DNA from: a virus
Lineage: Duplodnaviria; Caudoviricetes
Reading direction: 5' to 3' (one strand)
Virus record (IMG/VR): IMGVR_UViG_3300048574_000415
Coordinates: 1-53,163 of that record
DNA length: 53,163 bases
A program made the translations under genes and the position numbers. Every line of letters starts with the position of its first letter. Within the stretch, counting starts at the first letter, position 1. This document shows positions 1 through 53,163 of this stretch, piece after piece. A model generated the notes under the pieces. The model saw only the letters and a list, made by a program, of their open reading frames with translations. It was not told where the DNA came from and ran no database searches.

Positions 1-1461
1 TTATGGTCTAGCGAAGTCAACCAAATTCGAACTTTGCACCTCTTCAAAGGTGATATGCTTTATCCCCTCTTTGTAGTTAAATGTTAGTACCATCCTGTCA
101 TCGTACAGATAGATCGCGTTTACAAAGCAATCTATTAATCTTTGACACTGGTCTTTGTCGGAAACATCAATGCCCCTGAACTTATAGAGCCAGAACAATA
201 TCTGTTCCCGCGTCAGCAACGGCGCTTGTATTTCCTCCTGCATAATTGCTATCTCAAGGTCGCTCTTTTGTTCTTCAAGCTCATCCATCCTCCGTTTAGT
301 AGAAGAAGTTAAAACGCCCTGTTGAATCGCGTTAAGCAAATTCTCTATACCGTTCTCCGTGTCTGCAAGCTGCTTTTTTAAAAGAGGTAGTTGCGTGTTC
401 TCTTGTGATTGGAGCACGATAAGCTTATCCGCAAGTTGGTCCAGCAGAGTATCATTCATGAGTAGCTTCACTGTTTCGTCAATAACGAAATTTTCTATCC
501 ATTCTTTTTTAACCGTTTTCTTATTACAGCTTTTGGGCCTTTTCTTTGTGTTGGCGCACTTATAATAATGATAAACGATTTTCGTCTGGCTCGTGCCGCT
601 TTCGCCCACCATAAAAGCACCACACTCCCCACAGTGGAGCTTTGTCGTAAGCAGGTAGTCGTCCTCGGCTTTATGCCTCGCCGGGGCGCGGCGGTTCTTC
701 TCAAGGCGTTCCCGAACCTTGTCAAACAAGTCTTTTGGCACAATTGCCGGAATTCCATCCGGATTAACGACATTTCGATATTTATATTCACCGATATATT
801 TCCTGTTGTGAAGCATATGTGAAACAGTATTTAGGGTAATTCTTCCATTCCGCGCCGAAGAAATATTTTTTTCGTTCAGATAATTGACGATCTCTTGAAC
901 AGTATGGCCATCAGCATATTGGTTGAATACATTCAATACCACCGGCGTGGTTAATGGATCAAGCTGATAATATTGATCCGCGTCCACGGTATATCCGTAT
1001 GTAATGGTGCCGCCATTATATTTACATTTTAGGGCATTTTCCGTCATGCCGCGAATAACCTTCACCGCAAGTTCGGCGGAGTAATACTCCGCAAAACCTT
1101 CGAGCATGGATTCAAGGATAATGCCCTCCGGCCCGTCGGATATATTTTCTTTTGCGGATAACACTCGCACACCATTTTTGCGCAGAACATTCTTGTAATA
1201 CGCGGAATCGTATCGATTGCGGGCAAACCTGTCCAGCTTCCAGACAATCACCACATCAAACAAGTGTTTCGCGCTGTCCTTTATTAACCGCTGAAACTCT
1301 GGACGGTTGTCGGTTTTGGCTGAGTAGGCCCGGTCAATATACGTTCCGAAGATGGTTATTCCCTGTTTGTTCGCATATTCAGTGCACTCGCGTATTTGAC
1401 CTTCAATAGATTCTTCCCGCTGATTATCACTTGAATATCTCGCGTATATCACACCGTTCAT
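1..1461 (-). CDS. Large serine recombinase (resolvase + recombinase + zinc-ribbon domains)
   Basis: YARYSS catalytic motif, DRFARN, recombinase domain, CGECG...C zinc ribbon, coiled coil. Confidence 0.95.
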   Translation of the reverse strand: MNGVIYARYSSDNQREESIEGQIRECTEYANKQGITIFGTYIDRAYSAKTDNRPEFQRLIKDSAKHLFDVVIVWKLDRFARNRYDSAYYKNVLRKNGVRVLSAKENISDGPEGIILESMLEGFAEYYSAELAVKVIRGMTENALKCKYNGGTITYGYTVDADQYYQLDPLTTPVVLNVFNQYADGHTVQEIVNYLNEKNISSARNGRITLNTVSHMLHNRKYIGEYKYRNVVNPDGIPAIVPKDLFDKVRERLEKNRRAPARHKAEDDYLLTTKLHCGECGAFMVGESGTSQTKIVYHYYKCANTKKRPKSCNKKTVKKEWIENFVIDETVKLLMNDTLLDQLADKLIVLQSQENTQLPLLKKQLADTENGIENLLNAIQQGVLTSSTKRRMDELEEQKSDLEIAIMQEEIQAPLLTREQILFWLYKFRGIDVSDKDQCQRLIDCFVNAIYLYDDRMVLTFNYKEGIKHITFEEVQSSNLVDFARP

Positions 1462-1835
1462 TTCTTTCCCTCCTCAACCAAATCTAAGAGCATTTCTTTT
1501 AACCTTCTGTTCATAGGCGAGCCTTCCTCAAAACAGGCTGTGATAAATTCACTCCATTCCGCTTCCTTTTCCAGTTCCTTTTTTACCTCTCCCGGCTGGT
1601 AATCAAAATACTTTCCAAATGGTTTTTCTGTGCGGCAATAGATGTAGTCAAGGGATACGTTAAAATAATCCGCATACCAACGCAGAATATTGTATGGCGC
1701 TTCGGCATTTTCATTCTCATACCGATTCAGGCTTGACTGGGAAATCCCCATTTTGGCCGCAAGTGCAACCTGGGTGATATTTGCGTTATCGCGCAACAGT
1801 CTCAACCGTGCGCCTATAGTTTTTTCATTATTCAT
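1458..1835 (-). CDS. XRE-family HTH transcriptional regulator
   Basis: N-terminal HTH (ITQVALAAKMGISQSSLNRYE...FNVSLDYI); overlaps the recombinase start by 4 nt. Confidence 0.9.
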   Translation of the reverse strand: MNNEKTIGARLRLLRDNANITQVALAAKMGISQSSLNRYENENAEAPYNILRWYADYFNVSLDYIYCRTEKPFGKYFDYQPGEVKKELEKEAEWSEFITACFEEGSPMNRRLKEMLLDLVEEGKK

Positions 1836-1898
1836 AGCAATGCCGCCTTATGAAATTCTATAACAACATAATAACCTCTTTATCTAAATAGAGCAACC

Positions 1899-1926
1899 CT
1901 GCTATAGAATATTATTCTGCTATAGA
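1899..1926. promoter_or_regulatory. Candidate operator: CTGCTATAGA direct repeat x2 in the divergent promoter region
   Basis: Exact 10-mers at 1899-1908 and 1917-1926 between divergent regulators. Confidence 0.4.
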
Positions 1927-2019
1927 TATTAAAAAAATATTTCGAATTTCCCGGAACAATTTATATGTTCTGTTGACGTATCTAATTAGAACAACTAAAA
2001 TTGAAGAAGGGAGTGGCCT

Positions 2020-2934
2020 ATGAAGATACGGATATTATATCCCCAACAAAATAAAGCCGCAATCGTAGAACTCACAAATTTTGAGTTTTTGCCGCTTTTT
2101 TATCTATTCCCCGAAGAATTACTGAAAAAGGAATGCCCAAGCTTGGCAGGGATACCGCGCAGCGTCCACGGCATATTCACACAAAAAGAATGGATTGAAA
2201 AGCTCACCGGCGATTATTTTTTACAGGCAGTATGCGATCTGACCGCATACTTTGTTTGGCCGGCCTTTGGCATATCAACATATATGGAGTGCTTCTCAGC
2301 GTATGATCCGGTCTGGCGGCTTGCCCACGCCCTTCCAATCTGGCAAAAAGCGTTTGAGAATATGAGCGGCATAACACCTCAAAGCCTCGCCAATGCACTT
2401 AAAAAAGAACAAGAGTGGATAGAGCTAGATGAGTTCCAGAACATTTTTCTGCAAATTGGGCTTCATGGCATAATAGAAAATAACCTATTCCCTTGTATTC
2501 AGGCCGTGCGGGAAATGCGTTGCGCTGAGGATTACGACGTTCGCAATAGCAATGCAAAAATAGACTTCTATCGGAAATGGTATCATACCCGTTCAAATAT
2601 AACGTCAGTCTCTCTTGATTTTTTGATCGAAGCAAACAGAAGTGACCAGAATGATTCATCGATTCAGCTTAGCGATTATATCAGTGACTCAACCGCACAA
2701 TATGAAGATGCAATCTGTTCAAAATTAGATACCGAGAAGTTCTACCAAAACCTTACCCCGCTTGATCGCGAGATACTTGAGCTTCGGGTTAAGGGCTGTA
2801 CATATCAGGAGATCGCTGAGAAAACAGGTTTTAAAACGCACAGCGCCATACTGAAACGTATCAGCAGAATCACAGAAAGATATCTGGAATTTACCGATGA
2901 ACAGGAAGGACTACGTGAATTCCTAAACGGTTAA
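2020..2934 (+). CDS. Sigma-70 region-4-like DNA-binding protein
   Basis: C-terminal LTPLDREILELRVKGCTYQEIAEKTG HTH; good RBS. Confidence 0.7.
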   Translation: MKIRILYPQQNKAAIVELTNFEFLPLFYLFPEELLKKECPSLAGIPRSVHGIFTQKEWIEKLTGDYFLQAVCDLTAYFVWPAFGISTYMECFSAYDPVWRLAHALPIWQKAFENMSGITPQSLANALKKEQEWIELDEFQNIFLQIGLHGIIENNLFPCIQAVREMRCAEDYDVRNSNAKIDFYRKWYHTRSNITSVSLDFLIEANRSDQNDSSIQLSDYISDSTAQYEDAICSKLDTEKFYQNLTPLDREILELRVKGCTYQEIAEKTGFKTHSAILKRISRITERYLEFTDEQEGLREFLNG

Positions 2935-2949
2935 TATCATATTGTCACA

Positions 2950-2978
2950 GACGTTTCCCTAAACGGGAGGCGTTTTTT
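2950..2978 (+). terminator. Intrinsic terminator-like hairpin
   Basis: GACGTTTCCC-TAAAC-GGGAGGCGTT followed by a T tract. Confidence 0.55.
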
Positions 2979-3020
2979 AATTTCAAAAAAACCATTAAAA
3001 GAAAAGAGAGGTCACTATTT

Positions 3021-3905
3021 ATGGAATTGAAACTCGGAATCGACAACGGAAACTACAACACAAAATCCTCAGAGCGTATGCTCTACGCATCAGGCTTCAC
3101 GATGAGTGATAAGGAATTTATCACGGACGATATGCAGCTTTTTTATGAAGGTAAGTATTATGCTATCGGCGGGAAGCGTATGAGCTTTCAACAAGACAAG
3201 ACAAAGGAGGACGACGCCTTTATTTTATCACTTCCCGTCATTGCAGACGCAATGAAGCGGACAGATATCTCATCTGCTGAAATAGTTCTCGGCGTGGGAC
3301 TCCCCATCGATATTTACGGCACGCAGAAAGAAACCTTCCGAAAATACTTCCTGCGCGGAAGCGTCAGTTTTGAATTTGAAGGCATTTCATATTGCTGCCG
3401 GATCATGGACTGCAAGGTGTTTGCTCAAGGCCATGCTGCGCTCTGCAAATATTACCAGCCGCTAAAGGGATACAACAACATAACGCTCGTGGATATCGGC
3501 GGGTATACGGTGGACATTCTCACTCTGCATGACTTCAAGGCCGACCGTGGAAGCTGCGCCAGCCTGCGCATGGGCACGATTACGCTGTTCAATGCTATCC
3601 GGGAAGAATTGCAGCAGGAGAACATTATCCTCTCCGATACGTTGATTTCCGACGCTATGCAGGGACGCTTACAGCACGTGGATAAAGACAGGATTCAGGT
3701 TATCGTTGAGCGGCGTATGCGGCATTATCTCAGGGAATTGCTTAACGCGCTCCGCGAGCGCGGTCTTGATCTGAAGTTGCCCATGGTGTTTGTGGGCGGA
3801 GGTGCGGAATTGATCGGTAAGCGGCTATACTCAGGTGAGGTGAATACTATCGCTATTCTCGATCGTTTCGCCAACGCCGAGGGATATAAGCTCCTGTTGG
3901 GGTGA
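3021..3905 (+). CDS. parM: ParM/StbA-family actin-like partition ATPase
   Basis: Actin-fold motifs GIDNGNYNTK, VDIGGYTVD, FVGGGAE and ANAEG. Confidence 0.88.
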   Translation: MELKLGIDNGNYNTKSSERMLYASGFTMSDKEFITDDMQLFYEGKYYAIGGKRMSFQQDKTKEDDAFILSLPVIADAMKRTDISSAEIVLGVGLPIDIYGTQKETFRKYFLRGSVSFEFEGISYCCRIMDCKVFAQGHAALCKYYQPLKGYNNITLVDIGGYTVDILTLHDFKADRGSCASLRMGTITLFNAIREELQQENIILSDTLISDAMQGRLQHVDKDRIQVIVERRMRHYLRELLNALRERGLDLKLPMVFVGGGAELIGKRLYSGEVNTIAILDRFANAEGYKLLLG

Positions 3906-3909
3906 CGAA

Positions 3910-4203
3910 ATGCGTGAAAGACGATATCTGACGTTCGATATGGAAAACCCGCGTCACCGCGAGGCTTTCGTTCTTTTTTCGGCACAGTCCGGAAAGCGGC
4001 GCAGCGAATATGTGGTGGACTGCATCCTTCAGGCACGGCAGGAAAATCGTCTGGAGGAAACTATACGAAAGGTGTTGACAGAAGCGTTGAAGGACATTAC
4101 CTTACCCGCTCTCGCCATGGAGGGAAAAACGACAGAGTTACAGATGACGGAGAACCTGTCGGACCTGCCGGACGTGCTGCTGTCCTCGCTGGCCGAGATA
4201 TGA
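3910..4203 (+). CDS. Putative ParR-like centromere-binding protein
   Basis: Small ORF directly after parM with a basic N-terminus. Confidence 0.6.
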   Translation: MRERRYLTFDMENPRHREAFVLFSAQSGKRRSEYVVDCILQARQENRLEETIRKVLTEALKDITLPALAMEGKTTELQMTENLSDLPDVLLSSLAEI

Positions 4204-4353
4204 ACCATATTGGAGCATATTTCAACAATACGCAGCTGGAATTTGCACCACGATGGTGCATTTTTTTATTTTCAGCGAGTTGGTTTTGGGCGGGGATTTC
4301 GTAGAAATCTAACTGCCTTCCCAGCCTCGCAGAGCCCCGCGGGAGCGCCCACG

Positions 4354-4414
4354 GCACTTTGCAGGCGTCAGCCTGAAAGTGTCATAGTGGGTAATGCACT
4401 TCCTCCGGAAGTGC
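4354..4414 (+). other. oriT/RSA-like site of the MobV relaxase
   Basis: Inverted repeat GCACTTT-G-CAGGC/GCCTG-AAAGTGT, then ATAGTGGGTAAT (resembles the MOB_V TAGTG(T/G)G|TTA nick motif), then GCACTTCC-TCC-GGAAGTGC, just upstream of the relaxase. Confidence 0.7.
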
Positions 4415-4454
4415 CCGTCCCCCAGACGTCGATGATGAAAGGAAGTGATGCTGT

Positions 4455-5675
4455 ATTTCGAAGGTTGACCGCACAGTTGTGAGAAACAAAGCGTATCCAC
4501 GTAATAACTTCTCTATTCGTGAGCGTCACAATGAACGCAAAAATGAAATCTATTCAAATCCGGATATCGTGCAGGAAAGAAGCCACCTCAATTTCTCGTT
4601 CAAAAGCTGCGATGGCACATATACACAGGCATTTGATCAATTGCTTGAAGAAGGAACGATAAGCACACGCGGATTGAAACCGGATGCGGATGTGTTTGCT
4701 GAAATGGTGTTCGATGTGAATACTTCGTACTTTGACGAGCACGGCGGCTATGATTACGCAAAGGATTTCTTTTCCATAGCGTATAGGATGGCCGTGCAGG
4801 AGGTGAGCGGAGAGCAATATATTCTTTCGGCTGTTATGCACGCCGACGAACGCAACAAGAGCCTGTCAGAGGAGTTAAATCGGGATGTTTACCACTATCA
4901 TCTGCACGTAGTATATATCCCTGTGGTGGAGAAGGAAATACGCTGGACAAAGCGCTGTAAGGATAAGGCGCTTGTTGGCACAGTGAAAGAGGTGATCCAT
5001 CAGGTCAGTCACTCAAAAAAGTGGGCGTCTATAAAGGCTGTGGACGAAAAAGGCGAACCAATACGGGCCGAAAATGGTAAAGCCGTTCTGATACCATCTT
5101 ACTCGTTATTACAGGACAAGTTCTATGAGCACATGACGGAAGCGGGTTTTAAGGGCTTTGAGCGGGGTATTCGCGGCAGTACAACCCAGCACCTGTCTGT
5201 TCTTGATTACAAGATACAGCAGGATAACGAAAAGCTGGCACGCATCGAAAAGCAAGTGGATGAACAACAGAAGGAACTGGTTTCTGTATCTGAACAGTTG
5301 ACCGTAGAGCGCCAAATCAACAAAACGTTCCATGAGCTTGATGAATTGGGCCGGAAAAAGATGTTCGGCAAGGTTGAACTGGCCGAGAAAGACTATAAGG
5401 AGGTGATATCGCTCGCAAAGGAAGGCGTTCTTTCCCGCAGAAAGATATCTGATCTGACACAGCAGCTAGACAAAGCTACATGGCGTATATTTGATTTGCA
5501 TAGAAGTTGGGAACAACTCTATGAGCAGACAAGCGAATTCCGGCAGGCCTTAAAATTAGCCCCGCAGCGCGTGAAGGAAGTATTTGCGGAGATATTCTTG
5601 CGCGATAAAGAGGAACGAGAAGCGCGGCGTAATATGCGCCGCAATGTGAAAAATCGCGAAGAGCGCGAAAGGTGA
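4455..5675 (+). CDS. mobV: MobV/Pre (plasmid recombination) relaxase; probable ATT start
   Basis: RHNER, AVMHADE and HYHLHVVYIP motifs with a coiled-coil C-terminus. The frame extends to ATT at 4455 after an AAAGGAAGTGA RBS (track start is GTG 4479). Confidence 0.9.
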   Translation: MSKVDRTVVRNKAYPRNNFSIRERHNERKNEIYSNPDIVQERSHLNFSFKSCDGTYTQAFDQLLEEGTISTRGLKPDADVFAEMVFDVNTSYFDEHGGYDYAKDFFSIAYRMAVQEVSGEQYILSAVMHADERNKSLSEELNRDVYHYHLHVVYIPVVEKEIRWTKRCKDKALVGTVKEVIHQVSHSKKWASIKAVDEKGEPIRAENGKAVLIPSYSLLQDKFYEHMTEAGFKGFERGIRGSTTQHLSVLDYKIQQDNEKLARIEKQVDEQQKELVSVSEQLTVERQINKTFHELDELGRKKMFGKVELAEKDYKEVISLAKEGVLSRRKISDLTQQLDKATWRIFDLHRSWEQLYEQTSEFRQALKLAPQRVKEVFAEIFLRDKEEREARRNMRRNVKNREERER

Positions 5676-5736
5676 TCTTTGACAACTTAATATGGAGGTT
5701 AAACCGGTATGCAGCAGTTAAAAAGGAGCGGGTATC

Positions 5737-5916
5737 ATGTCCGCTGACAAGAAAATTCCCGATATTCCCCAGGATGTGATTGAATCTTTAGCAAGAACGA
5801 TACTCCCATCCATACGAAATTATTTCGACAGCGATGAAGGGCAACAGGAGTTCACAGAGTGGAAAAAGCAAAAGGACAACGAACAGGCAGCAGTGGAAAC
5901 TATTAAACCTAAATAA
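5737..5916 (+). CDS. Small hypothetical protein (59 aa, MSADKKIPDIPQDVIESLARTILP...)
   Basis: AAGGAG RBS; ORF just below the track cutoff; resembles small proteins that follow MobV in clostridial IMEs. Confidence 0.75.
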   Translation: MSADKKIPDIPQDVIESLARTILPSIRNYFDSDEGQQEFTEWKKQKDNEQAAVETIKPK

Positions 5917-5920
5917 CATG

Positions 5921-5956
5921 AGCGGGAGAGCCGAATTTTTCGGTTCTCCCGCTTTT
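5921..5956 (+). terminator. Intrinsic terminator
   Basis: AGCGGGAGAGCCGA...TCGGTTCTCCCGCT followed by T tract. Confidence 0.8.
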
Positions 5957-6146
5957 TCCTTTGGCAGGTCATTACTATTTATTGAATTTAGTTTTTACTC
6001 ATGCTAAATTAATATATATATTTCAATTTATTTAGCCATACAATCAATTAGCCACATAGGGGTTAAAGCATAAGTCGCAGGCAATCAGTGATTAAGGGCG
6101 CTTACAATACGCTATTCAATATTTGTGGAAGAGAATGGGATATCCA

Positions 6147-7580
6147 ATGGAAGTAAAAAACGATATAAAACGACAAATTTGTTTCAATAACCGGAAGTTA
6201 TCCATAGTCGTTGTCTCTCTTTTTTCTGCCTGGTTGCTGTCCGTTCCGTTTGAAGGCAGGATATTGTACGCTTTGTTGGATTCTTATTTGGTTCCCTCCG
6301 AACCATTTGTTTTAGGTGCTATGGCCGCTCACTGCGCCGGGCTCATCCTCTGTGGCATCTTTGTGAAAACAATGCGACAGGCCAAACGGCTGATACTCAT
6401 ATCCACTGTCTTTTGCATCGTCGCCTCCACCGCGTTCTTCTTCCCACCTTCGTTTTTATGGAAGGCGGCGCTTTTTTCATCTTCATTCCTGGTTGGCTGT
6501 TGCGTGGCGGCATGGGGCTATTTTCTAAAAAGCGGCACTCCGAAGGAGGAACGCATCAAAACCATCGCGGATATGCTTATCTTTACCTACGTTCTGTCGA
6601 TACTGCTTGGCAAGGCGGCTATTGATATTTCCTGTCAAATAGGGCTGGCGCTGTCAATGCTGCTGCTGGGCGTTGCCTTCGTGTTTGCGCTGAAGCTCCC
6701 TGAGCAGGATTTCTCAAAAAGACCTCCGCCCGCTCCGCCGTCGGAGAAGCCCGTGAGCATTAAAAAGCCTCTTGCCTTCCTGTGCCTTTTCATCCTGACC
6801 GTTGCGCTCAATGTGGGGCTAATGTTTCATGTGCAGGCTCCCGCTTTCGCACACCTTGAATGGCTGGCAGGCTGGTATTGGGTCGTTCCCTACATCATGG
6901 CTGTGCTAATTGTTCGCAACCTGCCGCGTAAGGTCAATCGCTCCTATATTCTCTATGCCAGTATTGCTATGACCGGATTCTCATTTATTGCATTTATTTT
7001 AATGGATCGGTCGGCGGTAAGTTACCTCGTCGTGGATACCCTGATGCTGGGGGCCTTTGGTATATTCAACCTGTTCTGGTGGACAATACTGGGTGAGATA
7101 CTGTCGTTTCATCAAAATCCCGCAAAGGTTCTTGGTATAGGACTTTCCGCCAATGTACTTGGGGCGATGATTGGTGCGATCATCGGAAACGCGGTGGCAC
7201 ATGGTAGCGGGCAGGAGCTTTTACTGTTGGCTCTTGGCGTGGTATGCGTCGCTCTTGTGCTGTTGCCTCCGCTTTACGCGCGACTTGCTATTCTGCTGAA
7301 ACATCATGCCTATATGGCGGCGTTTTCCGAGATACCGCCGCAGGAGCAAAAACGACTGATATGCGATTTTGGGCTCGAACAAAAGCTTACGGAGCGCGAG
7401 CGGGAGATTGCCTCCCTGCTGCTAACAGGTAAAACGTACCAAGTGATTGCCAAAGAGCTTTGTGTGAGTGAAAACACCGTTAAGACCCATGCAAAAAACG
7501 TTTACGCAAAGGTCGGAGTTCATAACCGGACAGAGTTGATGAACCGCCTGCTTAAAATCAAAGCTCCTTTGATTGAGTAA
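6147..7580 (+). CDS. Multi-pass transmembrane sensor fused to a LuxR-type HTH
   Basis: About 12 hydrophobic segments then LTEREREIASLLLTGKTYQVIAKELCVSENTVKTH; start may be 6123, 6135 or 6147. Confidence 0.9.
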   Translation: MEVKNDIKRQICFNNRKLSIVVVSLFSAWLLSVPFEGRILYALLDSYLVPSEPFVLGAMAAHCAGLILCGIFVKTMRQAKRLILISTVFCIVASTAFFFPPSFLWKAALFSSSFLVGCCVAAWGYFLKSGTPKEERIKTIADMLIFTYVLSILLGKAAIDISCQIGLALSMLLLGVAFVFALKLPEQDFSKRPPPAPPSEKPVSIKKPLAFLCLFILTVALNVGLMFHVQAPAFAHLEWLAGWYWVVPYIMAVLIVRNLPRKVNRSYILYASIAMTGFSFIAFILMDRSAVSYLVVDTLMLGAFGIFNLFWWTILGEILSFHQNPAKVLGIGLSANVLGAMIGAIIGNAVAHGSGQELLLLALGVVCVALVLLPPLYARLAILLKHHAYMAAFSEIPPQEQKRLICDFGLEQKLTEREREIASLLLTGKTYQVIAKELCVSENTVKTHAKNVYAKVGVHNRTELMNRLLKIKAPLIE

Positions 7581-7606
7581 TAAAAACACAAACAATTGCT
7601 CCCGCT

Positions 7607-7640
7607 GAGCCCTTCATCACTTACAGATGAGGGGCTTTTT
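7607..7640 (+). terminator. Intrinsic terminator
   Basis: GAGCCCTTCATC...GATGAGGGGCTTTTT. Confidence 0.7.
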
Positions 7641-7648
7641 GTATAAAA

Positions 7649-7692
7649 TCACCCGATTGGGTGACGAAACTCAAAATTCAAGTGCTTATAAT
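7649..7692 (+). promoter_or_regulatory. Palindromic activator box TCACCC-N4-GGGTGA plus TATAAT -10
   Basis: Perfect inverted repeat at 7649-7664, TATAAT at 7687-7692, no canonical -35. Confidence 0.55.
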
Positions 7693-7772
7693 GAGAGAGA
7701 AAAATTGAAAACCCCAGGCAAACTACCAAGTAATTAATCAATTTATTTATTTTACAAATATTGGAGGAGAAC

Positions 7773-9425
7773 ATGAAAACACGATTTTTAAGCTTTTTTA
7801 TTGGAGTCCTGATGATTATGGCTATATTCGGCATACCGTCCACCGCTATGGCCAACACTGCCTGGGACGGCAGCACACGGGATATAAGCTGGTATACAAA
7901 CAATACCTCGGCCGTGTATTACACTATCAACACAGGTGCACAACTCGCCGGGCTTGCGCAGCTTGTAAACGAGGGTAACGATTTTACCGGAAAGACCGTT
8001 GCCCTCACACAGGATGTCGATCTCGGCTCACACAACTGGACGCCGATCGGAACGAATGCCCATCGGTTCAATGGGACTTTCGATGGCAGCGGGAATGATA
8101 TTGCCGGCCTTTGGATCGGTACATCCGGTTCGCCTGATGCGACGCTGGAAGTCTTAGGGCTGTTTGGTAATGCTGGCGCCAACGCCGAGATCAAAAATAC
8201 CGGCGTTGATGCGGCCATTTATTCGTCTAAGAACAACGCATGTGCTGGCGGTATTGCGGGTGCAAACAGCAGCATGATCGTCAACTGTCATGTATCCGGA
8301 ACAATATCTGCTGGAACCGGCTGGACGAGCGCCGGCGGCATTGTGGGGTGCACTTATTCAAATGCGATTGAGAACAGTTACGCTACCGCTGCAGTCAGCG
8401 GCTTCGAGGCAGGTGGAATAGTGGGATGGGCTTATGGCGGCGCCATGAAAAACTGCTATGCTGCCGGAACAGTAACGACCGGAACCGCGCCGGGAACTTC
8501 TGTGTCAGGTGATGCGGGCGGCTTGATCGGCTGTATACAAAATAATAATTTTATTATCATAAACTGTTATTGGAATACCAACGCAATGGCAACAGCTGTC
8601 GGCTTGGGGACAAGCAGCTATACGTATAATATGGCCGGCCTGTCTGAGGCCGTAATGAAAGGAACGGATACGTCCAGTATTACGTATATCATTTCTCCGA
8701 CCAATATGAACTCTAATGCGAAGACCCCAAACGGAGATCCATATCCTTTTCTTACAGCCCTAAACGGTGGAAGGAGCGTAATACCTTCTATCGCGGACGG
8801 CACTCCGGTTGAGAAATGGATAGCCTCAAGCGGTGGGTATCCAATATTTGCCGCCACCCTGGCGGCGCCAGTATCGGTAAAGGTTGTCTCCGCATCTTAC
8901 AACAGCATCCAGATTACGTGGAACAACGTGCCCGGTGCAAGCGGCTACGAAATCTGCCGTGCCAACTCCAAAACAGGCGCCTACACCAAAGTCTATACGG
9001 CAATATCGGGCAGCACGGTAGTCTGCAAGAATACGTCTCTTACTACTGGCAAAACGTATTATTACAAGATACGTGCCTACAGGACAGTTAGCGGCAAGAA
9101 GGTCTACAGCAGCTATTCCGCGGTGAAATCCGCAAAACCAGTCCCCGCTGCGCCGTCAATCACCGTAAAACCGGTCTCTTCCACCAGCATCAAGATATCG
9201 TGGAAGAAAGTGTCCGGCGCAAGCGGCTATGAGGTCTGCCGTGCCAACTCCAAAGCGGGTTCCTATAAGAAGGTAACCTCCATAAATAAAGGCACAACAC
9301 TAAACTATACCAACAAGAGCCTGACGAAGGGCAAAACCTACTATTACAAGATACGTGCCTATAGGACGGTCAGCGGCAAGAAGGTCTACGGCAGCTATTC
9401 GCCCGTGGTCTCCGGCAAAACGTAA
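7773..9425 (+). CDS. Secreted GLUG-motif beta-helix protein with two C-terminal fibronectin type III domains
   Basis: Signal peptide, WTPIG...FNGTFDG, GGIVG repeats, two FN3 units (W..V.GASGYE...L..GKTYYYKIRAY). Confidence 0.85.
   Translation: MKTRFLSFFIGVLMIMAIFGIPSTAMANTAWDGSTRDISWYTNNTSAVYYTINTGAQLAGLAQLVNEGNDFTGKTVALTQDVDLGSHNWTPIGTNAHRFNGTFDGSGNDIAGLWIGTSGSPDATLEVLGLFGNAGANAEIKNTGVDAAIYSSKNNACAGGIAGANSSMIVNCHVSGTISAGTGWTSAGGIVGCTYSNAIENSYATAAVSGFEAGGIVGWAYGGAMKNCYAAGTVTTGTAPGTSVSGDAGGLIGCIQNNNFIIINCYWNTNAMATAVGLGTSSYTYNMAGLSEAVMKGTDTSSITYIISPTNMNSNAKTPNGDPYPFLTALNGGRSVIPSIADGTPVEKWIASSGGYPIFAATLAAPVSVKVVSASYNSIQITWNNVPGASGYEICRANSKTGAYTKVYTAISGSTVVCKNTSLTTGKTYYYKIRAYRTVSGKKVYSSYSAVKSAKPVPAAPSITVKPVSSTSIKISWKKVSGASGYEVCRANSKAGSYKKVTSINKGTTLNYTNKSLTKGKTYYYKIRAYRTVSGKKVYGSYSPVVSGKT
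8880..9420 (+). repeat. Tandem duplication of the FN3-coding unit (~280 bp)
   Basis: Near-identical DNA blocks such as CCGGTGCAAGCGGCTACGA/CCGGCGCAAGCGGCTATGA and TATTACAAGATACGTGCCTA. Confidence 0.8.
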
Positions 9426-9671
9426 GCTTTTGAAACAAAGCAAGCCATCGTGTGATAGTAAAGGGCTGAGCTCGAATATCAACAGCCCTTTATTTATTGG
9501 AAGAAGGTTTTGATTTGCAGTCTGAAAACAAAAACGTTTACAGTATTGGTGTTTATTAATATACTTGTTATATAAACTTTGATCATACAAACAATACTCA
9601 CTAGAATTTCATAAATATAGGTAATCCATTTCAATATCTTAACAAACATCTTTTGATAGGAAGTGTTCAGC

Positions 9672-12185
9672 ATGAATTGTTCAAAATGTGGAAAAGAAAT
9701 TACACCGGGCGATGGCTTTTGCGCATATTGCGGGGCGAAGGCGGACACGGCCGTTGCCTTCTGCATGGCTTGCGGTGAAAAAATAGATTTAGGAGCCGCC
9801 TACTGCCGGAAGTGCGGAAAAGCCGTCCATGGCCTGCCCGCGGGCGTACAACCAATCGGCCCGTCTGCAAAAGGTCCAAAACCCAAGGGCGGCAGGAATA
9901 AAAAGAAGAGCGTCCTCTTTATCTCCATCGCCTGTGTCCTAGCCGCTGGCCTCATCGTTGGCACACTGTTGGTCTTTCTGCCCGTCAGTCCGGCCTCCGG
10001 GCCCGTGACAGGAAGTCTAAAGCTTGGGAAAGAAATGTCTCTCGCCGATGCGCAAATTGGAACGAATGGCGGTACGATCACAATTGACAACCGGGATTCC
10101 GCGCTTAACGGGATGCAGATTATCGTGCCGGGAGGAGCTTACGGCGAAGAGATCGAGTTTGAAATTTCCGGGCAGGAGATCGAATCCCATACCTTCGGTG
10201 GTCTGTTCCATCCCGCCACACCGCTGATTACGGTAAACAACGGCCACGGGTTCGCCGCGGAGCCCATGACGCTAAAGGTGCCGGTCAAGATTGAGGCGGA
10301 TGAGATCGCGGCGGCATTTTACTATGACAAAGACAAGGGTACGCTGGAGGGGATTCCCTGCGTTGCGCAGGATGGTGATTCCATCACGCTTATGACCAGC
10401 CACTTTTCCTGTTTTGTGATCACCAAGGAAAAGATTGAAAAGCTGGACAGCCTGGTGCGGGATAAGCCTCTCGAGACTGGATTCAAGCCCGGTAAGGACG
10501 ATTTTTACGCGCCCAACTACGGGAGCTATGTCCGTCCCGGCGGGCATTGTGCCGGCCAGTCGATCGCCGAAATCCATTACTATAATATGTACGGTCGAAG
10601 CGACCGCCACCTGCGTCAGGAACCTATCGTAGACAACGACCAGTACGATGCGACGAAAGAGTTGTACTGGGATGATTCACTTGGAATCCGGCTTTGCTCT
10701 CTGATGCAGGACTATTATAGCAAGGACTGGTATAAAACCTATGATGATTTGCGCTACGTCAACGAAGACCTCACCTATTACTATTTCTTATATACCATTG
10801 CAATGAGCCACGAGCCGCAGGAAGTCAGTATTAAAACAGCTGATTTCAGCATCGGCCATGCCATGGTTGTTTATAAAATATCCCGGAATGCCATCTGGTT
10901 TGCGGACCCCAATTATCCCGGCGATACTGACAGAAAGATAGCGGTTACCCACTGGTTGAACCCGGAGAAGGACAGGGAGACTGCCGAGCTTGGCGTATAC
11001 GAAACGAAACCCCGGGCGGACGGTACAATAGAAAAGTTTACGTGGGTGGGCTATTACGGCATTTATTCACTTGTTAATTATGATGTAGTGAACAGCGCTT
11101 GGAAGTCTTTGCTGGCGGGCCAGGATCCCGCCGCCTCAATTTTCCCGCCTCATAACACCTATAAAGCATACACGAACACCGACGACCAAGGCGTTCCGAT
11201 CGCGGTTCAGCTTGATTCAAATACGCCGCTCCATGTCAACCGGCAGGAGCTGGCGAAGGTCAACCCAAGCCTTAACCCGAACGGAGATATACTGTTCATA
11301 CAGCGAGGGAATCAAACAGATTACGGGGAATGGGATTTTTATCTTGGTGATCAGAAAACAACGCCGATCGAATACGCCAATCAGCCTGGTAATATTTGGT
11401 ACAGTATACGACTGAAGCCGGGCGTAAATGACCTCGGAATCCTGTATTTTCGGTACAATTACAATACAAAGAATAGTGAGTTTGATAATTTTCAGAGGTT
11501 TACCGTGATTTTGGACGAAGATGAGGAGGTGTCTACATCTACCGAGACACCCGCTCCAACCGAAGCGGCTGCGGCGGATTTCACGGGCAGCTGGCAGCTT
11601 TATACGAATAAGCTTTTAAAGGTTCAGGGCAACGAGGTTACAATGAACTATATTAATGATTTGTTTAATAAATACGGTAACGACGTCGTTATGGGTTCCA
11701 ATATCAAATATAAAAGTTTGGAGGAATACATCAGCATCAACAGTAAAGATTATGTACGTGGATTAATTGAATTTGAGAAAAAGCATCTGATCATAACTAA
11801 AAACGCTGACGGAAAATATACCGTGGAAATAAGCGGATATCAGCTTAGAACCCAAGGCGATAAGCAGACAAAAGTGCCATATAAGGAAGTGTACGGCCAG
11901 GTGGAGGTCTCGGAAAATAAAATCATTTTCCAAAAACCCGAAGACGCTGTAGAATATATGGGCAGAGACGCGTTTGAACTGTCGCTTGACGGTAATACGC
12001 TCTCCGGATTTATGTATGTGCCTTTTTATCATCCATATGCAAATCGTGATGATGTTCTTAAAACAGCGGATGAAAATTCTACTCTACCCGGAATGCCCAA
12101 TGTTGAAACGGCGTCTTTCGGCGTTCCGGAAGGCTACAACCCGGAGAGGGTCTGGAGCTTCGAAGCAGTGCGGGTACAGCAATAA
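9672..12185 (+). CDS. Double zinc-ribbon membrane protein with a large extracellular region
   Basis: CxxC x4 at the N-terminus, one TM helix, then ~730 aa predicted to be extracellular. Confidence 0.8.
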   Translation: MNCSKCGKEITPGDGFCAYCGAKADTAVAFCMACGEKIDLGAAYCRKCGKAVHGLPAGVQPIGPSAKGPKPKGGRNKKKSVLFISIACVLAAGLIVGTLLVFLPVSPASGPVTGSLKLGKEMSLADAQIGTNGGTITIDNRDSALNGMQIIVPGGAYGEEIEFEISGQEIESHTFGGLFHPATPLITVNNGHGFAAEPMTLKVPVKIEADEIAAAFYYDKDKGTLEGIPCVAQDGDSITLMTSHFSCFVITKEKIEKLDSLVRDKPLETGFKPGKDDFYAPNYGSYVRPGGHCAGQSIAEIHYYNMYGRSDRHLRQEPIVDNDQYDATKELYWDDSLGIRLCSLMQDYYSKDWYKTYDDLRYVNEDLTYYYFLYTIAMSHEPQEVSIKTADFSIGHAMVVYKISRNAIWFADPNYPGDTDRKIAVTHWLNPEKDRETAELGVYETKPRADGTIEKFTWVGYYGIYSLVNYDVVNSAWKSLLAGQDPAASIFPPHNTYKAYTNTDDQGVPIAVQLDSNTPLHVNRQELAKVNPSLNPNGDILFIQRGNQTDYGEWDFYLGDQKTTPIEYANQPGNIWYSIRLKPGVNDLGILYFRYNYNTKNSEFDNFQRFTVILDEDEEVSTSTETPAPTEAAAADFTGSWQLYTNKLLKVQGNEVTMNYINDLFNKYGNDVVMGSNIKYKSLEEYISINSKDYVRGLIEFEKKHLIITKNADGKYTVEISGYQLRTQGDKQTKVPYKEVYGQVEVSENKIIFQKPEDAVEYMGRDAFELSLDGNTLSGFMYVPFYHPYANRDDVLKTADENSTLPGMPNVETASFGVPEGYNPERVWSFEAVRVQQ

Positions 12186-12260
12186 AACATATGTGGCACA
12201 TTGAAAGAATTCAAAATATATGTGCGTATCCAAAACAAAAACAGTTTAAGGAGGAATCTC

Positions 12261-12827
12261 ATGAAACATCAAATTCTGTCTGAAATTAGGGAAAAGCTAT
12301 CGGCGCTGGGTGTTCCGGTTCAATACGGAAACGGAGCCGATATCACAATTAATACTGAATTTCTCGATGCGCGATGGAGCACGGGAAGCAAAAAAACAAG
12401 CTACGAAGCGTCGGCCTTTGCGGACGAACGTGAGCGTGTACTCTATATGTACGAGAAAACAACGGAGACAGGACAGGGGCTGTCCTTTGGCATGAGCGGC
12501 GAAACGTCGTTCCAAAGCGGCATCACGCTTTATCGCAAGGTGAAAAGCGTCCAGTACGGTCCCGATGGCAAGGCGTATGAATATTCCCTTGATCTGGGCG
12601 CCATTTCCAAGACAGTCAAGGAAGCCGCGAAACGTAACGGATGGAAGTTTAAAACAGTGCTGAGTAAAAGCAAAGCCATGTATCCGGCCGGATATGCGCC
12701 TGAGACTGTACAGCAGCCCTTGCAAAGGCCGAATACCGTAGACGTTTTTTGTACAAAGTGCGGCGCGCAACTTATGGAGGGTGCACAGTTTTGCAGCAAA
12801 TGCGGAAAACAGACAGGTATTCAGTAA
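12261..12827 (+). CDS. Zinc-ribbon domain protein (C-terminal CTKCG...CSKCG)
   Basis: AAGGAGG RBS; zinc ribbon motif. Confidence 0.8.
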   Translation: MKHQILSEIREKLSALGVPVQYGNGADITINTEFLDARWSTGSKKTSYEASAFADERERVLYMYEKTTETGQGLSFGMSGETSFQSGITLYRKVKSVQYGPDGKAYEYSLDLGAISKTVKEAAKRNGWKFKTVLSKSKAMYPAGYAPETVQQPLQRPNTVDVFCTKCGAQLMEGAQFCSKCGKQTGIQ

Positions 12828-13019
12828 TAGCTCGTTATCCGCTGACATCTGTAAGAAAGAAGGGTTGTCAAACAGCAGGAGGGTTGTCCTGACCCTGTGC
12901 ATGCATATGATGGAAAAAAGATTGAATCCGCTTGTGTTAATAGATAAAAAGAGGCAATTAATCCTCTTTGAATCTTTTTTGCTTTTATCCGCATATGATC
13001 TCGCAAAGTACGATTTCCT

Positions 13020-13248
13020 CTGGTCACGCAATTTCAATTCTTCGGTAATGCTCTGCTTCTGGGCGATCTGTTGTGTCAGTTCCCATATGCGCTCTTTAAC
13101 ACGGCCATCGACTTCAGCAAGGTATTCATCCAGACCAGCCGAGAAAAGGAGCTGTGTGTAAAGCTCCTGCCGTTCGCGCTTGATAAATTCAAGCCGCATT
13201 CCTGCAGTATCTACCAATCCCCAGTGTGTTGCAATGATAATCTTTCAT
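13020..13248 (-). pseudogene. tnpV: TnpV-family protein, frameshifted and 3'-truncated
   Basis: AGGAGG-ATG MKDYHCNTLGIGRYCR, one extra base, then MRLEFIKRERQELYTQLLFSAGLDEYLAEVD...ITEELKLRDQ; similarity ends there. Confidence 0.75.
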
Positions 13249-13296
13249 TTTGGGCACCTCCTATACTTCTTATAAAAGGTGCCGAAATAAATAACA

Positions 13297-13334
13297 AATC
13301 CGAACCCTTCCCCGATTAGGAAAAAGTTCGGATT
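13297..13334. repeat. Inverted repeat AATCCGAAC...GTTCGGATT at the IME end
   Basis: 9-bp arms immediately downstream (minus strand) of the tRNA CCA end. Confidence 0.7.
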
Positions 13335-13342
13335 ATCATGGT

Positions 13343-13391
13343 TTGGTCTGGGTGAGAAGATTTGAACTTCCGGCCTCTTGAACCCCATTCA
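13343..13391 (-). repeat. att core copy 1: 3' half of tRNA-Pro(GGG)
   Basis: TGAATGGGGTTCAAGAGGCCGGAAGTTCAAATCTTCTCACCCAGACCAA, identical to 50350-50398; no tRNA 5' half adjacent. Confidence 0.95.
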
Positions 13392-13430
13392 AACGCACAG
13401 CGCCTATTTAAGCCATAAACTGGGGATAGT

Positions 13431-13448
13431 GATACTTGTGTGATACTT
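13431..13448 (+). other. Putative integrase arm-type sites (GATACTT x2, 11-bp period)
   Basis: The same motif and spacing recur at 50244-50261 near the other att. Confidence 0.65.
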
Positions 13449-14526
13449 ATTGCAGCTGGTCAATAGCACTTTTAAGATCATCAAGCTGTTTATGAATATA
13501 GACTTTTTTCGTCATTTTATAATCCGTATGGCCCATGATTAACTCTTTTACTTTATCTGTAGCGTTTACTTTATCTAGCATCGAAGCGAATGTATGCCTG
13601 GTGGAATGCGGGGTAAGCTTACGGGCTTTATGATCTATGCCAAGATCACTGATGCATTCTTTAAAGCTGTCTCTAAAATATGTTTCCGAATATTTTGTAC
13701 CGTCATCCTTGCAAAATATGACCTGCCCTTTTTTTGAAAGCCACTTTTCTATTATCGGCTTTATTTTCTTATGCACAGGAACGACGCGATCATATCCGGC
13801 CTCGGTCTTAATGCCTCCGGTCAAAGTGCCAGCTGCAGCGTCATAGGAAAATGGGGTAAGTGTGATAAATTCTGTCAGGCGAAACCCGGTATAAATCATC
13901 ACCATAATAAATTCTGCAAACCGGTTCCCATCTGCCGCGGCGTTTTCGATTGCCTTTATTTCCAGATCGGTAAAAGGGTTACGCTTCACGCGCTCTTTCT
14001 GTACAGTAAAAACAAGGTGCTTTGCGTAATTCTGCCGCACAATATCATTTTGCAACGCGTAATCAAAAAGCTGTATAAAAAGCGCCTTAATCTTTTCGGT
14101 GGTCGATCTGCTTTTTTTAGAATCCGCATCATCAATAATCTTTTGCATAATATTTGTGCGGATATCCCTGACTTCCATGTCTTTGATAGCATCCATGTAC
14201 TTCCAGGCGGCGCGGTAGTTGTTTTCGGTATCAATGGAAATCACGCGCTGGATAACGCCGTCTTTTTCTATCTCTTTATATTTATTCTTGCTCCATTCCA
14301 TATAAAGCGCATCCAGTGTGATACCGGCATTCGGGACAGGATTATCATAATAATCTGAAAGCGCTTTAATAGCGGACGGCTTATCTGCATACCAACCGAT
14401 GAATTTATAAATCTGCTTTTTATATTCATCCCAGCCGACAGTAACGCGAGCCGCCCATGGTTTGCGCCGTTTGCCCTTTAATTTGTAAACAGATCCATAG
14501 CCATTTGGATTCCTGATTTTAAACAC
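13447..14526 (-). CDS. int: Tyrosine integrase
   Basis: RNPNGYGSVYKL N-terminus, TGFR, K, HSTRH, MGH, Y catalytic residues. Start is likely GTG 14526 or ATC 14517 rather than 14628. Confidence 0.95.
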   Translation of the reverse strand: MFKIRNPNGYGSVYKLKGKRRKPWAARVTVGWDEYKKQIYKFIGWYADKPSAIKALSDYYDNPVPNAGITLDALYMEWSKNKYKEIEKDGVIQRVISIDTENNYRAAWKYMDAIKDMEVRDIRTNIMQKIIDDADSKKSRSTTEKIKALFIQLFDYALQNDIVRQNYAKHLVFTVQKERVKRNPFTDLEIKAIENAAADGNRFAEFIMVMIYTGFRLTEFITLTPFSYDAAAGTLTGGIKTEAGYDRVVPVHKKIKPIIEKWLSKKGQVIFCKDDGTKYSETYFRDSFKECISDLGIDHKARKLTPHSTRHTFASMLDKVNATDKVKELIMGHTDYKMTKKVYIHKQLDDLKSAIDQLQ

Positions 14527-14629
14527 ATCACTTTCTTTTATTAGCTGCTTATTCTTTTTCGGTTGACCATCTACAATTACTCGGTTTTTACCGCGCTTAC
14601 CAGAAAAATGTTTTGCAGGTAATAACAAT

Positions 14630-15244
14630 TCAACAAAACAGCAAAATTAAGTTGCACCCTAAGTTTGTATCTTTTGAACCAGTTATGTTTCTAACTGCAA
14701 CATGCCATATTTTATTAGCCAAAACCGCATCATATAAGTCTGCTACAAATTCTTTATTGATGTGCCCCAACATACCACTATAGTGATGAACTTCAATGCA
14801 CGGCTCATTTTTATATGTTGTTGCTTCGAGATCTAGGCTGTCACCTTCTTTTAATTTTGCTATAATTTCCTGCCTAGAAGAACCGTCATCGTTATTGTAG
14901 GTGCTGCCCACGACTTTTGTATGGACATATTTAAACAGAGATTGACCGTTTTCTATTTCTTGAAACAATTCTTCAATAGTTTCGTCAACAGAATTGATTA
15001 TACCGGTAGTTAAAGGCAAATCTAAGTCGTTTTCACTAATGTGATTATTAATTGAATTGCATATCAATTTAATGTGTTCGCATGCAATTAATTTTGAAAC
15101 ATGGTTATCGCTTGTTTCAATTGTTCTTCTCTTTGAACTAATTTCATCAAACAGCTTTTGGCATTCGGCAATAGCAGTCAACTTAGGATCAGAAACAGTT
15201 TGTTGGATGTGTTCACTTGATTTCTTTTTGCTAAATAACCCCAT
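14630..15244 (-). CDS. HIRAN-domain protein
   Basis: C-terminal TKVVGSTYNNDDGSSRQEIIAKLKEGD...LGHI pattern; AT-rich. Confidence 0.7.
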   Translation of the reverse strand: MGLFSKKKSSEHIQQTVSDPKLTAIAECQKLFDEISSKRRTIETSDNHVSKLIACEHIKLICNSINNHISENDLDLPLTTGIINSVDETIEELFQEIENGQSLFKYVHTKVVGSTYNNDDGSSRQEIIAKLKEGDSLDLEATTYKNEPCIEVHHYSGMLGHINKEFVADLYDAVLANKIWHVAVRNITGSKDTNLGCNLILLFC

Positions 15245-15384
15245 AATAACATCTTCTTTCGTATATATTATTTTTAAACCGCCTTAGCGAATTAAAATGT
15301 AAACAACTTAAGAATTCTATTAGAGTCCAAACAATTAAAAATGTTACGATAAATATAAATATGCTAAATAATATCATAAATATA

Positions 15385-15398
15385 CGAACGAATTTTCG
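15385..15398 (+). promoter_or_regulatory. LexA (SOS/Cheo) box-like site
   Basis: CGAAC-GAAT-TTTCG, one mismatch to CGAAC-N4-GTTCG, within the palindrome TATACGAA-N6-TTCGTATA. Confidence 0.5.
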
Positions 15399-15473
15399 TA
15401 TAGTCCAATAATACGACCATACAAATTTTTATAATTGAATTGTTTCCACTAATGACAAAGGGGGGAACCTTCA

Positions 15474-15593
15474 ATGAAAACAATTCAAACCATCATCACA
15501 TTTAAGAGCGGCAGAAAACATCAATTGCAATTGCAAATAAAACCCATTAAACGACTAACGATCCGACTTTTTAATTTTTTTCACCATTCGTAA
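15474..15593 (+). CDS. Small 39-aa ORF convergent with the repressor
   Basis: AAGGGGGG RBS, MKTIQTIITFKSGRKHQLQLQIK... Confidence 0.45.
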   Translation: MKTIQTIITFKSGRKHQLQLQIKPIKRLTIRLFNFFHHS

Positions 15594-15926
15594 TAATTCC
15601 CTGAAATCAGCCGCCGTGAGACCTTCCGCGACGGCTTCTTTCGCTATCTCTATCATTTCCACATCCAGCTTTTCCAGCTGCTTTTTATACTTTACGGGAA
15701 TATCTTCACCATCAAGCACGACCATGTTAGGGTTATCCGTGCGCCCAAGAAGATAATCCGTTGACACTTTAAAATAATCAGCAATATCGTTCAGCTTATC
15801 AGACGCCGGAGTTCTTTCTTTCCACCGCCTTATAACACCATTGCCTAAACCAACTCTTCTTTCGAGTTCGGCAACGGTTATTTTATTTTCTATACATAAT
15901 TCTTCAATTCGTTCAACGGTAACCAT
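15555..15926 (-). CDS. Phage repressor (XRE HTH, no S24 peptidase domain)
   Basis: HTH with VSTDYLLGRTD; divergent from a cro-like gene. Confidence 0.9.
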   Translation of the reverse strand: MVTVERIEELCIENKITVAELERRVGLGNGVIRRWKERTPASDKLNDIADYFKVSTDYLLGRTDNPNMVVLDGEDIPVKYKKQLEKLDVEMIEIAKEAVAEGLTAADFRELLRMVKKIKKSDR

Positions 15927-15944
15927 AAAAATAATTCCCTACAT

Positions 15945-15987
15945 TCGTCAAAAAACTATTGACAATTAGTCAAATGACTATTATATT
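15945..15987 (+). promoter_or_regulatory. Lytic promoter with operators
   Basis: TTGACA (15959)-17 bp-TATATT (15982). Palindrome TAGTCA-AA-TGACTA at 15967-15980 in the spacer; degenerate copy at 15945-15958. Confidence 0.75.
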
Positions 15988-16082
15988 AAATACATGCACA
16001 GCAGGTAATATCACAACTGGTACATATACATACATATCCAAATAATAGCACAAATAAATAATTGAAACAAGGAGAACATTCA

Positions 16083-16277
16083 ATGTCTGGAAAAAGGCTA
16101 TGGTTTGCAGAAGCAAGGATCAAAAAGGAATATACGCAGGAATCCCTTGCACAGGCAGCCGGGGTAACGTTGGGCGCAATTGCAAAAATTGAAGCGGGGA
16201 AGCTTAACCCAGGCCGCGAGCTTATGTTTAAACTTTCTGAAAAGCTTGATATTGATATAAAACTTTTTCAAGAATAA
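16083..16277 (+). CDS. Cro-like XRE HTH protein
   Basis: YTQESLAQAAGVTLGAIAKIEAG; first gene of the rightward operon. Confidence 0.85.
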   Translation: MSGKRLWFAEARIKKEYTQESLAQAAGVTLGAIAKIEAGKLNPGRELMFKLSEKLDIDIKLFQE

Positions 16278-16333
16278 CACCACCCTTAATTTTTTTTACA
16301 CTTTTATTTTACCAATATATAGGAGGCAGTACC

Positions 16334-16801
16334 ATGATGGAGATAAGCGAATTAATCCAGCAAAGCCGCAAAAAAGCGGGATTATCTCAAGAACAAGCGT
16401 CGCAATTGCACCCGTTTGATTTGCGCACGCTGCAGGCCTATGAGGGCGGTGAGCGCAAGGTGCCAGCGGATGTAATTCCGATACTGGCGCGGGCCTATAA
16501 CGATAAGGCGCTGCTTTTCAAATGCCTTTGCGAAAACCCCATATGGAAGGCGTGTCTGCCAAGCTTCACCGAGCGGGATCTCTCGGATTCCGCGATCAAC
16601 CTGCTGGATGAAAAGGCAGCTTTGAATGATATGGATAGAAAGATTATCCGTATTGTAAAAAACAAAAAGATAGACGATGAAGAGCGCCCGGAATGGCGTG
16701 AGACAAAAAAGATACAGCTCATGCTGATGGCGGCGCTGATAGAAAGCGTTTCGGCTGATAACGAATTCGATGATGAAATCTTAAAGGAGATAGAACAATG
16801 A
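16334..16801 (+). CDS. XRE HTH phage regulatory protein
   Basis: N-terminal HTH (RKKAGLSQEQA...YEGG) plus a helical C-terminus. Confidence 0.8.
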   Translation: MMEISELIQQSRKKAGLSQEQASQLHPFDLRTLQAYEGGERKVPADVIPILARAYNDKALLFKCLCENPIWKACLPSFTERDLSDSAINLLDEKAALNDMDRKIIRIVKNKKIDDEERPEWRETKKIQLMLMAALIESVSADNEFDDEILKEIEQ

Positions 16802-17076
16802 GCAAACTGGCAGTACGTTCCTGTGAAGAGATAGAAGCGGAGATTATGAAATACCGCAACGTGCCGGTGAAGCTGGCTGCGGAATACCTGGGCATGTGCG
16901 AGATGGAAGTAAGGCTGCGCATTCAGGATGAAAAAAACGGCGGCTTGCCAATAGGCTCAGCGTTTAAGCGTCCGGGGAAAAAGATTTTCCATTACCACAT
17001 ATCACCATACAGATTAATCAATCATCAAGGGCGCGGCAATCCGCAAAAAGAAGAATACATGCTGGGGCTGGCATGA
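16798..17076 (+). CDS. Putative excisionase / DNA-binding protein
   Basis: NVPVKLAAEYLG...LPIG...YHISP motif typical of small winged-helix phage proteins. Confidence 0.6.
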   Translation: MSKLAVRSCEEIEAEIMKYRNVPVKLAAEYLGMCEMEVRLRIQDEKNGGLPIGSAFKRPGKKIFHYHISPYRLINHQGRGNPQKEEYMLGLA

Positions 17077-17285
17077 AAGTTTACATGAAGATTACCAAGG
17101 ATGAATTGGGGCTGCCGGTGGCGGTGGCAAATAATGTGCCGGAGCTGGCGCGGCTTTGCAAGGTGCATCCAGACACGATCCATTCATTGCTTTATAAGTA
17201 TCGGACGCGACAACCGAAGATGCCGACTTATATCGAGGTTGACATCGGGGAAGATGATGAAAACGAGGTGCGAATAAATGCTTAA
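17073..17285 (+). CDS. Small phage DNA-binding-like hypothetical protein
   Basis: LPVAVA...ELARLCKV HTH-like; ATGA-coupled. Confidence 0.65.
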   Translation: MKVYMKITKDELGLPVAVANNVPELARLCKVHPDTIHSLLYKYRTRQPKMPTYIEVDIGEDDENEVRINA

Positions 17286-17784
17286 ACTGGCATTTTCATA
17301 TAAAGATAAACTAAATCAAGTATGGCAATCAGTCATATTTAAGGAAAAATATCAATTCTACAATTGCGGTAACTCGTGGAATTATAAAATTGAACTCGAC
17401 GAAAGCTCGTGGGAAAAGCTCCAAATGGTAAGCGTTGATGCGCAAGACAATGTCATAGGTTATCTTTCTGCTAATATAGACAGATTTACATATAAAATCT
17501 CAAACATTAGCGCGATCAATTTTGGAGAAGTAAACATCACTTTTTCAAAGGATTTTTATCAGTTTCTTTCGGAACTATTTACAAAGTATAAGTTTCGCAA
17601 GATTGAATGGTTCGTAACCGTAGGAAATCCAGCGGAAAAATTATATGACAGAATCATTGAGAAGTATGGCGGGAGAGTTATAGGAATTAGGCATGCATCG
17701 GCAATAACGACTGACGGTATTCTTCGAGATGAAAAAGAATATGAGATTTTCAAAAGCGATTATGATTTAGCACAAAAGCTTTAG
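17278..17784 (+). CDS. GNAT (RimJ/RimL-like) fold protein
   Basis: VIGY...KIEWFVTVGNPAEKLY...GG..IG pattern; AT-rich. Confidence 0.55.
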   Translation: MLKLAFSYKDKLNQVWQSVIFKEKYQFYNCGNSWNYKIELDESSWEKLQMVSVDAQDNVIGYLSANIDRFTYKISNISAINFGEVNITFSKDFYQFLSELFTKYKFRKIEWFVTVGNPAEKLYDRIIEKYGGRVIGIRHASAITTDGILRDEKEYEIFKSDYDLAQKL

Positions 17785-17845
17785 GCGAAAGCCTATGAAA
17801 TACAAAAGAGCGGCAGGCCAGGGGGCCGTTGCTAAAAGGAGGTCT

Positions 17846-18415
17846 ATGAAAAAAACAATTTCAAGCATCATCATTGTATTGCTTATCATCACCATATGTA
17901 TGCCGACTGCCTTTGCAAAGGTGGAAAAAACGCCGGACGGGAAAACCAAATACACCTTTACCGTAGCGGAGATCAATGAAATGATCCGCGTGGTCTATGC
18001 CGAAGCGCGAAACCAGCCGTTTTATGGCAAGGTAGGCGTGGCGCAGACCATTACAAACCGCTATAAGAACAACAAAGGGAAATACAGCATTCACTATTTG
18101 ACGCGCAGATCCCAATACGCCAAGGCCGGGAAGTGGATACTGACTTCAAAGCGTAAAGGCGTGATCGCATCGGTGAAAGAATGCCGCAAGGCGGTAATGT
18201 ACGCCATCAATAACCAGGTGTTCCCGACAAACTGCACGATGTTCCAGCGGGCAAACCGTAAGTATTGGGGGCATAGCAAGAACAAACCGCGGTATTGCAG
18301 AATCGGCGCCCACACCTTTTACACCGTGGGCAAGGCCAAAGAACCGCCGAACGCGTTATACATTGATACAGATGGCAAGCTGAAGGTCCATTCCGGCAAG
18401 ATTATCAAAAAGTAG
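17846..18415 (+). CDS. SleB/CwlJ-like cell wall hydrolase with signal peptide
   Basis: VVYAEARNQPFYGKVGVAQTITNR and RIGAHTFY; signal peptide ending AFA; AGGAGG RBS. Confidence 0.85.
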   Translation: MKKTISSIIIVLLIITICMPTAFAKVEKTPDGKTKYTFTVAEINEMIRVVYAEARNQPFYGKVGVAQTITNRYKNNKGKYSIHYLTRRSQYAKAGKWILTSKRKGVIASVKECRKAVMYAINNQVFPTNCTMFQRANRKYWGHSKNKPRYCRIGAHTFYTVGKAKEPPNALYIDTDGKLKVHSGKIIKK

Positions 18416-18427
18416 GGAGATAAGCGT

Positions 18428-18751
18428 ATGTTGACGATTATCACAAAATATGTTCCAGGGCAAGAAGTTTGGTATGCAAGGGAATGGGACGGGTTGATAG
18501 TTGCCTGCCCAGGCGTCATTTACCAAGTGCATGCATACGCTGACAGCAGGACGCCACGCAAGGATATCACCTATACGATATATGGCAGCACCTACGTATA
18601 CAAAGAACAGGACCTTTATGTAACAAGGGATGAGGCAGAGCATGAAGCGGACAGGCGTTCAGAACTGCGGCGCAAAGAGGCAGAACAGCCATGCGATGCT
18701 GCGGCAAATGGCACGCCAAAGGCTGACAGGGAAGAAGGCGATAGTAAATGA
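18428..18751 (+). CDS. Hypothetical phage protein
   Basis: GGGAG RBS; in operon. Confidence 0.7.
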   Translation: MLTIITKYVPGQEVWYAREWDGLIVACPGVIYQVHAYADSRTPRKDITYTIYGSTYVYKEQDLYVTRDEAEHEADRRSELRRKEAEQPCDAAANGTPKADREEGDSK

Positions 18752-18948
18752 TGGGATGGCCAGAATTCCTCCTGTTCGTAATGAAATTGTGTCTGGTATT
18801 TCTGGCACTTTGTGCAGTTACGGCGGTTATTGAAAACTGGGGGGAAATAAAGCGCCGGGCAGAGCGGCGAAGTAATAGACGGTGGATACAAAAGATTGAA
18901 AGAGTTGCGCAAAGGATAAAGGACGGTGATGAGAATGTAGTTAAATAA
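18748..18948 (+). CDS. Small membrane protein
   Basis: N-terminal hydrophobic helix; overlaps the previous stop. Confidence 0.6.
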   Translation: MMGWPEFLLFVMKLCLVFLALCAVTAVIENWGEIKRRAERRSNRRWIQKIERVAQRIKDGDENVVK

Positions 18949-19021
18949 CAGCAGTCCAATCTCGCATTTACCCCTAATGAAAAACGCAATGGGCGGTTGA
19001 GTTGATGCAGCCGCCCACTAT

Positions 19022-19099
19022 GGAGGAATAGCGCAGACTAGGTAGCGCACATGCCTTGGGCGCATGGGGCCGCAGGTTCGAATCCTGCTTCCTCCACCA
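19022..19099 (+). tRNA. tRNA-Pro(UGG), phage-encoded, CCA encoded
   Basis: Full cloverleaf: GGAGGAA/TTCCTCC, GCGC D-stem, CATGC-CTTGGGC-GCATG, GCAGG-TTCGAAT-CCTGC, ACCA. Confidence 0.95.
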
Positions 19100-19560
19100 C
19101 CTCGAAAGAGGGCTTTCACTCTATCCTCCTTATCATATATGGTGTCCGGCTATTGCGTTAAGACCTGCGTTCGGGGCACGTCAGGCGAATAGGCATAGCA
19201 GGGCACCAACGCGGGAGAAAAGGCGCATGAACCTAATCTTCCACAACTTCCCCGGTACTGGGCTGCGGTAGAAGCCGGAAGATGGTAGCCTGCAGCAATG
19301 CGTTTGCGAAAGCATATAAGCCGGAAGCATTGATACCGGCCAACGTGGGCCGTCAATTTGCAGGGACAGAGGCGGTATACGTAAATTGTTAAATCTGACA
19401 CGCAGCAAGAGTGCGATCTGCCAGAGCCTAAGCTGTAAAAAGGCTAGAAGCCGCCAAGGATGCGCGGCGGGGATGAATGGACAAATGCATATAAGGGTAT
19501 TGTCCGGGGCTATGGATTATGCATTGCCATAGCCCGCCCGAAAGGGTTTGAAAGGGGATC
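19100..19560 (+). ncRNA. Candidate structured ncRNA tract (chain of hairpins)
   Basis: No convincing ORF; many stems; AAGCCGGAAG occurs twice. Confidence 0.4.
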
Positions 19561-19563
19561 ATC

Positions 19564-19710
19564 ATGATTAGAACGATATATGACGGCCAGGCAGAGATCG
19601 AGGATGACAGCGGCTTTATGAAGATCACAGATGAGGACGGAAACGAATACAGATTATGCCCGAACACGGTAAATGCAGTATATGCGGTTTTATTATTTAC
19701 AAAAGTATAA
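19564..19710 (+). CDS. Small hypothetical protein (48 aa)
   Basis: AAAGGGG RBS; MIRTIYDGQAEIEDD... Confidence 0.6.
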   Translation: MIRTIYDGQAEIEDDSGFMKITDEDGNEYRLCPNTVNAVYAVLLFTKV

Positions 19711-19726
19711 GCGCATGGAGGGTAAT

Positions 19727-20008
19727 ATGAAAACGGTTCGCAGGTACCCTATTTGTTTAAAAAACGATCAGATTATCCCGCTGCCGAAAAGCGCGAAGGT
19801 TTTATCCGTAACGGGGGGTTTATCTGCATTTGCTGGTGTTGCGCTGCATGTGCTGGTGGAAGCTTCGGAAAGCGATATTGAGAACTGGCGCATAAAAACA
19901 TGCAGGGACAGCGATAAAAGGAATGATTTGATCAGCTCATCATTTATAGGTACGGTAGTGCTTTTAAACGATAATCTGGCCTATCACGTATTCGCAAATA
20001 AGGAGTAG
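19727..20008 (+). CDS. Hypothetical phage protein
   Basis: GGAGG RBS; LPKSAKVLSV...FIGTV...HVF pattern seen in phage proteins. Confidence 0.7.
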   Translation: MKTVRRYPICLKNDQIIPLPKSAKVLSVTGGLSAFAGVALHVLVEASESDIENWRIKTCRDSDKRNDLISSSFIGTVVLLNDNLAYHVFANKE

Positions 20009-20012
20009 CGCC

Positions 20013-20588
20013 ATGGGGGGAAACATGCTTTCAGATACACGCAAAGCCGGGAATTACTTTGAGACATACACAGGCATTAAATTTTATCCGCTCGATCCCA
20101 AGCCGGTTGAAATCTGCATTGAGGATATTGCACACGCGCTTTCCAATATATGCCGCTATAACGGCCACAGCAAATTCTTCTACAGCGTGGCGCAGCACTG
20201 CGTATTATGCCATGATCTGGCCGCGCTCTACTTTGAAGGGAATATACCGCTTTACTGCCTGTTGCATGATGCAGCTGAAGCTTATATATGCGATCTGCCA
20301 AGGCCGGTAAAAACAGAGATAAACGGCTATAAAGCGATAGAGGAAACGCTGGAAGTGATTATTCTGTCTGCATACGGGCTTTATCCGGTGCCTCCGTACA
20401 TACAGCACCAAGTAAAAGCCATTGATGATCAGGTCCTGCATATGGAAGCAGAGGTATTGCTCAATAGAACGGGATGGGCAGTAAACCCGGTGAGGCAAAA
20501 ATTTGAAATACATCAATGGGCGCCGGAATACGCTGAAAAAGCCTTTAGGGATGCCTTCAACACATATACTCTCACCGAAGGGAGATAA
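20013..20588 (+). CDS. HD-domain phosphohydrolase (YfdR/5'-deoxynucleotidase-like)
   Basis: DIAHALS...RYNGH...YSVAQH...LLHDAAEAY.D. Confidence 0.88.
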   Translation: MGGNMLSDTRKAGNYFETYTGIKFYPLDPKPVEICIEDIAHALSNICRYNGHSKFFYSVAQHCVLCHDLAALYFEGNIPLYCLLHDAAEAYICDLPRPVKTEINGYKAIEETLEVIILSAYGLYPVPPYIQHQVKAIDDQVLHMEAEVLLNRTGWAVNPVRQKFEIHQWAPEYAEKAFRDAFNTYTLTEGR

Positions 20589-20593
20589 GGCGT

Positions 20594-20776
20594 ATGGAAA
20601 CAGAGCAGATAGACCGCAATCAGCTTATTGAGACGATCAATGCGCAGCGCCAAAGCAGCGTGATTGATTTATTGAATTCAGCAAGCAAAGAGAGCGTTGC
20701 CAGCCTAGAAAAGAAATACGGCCTTAAATTCATCCGCAAAGGCGGCAAGATCATCCGGGCAGAGGCCGCACAGTGA
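20594..20776 (+). CDS. Hypothetical protein
   Basis: GGGAG RBS; operon-coupled. Confidence 0.65.
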   Translation: METEQIDRNQLIETINAQRQSSVIDLLNSASKESVASLEKKYGLKFIRKGGKIIRAEAAQ

Positions 20777-21339
20777 GAAAAGGCATTTCAGGAGCGAAAA
20801 AGGAAATGGCGCTGGATTATGAATATATCGAAGAAATAGCCGAAACATGGAGGCCAATACCAGGATACGAAGGGTTATACGACATATCCATCCGCGGCAG
20901 AGTTAGGAAGATTTTTAAAAGAGGGGCAATGCGGGTTATAAAACCTATCATAAATAATAACGCTGTTAGCATCCGGATATGCGCCCGTGACGGCAAAAGA
21001 AGTGAATTCCGTATTGTACGGCTGATGAAAATTACTTTTTTCCCAGACAAGCCTGCGCACCATTGCGGCTTGCATAAAAACGGGATCAAAACTGACAACT
21101 GGATAAACAATCTGATTTTTATGTCTCGGAGTGAGATAGGAAAGAAAACAGGCGCGATGTCAAGCGCTAAAAGCGTATTAAAGATAGACCAATCCGGGCA
21201 GGAGGTAGCCATCTACAAAAGCGCCCGCGAAGCAGCAAGGCATAATTATATGAGCTATCAAACCTTAATAGACAGGTGCAACGGCAAGGTAAAGAAACCG
21301 TTCGCGCTCGATGGTTACAACTATAAATGGGATGATTAA
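20773..21339 (+). CDS. NUMOD4/HNH homing-endonuclease-like protein
   Basis: ETWRPIPGYEGLYDISIRGRV, HKNGIKTDN...NL, C-terminal NUMOD1-like YKSAREAA. Confidence 0.85.
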   Translation: MRKGISGAKKEMALDYEYIEEIAETWRPIPGYEGLYDISIRGRVRKIFKRGAMRVIKPIINNNAVSIRICARDGKRSEFRIVRLMKITFFPDKPAHHCGLHKNGIKTDNWINNLIFMSRSEIGKKTGAMSSAKSVLKIDQSGQEVAIYKSAREAARHNYMSYQTLIDRCNGKVKKPFALDGYNYKWDD

Positions 21340-21441
21340 CAATTCCCGGCAAATGCGCGGGATTGGGGACACCGGAGCGGGAGCGGAGAGGGTAGCACCG
21401 CTTCCGCTGTCCGGTAATGAAAACCAAAGGGAGTGATTATA

Positions 21442-21633
21442 TTGGCAACATATAGGCCATGCCCGCATTGCAATGCTAACCTCGATCCGGGGGAGGCTTG
21501 CGATTGCAAGGAGAGCCAAAAGCTAAGATGGGGAAAAACGCAGCCGGAAAAACCACACGGCGCGGGAAGTTTAAAAACCATTAAGAAAGGAGGGAATAGC
21601 TTTGAAAATAAAAAACGTAGCGCAAATCTGTAA
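21442..21633 (+). CDS. Small zinc-finger protein
   Basis: CPHCNANLDPGEACDC. Confidence 0.7.
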   Translation: MATYRPCPHCNANLDPGEACDCKESQKLRWGKTQPEKPHGAGSLKTIKKGGNSFENKKRSANL

Positions 21634-22234
21634 ACACACCAAAACCGTATATCTTCTGGAAAATGACGCCGACAATCCGTGCCAATGGATTGGTAACGGA
21701 AAGGCGTTTTATCCGGTAACGGGCCTGCCGCTGTTGAACGAAGAAAGCATATACACAATATTCGATATTCCGGAAAAGCAACGTGATAAATGGTTTTACA
21801 GCTATGAGGAAATGCCGGTGCATATATCTTTCGAAGATACGGTGCAAGAAGAATACCAAATCGAAAAGTATAACCTTTCGATATCCTATAACGGCATGCA
21901 GCTCAGATCACTACATACATTCAACGGCATAGTGTTTATCGAGAGCCAATACTTATCACCGCTTGTCAACGTATTAGATAATGTGGAGTTTTATGTGCGT
22001 AAAAAGCCGTCCGGTGAAATCTATATCGTGGCAAAGACAGGCTTTTTAATTGCGGCTGTGATCATGCCGGAAGTGGTATTAACGGATGATTTCATGGATT
22101 TGCTGGACAAGCTTAAAAGCGGGTGCGAAACGGCGCGGGAATATGCATCGCGGCGTAAAGTTGATCAAAAATCCAAACAAATTCCATATGACAAAGAAAC
22201 AGGCGAGATCATCGATCAGGAAGGGAGGGAATGA
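21602..22234 (+). CDS. Conserved hypothetical phage protein
   Basis: GGAGGG RBS with TTG start; QWIGNGKAFYP...IMP; C-terminal DKETGEII. Confidence 0.75.
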   Translation: MKIKNVAQICKHTKTVYLLENDADNPCQWIGNGKAFYPVTGLPLLNEESIYTIFDIPEKQRDKWFYSYEEMPVHISFEDTVQEEYQIEKYNLSISYNGMQLRSLHTFNGIVFIESQYLSPLVNVLDNVEFYVRKKPSGEIYIVAKTGFLIAAVIMPEVVLTDDFMDLLDKLKSGCETAREYASRRKVDQKSKQIPYDKETGEIIDQEGRE

Positions 22235-22392
22235 CATCGGCGGGAAAATATGCAGAGCAAACCTGCAATGAATGCGGTACGCCATATGCAGGGCCGCGTC
22301 CTCCATGCGGGGAAAGCACCTGCCCGAACTGCTGCGCAAAATGCAATCAAGAAGAGCAGGACGGCAAATGCGAATGGAAGGAAGAGGCCTGA
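22231..22392 (+). CDS. Cys-rich small protein (53 aa)
   Basis: ATGA-coupled; CNECG...CPNCCAKC. Confidence 0.55.
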   Translation: MTSAGKYAEQTCNECGTPYAGPRPPCGESTCPNCCAKCNQEEQDGKCEWKEEA

Positions 22393-22395
22393 GCC

Positions 22396-22800
22396 ATGCG
22401 GACATTGATCAGAAGCAAAAACCTGAAAGCCAGAAAGCAACATACGTGTGATCTTTGCAATCACCCAATTAAAATAGGTGAATTATATAACCGGCAGCAG
22501 GTGAAGGACGGCAAGGACTTTTATACTGTGAAAACGCATTATGCCTGCGATTTTGTAAGCAATAAACTGTGGCTGTATATACAACCATGGGACGGCATGA
22601 CAGATGCAGAGTTCTATGAAGGATGCTGCAATTACTCTGAACAGTTTGTTTGTCCGCACTGCGAACATTGGACGGATGATGCGGGCTGTGATATAGGCAG
22701 AAGCTATTGCTTGACTAAGATCATAGACCGGCTGAAAACACATCCATTAAAGATTATCGCGGATGAATATAATAGGAAGGTTTGGGCAGAGGTTGAATGA
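22396..22800 (+). CDS. Zinc-binding hypothetical phage protein
   Basis: KARKQHTCDLC...H..C. Confidence 0.75.
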   Translation: MRTLIRSKNLKARKQHTCDLCNHPIKIGELYNRQQVKDGKDFYTVKTHYACDFVSNKLWLYIQPWDGMTDAEFYEGCCNYSEQFVCPHCEHWTDDAGCDIGRSYCLTKIIDRLKTHPLKIIADEYNRKVWAEVE

Positions 22801-24173
22801 CATACGAAGAGTTTTTGGAAACAAAGCAATATACAGCGAAAACATCCGGCTTTGAATGCGAAGATATTAACCCTTTGCTTTTTGATTTTCAAGCTGCGAT
22901 TGACCGTTGGGCGATAAAAACAGGCAACGCGGGCATATTTGCCGATTGCGGCCTGGGCAAAACCGCCATGCAGCTCGATTATGCAGATAAGGTTTGTGCG
23001 CATACGGGCGGTGATGTGCTTATCCTAGCGCCTTTGGCCGTGTCACAGCAGACAACGGAAGAGGGGAAGAAATTCGGCATTAAGGTAAATATCTGCCGGA
23101 CGCAAGATAATGTACGGCGCGGCATAAACATCACCAACTATGAAATGCTGGATCACTTCAGGCCGGAACATTTCAAGGGCGTCGTTTTGGATGAAAGCAG
23201 CATATTAAAATCGTTCATGGGCAAGACCAAACGCCAGATCATCAGCGCGTTTCAGAATACGCCATATAAACTAAGCTGCACGGCCACACCTGCGCCGAAT
23301 GATCATATGGAGCTTTTAAACCATGCGGAATTCTTAGGCGTAATGCGGTCATGCGAAGCGCTTTCCATCTGGTTCATCAATGATACTATGTCATGCGGAA
23401 AATACCGCCTCAAAAACCATGCCGTCAAATCGTTTTGGGAATGGGTATCTACATGGGCGGTATGCATGAGTAAACCTTCGGATATCGGATTCTCGGACGC
23501 TGGCTTCGAGCTGCCGGAACTGCGCACGCATGAAATACTGGTGGAGATTGATGAACTGGATCACAACTATGAAAACGGGTTTTTCCGCAAGATCGAAAAG
23601 AACGCCACGGCGTTTCATAAAGAGAAGCGGATCACCTGCGGCCTGCGGGCGCGGCATTGCGCGGATATTGCATACAGCACCGATGAACAGTATTTGATAT
23701 GGTGCGATACCAACTACGAAGCGGATGCGCTAAAAAAGTGTATTCCGGATGCGGTGGAAGTGCGCGGCGATCATTCGATTGATGAAAAAGAAAAGGCGGC
23801 GCTGCGGTTCAAAGACGGAAGCACCCGCCTTTTGATATCAAAGCCGTCCATATTCGGTTACGGACTGAACTTCCAAAACTGCCACAAGTCTATATTTTGC
23901 GGGCTGGATTACAGCTATGAAAAATACTATCAGGCCAAGCGGCGCGTCTGGCGCTTCGGGCAGAAATACCCTGTTGATATTTATACGGTGCTGGGCACCA
24001 CGGAAAAACAGATTTTAGATACCATCCACGCAAAAGAAGCCTTGCAAGAGGCTATGAACCAAAACATGTACAACAGCATTAAGGACATCCAGGGCGCGGC
24101 AATAATGGGAACGCATTTTAAATTAAACAGGCAGGATAGGGAAATAAGCCTGCCGGATTGGATAAGCGCATAA
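22797..24173 (+). CDS. SNF2/DEAD-like helicase
   Basis: DCGLGKT, LDESS, TATP, GLNFQ, RVWRFGQ. Confidence 0.9.
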   Translation: MTYEEFLETKQYTAKTSGFECEDINPLLFDFQAAIDRWAIKTGNAGIFADCGLGKTAMQLDYADKVCAHTGGDVLILAPLAVSQQTTEEGKKFGIKVNICRTQDNVRRGINITNYEMLDHFRPEHFKGVVLDESSILKSFMGKTKRQIISAFQNTPYKLSCTATPAPNDHMELLNHAEFLGVMRSCEALSIWFINDTMSCGKYRLKNHAVKSFWEWVSTWAVCMSKPSDIGFSDAGFELPELRTHEILVEIDELDHNYENGFFRKIEKNATAFHKEKRITCGLRARHCADIAYSTDEQYLIWCDTNYEADALKKCIPDAVEVRGDHSIDEKEKAALRFKDGSTRLLISKPSIFGYGLNFQNCHKSIFCGLDYSYEKYYQAKRRVWRFGQKYPVDIYTVLGTTEKQILDTIHAKEALQEAMNQNMYNSIKDIQGAAIMGTHFKLNRQDREISLPDWISA

Positions 24174-25063
24174 TGGAACACCACGGAAAGAACTTTGTAA
24201 TTTACAATGGCGATTGCGTAAAAATATCGCATCAGATCCCGGATAACAAAATACATCTGAGCGTATTCAGCCCGCCTTTTGCAAACCTATATATCTATTC
24301 TGATGATCTGGCGGATATGGGCAACTGTAAAGATGCCAAGGAATTCTTTATGCAGTTTGATTATCTCATTCAGGAGCTTTACCGCATAACGATGCCGGGA
24401 AGGCTTTGCGTAATCCATTGCAAACAGATGCCGAGATATCGGGGCCGAGACGGTACCGCGGGGTTATATGATTTCCGTGGTGACATTATACGGCACCTTG
24501 AGGCATTCGGATGGTCGTATCATTCCGAAGTATGCATATGGAAAGATCCTGTCATAGAAATGCAGCGCACAAAAAGCCATGGCCTATTATATAAGCAGCT
24601 CCGCAAGGACAGCAGCCACAGCCGCCAGGGCATGGCAGATTATTTAGTAGTTTTTCGTAAGTGGGCCGATGATTATATCGATCCGGCGCCGGTGACGCAT
24701 ACAAAGGAAGATTTTCCGCTGGAAGTATGGCAGCGGTACGCTTCGCCGGTTTGGTTCGATATACGGCAAACCAATGTATTAAATGCACGGATCGCCAGGG
24801 ATGACAAAGATGAAAAGCATATATGCCCATTGCAGCTCGATGCAATTGAACGGGTTGTTAATTTGTGGAGCAATGAAGGAGATATAGTATTTGATCCTTT
24901 CGACGGAATAGGTTCGACTGGATATGTATCTTTAAAAATGAAACGCCGTCATATCGGATGCGAATTGAAAGAAACCTATTGGGATCAAGCCGTGGAAAAC
25001 TGCGCATCGGTTGAGGATGAATTGGCAACGCCGACATTGTTTGATTTCATGAGCGAGGTTTAA
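24173..25063 (+). CDS. Beta-class amino (N4/N6) DNA methyltransferase
   Basis: SPPF motif IV precedes FDPFDGIGSTG motif I; TAATG-coupled to the helicase. Confidence 0.9.
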   Translation: MEHHGKNFVIYNGDCVKISHQIPDNKIHLSVFSPPFANLYIYSDDLADMGNCKDAKEFFMQFDYLIQELYRITMPGRLCVIHCKQMPRYRGRDGTAGLYDFRGDIIRHLEAFGWSYHSEVCIWKDPVIEMQRTKSHGLLYKQLRKDSSHSRQGMADYLVVFRKWADDYIDPAPVTHTKEDFPLEVWQRYASPVWFDIRQTNVLNARIARDDKDEKHICPLQLDAIERVVNLWSNEGDIVFDPFDGIGSTGYVSLKMKRRHIGCELKETYWDQAVENCASVEDELATPTLFDFMSEV

Positions 25064-25065
25064 GC

Positions 25066-25245
25066 ATGGATATTTACGAAAAAGCCGCCTATGCAGAACG
25101 TATCACGGCGCGGGCCGAATTGTTTACCAAAGTATGCGCCCAAAACCCATCTATAGAGCGGTGGGTTATATTTGCCAAGATACATGATAAATTCGAGCCT
25201 GAAAAGATAGCGGATCACATTGATATAGCCATTATCGGGCTATAA
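25066..25245 (+). CDS. Small hypothetical protein (59 aa)
   Basis: GAGG RBS; MDIYEKAAYAERITARAE... Confidence 0.6.
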   Translation: MDIYEKAAYAERITARAELFTKVCAQNPSIERWVIFAKIHDKFEPEKIADHIDIAIIGL

Positions 25246-25330
25246 AAAACTGTACGCCAAAAGACGCTTTTTAGTGCTTGTATTGGGTATTAAAACATCA
25301 ACGCACACCATATACGGGGGAAGGTAAAGA

Positions 25331-26254
25331 ATGCAGTATTCAGGCGAAAAATATGATTATCTCTTTGACCAAACATGTGAGGATATTTTAAACATAAAAA
25401 AAGAATTAAATCATAAATTCGTTGGAAGGTATAGGGTGCGGATAATCAAGTCAGGCCGTCAGCTCGAATTAGAGATTTATCCGCTTTGGAACGATTACGA
25501 TGAAAACCGAAAAGCCAGAAGAGCAACAACCAGAGAAGCACAAAAAAACCTGAACGATAAAAATGCAAAATTAAGAGTTCAAAGATTAATCGATGCAAAT
25601 TTCACATCAGAGGATATTTGCATCACGCTTTCATATAAAGGCAGTTCACCGGATGAAAAAACAGCACGGCGCGACATTCGGAACTATCTACGCCGCGTGA
25701 AGGATTACAGAGAAAAAAACGGCTTGCCGGAACTGAAATATATATACGTCATCGAATATCTGCATGAAGGCAGTAAAAAAAATAAGCGCATCCATCACCA
25801 TGTAATCATGTCGGGCATGGATCGTGATGTTGCGGAAGAGCTTTGGAAGGGAAAAGGCTGGGCAAACACGCGCCGCCTGCAACCGGATGATAATGGCCTG
25901 GTGGCTTTGGCTAAATACATCACAAAAGCGCCAAACGGCGGCAAGCGCTGGGCTTCCAGCCGGAACCTGTTAGAGCCGGAAGTTAAAGTGAATGATACCA
26001 AGATCAGCCGCCGCAAGGTGGAGCAGATGGTTTTCGACTTTGAAAACAAGCCAAGGGAGATATTTGAAAAGCTCTTTCCGGACTATTCGTTCAATGATTG
26101 CACAATTAAAAGATCGGAATTCGTGGCCGGTGCCTATATTTATGCCAGAATGCGCAGCAAGCTTATAAATTTTAGTCAAAGCCAACAGAAGAAAAGGGGT
26201 AAAAAGCATGAAACAAGGCTATCAGCCAAAAAAAGTAACGCAGGGGCCACATAA
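25331..26254 (+). CDS. HUH rolling-circle-type replication initiator
   Basis: Motif 1 ITLSY, motif 2 RIHHHVIM, motif 3 LAKYITK, and WASSRNL. Confidence 0.75.
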   Translation: MQYSGEKYDYLFDQTCEDILNIKKELNHKFVGRYRVRIIKSGRQLELEIYPLWNDYDENRKARRATTREAQKNLNDKNAKLRVQRLIDANFTSEDICITLSYKGSSPDEKTARRDIRNYLRRVKDYREKNGLPELKYIYVIEYLHEGSKKNKRIHHHVIMSGMDRDVAEELWKGKGWANTRRLQPDDNGLVALAKYITKAPNGGKRWASSRNLLEPEVKVNDTKISRRKVEQMVFDFENKPREIFEKLFPDYSFNDCTIKRSEFVAGAYIYARMRSKLINFSQSQQKKRGKKHETRLSAKKSNAGAT

Positions 26255-26669
26255 GCCGCCAGATTGCGGCAACTCGGTAATACCTGCCAAATATTACGGC
26301 CAGCAAGTGCCCAAGGAGGGCATAGAGCAGAAATACCTATTCATATGGGCGCGTTATGAAAGCGGCAAATATCCAGAGCTAGAGCTTTTATACCATATAC
26401 CGAACGGAGGGAGCCGGAATAAGCTCGAAGCGGCGCGGCTGAAAGAACAAGGCGTCAAGGCAGGAGTGCCGGATTTATGCCTACCGGTGGCGCGGGGCGG
26501 TTATCATGGGCTATATATCGAACTGAAACGCCTGAAAGGCGGACGTTTAAGCGCCGAACAAAAAGAATTGATACCAAAGCTTGCTGCACAAGGCTTTTGC
26601 GTGAAGGAATGCAAGGGCTGGGTGGCGGCTTCGGAAGAGATTGAAAAGTATTTAAAATTGGAGGTCTAA
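26208..26669 (+). CDS. VRR-NUC nuclease
   Basis: HIPNGG.R...GVKAGVPDLCL...LYIELK...Q. Confidence 0.9.
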   Translation: MKQGYQPKKVTQGPHKPPDCGNSVIPAKYYGQQVPKEGIEQKYLFIWARYESGKYPELELLYHIPNGGSRNKLEAARLKEQGVKAGVPDLCLPVARGGYHGLYIELKRLKGGRLSAEQKELIPKLAAQGFCVKECKGWVAASEEIEKYLKLEV

Positions 26670-26671
26670 CC

Positions 26672-27184
26672 ATGGCAAGTAAAAAGCTTTATGAGAATTC
26701 GACAAGCTACTATGAAAATAAATTAAAGCGCGTGATGGAGCGCATCCAAGCGTCCGGCTATAAGTACGATTGGGGAAGGCAATCCGCGTGGGTGGAATTC
26801 TCCATCTATGGCCGTACATGGAAGTTCGAGCAAAGCGTTGAAAAGGCGGCAGCAAATAAAATCAAGCTGGTATACGGCACAGATTGCTTTGCGCAGGTGG
26901 TATGTACTTTGGAGGATCTGGCGCGGGCCGGTGAAAGAGGGATATTCAGCTTGCAGACGATACTTGAAGGCCTGCCTGCGCTTCCAGCGCCCATGCCGCA
27001 GTATTTCAGAGAGCTTGGGTTTGCAGAGCTGCCAAAAACCGTTGAAGAGATCCGCGCACAGTATAAGCAAAAGGCATTTATATTACATCCGGACAGAGGC
27101 GGCAGCGCGGCAAAGTTTCAAAACCTGAAGGACTGTGAAGCCCAGGCAATAGCCTACATCCAAAACGGCGGAAAGGATATATGA
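26672..27184 (+). CDS. C-terminal J-domain (DnaJ-like) protein
   Basis: LGF...EEIRAQYKQKAFILHPDRGG..F with HPD motif. Confidence 0.85.
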   Translation: MASKKLYENSTSYYENKLKRVMERIQASGYKYDWGRQSAWVEFSIYGRTWKFEQSVEKAAANKIKLVYGTDCFAQVVCTLEDLARAGERGIFSLQTILEGLPALPAPMPQYFRELGFAELPKTVEEIRAQYKQKAFILHPDRGGSAAKFQNLKDCEAQAIAYIQNGGKDI

Positions 27185-27954
27185 CCATGAAGGTTTTAAA
27201 CATCATCAATTTAAAAGGCGGCGTAGCCAAAACAATCAGCGCGATCAACATTGCGCACATCCTCGCATCGGTGCATGGTAAGCGGGTCCTGCTGATCGAT
27301 AACGATAAGCAGGGAAACGCCAGCCAATTCTTTAGTTTATTTGATTATGACCGGCCATCAATATCGGACGTGCTGACACGGAAAAATTGCCAGATAAAGG
27401 ACGCGATCCGCACAACAGATTATGACGGCCTCCATCTGCTGCCGTCCAACATGAACTTGCTCCACGCAAATAAAGATATATTGCTGGATAGCACAAGGCA
27501 GCAGCAGACACGCCTTGAAAAAGCGCTGGAGGACGTGAATGATGATTACGACTATGTTGTGATCGACAACGCCCCGGATATCAACATGAGCGTAATCAAT
27601 GCCCTGGTTACCGCCGACGATGTCATGATCCCGATCAAGATTGATAAATTCACATTCGACGGCATAGCGCAGCTGGTGGAGCATATCGAGGAAATCAAAG
27701 ACTTTAACAAAAAAATCCGTATTGCCGGTTGCTTTGTAACCATGTACCAGCGCAACGGCGTAAACACCCAAGGCGCGGATTGGTTGCATAAAAAGCTTGA
27801 TATTCCTGTTTTTAAAACATTCATCCGAAAAACCGTTAAGGTGGATGAAACGACATTCGCCGGTAAGCCGCTGATGGCGTATTCCAAGAACAGCACCGCC
27901 GCGGTGGATTACATGGCATTGGTAAAAGAGTATTTGGCGGGGGAACGCAAATGA
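27181..27954 (+). CDS. parA: ParA/Soj-family ATPase (phage)
   Basis: NLKGGVAKT, DNDKQGN, IDNAP. Confidence 0.92.
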   Translation: MTMKVLNIINLKGGVAKTISAINIAHILASVHGKRVLLIDNDKQGNASQFFSLFDYDRPSISDVLTRKNCQIKDAIRTTDYDGLHLLPSNMNLLHANKDILLDSTRQQQTRLEKALEDVNDDYDYVVIDNAPDINMSVINALVTADDVMIPIKIDKFTFDGIAQLVEHIEEIKDFNKKIRIAGCFVTMYQRNGVNTQGADWLHKKLDIPVFKTFIRKTVKVDETTFAGKPLMAYSKNSTAAVDYMALVKEYLAGERK

Positions 27955-28268
27955 AACTGCTTTTGGTTGAAATTAAACAAGCGGAACGTCAAGAATATAT
28001 CCGCGCTTCTGAAAAGTTTGGAAAAGCGAATAACAGTGATCATGAAAGCTATGCGGTTATACTTGAGGAGTTTCAAGAGGCGCAAGAGGCTTCAAACTCA
28101 TTTGATGTAGAATTATCAATTTTCTGGGATGAGATTAAGAAAAATTTACCGAACACTAAACGTGTTTTATATGAAATGCAAAAATATGCTGAAAAAGCTG
28201 CCGCTGAATGGGTGCAGGTTGCGGCGATGTGTTATAAGGCTATGCAAAGAAAGGAAGATGCAAAATGA
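27951..28268 (+). CDS. Hypothetical protein, possibly MazG-like helical fold
   Basis: HESYAVILEE..E...E.VQVAAM. Confidence 0.6.
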   Translation: MKLLLVEIKQAERQEYIRASEKFGKANNSDHESYAVILEEFQEAQEASNSFDVELSIFWDEIKKNLPNTKRVLYEMQKYAEKAAAEWVQVAAMCYKAMQRKEDAK

Positions 28269-28906
28269 AAGGGTTATGCTTTACAACGCCTAACGTACAG
28301 GCGGTAAACGATGACAGAAAGACAATGACACGGCGGGTGATAAATCCGCAACCAAAGCATATACAAATGCTGCGCGACGGAAGATTTGAGACAAGTAATG
28401 ATGGAGGCTTTGACTGCGATGTAAAGTATATTAAACCGCCCTACAAAGCCGGTGAAATCGTATATCTGAAAGAAACGTATGCGCCAACAGTTAAAGATAT
28501 AGGCTATGACCAGTTAGGAGAACGCGAATTTTGGAAAGGCCCGCCATATTATTATAGGGCAGATACACCCATATGTGATTTAAAGAGCCACAAGTGGAAA
28601 TCAGGGCGCTTCATGCCGGAAACCGCCGCACGTACATACTTGCGGATAGCCGCTGTAAGAGTTGAGAGGGTACAGGATATTTGGTCATTCGACTGTCATA
28701 AGGAAGGTTGCCCGACATGTATAGGATTATCAGCTTGTGGTGGAGGATGTGAAGATTGCGCTGCACATGAACCAAAGAAATGGTTTGCTGCATTATGGGA
28801 CAGCATCAATGCAAAGCGCGGCTTTGGATGGGAAGCAAATCCATGGGTATGGGTAATCACTTTTGAAAAAATCAGCAGGGAAGAAGCTTATAAAAAGGCA
28901 GTGTGA
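28265..28906 (+). CDS. ASCH/PUA-like phage protein
   Basis: KTMTRRVI...ET...MP..AAR..L....RVERVQDI...NPWVWVITF. Confidence 0.7.
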   Translation: MKGLCFTTPNVQAVNDDRKTMTRRVINPQPKHIQMLRDGRFETSNDGGFDCDVKYIKPPYKAGEIVYLKETYAPTVKDIGYDQLGEREFWKGPPYYYRADTPICDLKSHKWKSGRFMPETAARTYLRIAAVRVERVQDIWSFDCHKEGCPTCIGLSACGGGCEDCAAHEPKKWFAALWDSINAKRGFGWEANPWVWVITFEKISREEAYKKAV

Positions 28907-28912
28907 GGATTT

Positions 28913-29125
28913 ATGAACAAAGTTGTATATCCGCCCGCAAATGATGCCGTCCGGCTTGTTACCGACAGCGAGAAATTTCCGGGCGTAAAATATGAGGTTA
29001 GGGACGGGCATTTGGTGATCTGGACTTTAAAAGACGGCATATTGGCGGTGCAGCTTGAAGCGATAAAGCAGTTTGCGGAAGAGCTTCGGGAAATGGCGGA
29101 TGTCTGGGGAACGCCAAGGGCATGA
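28913..29125 (+). CDS. Hypothetical protein
   Basis: GAGG RBS. Confidence 0.65.
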   Translation: MNKVVYPPANDAVRLVTDSEKFPGVKYEVRDGHLVIWTLKDGILAVQLEAIKQFAEELREMADVWGTPRA

Positions 29126-29215
29126 AAGCGAGGATGCAATGATCGACTGCTATAAAAAGCACAGACCACGGCGCGTCGTGAACGAATGAAGATATTAAAA
29201 AGGAGGATTAGAAAA

Positions 29216-29449
29216 ATGGCAATGCAAACTATGCCAGCAAATAACATAATCTGCGTAAATGTCAGATGGTTTGATGGATATATCGAAACATTTGAAGCGT
29301 CTGAAGTGCGATTTGGGAATTCGCTTATTTGGATGCGCCTTTCAAATGGTGGAAACAGACATATTCCACTCGGACAAGTAAGATGGTTTTCTGTCAGCCC
29401 TGAAAGCCATGAAAAAATACCGCAAATCCAATATGAATTAAAATTGTGA
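29216..29449 (+). CDS. Hypothetical protein
   Basis: AGGAGG RBS. Confidence 0.7.
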   Translation: MAMQTMPANNIICVNVRWFDGYIETFEASEVRFGNSLIWMRLSNGGNRHIPLGQVRWFSVSPESHEKIPQIQYELKL

Positions 29450-29479
29450 CCGGAATTAGCACAAATGGAGGTAGTACAA

Positions 29480-30802
29480 ATGGGTAAATTCAGTTTAAAT
29501 GACATGTTGAACAGTCAATCAAAACCAGATACGGCGCGGGCCGCATCAAAAGACTTTGAGATTGTGCAAATACCCATAGATAAGATCATTCCATCAGGAA
29601 GCAATATATATAGCATTCAGAATATCGAAGAGCTTGCAGCCAGCATTGAAACCATGGGATTGCTTCACAATTTGGTTGTAAAAGAGCAGGACAAAGATAC
29701 CGGGCTTTATGAGATCGTCAGCGGTGAGCGCCGTTACCAAGCCTGTAAGCTGCTATACAATGACGGCAACACGCTATATGCGACGGTTCCATGTAAAATC
29801 GAATACGGCGCGGATAAGCTGTATGACGAATTGATGCTGATCTATGCGAACGCGACGGCGCGGGAATTATCCGATTATGAAAAGACATTCCAAGCCGGAC
29901 GCATCAAAGATATATTGCAGGAAATGAAGGACAACGGCTATAAGTTTAAAGGCAGGCTGCGTGAGATTGCCGCCCAAATGCTGGATGTTTCAACGGCGCA
30001 GATGGGCCGCATGGAAAGCATCAGCAAAAACCTTTCAACGGATCTCATGGAAGAATTCAAAAAAGAAAACATCGGCATTACAGCGGCGTATGATCTTTCC
30101 ACGCTGGATGCCGATAAGCAGAAAGCCGCCGCCGCTGAGCTTGCGACAACCGGAAGCATCGATTTAGACAAGCATAAAGAAAAGCCGGTTAAGCAGAACC
30201 CCAGGGCAAAGCTTCGCGCAGAGTTGGAAAACAAGGATTGCGAATATGGCGGTAAGTGCACCAATGCCGAGAATATATCCAATTTTTTAAACAGCAAAGG
30301 CAATCTTGAACTGTGCGCCGGGTGCTGCGCTGTATGCAGGGATAAACCCTATTGCGGTACTGTGTGCGATAAAATACAGCATACGATCACACCAGCAAAT
30401 GAACCGAAGCCGGAAGAGCCACGGAAGCCCGCGAAAACGGTATCACACGAAGCGCCGGAAGAGCCAGCGCCTTTAATAAAAACCGATATACAAAAAGCGT
30501 TAGAGCAATTTGAAATTTGCTTAAAGCAAGGGTGTGGGTTACTGAATTCCGATAATCAGAATTTTATTAATACGGTTATCGAAGCCTTGCGCGAAAAGGA
30601 AGAGGGCTATAGAACACAAAAAGCGGCAATACCGCAAAAAGCCGCAGAGCCTACAAAAATAGGCAATGTGACGTTCGGCGCGGGCGTGACTATATGGAAC
30701 TGTCCGACGTGCGGCACATTTATTACGCGGACGCATAAATACTGCTGGAAATGCGGACAGGCCTTGAGTTATGTTTCACCGGGCCAGGAGGAAGTCAAAT
30801 GA
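29480..30802 (+). CDS. parB: ParB-family protein with Cys-rich C-terminal extensions
   Basis: IEELAASI...GLLHNLVV...IVSGERRYQA CTP-binding motif; HTH; CAGCCAVC and CPTCG...CWKCG. Confidence 0.88.
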   Translation: MGKFSLNDMLNSQSKPDTARAASKDFEIVQIPIDKIIPSGSNIYSIQNIEELAASIETMGLLHNLVVKEQDKDTGLYEIVSGERRYQACKLLYNDGNTLYATVPCKIEYGADKLYDELMLIYANATARELSDYEKTFQAGRIKDILQEMKDNGYKFKGRLREIAAQMLDVSTAQMGRMESISKNLSTDLMEEFKKENIGITAAYDLSTLDADKQKAAAAELATTGSIDLDKHKEKPVKQNPRAKLRAELENKDCEYGGKCTNAENISNFLNSKGNLELCAGCCAVCRDKPYCGTVCDKIQHTITPANEPKPEEPRKPAKTVSHEAPEEPAPLIKTDIQKALEQFEICLKQGCGLLNSDNQNFINTVIEALREKEEGYRTQKAAIPQKAAEPTKIGNVTFGAGVTIWNCPTCGTFITRTHKYCWKCGQALSYVSPGQEEVK

Positions 30803-31068
30803 TACGGCATATATGTATGAGCGTAAGAGGGGCGCTGCAGATGTCAGACGCAGAGTTAAAAGAACTTGCGCAGAGCATCACGCTTGATGATGGTACTCAT
30901 CCACGAACCGCCGCCCAGGTACGCGAATTATTCATGGATGAACTGGCAATGGGCCATGAGGTAGTGCCAATGACCGACTGTGACAACTTCGATTATAAAA
31001 AAGGCTGCATGGGCCATCCAAGCGATAAAACAAAAAAGGGGACCAAAGAGAATGGAAAAGACTTATAA
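30799..31068 (+). CDS. Hypothetical protein
   Basis: ATGA-coupled; CDNFDYKKGCMGH. Confidence 0.7.
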   Translation: MIRHICMSVRGALQMSDAELKELAQSITLDDGTHPRTAAQVRELFMDELAMGHEVVPMTDCDNFDYKKGCMGHPSDKTKKGTKENGKDL

Positions 31069-31294
31069 ATATATTCACATTAAAGAATACGAAAAAATAC
31101 CAAACCGCAAAACAAAGGTATATGCAGTAATCAACAATGCAAGCAACTATGTAATTGGTTATATCGAATGGTATCCAGCATGGAGGCAATACTGTTTTTG
31201 CCCTAAAGGTGATACGGTTTATTCCGTTGGTTGCATGAATGACATTATAGATTTCATCGGAATTGCTACAAAGGAGCTGCGCAATAATGTATAA
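31052..31294 (+). CDS. Hypothetical phage protein
   Basis: RKTKVYAV...GYIEWYPAWRQYCF. Confidence 0.7.
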   Translation: MEKTYKYIHIKEYEKIPNRKTKVYAVINNASNYVIGYIEWYPAWRQYCFCPKGDTVYSVGCMNDIIDFIGIATKELRNNV

Positions 31295-32000
31295 CGCCAT
31301 ATATTGGCCGAAAGGCGCGGCAAAAGAATACTGCGAACTGGCGCTGAATATCTATAACGGTTGCCCGCATGGCTGCACATACTGCTATGTGCCGGACATA
31401 AAGAATATTACGCGAAAAGAGTTTAACGCACAGGCCACGGCGCGGCGCGATATCGTCAAAGCCACTATCATGCAGCTTCGTTCCGGCAGCTACAAAGGCA
31501 AAATGATTATGCTGTGCTTCACCTGTGATCCGTATCCCATCGGCTACGATACGACAATCACGCGGGAGATCATCACGCAAATAAAAGCAGCCAGTGCACA
31601 TGTCATGATACTCACCAAAGGAGGCATGCAGGCGGCGCGGGACTTTGATCTGCTGGATAATAATGATCTGGTCGGTGTGACGATATCCGGCTTTGAAGCA
31701 AGCCGTATAGAGTTTGAACCGAACGCAGCGCCAAACAAGGAAAGGCTTAACCTGCTTTACTACGCCAAACAAAAGGGCCTGACAACATGGGTAAGCTGTG
31801 AGCCGGTGATTGACTTCCCGCCGATCTACAGCCTGATAAAGAATTTCAACTTCATAGACGTTTATAAAATAGGCAAGATGAACCATATGCCTTTCCGGGC
31901 AAACTGGCGGGAATTCGGCAATGAATGCATAAGGCTATGTGAATTGCACAAAAGGAATTATTACATCAAAGAGGATCTTCGCAAAGAATTGATGTTGTAA
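31287..32000 (+). CDS. Radical SAM protein (SPL-like family)
   Basis: NIYNGCPHGCTYCY CxxxCxxC, DPY, LTK, WVSCEP. Confidence 0.88.
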   Translation: MYNAIYWPKGAAKEYCELALNIYNGCPHGCTYCYVPDIKNITRKEFNAQATARRDIVKATIMQLRSGSYKGKMIMLCFTCDPYPIGYDTTITREIITQIKAASAHVMILTKGGMQAARDFDLLDNNDLVGVTISGFEASRIEFEPNAAPNKERLNLLYYAKQKGLTTWVSCEPVIDFPPIYSLIKNFNFIDVYKIGKMNHMPFRANWREFGNECIRLCELHKRNYYIKEDLRKELML

Positions 32001-32013
32001 AGAGGGTGAACGG

Positions 32014-32466
32014 ATGCCGGGAATTACTGAAGATGATTTAAAAAGATACAAAGTGATCAACGAGGAATATATTCGGCTGGTTAAAGAGTTGTGGGATTTG
32101 TTTAGGATAAAATACAAAAAGTATAGCAAGGCACCCAAAAGCAGTGTGACGGCCAATTACTCTAACGATCCACGGCCAAGCAATAGACAACCAATCCTCT
32201 CATTTGATGAAGCCATACGCTTATTAAATAATAAGGCGCAGGAACTGATTGAGGAAATCAGGAAGGTTGATAAAGAACGTGAAAAATACAGGGGTATACT
32301 GCTAAAACTATCGGCAGAAGAGCGCGATTACGTTTATTATCGCTACTATGTAGGAATGAAACATTTAGAAGTTGCAAAGGTTATGCATTGCGCTGAATCA
32401 ACGATTGATAAAATCCGTGTACGCGTTTTAAAAAAACTACAAAATGTACGTCCAATTACGTCATGA
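32014..32466 (+). CDS. Late transcription activator (ArpU/RinA-like, sigma region-4 fold)
   Basis: LSAEERDYVYYRYYVGM...VA..M; last gene before the packaging module. Confidence 0.7.
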   Translation: MPGITEDDLKRYKVINEEYIRLVKELWDLFRIKYKKYSKAPKSSVTANYSNDPRPSNRQPILSFDEAIRLLNNKAQELIEEIRKVDKEREKYRGILLKLSAEERDYVYYRYYVGMKHLEVAKVMHCAESTIDKIRVRVLKKLQNVRPITS

Positions 32467-32512
32467 CACATGATATAGTATTATCATGAATTAAATATAA
32501 ATAAATCAACCG

Positions 32513-32550
32513 GATATCCGCAAGGGGAAACCCCAAGCGGGTATTTTTTT
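32513..32550 (+). terminator. Terminator-like hairpin at the early/late boundary
   Basis: GATATCCGC-AA-GGGG-AAA-CCCC-AA-GCGGGTATT followed by T tract. Confidence 0.6.
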
Positions 32551-32562
32551 ATGGTGATGATT

Positions 32563-32709
32563 ATGGCAAAAGAGCCGGATAAAAACTGTATCAAATGGAT
32601 TAAGACATTGAAATGCATCCAGTGCGCAAATTTCTCGGAAGACGGCGCGGGATGTAAGCTTGATGATTGCGTCTTTGTTGATAAGGCAATGCACGGCCAT
32701 AAGAAATGA
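32563..32709 (+). CDS. Small Cys-rich protein (48 aa)
   Basis: GGTGA RBS; CIQC...C....C. Confidence 0.5.
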   Translation: MAKEPDKNCIKWIKTLKCIQCANFSEDGAGCKLDDCVFVDKAMHGHKK

Positions 32710-32726
32710 AAAAAGCGGGTGGTAAT

Positions 32727-33536
32727 ATGAACACTCGGGATGAATTAAAAAAGCTTAGAGATAAAGCCAAACAGCTTTATAAACAAGGCAAAAATCCAAA
32801 AGAAATATCAGCCGAGTTAAATATAAATTATAATACCGTTAGGCAATGGAAGGCTAGGTATTGGGGTAATATATCGGTATCATCAAAATGTAACAAAAGT
32901 AAAGTCATTAAAATGATTCCCGATAGGCCAATCGAACCGGAAGAACTTACCAATAAAGAAAAATTATTCTGTGAAATATATATAAGGAATTTCAACGCAA
33001 CGCAGGCAGCGATTAAGGCCGGATATTCAAAACATAGTGCTACGATGATCGGATATAAATTATTACAAAAAAAGGTAATAAAAGCATATGTCGACGAATT
33101 AAAGGCATGGAAGAAAGAAACGCTGATGTTTTCGGTTGATGATCTGGTTGATATACGAATAAGAATAGCCAATGCAGATATAACAGATTTCGTAACTTTC
33201 GGCAAAGCTGAAGTGCCTATGGTATATAGAGGTGAAGTAATTTCATTCACTGATTTAGCAACGGGTGAAATCAAAACATTAATGAGAGAAATAAGCACGC
33301 TTGAATTTTTAGACAGCAAACAGGTAGATGGGAATTTAATAAGCCAGATAAGCACGGGACCGCAAGGCATGAAGCTTAAGCTTGAAGATAGACAAAAGGC
33401 AATGGAATGGCTGGATAAATACTTCTTAGCAAACCCGTTAGACAGACGGAAAATAGATTATGAAAATAAAAAGCTTGAGCTTGAACAGCAACGCTTTGAA
33501 CATCAAAAGAGTATGGATGAAAGGAATAACTTTTAA
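32727..33536 (+). CDS. Terminase small subunit-like protein (HTH + Terminase_2-type)
   Basis: LTNKEKLFCEIYIRNFNATQAAIKAGYS, ADITDFV. Confidence 0.85.
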   Translation: MNTRDELKKLRDKAKQLYKQGKNPKEISAELNINYNTVRQWKARYWGNISVSSKCNKSKVIKMIPDRPIEPEELTNKEKLFCEIYIRNFNATQAAIKAGYSKHSATMIGYKLLQKKVIKAYVDELKAWKKETLMFSVDDLVDIRIRIANADITDFVTFGKAEVPMVYRGEVISFTDLATGEIKTLMREISTLEFLDSKQVDGNLISQISTGPQGMKLKLEDRQKAMEWLDKYFLANPLDRRKIDYENKKLELEQQRFEHQKSMDERNNF

Positions 33537-34207
33537 TGCCTGCGCATCCTTTAATAGCAGCATTTTATAAATCAGACATATGGCGCTCGTTTAGAGAAAT
33601 GATTATACTCACACGCGGAACACGCTGCGAACATTGCGGCATGCTGATATCAGAAGCAAGCAATATAACGCTGCACCATAAAGAGCCGTTGACGCCTGAC
33701 AATGTACATGATGCAACGATCAGCCTGAACCCTGACAATGTTCTCGTTGTGCATGGGCATCCTTGCCATGATGAGATAGAGCAGCGCTTCGGGCATGAAG
33801 GCCAGCATAAAGTATTCCTTGTGTATGGTGCGCCTCTATCTGGTAAGACAACGTATGTGCTTAAGTATAAAGGCCGTAATGATCTGGTTGTTGATATCAA
33901 CAACATATTCAGATCAATCACTCACTCTGAATATAAACCGCAATGCCTACTGACAAATGCTATTGCAATACAGAATACTTTGATAGATAACATAAGCACA
34001 CGCAATGGTAAATGGCAGAACGCTTTCATTGTCGGTGGATATCCGGACAGATATAAACGGGATCTGATTAAACAACAGACAGGCGCATTGCCTGTGCTTA
34101 TAGATACACCAAGGGATGTATGTATAGCAAGGATAGAGCAGACCGGAAGGAATAAGGCTGAGTACACACGGTACATTGAAGATTGGTTTGAAAGATATGT
34201 TTCATAA
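33536..34207 (+). CDS. HNH endonuclease fused to a P-loop domain
   Basis: CEHC...HH...LNPDN...CH; YGAPLSGKTT. Confidence 0.85.
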   Translation: MPAHPLIAAFYKSDIWRSFREMIILTRGTRCEHCGMLISEASNITLHHKEPLTPDNVHDATISLNPDNVLVVHGHPCHDEIEQRFGHEGQHKVFLVYGAPLSGKTTYVLKYKGRNDLVVDINNIFRSITHSEYKPQCLLTNAIAIQNTLIDNISTRNGKWQNAFIVGGYPDRYKRDLIKQQTGALPVLIDTPRDVCIARIEQTGRNKAEYTRYIEDWFERYVS

Positions 34208-34303
34208 CCACCCCCCGGTTGCATCATGCTCCAACGTCAAGGAGAACCGTGAGTAGAAGGTAGTTACGACGCATACCGTAAATTTTGAAAATCGCCGGAG
34301 AGT
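34208..34303 (+). other. Probable cos/packaging region
   Basis: Non-coding gap starting CCCCCCGG between HNH and small terminase, the usual cos position in HK97-like phages. Confidence 0.45.
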
Positions 34304-34312
34304 TTGAGAAAT

Positions 34313-34639
34313 ATGGAAAAGCATGAAATATACAAACAAGAACATGAGAGATTGATAGAGATATTTGGAAATATTGAGGAAGATAAAAAGAAATTTGTTA
34401 ATGGGCTGATAGATGATGCCGCCTTTTTGTATGCAGAAAACGCAGTTTTAAAAGCTGGAATGGCTGAAACAGGCATGATTAGGGTGCATCCGAATTATCC
34501 GGATAGGCAAAAACCGACTGAAGCGGCCAAACAATACCTAAAAAATGTAAATTCATATGCCGTTGTAATGAAAACATTAAACGGTATCCTTAATAAAGCA
34601 GGCAATGAAGAGGATGATGAACTAGGGGATTATCAATGA
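34313..34639 (+). CDS. Terminase small subunit (cos-type position)
   Basis: LIDDAAFL...G....HP..P..QK.T...KQY; overlaps the TerL start. Confidence 0.7.
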   Translation: MEKHEIYKQEHERLIEIFGNIEEDKKKFVNGLIDDAAFLYAENAVLKAGMAETGMIRVHPNYPDRQKPTEAAKQYLKNVNSYAVVMKTLNGILNKAGNEEDDELGDYQ

Positions 34640-36369
34640 TCAACCCGATTTATAATGGCGTATATTCATGGCTGCTGGAATATATAAATAAATGCAAAAC
34701 TGCGGAAATACTCATAGGCTTTGAGCTTATGATGCAGCTTAATATACTGCTTGAGCATTTCAATGATCCGGCCATAACAATTGATTTTACAGACGCACAT
34801 AAACGTATCGGATTTATTGAAAAGCAATGCAAACACTTTGAGGCTCCTTTCGCCGGGAAGCCTTTTATTTTGGCGCTGTTCCAAAAAGCTTTTATTGAAG
34901 CTATTTACAGTTTCAAAATAGATGATGCTGAAATAGGCCGCCTGGTGCGTTTATACCAAGATATCATGCTTGTCGTTGGCAAAAAAAATGGCAAAACGCC
35001 GCTGATTGCAGCTATCAGCTTGGCTGAATGGTTTTGCGGGCAAATGGGACTTAAAGTGCTATGTTCAAGCAACGACTATGAACAGGCCTCTTTGATGTTT
35101 GACGCTATAAATGCAATGCGTGAAGAATCGCCCGCATTGGCAAAAGTAACGCGGTGCAATACCCGCGGCATGTACTTTGGCAATCCCAAAAAGCCAAAAT
35201 ATAAAGGCAAGTTCTCTTACCAGAACAAAGGAAATATCAGGAAAATATCTTCCAGAAAGAAGGCAAACGAAGGCCGTAATATAGGCGTTGGCGCCGTTGA
35301 TGAAACGCAGGAATTAGCAAGTGATACACCGATCAGACCTATAAAACAGGGGCTATCCACGCAGGATGAACCTTTATATTTTGAAATAACGACTGAAGGC
35401 TTTATCAATGACGGATATCTTGATGACAGAATGAAGCTTGCCCGCCGTGTGCTTTGCAGAGAAGAAAGCCGCCCGCGCTCGCTGTTTTGGTTGTATACCC
35501 AAGATAGCGAACAGGAAATATGGCAGAATGAAAAAACATGGGTAAAAAGTAATCCTGGTATTGGCGCTATAAAGAAGTGGAGCTATCTTCGCAGCCTTGT
35601 AGATGAAGCGAGAACAAATAAAAAAGCGCGTATTTCGGTACTTGCCAAAGAATTTAATATTAAGCAAAATAACGCTGATGCATGGTTAACAGAAGATGAT
35701 ATAAAAAACGATGATACTTTCACCGTTGAAGATTTTAAAAACTGTTTTGCAATCGGCGCTGTTGACTTATCAAAAACAGGAGACCTTACCAGCGCTCGGG
35801 CGCTCATTATGAAACGGGGCAGCAGTAAAAAATACATGCTGCAAAAGTACTTCATGCCCCAAGCAACATACGACAAATTGAAGGGCGAAGAGCGCAAAAA
35901 ATTTGAAGCATGGGTGCGAGAAGGGCATGTAGTGCTATCAGATGGCAATGAAAATGATTTTAGAAAAGTAACAGCATGGTTTGTGAAGCTTGTTAAAGAT
36001 TATGGCCTCCGTTTTTATAAAATCGGCTATGACAAATGGTCTGCTGTTTACTGGGTAAAAGAAATGGAAGAGTACGGTTTTGATTGCGTGCGTGTCGCGC
36101 AGGAATTCGGCAGTATGTCAGAGCCAATGAGCCTGGTAGAAAAGGACCTGCAAAGCAAGCTTATAAATTATAACAACCACGATATGGATAGATGGTGCCT
36201 TGAAAATACGGCAATGATCATGAACAAAAAAGAAGAGATAATGCCTGTAAAGGTACAGGGTAAAGAAGAAAATAAAATTGACGGCGCGGCAACCATGATT
36301 ATTGCGTACCGTGTGTATATAGATAACCGTACTGAATATTTAGACCTCGTTCAAAAAACAGCAGCATAA
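34636..36369 (+). CDS. terL: Terminase large subunit
   Basis: LFQKAF, GKKNGKT Walker A, VDE, ITTEG, AVDLS, KIDGA. Confidence 0.95.
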   Translation: MINPIYNGVYSWLLEYINKCKTAEILIGFELMMQLNILLEHFNDPAITIDFTDAHKRIGFIEKQCKHFEAPFAGKPFILALFQKAFIEAIYSFKIDDAEIGRLVRLYQDIMLVVGKKNGKTPLIAAISLAEWFCGQMGLKVLCSSNDYEQASLMFDAINAMREESPALAKVTRCNTRGMYFGNPKKPKYKGKFSYQNKGNIRKISSRKKANEGRNIGVGAVDETQELASDTPIRPIKQGLSTQDEPLYFEITTEGFINDGYLDDRMKLARRVLCREESRPRSLFWLYTQDSEQEIWQNEKTWVKSNPGIGAIKKWSYLRSLVDEARTNKKARISVLAKEFNIKQNNADAWLTEDDIKNDDTFTVEDFKNCFAIGAVDLSKTGDLTSARALIMKRGSSKKYMLQKYFMPQATYDKLKGEERKKFEAWVREGHVVLSDGNENDFRKVTAWFVKLVKDYGLRFYKIGYDKWSAVYWVKEMEEYGFDCVRVAQEFGSMSEPMSLVEKDLQSKLINYNNHDMDRWCLENTAMIMNKKEEIMPVKVQGKEENKIDGAATMIIAYRVYIDNRTEYLDLVQKTAA

Positions 36370-36383
36370 AGGGGGTAAATTAA

Positions 36384-37649
36384 TTGGCAATTAAAGAATT
36401 TTTTGATTCAATATTTCCATCAAGAAAAGTTGGACGTTATTTGCGCATACTTGATGGGAGAACGCCAGTATTTTCGCAATTTGGAACAAATATATATTTT
36501 TCAGATATTGTTCAAAATTGTATTGATAGAACAGCAACTGAATGCTCAAAGCTACAGCTTCAGCATATCAGAATAGACAATAAAACCAGGCAACAAGAGA
36601 TAGTAAATGGTTCATTCAACAGGTTATTTAAATTTGCGCCTAACCCGCTTATGACAACAGCTGATTTTATTGAAAAGATAGTGTGGTTGCTTTATCTTAA
36701 TTACAATGTTTTTATTTATCCTGTTTATGATGTTAAATACGATAGAGACGGACAGCAATATAAAGAATATAAAGCTTTTTATCCATTGAATCCAAAACAG
36801 GTTACATTTATGCAAGATGAACAAAACAAAATATTTTTAGAATTCATCTTTGCAAGCGGAGATAAATATACACTTTCTTATACTGATGTTATTCATATTC
36901 GAAAGAAATATTCAATGTCGGATATAATGGGCGGTGGATTAAACGGCCAGCCTGATAATACGCCATTGCTTAAAAGGCTTGAAACAAATGACATAGTTAT
37001 TCAAGGCATTGCGAAAGCAATCAAAACAAGCCTTAGCATAAAGCTTGTTGCAAATATAAAAACAATGTTTGACACACCAGAAATGAGAGCCGAAAGAAAA
37101 CGATTTGAAGACGAACTTGAACGTGGTAATACAGCAATACTGGCGGCAGATTTAAAAAGTGATATTACACCAATAAATATTGATCCAAAATTAATAGATG
37201 ATGCGACATTAAAGTCAATTGAAGGTGGAATTTTAAGATGGTTTGGAATGTCTTTCCCAATATTATCTGGTGATTATAGTGAAGACCAATATCAAGCTTG
37301 GTTTGAGCAAAGCATAGAACCATTTATGAATAAGCTTGGACAGGCCTTTTCTATGACTATTTTAACACAACGACAACAAGATTATGGTAATGAAATAAGA
37401 GCTTATCATAATAGGCTTGAATATTTAACTATAAAATCAAAAAATGAAATAGTTAAAATAGCAGGTGAACAAGGCCTTTTGACCAGAGATCAGAAGCTCG
37501 CCATATATGGGTTTCCACCTATTGGCGGTGATGATGGCGCAGTTATTGATAAAAGCTTAAATTTTATAAACATAAAAATTGCAGATCAATACCAATTGCA
37601 AAGCCTAAAAAAACAAAAGGAGGTTACAACAAATAATGACAAAAATTAA
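36384..37649 (+). CDS. Portal protein (HK97-like)
   Basis: Position after TerL; PNPLMT, VIHIR motifs. Confidence 0.92.
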   Translation: MAIKEFFDSIFPSRKVGRYLRILDGRTPVFSQFGTNIYFSDIVQNCIDRTATECSKLQLQHIRIDNKTRQQEIVNGSFNRLFKFAPNPLMTTADFIEKIVWLLYLNYNVFIYPVYDVKYDRDGQQYKEYKAFYPLNPKQVTFMQDEQNKIFLEFIFASGDKYTLSYTDVIHIRKKYSMSDIMGGGLNGQPDNTPLLKRLETNDIVIQGIAKAIKTSLSIKLVANIKTMFDTPEMRAERKRFEDELERGNTAILAADLKSDITPINIDPKLIDDATLKSIEGGILRWFGMSFPILSGDYSEDQYQAWFEQSIEPFMNKLGQAFSMTILTQRQQDYGNEIRAYHNRLEYLTIKSKNEIVKIAGEQGLLTRDQKLAIYGFPPIGGDDGAVIDKSLNFINIKIADQYQLQSLKKQKEVTTNNDKN

Positions 37650-38289
37650 GCTACCAGATAATGAAGAAGTCGTAAGACGTTCATATGGCCTCATCGATAT
37701 GAGAGCTATGGAAGATGGAAAAACTATAGAAGGGCATGCTGCTGTATATGATCAGAAAACCAATATAGGCGATCACTTCTATGAAATAATTGAAAGAGGC
37801 GCATTTGATGGAACTGATTTCGATGATGTGCCTTTTTTGGCAAACCATAACGATAGTCATTTATGTATGGCTCGCAGCCGTAGAAATAACGGGAACTCAA
37901 CAATGCAGCTTAAAATAGACGAAAAAGGCCTATATACAAAAGCTTCACTGGATATTGAAGGACATTATGAATCAAAAGCTCTTTACAGTGCTGTAAGCCG
38001 CGGCGATATAACAGGTATGAGTTTTCTTTTTCGTATTGCAGATGCCAAATGGACAGACCTTGATACAGATATGCCGACAAGGCATATTACAAAAATCAGG
38101 AAGGTTTACGACGTAAGCGCGGTAAATTGGCCAGCTTATGCCGGAACAGATATATCGGCTCGTGATGCTGAAACGTTGGATAACGCTAAGCACGTATTGG
38201 ATAATGCGCGGTCACAGTTGGAAAACTTAAAAGCCGTAGAAGAAAGACAATTACTAAAATTAAAAATTAAAATCAAAACGGAGGTTTAA
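37636..38289 (+). CDS. HK97-family prohead protease
   Basis: IEGHAAVYD, E.I..GAF, NH, GMSF, DVSAVNWPAY..T. Confidence 0.93.
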   Translation: MTKIKLPDNEEVVRRSYGLIDMRAMEDGKTIEGHAAVYDQKTNIGDHFYEIIERGAFDGTDFDDVPFLANHNDSHLCMARSRRNNGNSTMQLKIDEKGLYTKASLDIEGHYESKALYSAVSRGDITGMSFLFRIADAKWTDLDTDMPTRHITKIRKVYDVSAVNWPAYAGTDISARDAETLDNAKHVLDNARSQLENLKAVEERQLLKLKIKIKTEV

Positions 38290-38294
38290 ATTTA

Positions 38295-39524
38295 ATGAAA
38301 GACAAACTTTTAAAATTAATCCAAGCAAAAGAAGCCAGAAAAGCTGAACTTGCAAAAAACTCTAATGATGAAAAAATAACTGTAGCTGAGCTTAGGTCTA
38401 TAAACGCTGAACTCGAAACGCTCAATGCAGATATTGCTGAAATGCGTGGTATGGTATCTGCAATTGATGCAGAAAAATCAAATGAACAGCATGAAGAAGA
38501 TGATGAAGAGCTGGAAAAACGCTCTGTTAATCCCACGGGTAAAATCAATGTACTTGGAACATATGGCGTAAGCCATACTGAACAACGCGACCAAGATACA
38601 AAAGAACCCAAAGAAAAAGCCGAAAAGCGTGGTATGGATCTTAAAGAAGGAAGATCCGTGACGATTGCATCTATTGGTGTTATATTGCCAAACTATCAAG
38701 CTTCGGATATTAAAGCGACGTTTAACCAGGTTTCCAGCTTGGTTGATCGTGTTAATATCAAAACCCTTACTGGCGGTGAAAGCTTTAAGCAAGCATACTC
38801 AACCGGCTATGGTGAAGGTGGATATACCACAGAAGGTGGAAACCCAACAGATGCAGAAGCAACGTTTGGTTATGCAGATATCGCTAAAACAAAAATAACC
38901 GCATATGCCGAGGACTCCGAAGAGCTGGTAAAACTTCCGGGCGCTGACTACGATGGAGAAGTGCAAAAAGGAATACGAATTGCACTTCGCAAAAAGCTTA
39001 CAAAGGAGATTTTAATCGGTGATGGTGCTACCGGGCATTTCGTTGGAATATTTGACGATGGTGCCGGTGCAATTTCTGATACGACTGACAAATCAATAAT
39101 AGAAATCGACGAAACCACGCTTGACGAAATCATGATGAGCTTTGGCGGCGATGAAGATGTTGAGGATGTCGCAGTATTAGTACTGAACAAGCTTGATCTC
39201 AAAGCATTTAAAATGTTGCGTGATGCTGACGGTAAAAAGATATATGAAGTAAAAACGAACGGCAACACGGGAACAATTGACGGCGTTCCTTATGTTATAA
39301 ATAGCGCTTGCAAGGCGGTATCTTCGCCTTCTACAACCACAGGGCAGTACGCTATGGCATATGGACCGCTTTCAAACTATACGATGGCGATATTCTCTGA
39401 CACTGATATCCAGAGATCCACAGACTACAAATTTAAAGAAGGTATGATCTGCCATCGCGGAGTTATTTTTGCAGGTGGAAATGTCACGGCAAAGAACGGC
39501 TTTCTCCGCATAAAGAAAGGATAA
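38295..39524 (+). CDS. Major capsid protein (HK97 fold)
   Basis: Coiled-coil delta domain, ILIGDG, LRDADG, TIDGVPY. Confidence 0.93.
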   Translation: MKDKLLKLIQAKEARKAELAKNSNDEKITVAELRSINAELETLNADIAEMRGMVSAIDAEKSNEQHEEDDEELEKRSVNPTGKINVLGTYGVSHTEQRDQDTKEPKEKAEKRGMDLKEGRSVTIASIGVILPNYQASDIKATFNQVSSLVDRVNIKTLTGGESFKQAYSTGYGEGGYTTEGGNPTDAEATFGYADIAKTKITAYAEDSEELVKLPGADYDGEVQKGIRIALRKKLTKEILIGDGATGHFVGIFDDGAGAISDTTDKSIIEIDETTLDEIMMSFGGDEDVEDVAVLVLNKLDLKAFKMLRDADGKKIYEVKTNGNTGTIDGVPYVINSACKAVSSPSTTTGQYAMAYGPLSNYTMAIFSDTDIQRSTDYKFKEGMICHRGVIFAGGNVTAKNGFLRIKKG

Positions 39525-39533
39525 GGTGTAGTT

Positions 39534-40472
39534 ATGGCAAGAGTAGGATATAACGCGGCTCTTGGCCGCATAAAAACCGATGTGCCGGGCGTGGTCTTAG
39601 ATCGCGCCTTTCGTGCGCATTTTCAATTATCTGCAGCATTGGCCGTAGCGCTGTCAAATACAGCGGTACATGCGGCAATGAACCTTGGAGTTGAAGAGCA
39701 GGAAATTGAAAGCGGAATAACAAATCCGGGGCATCCAAGGGCATTGAGTGCCAAAGGCAGCGCATCAGGTATTACAGGCAACGTTGTGATCGAAGGCACT
39801 AACTATCTTGATGAAGACATCACAGAAACAATCGCATTATCCGGCGCGTCGGCAGTGGACGGCTTAAAAGCCTTTAAAACGATAACAAAAATCACCTTAC
39901 CGGCAGAAACCCACGCGCACGCGCAGCAGGTGGAGACAGCGACGGTAGTAGGCACGGTAACCGGAACGGGCAATGCATCCGTTGTTGTTACCTGTACGGG
40001 GATGACAGGATCGCCCAAAACCATATCCGTGGCAGTGCTGGAAAATGATACAGCGGCCCAAGTTGCCGGAAAGATCAGAACCGCATTGGCGGCAGATGCT
40101 GCCGTTGCTGCGTTGTTTAATGTATCTGGCGAAAGCGCAGCTGTTGTTTTGACAAGGAAAGTACCCGCTGCCAACATAGCCAATCTGAATATGAGCATCG
40201 ACAACGGCACATGCACAGGCTTGACAACGGCGGGAACATCGGCAGATACGACAGCAGGCGTAGCCTATGATACTGTATCAATCGGCTTTTGTGATAAACT
40301 GGGCCTGCCGTATAAGCTTGCACACAACACCATTGACAAAGCGTTTTTAAATAACGTTTTGGAAGGCACTGCGCCCACTGTAACCACAAGCGCAACGGCA
40401 ATTGAAAGCAATACAATAAAGCTTGCATCGGCGCTGAATGGAACCGTTGTAGACGCATATTTGGATGTATAG
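39534..40472 (+). CDS. Putative capsid decoration / head fibre protein
   Basis: A/T/G-rich beta protein directly after the major capsid gene. Confidence 0.55.
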   Translation: MARVGYNAALGRIKTDVPGVVLDRAFRAHFQLSAALAVALSNTAVHAAMNLGVEEQEIESGITNPGHPRALSAKGSASGITGNVVIEGTNYLDEDITETIALSGASAVDGLKAFKTITKITLPAETHAHAQQVETATVVGTVTGTGNASVVVTCTGMTGSPKTISVAVLENDTAAQVAGKIRTALAADAAVAALFNVSGESAAVVLTRKVPAANIANLNMSIDNGTCTGLTTAGTSADTTAGVAYDTVSIGFCDKLGLPYKLAHNTIDKAFLNNVLEGTAPTVTTSATAIESNTIKLASALNGTVVDAYLDV

Positions 40473-40483
40473 GCGGTGAAACC

Positions 40484-40777
40484 ATGGCGCTTCTCGATAG
40501 CGTAAAAGCCGGTATGGGCTTCGCTCCCACGGTAACTGTCCACGATACGCTGCTAGCTTCAAAAATTGGAGCTGTTAAAGGCTTTATGATTGGCGCGGGC
40601 GTATCGGAAACAGATTTTCTGACCACAGGAAGCGAAGATGAAACCGCAGTAGAGGCTATCGTGCTGGGAGTTACTGATATGTGGAATTTAAGCGGAGGGG
40701 AAGCAAAATTCTCCCCACTTTTTTACATGCTTGTTGGGCAGCTCGCAAGCCGCAGCCTTGAAGTTCCGGAGGAATAA
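40484..40777 (+). CDS. Head-tail connector (gp6-like)
   Basis: Size, position, LLDSVK..MG. Confidence 0.75.
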   Translation: MALLDSVKAGMGFAPTVTVHDTLLASKIGAVKGFMIGAGVSETDFLTTGSEDETAVEAIVLGVTDMWNLSGGEAKFSPLFYMLVGQLASRSLEVPEE

Positions 40778-40779
40778 CA

Positions 40780-41169
40780 ATGTTTAGACCAAAATTTTTA
40801 CCAACGCAGCCTATCCGCATACAGGAACGAACATCAACGGACGCAGACGGAAAAAAAGACTGGTCCTTTGCTGACATCGAAACAACCGGCGCGGGGGATG
40901 ATGAAGCGCCGGTTGTATACGCCTGCGAGTGGAAAAACGCTCACGGCGCTGACCTACTGGAAGCCGGAGTAAAAAAGACAGAACGTCAGGCAACGCTTAC
41001 AATGTGGTATATCCCTGGTATCACGCTGCAGCAGTACATTGTAAAAGGGGATAACACGCTGACAGAAGATGAGGTCAAAGCTAACAGGTACGAGATCACA
41101 AGTATTGACAACATCGAGGAAAGAAATCAAATTCTCGTGCTCAATGTCAAACGGGCGGTGAATAAGTAA
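40780..41169 (+). CDS. Head closure / head-tail adaptor
   Basis: YEITSIDNIEERNQ motif; position. Confidence 0.8.
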   Translation: MFRPKFLPTQPIRIQERTSTDADGKKDWSFADIETTGAGDDEAPVVYACEWKNAHGADLLEAGVKKTERQATLTMWYIPGITLQQYIVKGDNTLTEDEVKANRYEITSIDNIEERNQILVLNVKRAVNK

Positions 41170-41597
41170 TGTCTTTCCAAACACCTTCAAACATCGGAAA
41201 TCTAAAAACAAAAACGCTTGAAGTAAGCGGCCTTGAGGGTTGGTATAAAAAAATGCGCGATATTGATGCAAATATCGAGGCAGAAGTTAAGGCTGAACTC
41301 AAAGACGTTACAACGGAAACCGCCTATCTCATGGCAGAAATGGCATCAAAGCATATAAGAACAGGCGTTATGCAAAGAAGCATCAAGGCATCAGAAATAA
41401 AGCAATCAGGCTATGTGCTGGAGGTTGAAGTTGGCATTGATACGACAAGCGACTATGAGGCGTGGCACGCAGTATTCATTGAGTACGGAGGGCACCATAA
41501 CGCTGCAGATCCTTTTATCCGTCCAGCAATCGATACAATGCGCCCGGCATTTAAGCAAGGCATGATACAACGCGCAAAAAAGCTTTTGAAAGGGTGA
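41169..41597 (+). CDS. HK97 gp10-like tail component
   Basis: RTG.M..SI...FIEYG...ADPFIRPA. Confidence 0.85.
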   Translation: MSFQTPSNIGNLKTKTLEVSGLEGWYKKMRDIDANIEAEVKAELKDVTTETAYLMAEMASKHIRTGVMQRSIKASEIKQSGYVLEVEVGIDTTSDYEAWHAVFIEYGGHHNAADPFIRPAIDTMRPAFKQGMIQRAKKLLKG

Positions 41598-41601
41598 TGT
41601 A

Positions 41602-41946
41602 ATGAGCACGATTTATGAAGATGCTAAGGCGGCTCTGGAAACGCTTGGGTTTGACGTATACAGCGCAAATGATTTGAGCGAAGATGAAGTATTGCCAGAA
41701 TCATATATTGTTTATCAGATTATATCATCGCCTACGGTTACCAGCGCAGACAACAAACCAATTGGTAAAACGCCACGTGTACAGGTTGCCGGATGGTCAA
41801 TGTCAGGCAGCGCCGCGAACGCCTTTGAAACGTCGATCGATGCCGCAATGATCGCGGCAGGCTTTTCTAGGATTGGCGGCGCAGAGCGCAAAGACGGCAA
41901 TTATTACGGCTGGCAGGGAGACTATACAAAATATAAAACCATTTAA
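41602..41946 (+). CDS. Putative tail terminator
   Basis: Position; YIVY...ADN...QV...AM.AAGF. Confidence 0.7.
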   Translation: MSTIYEDAKAALETLGFDVYSANDLSEDEVLPESYIVYQIISSPTVTSADNKPIGKTPRVQVAGWSMSGSAANAFETSIDAAMIAAGFSRIGGAERKDGNYYGWQGDYTKYKTI

Positions 41947-41960
41947 GGAGGTTTAATAAA

Positions 41961-42881
41961 TTGAACGAGCAAAAAGGGATTGTTATCGGCATAAAAAACG
42001 TTTATATTGCCGATGTTACAGCCGATACAAGCGGTGCGTATACCACTGGCACGCCGGAGTTTCTTGCAAATGTTGGGCAGGTAACAATAACGCCCGCGTT
42101 TACAAGGATTCCGCTTGACTATGACAACCGTGTTATATCAGAAATAATAAAAGAAGGGCTTACCACTCTTAGTTTTGTTTTCCGTGGTATGCCGCCTGCA
42201 AAAGAGGCAGATCTTCTCGGAAAATATTACGACGCAGCATCAGGAAGGCTGATGGACAGCGGTAAAACCAGCGCAGCGCCATACAAAGCCATCGGCTTTA
42301 CAATCGAATGTGAAGACGGTGACATTTATGTATGGTACAACAAAGGCAAATTCACAAAAGGCGCGCTGGCTGCGCAATCATCCGGACAAGCAATTGTGCC
42401 GGGAACAATATCGTATGATTACAATGCCATGCAGACCATTCACGAATTCACTGTTAACAGCGAAAGCGTGCCGCAAAAAGTACAGATGGGAACCACGGCA
42501 GATGCGAATTTCCTCGCGTACGATCCGGCTACAAACTGGTTTACGCAGGTACAAACGCCTGATACCACGTCGGCACCGGGCGCTCTTTCGCTTTCGGCCA
42601 GCACGCCTACAGGCGGAGCATCCGGCATAAGCAAAACAGCGGACTTCGCGCTGACATTCAGCAACGAGATAAACCCGAACCTTGCAACGTTTATCCTGGT
42701 AAGGAACGATACCGGGGCAAAGGTCACAATCACAGGAACATCCTGGAACGCCGCGGCAAAGATCGCAACGCTTACGCATGGGAGCCTTACCGGCTCCACG
42801 CTACATAGCATCATATACTCTGTCACAGACGTATACGGGCAGGAACTCGAAGGCGTTGTCGCATTCACAACGGCAGCTTAA
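41961..42881 (+). CDS. Major tail protein with C-terminal Ig-like domain
   Basis: GIKNVYIA, APYKAIGF, VWYNKGKF; C-terminal STP..GA...LTFS...TDVYGQ.L...FTT. Confidence 0.88.
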   Translation: MNEQKGIVIGIKNVYIADVTADTSGAYTTGTPEFLANVGQVTITPAFTRIPLDYDNRVISEIIKEGLTTLSFVFRGMPPAKEADLLGKYYDAASGRLMDSGKTSAAPYKAIGFTIECEDGDIYVWYNKGKFTKGALAAQSSGQAIVPGTISYDYNAMQTIHEFTVNSESVPQKVQMGTTADANFLAYDPATNWFTQVQTPDTTSAPGALSLSASTPTGGASGISKTADFALTFSNEINPNLATFILVRNDTGAKVTITGTSWNAAAKIATLTHGSLTGSTLHSIIYSVTDVYGQELEGVVAFTTAA

Positions 42882-42888
42882 TAAAATT

Positions 42889-42908
42889 GGGGCGGGAAAC
42901 CGCCCCTT
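42889..42908 (+). terminator. GNRA hairpin / weak terminator
   Basis: GGGGCGG-GAAA-CCGCCCC. Confidence 0.6.
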
Positions 42909-42926
42909 AAATCTTTTGGAGGAAAC

Positions 42927-43322
42927 ATGTTTACAGTAAAACTTAGAAATTATGAAGATAATTCCGTAAAGGCAGAACACAGCCTTTATTTTTTACCTTT
43001 TCATAAATATAAAATCCTTATTGATGAAATGGCAAAAATAAACGAAGTCGTTGAGGATAAAGAAACTACATCACTATCCGAAAACGGAGAGCCTGAGAAA
43101 AGGTATAAATACAAATTCGATATCGACAAAAGAATTGATATTACAGCGCAGGCCATTTGCATGCTGTTTAACGAGAGGTTCACCAAAGGTGAACTTATTG
43201 CCAGCGTTGATTACAGGGATATTATCGATATGCCCCTCAAGATACTGGAAGAAACAGGGCAGATCGCAACGGGTGATCAAAAAAACGGGGAAACGGAGAG
43301 CAAAAGCCTCTCCGAGAATTAA
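42927..43322 (+). CDS. Tail assembly chaperone (G)
   Basis: Between major tail and tape measure genes; slippery A AAA AAC at 43280-43286. Confidence 0.8.
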   Translation: MFTVKLRNYEDNSVKAEHSLYFLPFHKYKILIDEMAKINEVVEDKETTSLSENGEPEKRYKYKFDIDKRIDITAQAICMLFNERFTKGELIASVDYRDIIDMPLKILEETGQIATGDQKNGETESKSLSEN

Positions 43323-43534
43323 TCAAAGATATAAAACAAAACATCATAGAATTGCAAAAAACATTGATCATGAAATATGGCTGGACGCTGTACGAAATCG
43401 ATAATACGGACGTCAACAGCCTTTTTGAATTTCTTAATAGCCTGGAAGAAAATAAAAAAATTATCATAGACGGCGTTGAAATGCCGGTTAAAAATAAAAT
43501 GTCATCTTCGCAGGTGATGGGGCTTATAAAGTAG
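43283..43534 (+). CDS. Tail assembly chaperone GT extension (-1 frameshift product)
   Basis: -1 frame is open from the slippery site through ...KYGWTLYEIDNTD... to the stop at 43534. Confidence 0.75.
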   Translation, partial: KRGNGEQKPLRELIKDIKQNIIELQKTLIMKYGWTLYEIDNTDVNSLFEFLNSLEENKKIIIDGVEMPVKNKMSSSQVMGLIK

Positions 43535-43542
43535 GTGAAAAC

Positions 43543-45867
43543 ATGGCAAACGACCTTGACGTATCCAGTAAATTTACAATAGATTATTCAAGCTTAAAAA
43601 CCGCGTCAGCCGATATTTATAACCAGATGCAGGGTGTAGAAAAATCATTCTGGAATGCTGCCAACGCCTCCGACAACTTTCAAAACACATCGCAGGGCTT
43701 GGCAAAGCGCGTTGAATCCCTATCGGATAAAATAGCATTGCAAAAAACAAAGGTTAATTTGCTGCGTAATGAATACGAAAAGGTTGCAGAAAAAGAGGGC
43801 GCAAACTCCAAGGGCGCACTGACGCTTGAAAAAAGCTATATTAGTGCTTCTAAAAAAGCGGCAGACATGAATAAAGAGCTTAATGCATATCAAAAAACGC
43901 TTGGTAAAGTAGCCATTGAAGAGGGAAAAACCGCCAAAGAAGCTGAAGCCATGGGCGGCAAAATAAGCGCCGCAGGCAAAAAAACAAGCAGCGCGGGCTC
44001 TCAACTCAAAGATTTCGCAATGTCCTCTGTGGGGCAATTAACGACCGTAGCGGGTGGTGCTGCTCTGGTAGAAAAGGCTATTGAAAAAATGGCAAAGCTT
44101 ATATCCGATTCCGCAAAATGGGCAGATGATCTCACCACGCTTTCCCGCAAGGTAAACATCAATACCCAGGAATTGCAGAAAATGACCTACGCCGCAAACT
44201 TTGTTGATGTTGACGTCAACACCATGGCCAGCAGCATGGCAAAGCTCACCAAAAACATGGGTAGCGCCCGCGATGGGAATAAAGACCTGCAAAGCGCCTT
44301 TAAAGACCAGCTTGGCATTGATATAGAAGTAAATGGCCATCTGCGCGATAAAAACGATATCTTTTCAGAAGCTATTGATAAACTAGGCAAAATGACAAAC
44401 GCAACCGAACGCGACGTGCTTGCCCAAAAGATATTCGGAAAATCAGCGGCTGAACTCAATCCGCTTATAGCGCTCGGGGGTGACGCCTTAAAGAAGTATG
44501 GCAAAGAAGCGCAGGACATGGGCGTTGTTGTTGATCGCGGTAGCGTGGCTGTTCTCTCAAGGCTACAGGATGAATTTGACAAAACGCAGGCTGTGGCAGA
44601 TGCAACAGGCAAGCATATTGCCGCATCTATGGCTCCAGCGGCAAAAGCATTAGATAATATGTGGAGGTCTTTTTTACAAACCGCCGATCCTGTTAATCAA
44701 TTAAATTCAGATATGAAAAATTATTATATAACTCAAGGCATGACTGTTGATGAAGCACAAAAAATGGTAGATGTCGCTAAATTAGGGCAAGAAGCATATT
44801 ACGCTATGGGGCTATCAACTGAAGAATTTAATGCTAAAGCTAAAGAATTAGCTGAATATCTTGAAGAAAACGGAACGCCAAGTAATCAAAAATATACAGA
44901 AGCTTTAGGATATCTAGCTGACGGGTACGATCTTGCTGCCCTAAAATCACAAAAAGTTGCAGAATCGCAGACCGCTATTGACGATGCCTTTGCAAATACG
45001 CAGAGCCTCATACAGGAATACGCAGATAAGCTAGAAAGTACGACCGATAGAATATCTGACAGCGCAGGCGGGCTGTTTGATGGCTTCCCCAAAAAAGTAA
45101 AAACATCCGTTAAAGAAATGACAAAAGCACTTAAATCTCAATCAGAAGGACTTGAGGAATGGAGCGATGATTTAAACACGCTGGCAAAACGCGGCGTTGA
45201 TGATGGCCTTATTGCGCAGCTTCGGGAAATGGGGCCAAAAGCAGCGGGGCAGGTGCATAATTTAAGCACAGCGACAGACGGTGCGCTGGATGAATATGTT
45301 TCTGCATGGAGAAAAAAGAACGCCGCAGCAACCAAAGCCGCAGAAGATGAACTCAAGCCGATGAAAGACAAAGTAGATGCCGCTCTTGTTGCAATGGAGC
45401 AATCGCTCAAAAATAATAGAAGCGATCTCTCAAAACAGGCGGCGCTTATTGGCGGTGACATCGAGTCAAAGCTTACAAATAGAATTGACGAACTCAAAAA
45501 CAAGCTTAAAAACCTTGGAAGTATTAATGTTAAGGTTTCATATAGCCAGTCAGGATATCCACCGCATGGAACGGGAGGATATTTTGATACAGCTCATACT
45601 GCTGTTGTTGGAGATAAGCCTGAATGGATTGTGCCTACAGAAAAGACGGCGCGGAATATTTCACTGCTGGAAGGTGCAGCAGCATCCCTCGGTTATGCCG
45701 TCACAAACCTCAATAAGCAGGGCGGAACGGTTAACAATTATTCGGGGCCAAGCAGCGTTGTTATTCCTGTATCGTTTGGCGGTAAGCTCATTGACACAGT
45801 AACAGTAAACCTTTCAAAGTCGCTTGCAGATCAAGCGCGATTAACTGCCTTGGCGCAGGGGGTATAA
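43543..45867 (+). CDS. Tail tape measure protein
   Basis: Long helical Ala/Lys-rich protein; IFGKSAAELNPLI; C-terminal GG...VGD.PEWIVP. Confidence 0.92.
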   Translation: MANDLDVSSKFTIDYSSLKTASADIYNQMQGVEKSFWNAANASDNFQNTSQGLAKRVESLSDKIALQKTKVNLLRNEYEKVAEKEGANSKGALTLEKSYISASKKAADMNKELNAYQKTLGKVAIEEGKTAKEAEAMGGKISAAGKKTSSAGSQLKDFAMSSVGQLTTVAGGAALVEKAIEKMAKLISDSAKWADDLTTLSRKVNINTQELQKMTYAANFVDVDVNTMASSMAKLTKNMGSARDGNKDLQSAFKDQLGIDIEVNGHLRDKNDIFSEAIDKLGKMTNATERDVLAQKIFGKSAAELNPLIALGGDALKKYGKEAQDMGVVVDRGSVAVLSRLQDEFDKTQAVADATGKHIAASMAPAAKALDNMWRSFLQTADPVNQLNSDMKNYYITQGMTVDEAQKMVDVAKLGQEAYYAMGLSTEEFNAKAKELAEYLEENGTPSNQKYTEALGYLADGYDLAALKSQKVAESQTAIDDAFANTQSLIQEYADKLESTTDRISDSAGGLFDGFPKKVKTSVKEMTKALKSQSEGLEEWSDDLNTLAKRGVDDGLIAQLREMGPKAAGQVHNLSTATDGALDEYVSAWRKKNAAATKAAEDELKPMKDKVDAALVAMEQSLKNNRSDLSKQAALIGGDIESKLTNRIDELKNKLKNLGSINVKVSYSQSGYPPHGTGGYFDTAHTAVVGDKPEWIVPTEKTARNISLLEGAAASLGYAVTNLNKQGGTVNNYSGPSSVVIPVSFGGKLIDTVTVNLSKSLADQARLTALAQGV

Positions 45868-45868
45868 T

Positions 45869-46735
45869 ATGAATGAATTAGAATTATGTACTTTTACATT
45901 TGGAGGCGTAGCATCGTCCGTATACAATATTTATGCACACATGGACGATGTACGCCGCATTCTTCCGCCGCAAAAATTATACGCGACAGAAATTCCGGGG
46001 CTTGACGGAATAATAGACTTTGGAATTGGCGGCTATACAAATAAAAGCCTGCCGCTTCATGTGTATTATAATGGAGAAGCATCGGACATAACTGTAAATC
46101 AAAACAATATTGCAAAATGGCTTTATAGCAACGAGGGCGAATATAAAGAGCTGCGTTTTACTGCGTTTCCAAATAAATATTATATAGCCAAGGTTATATC
46201 CGGCGTTGACTTTGGATTTAACAGCGGAAACGACCTCGGTACGATTGAATTTTACTTAAACCCGCCTTTCCCGTTTAAAGATGATGCAAGCGGAATGGTT
46301 TATTGCGATGACGCGGTAACGCTATGCGACAGCGCGGAAAGCATAGTGCCGGCAGGGTTAGAGGATTTTTGGAAAAAAGCCTCAGAAGCCGGAACATCTT
46401 ATATAGACATAACGCTCGATTCTGTAAAAGAAGCTTACCTTCATATATATCTGAGCGGCTTATTTTATCAATACACTACAATTACGGCCTCAATAGACGG
46501 CTCTACATACGATTTATTTGATATGTTTACAGATCCATACGGATATGACGGCATTTATATCAACGGAGAAACGGGAAAAGCATATTGGGCATCGAGTGGC
46601 GATGAAGTTTATTGCAGTTATAACAGAGGCATAAAATTCAAAGAAGGTTCGACAATAAGAATAAACCTAAGAAGCCATGGGTTATCAAACCTATATTGGG
46701 GAATTATGCAGAAAGAAGTCGCTTACGCGCTGTGA
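45869..46735 (+). CDS. Distal tail (Dit)-like protein
   Basis: FTFGGVAS, EIPGLDG, L.F...PNKYY.A, PF. Confidence 0.8.
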   Translation: MNELELCTFTFGGVASSVYNIYAHMDDVRRILPPQKLYATEIPGLDGIIDFGIGGYTNKSLPLHVYYNGEASDITVNQNNIAKWLYSNEGEYKELRFTAFPNKYYIAKVISGVDFGFNSGNDLGTIEFYLNPPFPFKDDASGMVYCDDAVTLCDSAESIVPAGLEDFWKKASEAGTSYIDITLDSVKEAYLHIYLSGLFYQYTTITASIDGSTYDLFDMFTDPYGYDGIYINGETGKAYWASSGDEVYCSYNRGIKFKEGSTIRINLRSHGLSNLYWGIMQKEVAYAL

Positions 46736-46742
46736 GGTGGTT

Positions 46743-47654
46743 ATGGATTTGTTAAAATATCCTCTTAAGTATAATGATTACTTAAACGGAATCGGAATAC
46801 ATAATCTCGAAAAACTGTCCGTTTCGCACCGGGCAAACGACGAAAATGTACTAAGCTTTGAAATAACCAACGACGAACCAGCGCTGAAATATATAGAAAA
46901 TGAGCTGTCAATAGATAGCTCATTTTATTTGTACATGCCTAAGTATAACCTTTCTGCATCTAGCTCGGGATGGCAGCAATACAAGCTAAACAGCAGAAAC
47001 CAGACTATAGGCCACGGCAACACGACGCCGTTCCAATGTGTGCATAAAAGCTACGATCTGAACAACTACAAGGCCGCGACTTTTGTCAAGAACTATACCG
47101 GTGCAACGTTCAACTTCATAATCGATGAAATCTTAAGCACGACAGGCGCAAATGCCGTATTTTCAAGGCCGATCGATCACAGCTCGCAAACATGGACAGG
47201 AAGCTTTGCTTATAACTCAGAGGTTACAGCTCGACGCCTGCTTGTTGACTTCGTGAACGCTCTGAATTCTGATACGACGTTGGTATTTTACTATTTGGTT
47301 TTTGACAATACGTATATCGATATTGCGAGCGTAACCATGGCCTCGGCTTATCCTTCATATCAAATGTTTTTCGGAGTAAATCTCGAAAAGATCACCGATC
47401 AGGCAAAAGTAGAAAACGGCGTGCTTAATCATTATTACGGATTTGACGGCGTTATTGACGATGAAAACCTTGCGCCGGGCAGTATTGTCAGAGCATATAA
47501 AGACAAAAGAAATTACATCCAGTATGCAATAACACATATAGAAATTGACTTTTTAAACCCTGAAAATAATAAAATCGAAATACTAAGCGCCGCTGAAAGA
47601 CTATCAGACTCAATAGGCAGTATCAAGCGCGATGTGCTTCTACTCAAAACATAA
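46743..47654 (+). CDS. Tail hub (Tal)-like protein
   Basis: Position after Dit; LSFEI...YIENE; GVNLEKI; GAGGTG RBS. Confidence 0.65.
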   Translation: MDLLKYPLKYNDYLNGIGIHNLEKLSVSHRANDENVLSFEITNDEPALKYIENELSIDSSFYLYMPKYNLSASSSGWQQYKLNSRNQTIGHGNTTPFQCVHKSYDLNNYKAATFVKNYTGATFNFIIDEILSTTGANAVFSRPIDHSSQTWTGSFAYNSEVTARRLLVDFVNALNSDTTLVFYYLVFDNTYIDIASVTMASAYPSYQMFFGVNLEKITDQAKVENGVLNHYYGFDGVIDDENLAPGSIVRAYKDKRNYIQYAITHIEIDFLNPENNKIEILSAAERLSDSIGSIKRDVLLLKT

Positions 47655-47696
47655 TGCCTAAAGGCTTATTTATTACAAATATTTTGGAGGTTAATT

Positions 47697-48410
47697 ATGA
47701 GACAAGCAATAAACACGACTGCGCCGATTGATACGATAGTGGGCGCTATGCAAAAGGTTAATGCAAACTTTGCAGAACTTTATGATTTAGCATGGATTAC
47801 GCTTCCGGAGTGCACTTATGTATCTGCAACATCCTTTACTGTATCCGGAAATTATAACGGGATTATTTCAAAAGGAACAAAGATTTATTTAAACCAATCT
47901 GGCTCAAAATATTTTTACGCAAGCGCAACCTCATATAATGCGGGAACGGATTTAACTACAGTAACAATCTATGAAAACGCAGATTATACGCTCACAAGTG
48001 CCGCAATTACGGTGCCAAGATTTTCAAACGCTGCAAACCCTTCCGGCTGGCCTGGGATGCTCAATTGGACTCCGACAATAGGCGGCTTTTCGTCAAATCC
48101 GGCCAGCGGCGTATATCAATATTTGTTCACTGGAAACATGTGTAAATGCTTCATACGCCAGCCAAATAATGGTACAAGCAATGCAAATACGCTGACTATA
48201 ACCGGACCCGCCACAGCCATAACGCTTACAAGCGGGCTTTGGAACAATTTCTGCCAAGCCATTGATAACGGAACAAGCCTATATGGAAATTGCAATATAT
48301 CTTCTGCATCAAATATTATAAATTTTTATAAAGCAGCAGCAAGTGGCGCATGGACAACCTCAGGAAACAAAAGCGTTTCCTTTGCAACGTTAGAATATCC
48401 GGCAGCTTAA
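47697..48410 (+). CDS. Putative receptor-binding / tail fibre protein
   Basis: KVNANFAELY N-terminus, TYVSATSFTVSG, WTPT; S/T/G/N-rich. Confidence 0.7.
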   Translation: MRQAINTTAPIDTIVGAMQKVNANFAELYDLAWITLPECTYVSATSFTVSGNYNGIISKGTKIYLNQSGSKYFYASATSYNAGTDLTTVTIYENADYTLTSAAITVPRFSNAANPSGWPGMLNWTPTIGGFSSNPASGVYQYLFTGNMCKCFIRQPNNGTSNANTLTITGPATAITLTSGLWNNFCQAIDNGTSLYGNCNISSASNIINFYKAAASGAWTTSGNKSVSFATLEYPAA

Positions 48411-48428
48411 CCAGGAGGTATACGTAAT

Positions 48429-48707
48429 ATGGATATTGGTGAAATGGCATCGTATCTGCTGACGGGGCTTGTTGTACTCGAACGCATAATCAATCGAAAA
48501 CCGAACAAAGCCATTACGGAAGTTCAGCAGGATATACAAAAAATAAAAGTTACACTCGACATGCGAAAAGAGGAAAACAGCATCATGCTGGATGCATCAG
48601 AAGCGGCCATAGACGCCGCTATTTCTTTGGGACAAAACGGCCCATGTAAAGATGCAAAAATTCGCATTACAAAATACCGTAAAGAATGCCTTGAGCACCG
48701 CTTATAG
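48429..48707 (+). CDS. Small membrane protein of the lysis cassette
   Basis: N-terminal TM and coiled coil, NG..  motif. Confidence 0.65.
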   Translation: MDIGEMASYLLTGLVVLERIINRKPNKAITEVQQDIQKIKVTLDMRKEENSIMLDASEAAIDAAISLGQNGPCKDAKIRITKYRKECLEHRL

Positions 48708-48745
48708 GCATTTTTAATAAAAATAAAATTGGAGGTTTTATATCT

Positions 48746-49225
48746 ATGAAAAAAGAAACAAAAGTATTGGCGCTGCTGATGGCGGTGCTTTGCATGATCG
48801 TGGTGTTTATGCCGGTGATCGCCTTTGCGGCAGATGAAAGCGTAGACGTGGTGACGTTGATCATGCAAAAAGGGTTGATGGTATTTTTGGCGGTATATGT
48901 GATCTGTGCGATCATAAAAACTATTCCGAAAATACCGGATTGGATTATACCGGTGGTGGCGTTGATTGTCGGCGCTGTGCTGGGTGCTTTCCTCGTTGGT
49001 TATGATGTAAAAAGTATAATTATTGGTGGAGTATCAGGCTGGGCGGCAGTGGGGCTGAACCAGACATTGAAACAGACCATACTGAAGCGCATCGGATTGG
49101 ATAAAGAGAGCGAGGATGCAGAAGAAACCAGTACAGATGACGTTGAAAGCGAGGATGACACAGAAACGGATGAAACCGCCGCTGTGGATGAAACCGAAAC
49201 GGCAGCGGCCAAAGAAGGTGAATAA
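48746..49225 (+). CDS. Holin (with signal-peptide-like N-terminus and acidic tail)
   Basis: IKTIPKIPDWIIP...AVGLNQTLKQ; precedes the endolysin. Confidence 0.8.
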   Translation: MKKETKVLALLMAVLCMIVVFMPVIAFAADESVDVVTLIMQKGLMVFLAVYVICAIIKTIPKIPDWIIPVVALIVGAVLGAFLVGYDVKSIIIGGVSGWAAVGLNQTLKQTILKRIGLDKESEDAEETSTDDVESEDDTETDETAAVDETETAAAKEGE

Positions 49226-49227
49226 GT

Positions 49228-50142
49228 ATGCTAATTAAATACGGCAGCCATGGCGAGGATGTTCTTAAATATAAGAAGATCCTTTTTTATTTGGGGTATT
49301 TAAAATCATTTACGCACAATCGCTTCCTGGACGATTCCAAGGACGCGACAATTGCTTTCCAGAAAACGCATGTCAACAAAAAAGGCAAGGCATTGCAGGT
49401 TGACGGAAAGATAGGAAGCGAAACATCATGGGCGCTCGATAAGGCGTATGCTGAATATCTGGCAAAACAGCCAGCGACACCAGCGCAGGTGATCGTGCAG
49501 TATCTTGACACGGCGAAATATCCGGATATCGACAAAACGATACTTGCGCTTGTCAATGCCGATTTGCAGGATGAAAGCAAAAAGCGAATTGCCGCCGTGC
49601 AGGAAGCGTTGAAGCATGTATGGCCTACGACAATATATGTTTTCGGGGCAAACCTGTTCAACACCAATCTCAAGGTAAACGTGCCGACAGTCGCTTATGT
49701 GGAGGCCCGCGCGAAGGCACGCCCGGCGTATTTTAGCGGCGGGAAAAAAGCATTCTTGATAAAATGCATTACCAATGCAATCAATAAGGGCAAAAAGATA
49801 GAATGCGGCGATTGCTCCGGATCTGTGATAGGCGTATGGCGGTTCCTGAAATATGTAGCTGCATCATTTGATACTACGGCCAGCGGGTTATATCATTCAT
49901 ACTGCAAGGCTATTAAAAAAGCAGCGCTGCGCCCGGGCGATCTGGTGTTTGAATACATCAAAGGCGGCATCCCGCACGTGGGCATGTACATCGGCGCGGG
50001 GTATACATGGGAAGCCGCAGGCGCTTTCTATGGCGCGCAGGTGGCAAAGCTGAATGATCATATTATCATCAATCACGACACCGGCAAGAAAAAGGCTAAA
50101 TCACCGTGGCGCAAATTCGGAAGCCCAAAAATATTTAACTAA
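49228..50142 (+). CDS. Endolysin: PG-binding domain + NlpC/P60 peptidase
   Basis: FQK...LQVDGKIG; YVFGA, DCSG, LRPGDLVF, HVGMYIG. Confidence 0.9.
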   Translation: MLIKYGSHGEDVLKYKKILFYLGYLKSFTHNRFLDDSKDATIAFQKTHVNKKGKALQVDGKIGSETSWALDKAYAEYLAKQPATPAQVIVQYLDTAKYPDIDKTILALVNADLQDESKKRIAAVQEALKHVWPTTIYVFGANLFNTNLKVNVPTVAYVEARAKARPAYFSGGKKAFLIKCITNAINKGKKIECGDCSGSVIGVWRFLKYVAASFDTTASGLYHSYCKAIKKAALRPGDLVFEYIKGGIPHVGMYIGAGYTWEAAGAFYGAQVAKLNDHIIINHDTGKKKAKSPWRKFGSPKIFN

Positions 50143-50177
50143 TTCCGTACACCGGTGGCAGCTGCCCGTGTTATGCT

Positions 50178-50209
50178 AAAAGACGCTCCTTTATGGGGCG
50201 TCTTTTTTT
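50178..50209 (+). terminator. Terminator after the lysis cassette
   Basis: AAAAGACGCTCC...GGGGCGTCTTTTTTT. Confidence 0.8.
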
Positions 50210-50233
50210 ATTAAAAATTATCGATTATCGAAA

Positions 50234-50261
50234 CTACTTATGAGATACTTGTTTGATACTT
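50234..50261 (+). other. Putative integrase arm-type sites (GATACTT x2 plus a degenerate copy)
   Basis: Same motif and 11-bp period as 13431-13448. Confidence 0.65.
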
Positions 50262-50323
50262 ATGGTTAAAATTTCGCATGTTTTCTTATTATTTTTAGAC
50301 ATATATTTATATGGGTACAAATT

Positions 50324-50348
50324 AAAAACCGCCTATTTCAGGCGGTTT
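50324..50348 (-). terminator. Phage-supplied terminator downstream of the tRNA 3' end
   Basis: Minus strand AAACCGCCT-GAAAT-AGGCGGTTTTT directly after ACCA. Confidence 0.75.
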
Positions 50349-50349
50349 A

Positions 50350-50398
50350 TTGGTCTGGGTGAGAAGATTTGAACTTCCGGCCTCTTGAACCCCATTCA
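50350..50398 (-). repeat. att core copy 2: 3' half of tRNA-Pro(GGG)
   Basis: Identical 49 bp to 13343-13391; the flank is not a tRNA 5' half. Confidence 0.95.
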
Positions 50399-50715
50399 GA
50401 CGAGGGCCATGCCGCTCTATCCCCAAATAGTTTGTTGTAAACCTATTTGAATTACTCTGAAACCCGCATGAAATGGGACTTTTCGAGGCTTTTTCAGCTA
50501 AAAAGCCGATGGATAAAGGCATCGCAATATGCTCCGAAAAAAGCGTCCGTCTTAGTACATATTATCATTTCTCTTAGTACATATGTATATATTTATTGCT
50601 TAACCACATCAAACCCATCACAATCTTTGCTTCAATAACAATGTAAAATAAATGAGCCGCTTGCTTTTTATCCAAAAAAGCAAGCGTCTTTTTATATATG
50701 AAAGGAGGAAACAGA

Positions 50716-51543
50716 ATGTCAAAAGTAATCGCCCTCGCCAACCAAAAAGGCGGTGTTGGCAAGACGACAACGGCGGTCAATTTGGGTATCGGACTTGCGG
50801 GACAGGGCAGAAACGTATTGTTGGTTGACGCGGACGCGCAAGGGAATCTGACGGATTCTTTAGGATATAAGGAGCCGGACAATCTCCCTATCTCATTGGC
50901 AACGATCTTGACCAAGATCATGATGGAGGAACCCTATGAGCCAGATGAAGGTATCCTACACCATGCGGAGGGCGTTGATCTCATGCCGGGTAATATTGAG
51001 CTGTCCGCAATCGAAGTGACCCTCGTAAATACCATGAGCCGTGAAACGATTCTGCGCAACTACATCAATTCGGTCAGAGACAAGTACGAATATATTTTGA
51101 TCGATTGTATGCCGAGTTTGGGTATGATGACTATCAATGCCCTTGCCGCCGCCGATAGCGTAATCATTCCCGTCCAGTCCCACTACCTGCCCGCAAAAGG
51201 AATGACGCAGCTTCTACAAACCATCGCTCGCGTTAGGCGTAATATTAATCCAAAGCTGACTATTGACGGTGTTTTAATCACAATGGTTGACAATCGCACG
51301 AATTTTGCAAAAGATATTTCCTTTGTATTGCGCCGCGATTATGGTGAAAAGCTGCGCGTTTTCAACACCGAAATACCACTCTCCATACGTGCAGCAGAAA
51401 CGAGCGCCCAAGGTAAAAGCATTTTTGCGCACGATCCGAACGGGATCGTTGCAAAAGCCTATCAAGCAATGACAAAGGAGGTGCAGGACATTGGCGGCGA
51501 AAAGCAGCGCACGCGACAGCATCAAGCTGACATCGGTAGATGA
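50716..51543 (+). CDS. parA: ParA/Soj ATPase
   Basis: NQKGGVGKTT, DADAQGN, IDCMPSLG. Confidence 0.95.
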   Translation: MSKVIALANQKGGVGKTTTAVNLGIGLAGQGRNVLLVDADAQGNLTDSLGYKEPDNLPISLATILTKIMMEEPYEPDEGILHHAEGVDLMPGNIELSAIEVTLVNTMSRETILRNYINSVRDKYEYILIDCMPSLGMMTINALAAADSVIIPVQSHYLPAKGMTQLLQTIARVRRNINPKLTIDGVLITMVDNRTNFAKDISFVLRRDYGEKLRVFNTEIPLSIRAAETSAQGKSIFAHDPNGIVAKAYQAMTKEVQDIGGEKQRTRQHQADIGR

Positions 51544-52426
51544 TCTATTTTCAACGCAGGAAAGCCGCGCCGAGGAGCAGCGCGAAAAGGTGATGGATAT
51601 TCCTATATCGGAAATCAGCGATTTTCCCAATCATCCCTTTAAAGTAAAAGCAGATGAAGCCATGATGGAAATGGCTGAAAGTATAAAGCAATATGGAGTA
51701 ATAATCCCCTGCGTTGTTCGCCCGAAAGCTGACGGCGGATATGAAATGATTGCTGGACACCGGAGAAAAAAGGCAAGCGAGCTTGTAGGGAAAGAAACAG
51801 TCCCCTGCATTATCCGCGATATTGATAGGGATGAAGCCATCATAAGTATGGTGGACAGCAATCTGCAACGCGAAAACATATCTCCGAGCGAAAAAGCCTT
51901 TGCCTATAAAATGAAGCTGGAGGCTATAAAAAGGAAAGCCGGTAGACCAAGTATTAATTCGCCGCAAGTTGCGGCGAATTTTAGAAGCGATGATGCCGTT
52001 GCGAAAGAAGCAAACATCAGCGGAGATACCTTGCGCCGATATATCCGCTTGACTGATCTGAATCCTTCTATTCTCGGAATGGTTGATGAAAAAAAGATCG
52101 CGTTCAATCCAGCCGTGGAAATCTCATACTTGGCCGAAAATGAACAACAAAGCCTTTACGAAACGATGGAGGCAGAGGAATGTACCCCGTCTTTGGCGCA
52201 GGCGCAGAGGATTAAAAAGTTGAGTCAGGAGGGCAGGCTTAACGCGGATGTTATTTATTCCATCCTTACCGAAGAAAAGCCCAACCAGAAAGAAAAATTC
52301 CATATTCAGCGTGAACGCATAGAGCACTTCTTCCCCAAAGGCTATTCCGAAAAGCAAAAGGAAGATTTGATCATCCAGTTGCTTGAAGGCTGGTTTAAGA
52401 AGCGCCAGAAGGAACAGGAGCGATAG
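51491..52426 (+). CDS. parB: ParB/RepB/Spo0J partition protein
   Basis: NHPFKV, IAGHRR, DSNLQRE...SEKAFAYKMK. Confidence 0.95.
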   Translation: MAAKSSARDSIKLTSVDDLFSTQESRAEEQREKVMDIPISEISDFPNHPFKVKADEAMMEMAESIKQYGVIIPCVVRPKADGGYEMIAGHRRKKASELVGKETVPCIIRDIDRDEAIISMVDSNLQRENISPSEKAFAYKMKLEAIKRKAGRPSINSPQVAANFRSDDAVAKEANISGDTLRRYIRLTDLNPSILGMVDEKKIAFNPAVEISYLAENEQQSLYETMEAEECTPSLAQAQRIKKLSQEGRLNADVIYSILTEEKPNQKEKFHIQRERIEHFFPKGYSEKQKEDLIIQLLEGWFKKRQKEQER

Positions 52427-52514
52427 TGTATGGATATATTAAAAGACTACGGCTTCCGCTCTCAGATAACGAGGGCTTTTTTTATACCCATTTTAGGAAG
52501 CGGGTGATTGTCAG

Positions 52515-52730
52515 GTGAATTTCACAGAAGGAAAAATGATTGAATACGAGCGGATGATGCGAGAGATACCGGGCTTTGATCACAAACCTATTAAGGCATT
52601 GAAAGATCAATGTTGCAGGCAAAGCCATTATCCCGAAGGTCATATGCACAGCCCTAATCTCTCTACGGGCATGATCCATGATGAGGCTACAAATGCCACC
52701 AGCAACCCATACAACGGAAAAACATTATGA
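52515..52730 (+). CDS. Hypothetical protein
   Basis: GGGTGA RBS; MNFT....YERMMREIPG pattern. Confidence 0.5.
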   Translation: MNFTEGKMIEYERMMREIPGFDHKPIKALKDQCCRQSHYPEGHMHSPNLSTGMIHDEATNATSNPYNGKTL

Positions 52731-52746
52731 AGGAGCGTAGAAATTT

Positions 52747-53163
52747 ATGAAAGTATTACTTGTCGAGCCGGGAAAAACCGCTTGTGAGGCGGATATAGGC
52801 AATCGTCTGGAAGATATGCAACAGGTTGTCGGCGGGTACATTGAAGCCTGTTACCCGTATGATGACCCGGTTGCCATTGTATGCAACGAGGAAGGTAAAC
52901 TCGACGGTCTTTCCATGAACCGGGCAATTTATGACGACCGGGGAAAAATGACCGACATCATGTGCGGAACCTTTTTTGTTTGCGGATTAAGCGAAGATGA
53001 CTTCAAAGACCTGCCGCCCGAACTGATGGAAAAATACCGCAGGCAGTTTGAACATCCGGAGAAATTCGTCGAAATCCAAGGGGAAATCATCGCGGTCAGA
53101 ATGCAGGAGCAGAACGCAAGGACACCTCCTGAAAAACACAGGGATAATGGGCGCGACCTTTAA
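52747..53163 (+). CDS. DUF3846/DUF4314-like ICE protein
   Basis: MKVLLVEPGK...MQQVVGGYIE...CNEEGKL.GL..NRA...GTFFVCG. Confidence 0.85.
   Translation: MKVLLVEPGKTACEADIGNRLEDMQQVVGGYIEACYPYDDPVAIVCNEEGKLDGLSMNRAIYDDRGKMTDIMCGTFFVCGLSEDDFKDLPPELMEKYRRQFEHPEKFVEIQGEIIAVRMQEQNARTPPEKHRDNGRDL

Follow-up and report, generated by a model that had tools for sequence, protein, structure and literature searches.

A clostridial mobilizable element with an attachment site across the end of its serine recombinase gene

Positions 4 to 13343 of the window, the whole 53,163-nucleotide stretch of DNA that was analyzed, make up an integrative mobilizable element with a large serine recombinase, an Xre-type regulator, a MobV relaxase, TnpV, and cargo (Table 1). 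The explanation that we consider probable as a whole is that it is a clostridial element of tRNA CCA ends, with attP lying across the end of the recombinase gene and translation of the tail beyond that end controlling a terminator and tnpV. The insertion anatomy and the reading frame of the circle or tandem array are shown by sequence comparison. A large family of such elements in Clostridia inserts exactly at the 3′ CCA of tRNA genes, between the tRNA and its terminator, and encodes a recombinase of about 480 amino acids whose attP straddles its own last codons. After integration, the element's hairpin lies behind the tRNA and the tRNA's old terminator behind the recombinase gene, which then takes whichever stop codon the flank provides. 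In an excised circle or a tandem array, the open reading frame (ORF) would run on in frame through the hairpin for 20 to 50 codons. An earlier note on this DNA, which read the recombinase end as a switch rewritten by excision, is partly supported as a whole.

Table 1. Features of the element and its surroundings (window coordinates)
Feature	Position	Strand	Remarks
TAA, recombinase stop in the integrated state	1..3	-	Probable flank DNA, where the B′ side begins
Large serine recombinase, 486 codons, with the domains Resolvase, Recombinase, and Zn_ribbon_recom	4..1461	-	Profile matches and relatives
P half-site of attP within the coding sequence (AGTTCGAAT...GCTAGACCA)	4..33	-	Mimics the T-loop, acceptor, and CCA of the tRNA but is 5 bases longer
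AGACCA core common to recombinase end and tRNA end	4..9	-	Holds the crossover dinucleotide somewhere within its six bases
Xre-type HTH regulator	1458..1835	-	Domain match; stop overlaps recombinase start (ATGA)
ParM/Alp-like actin, partition or maintenance	3021..3905	+	Domain match
Mob_Pre (MobV-type) relaxase, the element's mobilization gene	4479..5675	+	E 1.8e-34
Cargo: LuxR-type protein, GLUG/fn3 protein, zinc-ribbon proteins	5864..12827	+	Absent from closest relatives
tnpV, frame-shifted	12951..13249	-	ATG 13249-13247; TnpV domain in another frame, 12951-13217
Tail reading frame, 32 codons and TGA	13245..13343	-	Extends the recombinase ORF in circles and tandem arrays only; holds the P′ half-site (N9 + AATCCGAAC)
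Second hairpin GGCACC...GGTGCC, pairs with the tnpV Shine-Dalgarno sequence	13253..13283	-	Folding versus shuffles
Terminator-like hairpin, conserved; 17 pairs, then a T-rich tract	13297..13334	-	9 nt downstream of the tRNA CCA
3′ part of a tRNA-Pro(GGG)-like gene, 48 nt	13344..13391	-	B half-site for the element and one att repeat of the adjoining prophage
Tyrosine integrase of the adjoining prophage	13447..14628	-	Context, outside the element
Exact repeat of the 48-nt tRNA-Pro core, then a terminator	50351..50398	-	Other att repeat of the prophage

The recombinase end and the element boundary

Profile searches recovered the domain set of large serine recombinases (PF00239, 7.5e-32; PF07508, 4.6e-19; PF13408, 3.3e-13), and 160 relatives were found at 57 to 85% identity. 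The minus-strand ORF at positions 1 to 1461 (486 amino acids) closes GCT AGA CCA TAA, as the earlier note had described, and AGACCA recurs at 13349-13344. That second place had been called a tRNA-Pro fragment; it does close a tRNA-like 3′ part, but this part (13344-13391) is repeated exactly at 50351-50398, and the two 48-nt direct repeats flank a neighboring prophage with a tyrosine integrase.

The junction could be located in 134 relatives, and in 133 of them the conserved recombinase closes in ...CCA. Of 341 pairs sharing 88% identity or more over the 300 nt that lead up to the junction, 324 are less than 50% identical over the 100 nt beyond it, and the similarity of the window to the related loci L082, L003, and L077 breaks off at window position 4. 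Because the DNA of relatives diverges so abruptly after the recombinase CCA, the stop codon is supplied by the flank. For the window's own TAA a flank origin is inferred from these relatives, since the left flank lies outside the window: the IMG/VR provirus record, which merges three elements, was trimmed at a gene boundary, the recombinase stop, and position 1 marks that cut. This trimming boundary, together with the weakness of a 6-mer match by itself, could suggest an artifact in which the window edge coincides with a normal stop, the element continues leftward, and AGACCA recurs by chance. We give that idea almost no credence, as it is contradicted by the sudden loss of similarity at CCA that hundreds of pairs show, by tRNAs at the other end of the element, and by host tRNA terminators behind the recombinase. 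The observation on the recombinase end is confirmed as lying beyond chance and as holding across the family. The anatomy read from it is supported: the att site overlaps the last recombinase codons, the stop codon is not the element's own, and excision, judged from relatives, would give a defined tail.

The expectation that the integrated form makes a short recombinase proved particular to the window copy. Across 111 distinct flanks, integrated tails have a median of 18 codons, some adding none and others reaching 150 or more, with lengths that do not differ from those in the other two frames, and because integrated tails are in this way random, arbitrary C-terminal extensions seem to be tolerated.

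Target tRNAs and half-site geometry

A same-strand tRNA (Leu, Val, Pro, or Trp) stops exactly at the conserved element start in all 15 loci examined, and in viral contigs tRNA-Tyr, -Lys, -Val, and -Leu likewise stop exactly there. The element start, directly after the CCA end of the tRNA, opens with a conserved terminator-like hairpin. At the opposite end, the flank behind the recombinase is, by sequence, a host tRNA terminator. The module found after the recombinase CCA at locus L025 of genome G004 also lies directly 3′ of the CCA of tRNA-Leu(caa) and tRNA-Arg(ccg), as well as behind two more tRNA-like ends, and genome G001 contains a paralogous case.

The mimicry of a T-arm by the recombinase 3′ end was borne out, with 15 of 21 bases alike, but the mimic is 30 nt rather than 25 nt away from the CCA, a difference of 5 nt. 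In about 98% of 124 distinct recombinase ends, GTTCGGAT occupies positions -29 to -22, and ACCA closes the end. Measured from GGTTC to the junction, the distance is 30 nt in P, 25 nt in B, and 19 nt in P′, which places the outer (ZD) motif 5 bp nearer the center in attB than in attP, the arrangement looked for in large serine recombinases; the P and B distances agree with phiC31, for which a preprint (10.1101/2025.05.02.651858) reports that the ZD motif is displaced by 5 bp between attP and attB. Neither a recognizable B′ half-site nor a partly symmetric attB was found in 124 distinct flanks, which carry at most 0.39 bits per position, and sequence on the far side of the target seems free of constraint. 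The P half-site, formed by the gene's final 30 nt, reproduces the target tRNA's T-loop, acceptor stem, and CCA with an outward shift of 5 bp, as is usual for attP half-sites, and the P′ half-site (N9 + AATCCGAAC), which opens the other end of the element, doubles as the 5′ arm of the terminator-like hairpin.

The circle reading frame, two hairpins, and tnpV

Read on the minus strand from 13343, the tail is NHDNPNFFLIGEGFGFVIYFGTFYKKYRRCPK, 32 codons followed by TGA at 13247-13245, just as the earlier note had it. Frame 0 from the recombinase across the joined ends is open for 22 to 43 codons in all 29 elements, and frames 1 and 2 are mostly shut within 10 codons. attP lies inside a gene, so that free and integrated C-termini differ. 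No circle junction was seen among the contigs of four runs. In eight viral contigs, a full recombinase ORF runs straight into the hairpin, and in three loci (L009, L138, and L147) the hairpin motif lies directly 3′ of the recombinase CCA. One exception, L242, has a recombinase ORF that enters a hairpin with a 19-nt loop, where the frame is shifted and an unrelated 64-codon tail follows.

Conservation of the tail in homologs stood as far as its register is concerned, which is the same in relatives, but coding conservation is confounded, because a single hairpin gives rise to both NPN and FGF, one from each arm, and its outer stem is near-invariant as DNA. This bears on the earlier proposal that the circle-only tail alters the recombinase itself, through its stability or its preference for integration or excision. 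Across groups with different tRNA targets, a defined hydrophobic tail (..GFGFV[IV][FY]..) does stay in frame, and the same idea was raised for DsiB by McMurdie et al. (PMC3146451). We nevertheless regard this proposal as unlikely: tail residues outside the hairpin-encoded part are not conserved between groups, and excision must be done by proteins with arbitrary tails, which argues weakly against it.

A stronger alternative, to which we would give somewhat less than an even chance, is that the overlap is a by-product: att would coincide with the gene end since the P arm must mimic a tRNA 3′ end, the tail would be translated but inert, and the hairpin would only terminate the tRNA transcript and carry the P′ motif. 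The tolerated random integrated tails, with no difference from other frames, fit such a by-product, as do the derivation of the NPN...FGF motif from the hairpin arms and the absence of tnpV behind the tail in most groups. Loop lengths fit it less well. All 30 distinct hairpins paired with an intact recombinase have loops of 20, 23, 29, or 32 nt and so keep the frame, whereas frame-breaking loops occur in 12 of 83 unpaired or unknown hairpins (versus 0 of 30 paired; Fisher p 0.034). An inert tail also leaves aside that its stop always lies downstream of the hairpin and T-tract, giving tails of at least 20 codons, and that in the window this stop overlaps the tnpV ATG and the Shine-Dalgarno (SD) sequence is sequestered.

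The first hairpin (13297-13334) has a predicted folding energy of -25.1 kcal/mol (z -3.93), and 5 of its 7 inner pairs show compensatory changes. The second, at the tnpV SD sequence, reaches -21 kcal/mol in the window (z -5.25), and none of 200 shuffles was as stable. Weaker analogues occur in L022, L101, L299, and L301; those of L101, L299, and L301 were no better than shuffles (z -1.0 to -1.6). The tail TGA does overlap the ATG at the tnpV start (ATGA) in the window, as had been noticed. The restored recombinase-tnpV arrangement that this suggested is found in the window and three tRNA-Leu elements (L008, L022, and L101) but not in the other ten elements examined. Likewise, the ATG at the tail end is present, but its frame stops after 19 codons and the gene is frame-shifted: the Pfam TnpV match (1.5e-13), at 12951-13217, lies in a different frame, and a related contig is without one base at 13199, in the tnpV region. 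No structural match was found for TnpV, and no function is known for it.

We infer, as our preferred reading, that in circles or tandem arrays, and nowhere else, translating the tail keeps the terminator from acting and exposes the ribosome site of tnpV. Ribosomes on the tail in the circle would prevent the first hairpin from terminating transcription and would open the second hairpin that masks the ribosome site, and tnpV expression would require an excised or tandem element. Behind an untranslated tRNA, the first hairpin may insulate the element. Alternatively, the first hairpin could end the mRNA before the tail stop, so that recombinase made from the circle would be tmRNA-tagged and degraded, with integrated copies escaping or not according to the position of the stop in the flank. 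Such non-stop control would suit the position of the tail stop beyond hairpin and T-tract in every element and the fact that ORFs in the integrated state, too, frequently run into a host terminator. Loss of the enzyme just when integration is needed, however, seems counterproductive, and a ribosome following the polymerase usually prevents a terminator hairpin from forming, so non-stop control strikes us as quite improbable. Beyond the preferred reading of tail translation, we put forward only tentatively, as a rather doubtful extension, that the att-spanning frame may act as a state sensor that switches tnpV on through translational coupling in the circle or tandem array and leaves it silent behind the tRNA, and that, in addition, the recombinase may recognize essentially one half-site (T-arm and acceptor, also encoded as its own C-terminal peptide) and accept any other side.

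Significance and comparison with known systems

These results define a widespread serine recombinase family of gut and digester Clostridia and explain the ragged C-termini of its members in gene calls, as well as mis-set provirus and island boundaries at such loci. The target is predictable from sequence, being a tRNA gene 3′ end that can be read in the last codons of the recombinase's own gene, and the apparently unconstrained far side bears on target choice in large serine recombinases. The results also give a concrete handle on an idea raised in 2011, that att inside a serine recombinase gene could signal to an element whether it is integrated or free.

In the Mx8 intP/intX and SSV1 int systems and in integration-dependent immunity of mycobacteriophages, integration rewrites the 3′ end of an attP-spanning gene and the free and integrated proteins differ. 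There, tyrosine recombinases or a repressor are affected and functional consequences have been shown, whereas the window enzyme is a serine recombinase, its integrated tail is random, and any function of the change is putative.

In Tn4451 the joint lies upstream of tnpX and creates a promoter. Like Tn4451/Tn4453 (TnpX, TnpV, and TnpZ), the window element is a mobilizable element of Clostridia that combines a large serine recombinase, a MobV relaxase (Mob_Pre, 1.8e-34), and TnpV (1.5e-13, frame-shifted), with tnpV directly downstream of the recombinase gene in circular order. According to a review (PMC5704250), Tn4451 chooses its targets with low specificity and its ends share 2 bp of identity; in the window element neither low specificity nor a joint upstream of the recombinase was found, the target being a tRNA CCA end and the joint lying in the recombinase 3′ end.

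With the integrases of phiC31 and LI, as described in the preprint (10.1101/2025.05.02.651858), the window family shares the domain set, a ZD motif 5 bp further out in attP, and a short common core. It differs in that its B′ side is without conservation in 124 distinct flanks, its B half-site is a tRNA T-arm and acceptor, and its attP lies inside the integrase ORF.

For serine recombinases, a precedent exists in DsiB of the Dehalococcoides ssrA islands (McMurdie et al. 2011, PMC3146451), whose gene overlaps att at its 3′ end and finds its stop only outside the island. Its authors suggested that DsiB is perhaps fully functional only on a circle or beside another island, and the islands occur in tandem (PMC3146451). 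The window family likewise has a recombinase ORF that crosses att at its 3′ end with an outside stop, and both are serine recombinases of integrative mobilizable islands that target the 3′ end of a tRNA-like gene (for DsiB, tmRNA). DsiB is homologous to CcrB, has a small serine recombinase, DsiA, as its partner, and adjoins ssrA on the complementary strand with its 3′ end pointing at ssrA; in the window element, which targets a tRNA rather than ssrA, no second resolvase-domain match suggesting a DsiA-like partner was found among 12 element ORFs scanned. The DsiB islands have a 20-bp repeat and insert in the T-loop, whereas the window family inserts after CCA. Its recombinase lies at the tRNA-distal end, on the same strand as the tRNA, and a conserved in-frame tail and a terminator hairpin come from the element's opposite end.

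Anatomy of the record and the tRNA-Pro locus

The record is classed as a provirus in IMG/VR; its first three bases are the stop codon of a minus-strand ORF, and its right end coincides with another stop codon. As both ends fall on stop codons, position 1 is where the record was trimmed and marks no biological end. The genes in the first part of the window are those of an integrative mobilizable element; a prophage and further genes follow.

Features of the window, in order of position where a position is given
Feature	Positions	Strand	Remarks
Large serine recombinase	1..1461	minus	486 aa; Resolvase, Recombinase, Zn_ribbon_recom domains
Xre-type HTH gene			upstream of recombinase, overlapping its start by ATGA (direct reading of sequence)
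Sigma-70 region-4-like protein, ParM-like actin, Mob_Pre relaxase, LuxR-type protein, GLUG/fn3 protein, two zinc-ribbon proteins			further element genes
Two-way terminator-like hairpin	12948-12969		between tnpV end and convergent zinc-ribbon gene
TnpV homologue	12951-13217 (Pfam TnpV match)	minus	match in another frame than the ATG
Second hairpin	13283-13253		-21 kcal/mol, z -5.25
First hairpin	13334-13297		-25.1 kcal/mol, z -3.93
tRNA-Pro(GGG) 3' part, first copy	13344-13391		48 nt
Prophage	13392-50350		~37 kb, between the exact 48-nt direct repeats of the tRNA-Pro(GGG) 3' part
Tyrosine integrase	13447-14628		prophage
tRNA-Pro(TGG)	19022-19099		prophage-borne
TerL (large terminase)	34636-36369		prophage
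Portal	36384-37649		prophage
Capsid	38295-39524		prophage
NlpC/P60 protein			prophage
tRNA-Pro(GGG) 3' part, second copy	50351-50398		exact twin of the first
ParA	50698-51543		right of 50398
ParB	51491-52426		right of 50398
DUF3846	52747-53163		right of 50398

Because the two 48-nt repeats bracket the prophage, the element lies at what was originally the 3' end of tRNA-Pro(GGG), now displaced. Neither copy is part of a complete tRNA; Rfam returned only a sub-threshold tRNA match at the first (13355-13415, 18.1 bits against a 29-bit gathering score) and no match at the second. The close relatives behave likewise: of five far ends that the AGACCA pattern located in three genomes, four lie at tRNA-Pro 3' fragments of 47-58 nt, not at a full tRNA, and the fifth (locus L303) retains only about 24 nt of tRNA-Pro; one relative's genome has a full tRNA-Pro(GGG) 4.9 kb upstream of the fragment. 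Beyond the second repeat, window positions 50399-53163 are probably the start of a third integrated element of conjugative type, so that the "provirus" record merges three elements.

At the tRNA-Pro(GGG) locus of a Christensenellaceae genome (G284, contig 1, 2,644,000-2,701,300; loci L299-L303 and L311), the full tRNA is followed by an insert of 4.9 kb, then by a tRNA fragment at which a relative of the window element, 21.9 kb long, is found, and then by two more tRNA-end copies.

The recombinase gene end and its flank

The earlier note had proposed that excision would rewrite the C-terminus of the recombinase, and the observation itself is confirmed: the gene ends GCT AGA CCA TAA, AGACCA is repeated at 13349-13344 as the end of a tRNA-like 3' part, and a 32-codon open frame runs on the minus strand from 13343 to a TGA that overlaps an ATG. 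The anatomical part of that interpretation is supported by sequence comparison, which extends it to relatives. The comparison drew on 160 relatives with 57-85% protein identity, 80 taken from genomes and 80 from metagenomes. The conserved protein end could be placed in 134 of these 160, and in 133 it is a proline codon, CCA. That the recombinase stop lies outside the element is borne out by the loss of similarity after this codon. Where the last 300 nt of the gene are at least 88% identical (341 pairs), the next 100 nt are less than 50% identical in 324 pairs, intermediate in 5 and at least 90% identical in 12. The four closest relatives (80-85%) match the window from about 5864 down to positions 4, 4, 1 and 23, and carry three different sequences downstream of the recombinase. 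The window's parent contig and left flank are absent from the 160 genome and metagenome loci (best relative 85% identical), and no second exact copy of the recombinase end was found in viral contigs.

In relatives, the recombinase frame continues into the flank for 0 to at least 150 codons (median 18; 111 distinct flanks), a length that does not distinguish it from the other two frames (Mann-Whitney p 0.55). The short integrated form is thus an accident of the window copy, and the idea that the enzyme is short when integrated does not extend beyond it. The enzyme performing excision evidently works with arbitrary C-terminal extensions.

Most flanks behind the recombinase resemble an A-tract, a hairpin and a T-tract in that order, with conservation of at most 0.39 bits at any position across 124 distinct flanks. 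In the genome of locus L025 (G004), the module after the recombinase CCA also stands directly after the CCA of tRNA-Leu(caa) and tRNA-Arg(ccg), and behind two more tRNA-like ends elsewhere; the genome of L032 offers a similar paralogous case. By its sequence, the flank behind the recombinase is the former terminator of the tRNA. Only such paralogous sites within the same genomes were informative as empty-type sites. No empty site occurred among the fetched loci, and at orthologous sites in the genera of G002 and G004 the neighbouring gene was found with no tRNA within 1.5 kb (10 loci examined).

In G004 (L184-L187), copies of a terminator module of ~95 nt (GACTGAGTCTGGACGC...) stand immediately after four or more tRNA or tRNA-like ends. 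Near-identical pairs were also compared in search of the far element end; the boundary given by L119/L122 falls inside coding DNA, so it is a mosaic break and was rejected as an element end.

Attachment sites, the circle tail and tnpV

In many loci, ARAGORN finds a tRNA 4.5-10.8 kb upstream, on the same strand as the recombinase. The conserved element start follows the tRNA CCA immediately in 15 of 15 loci examined and in the window, and consists, in order, of nine bases, AATCCGAAC, a loop, GTTCGGATT and a T-rich tract. Target tRNAs at the examined loci are Leu (cag, tag, aag), Val(gac), Pro(ggg) and Trp, with Tyr, Lys and Val(cac) also found in viral contigs among the matches listed. The final bases of the recombinase gene mirror the acceptor end of the adjoining tRNA (Leu, GCACCA; Val, TCCACCA; Pro, GGACCA or AGACCA; Trp, CTGCCA), and GTTCGGAT lies at -29..-22 in ~98% of 124 distinct gene ends. 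Since the gene end copies the tRNA half-site, the conserved C-terminal peptide, G-S-D-L/I ... A/G-x-P, is a translated tRNA mimic.

The distance from GGTTC to the junction is 30 nt in the recombinase gene (attP half-site P), 25 nt in the tRNA T-loop (target half-site B) and 19 nt in an inverted copy at the element start (P'). A preprint (10.1101/2025.05.02.651858) describes a zinc-ribbon-domain position that differs by 5 bp between attP and attB, and the 5-bp difference between P and B is this known offset. attP and attB share a core of 6-10 bp, within which the crossover falls. A different arrangement, with the hairpin at the element start as attP and crossover in its loop, was rejected: the complete hairpin is always on the tRNA side and is lacking behind singly integrated recombinases.

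Many IMG/VR records carry the CCA-N9-AATCCGAAC hairpin (in register in 68 of 80 fetched loci, L188-L267, among the matches listed), which means that many of these elements are filed as viral. In the tail region of the tRNA-Leu group (L008, L017, L022 and relatives), at ~+63 to +71 counted from the element start, the recombinase-arm motif (TATCCGAAC) occurs a third time and doubles as the anti-Shine-Dalgarno strand.

Read from the element start, the recombinase frame is open for 22-43 codons in all 29 elements compared (21 distinct tails), with the other two frames mostly closed within 10 codons; viral contigs carry tails of at least 20 codons in the same register among the matches listed. The NPN..IG.GFG motif predicted for this tail is present in relatives, but NPN and FGF are encoded by the two hairpin arms, so what is conserved in the tail is mostly structure. 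Pairing reaches 98.7% in the outer helix, which hardly varies, and 5 of the 7 inner-helix pairs show compensatory changes. Where a hairpin is paired with an intact recombinase downstream, its loop measures 20, 23, 29 or 32 nt (30 of 30 distinct cases), which preserves the reading frame. Frame-breaking loops occur in 12 of 83 copies that are unpaired or of undetermined pairing (Fisher p 0.034 against paired), a contrast that is only suggestive because the unpaired class takes in reverse-strand duplicates and truncated loci. Evidence for coding constraint on the tail is modest.

The long recombinase form exists as natural contiguous sequence. The full ORF runs into the hairpin in at least eight viral contigs among the matches listed, and the hairpin motif lies directly behind the recombinase CCA in L009, L138 and L147; at least one of these long forms lies in a tandem array that carries two recombinases. 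In another of them, L242, a 19-nt loop shifts the frame where the ORF enters the hairpin. Contigs assembled in Logan from the best four public runs contain 0.48, 0.29, 0.27 and 0.14 of sampled window words; the 4/13343 joint was not among them, and such contigs cannot reveal rare forms.

Tandem arrays were seen in L009, L017/L090, L059, L138/L147, L067, L159 and L022 and in genome G278, with the element-start hairpin placed either immediately after the recombinase CCA of another element or some hundreds of bases to kilobases beyond it; several of these hairpin copies have frame-breaking loops of 12, 18 or 21 nt. In one contig of public run X13, 13372-13064 is fused to 342-148 through six additional letters; this is a derivative that keeps both element ends and has lost nearly the whole interior.

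A restored recombinase-tnpV coupling, also proposed earlier, holds in part: the tail TGA overlaps the tnpV ATG in the window, but tnpV is frame-shifted there (by direct reading, the ATG frame ends after 19 codons) and does not lie behind the tail in ten other elements examined. A related contig has one base missing at 13199, in the tnpV region. In the tRNA-Leu group, tnpV starts ~18 nt past the tail stop, with its Shine-Dalgarno sequence predicted to be weakly paired (z -2.7 and -1.6). An AlphaFold model of TnpV from a 9-sequence alignment (pLDDT 85.6) had no PDB match at E 0.001 or better in Foldseek, and offers no basis for naming TnpV a directionality factor.

In the window, the first hairpin scores as an intrinsic terminator, and the second pairs the tnpV Shine-Dalgarno sequence; the tail stop codon always lies past the T-tract. 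We infer that tail translation may be a condition for tnpV expression. A ribosome on the tail would block formation of both hairpins, while behind an untranslated tRNA the same hairpin would terminate transcription. tnpV would then be expressed only with the element ends joined.

Comparison with known systems

According to a review (PMC5704250), IMEs that use serine recombinases and are highly site-specific disrupt dispensable genes and have no known directionality factor. A 2025 survey (PMC12084326) catalogues Faecalibacterium IMEs at tRNA genes. No description of the split ORF of the window family was found in the literature searched; the supplementary tables of that survey may include members. 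According to McMurdie et al. (PMC3146451), DsiB has its stop codon only outside the island and is perhaps fully functional only on the circle. The window family differs from the DsiB islands in recombinase lineage, orientation and target, here the CCA end of a tRNA, and, unlike them, combines a tRNA-mimicking coding end with a conserved in-frame hairpin tail.
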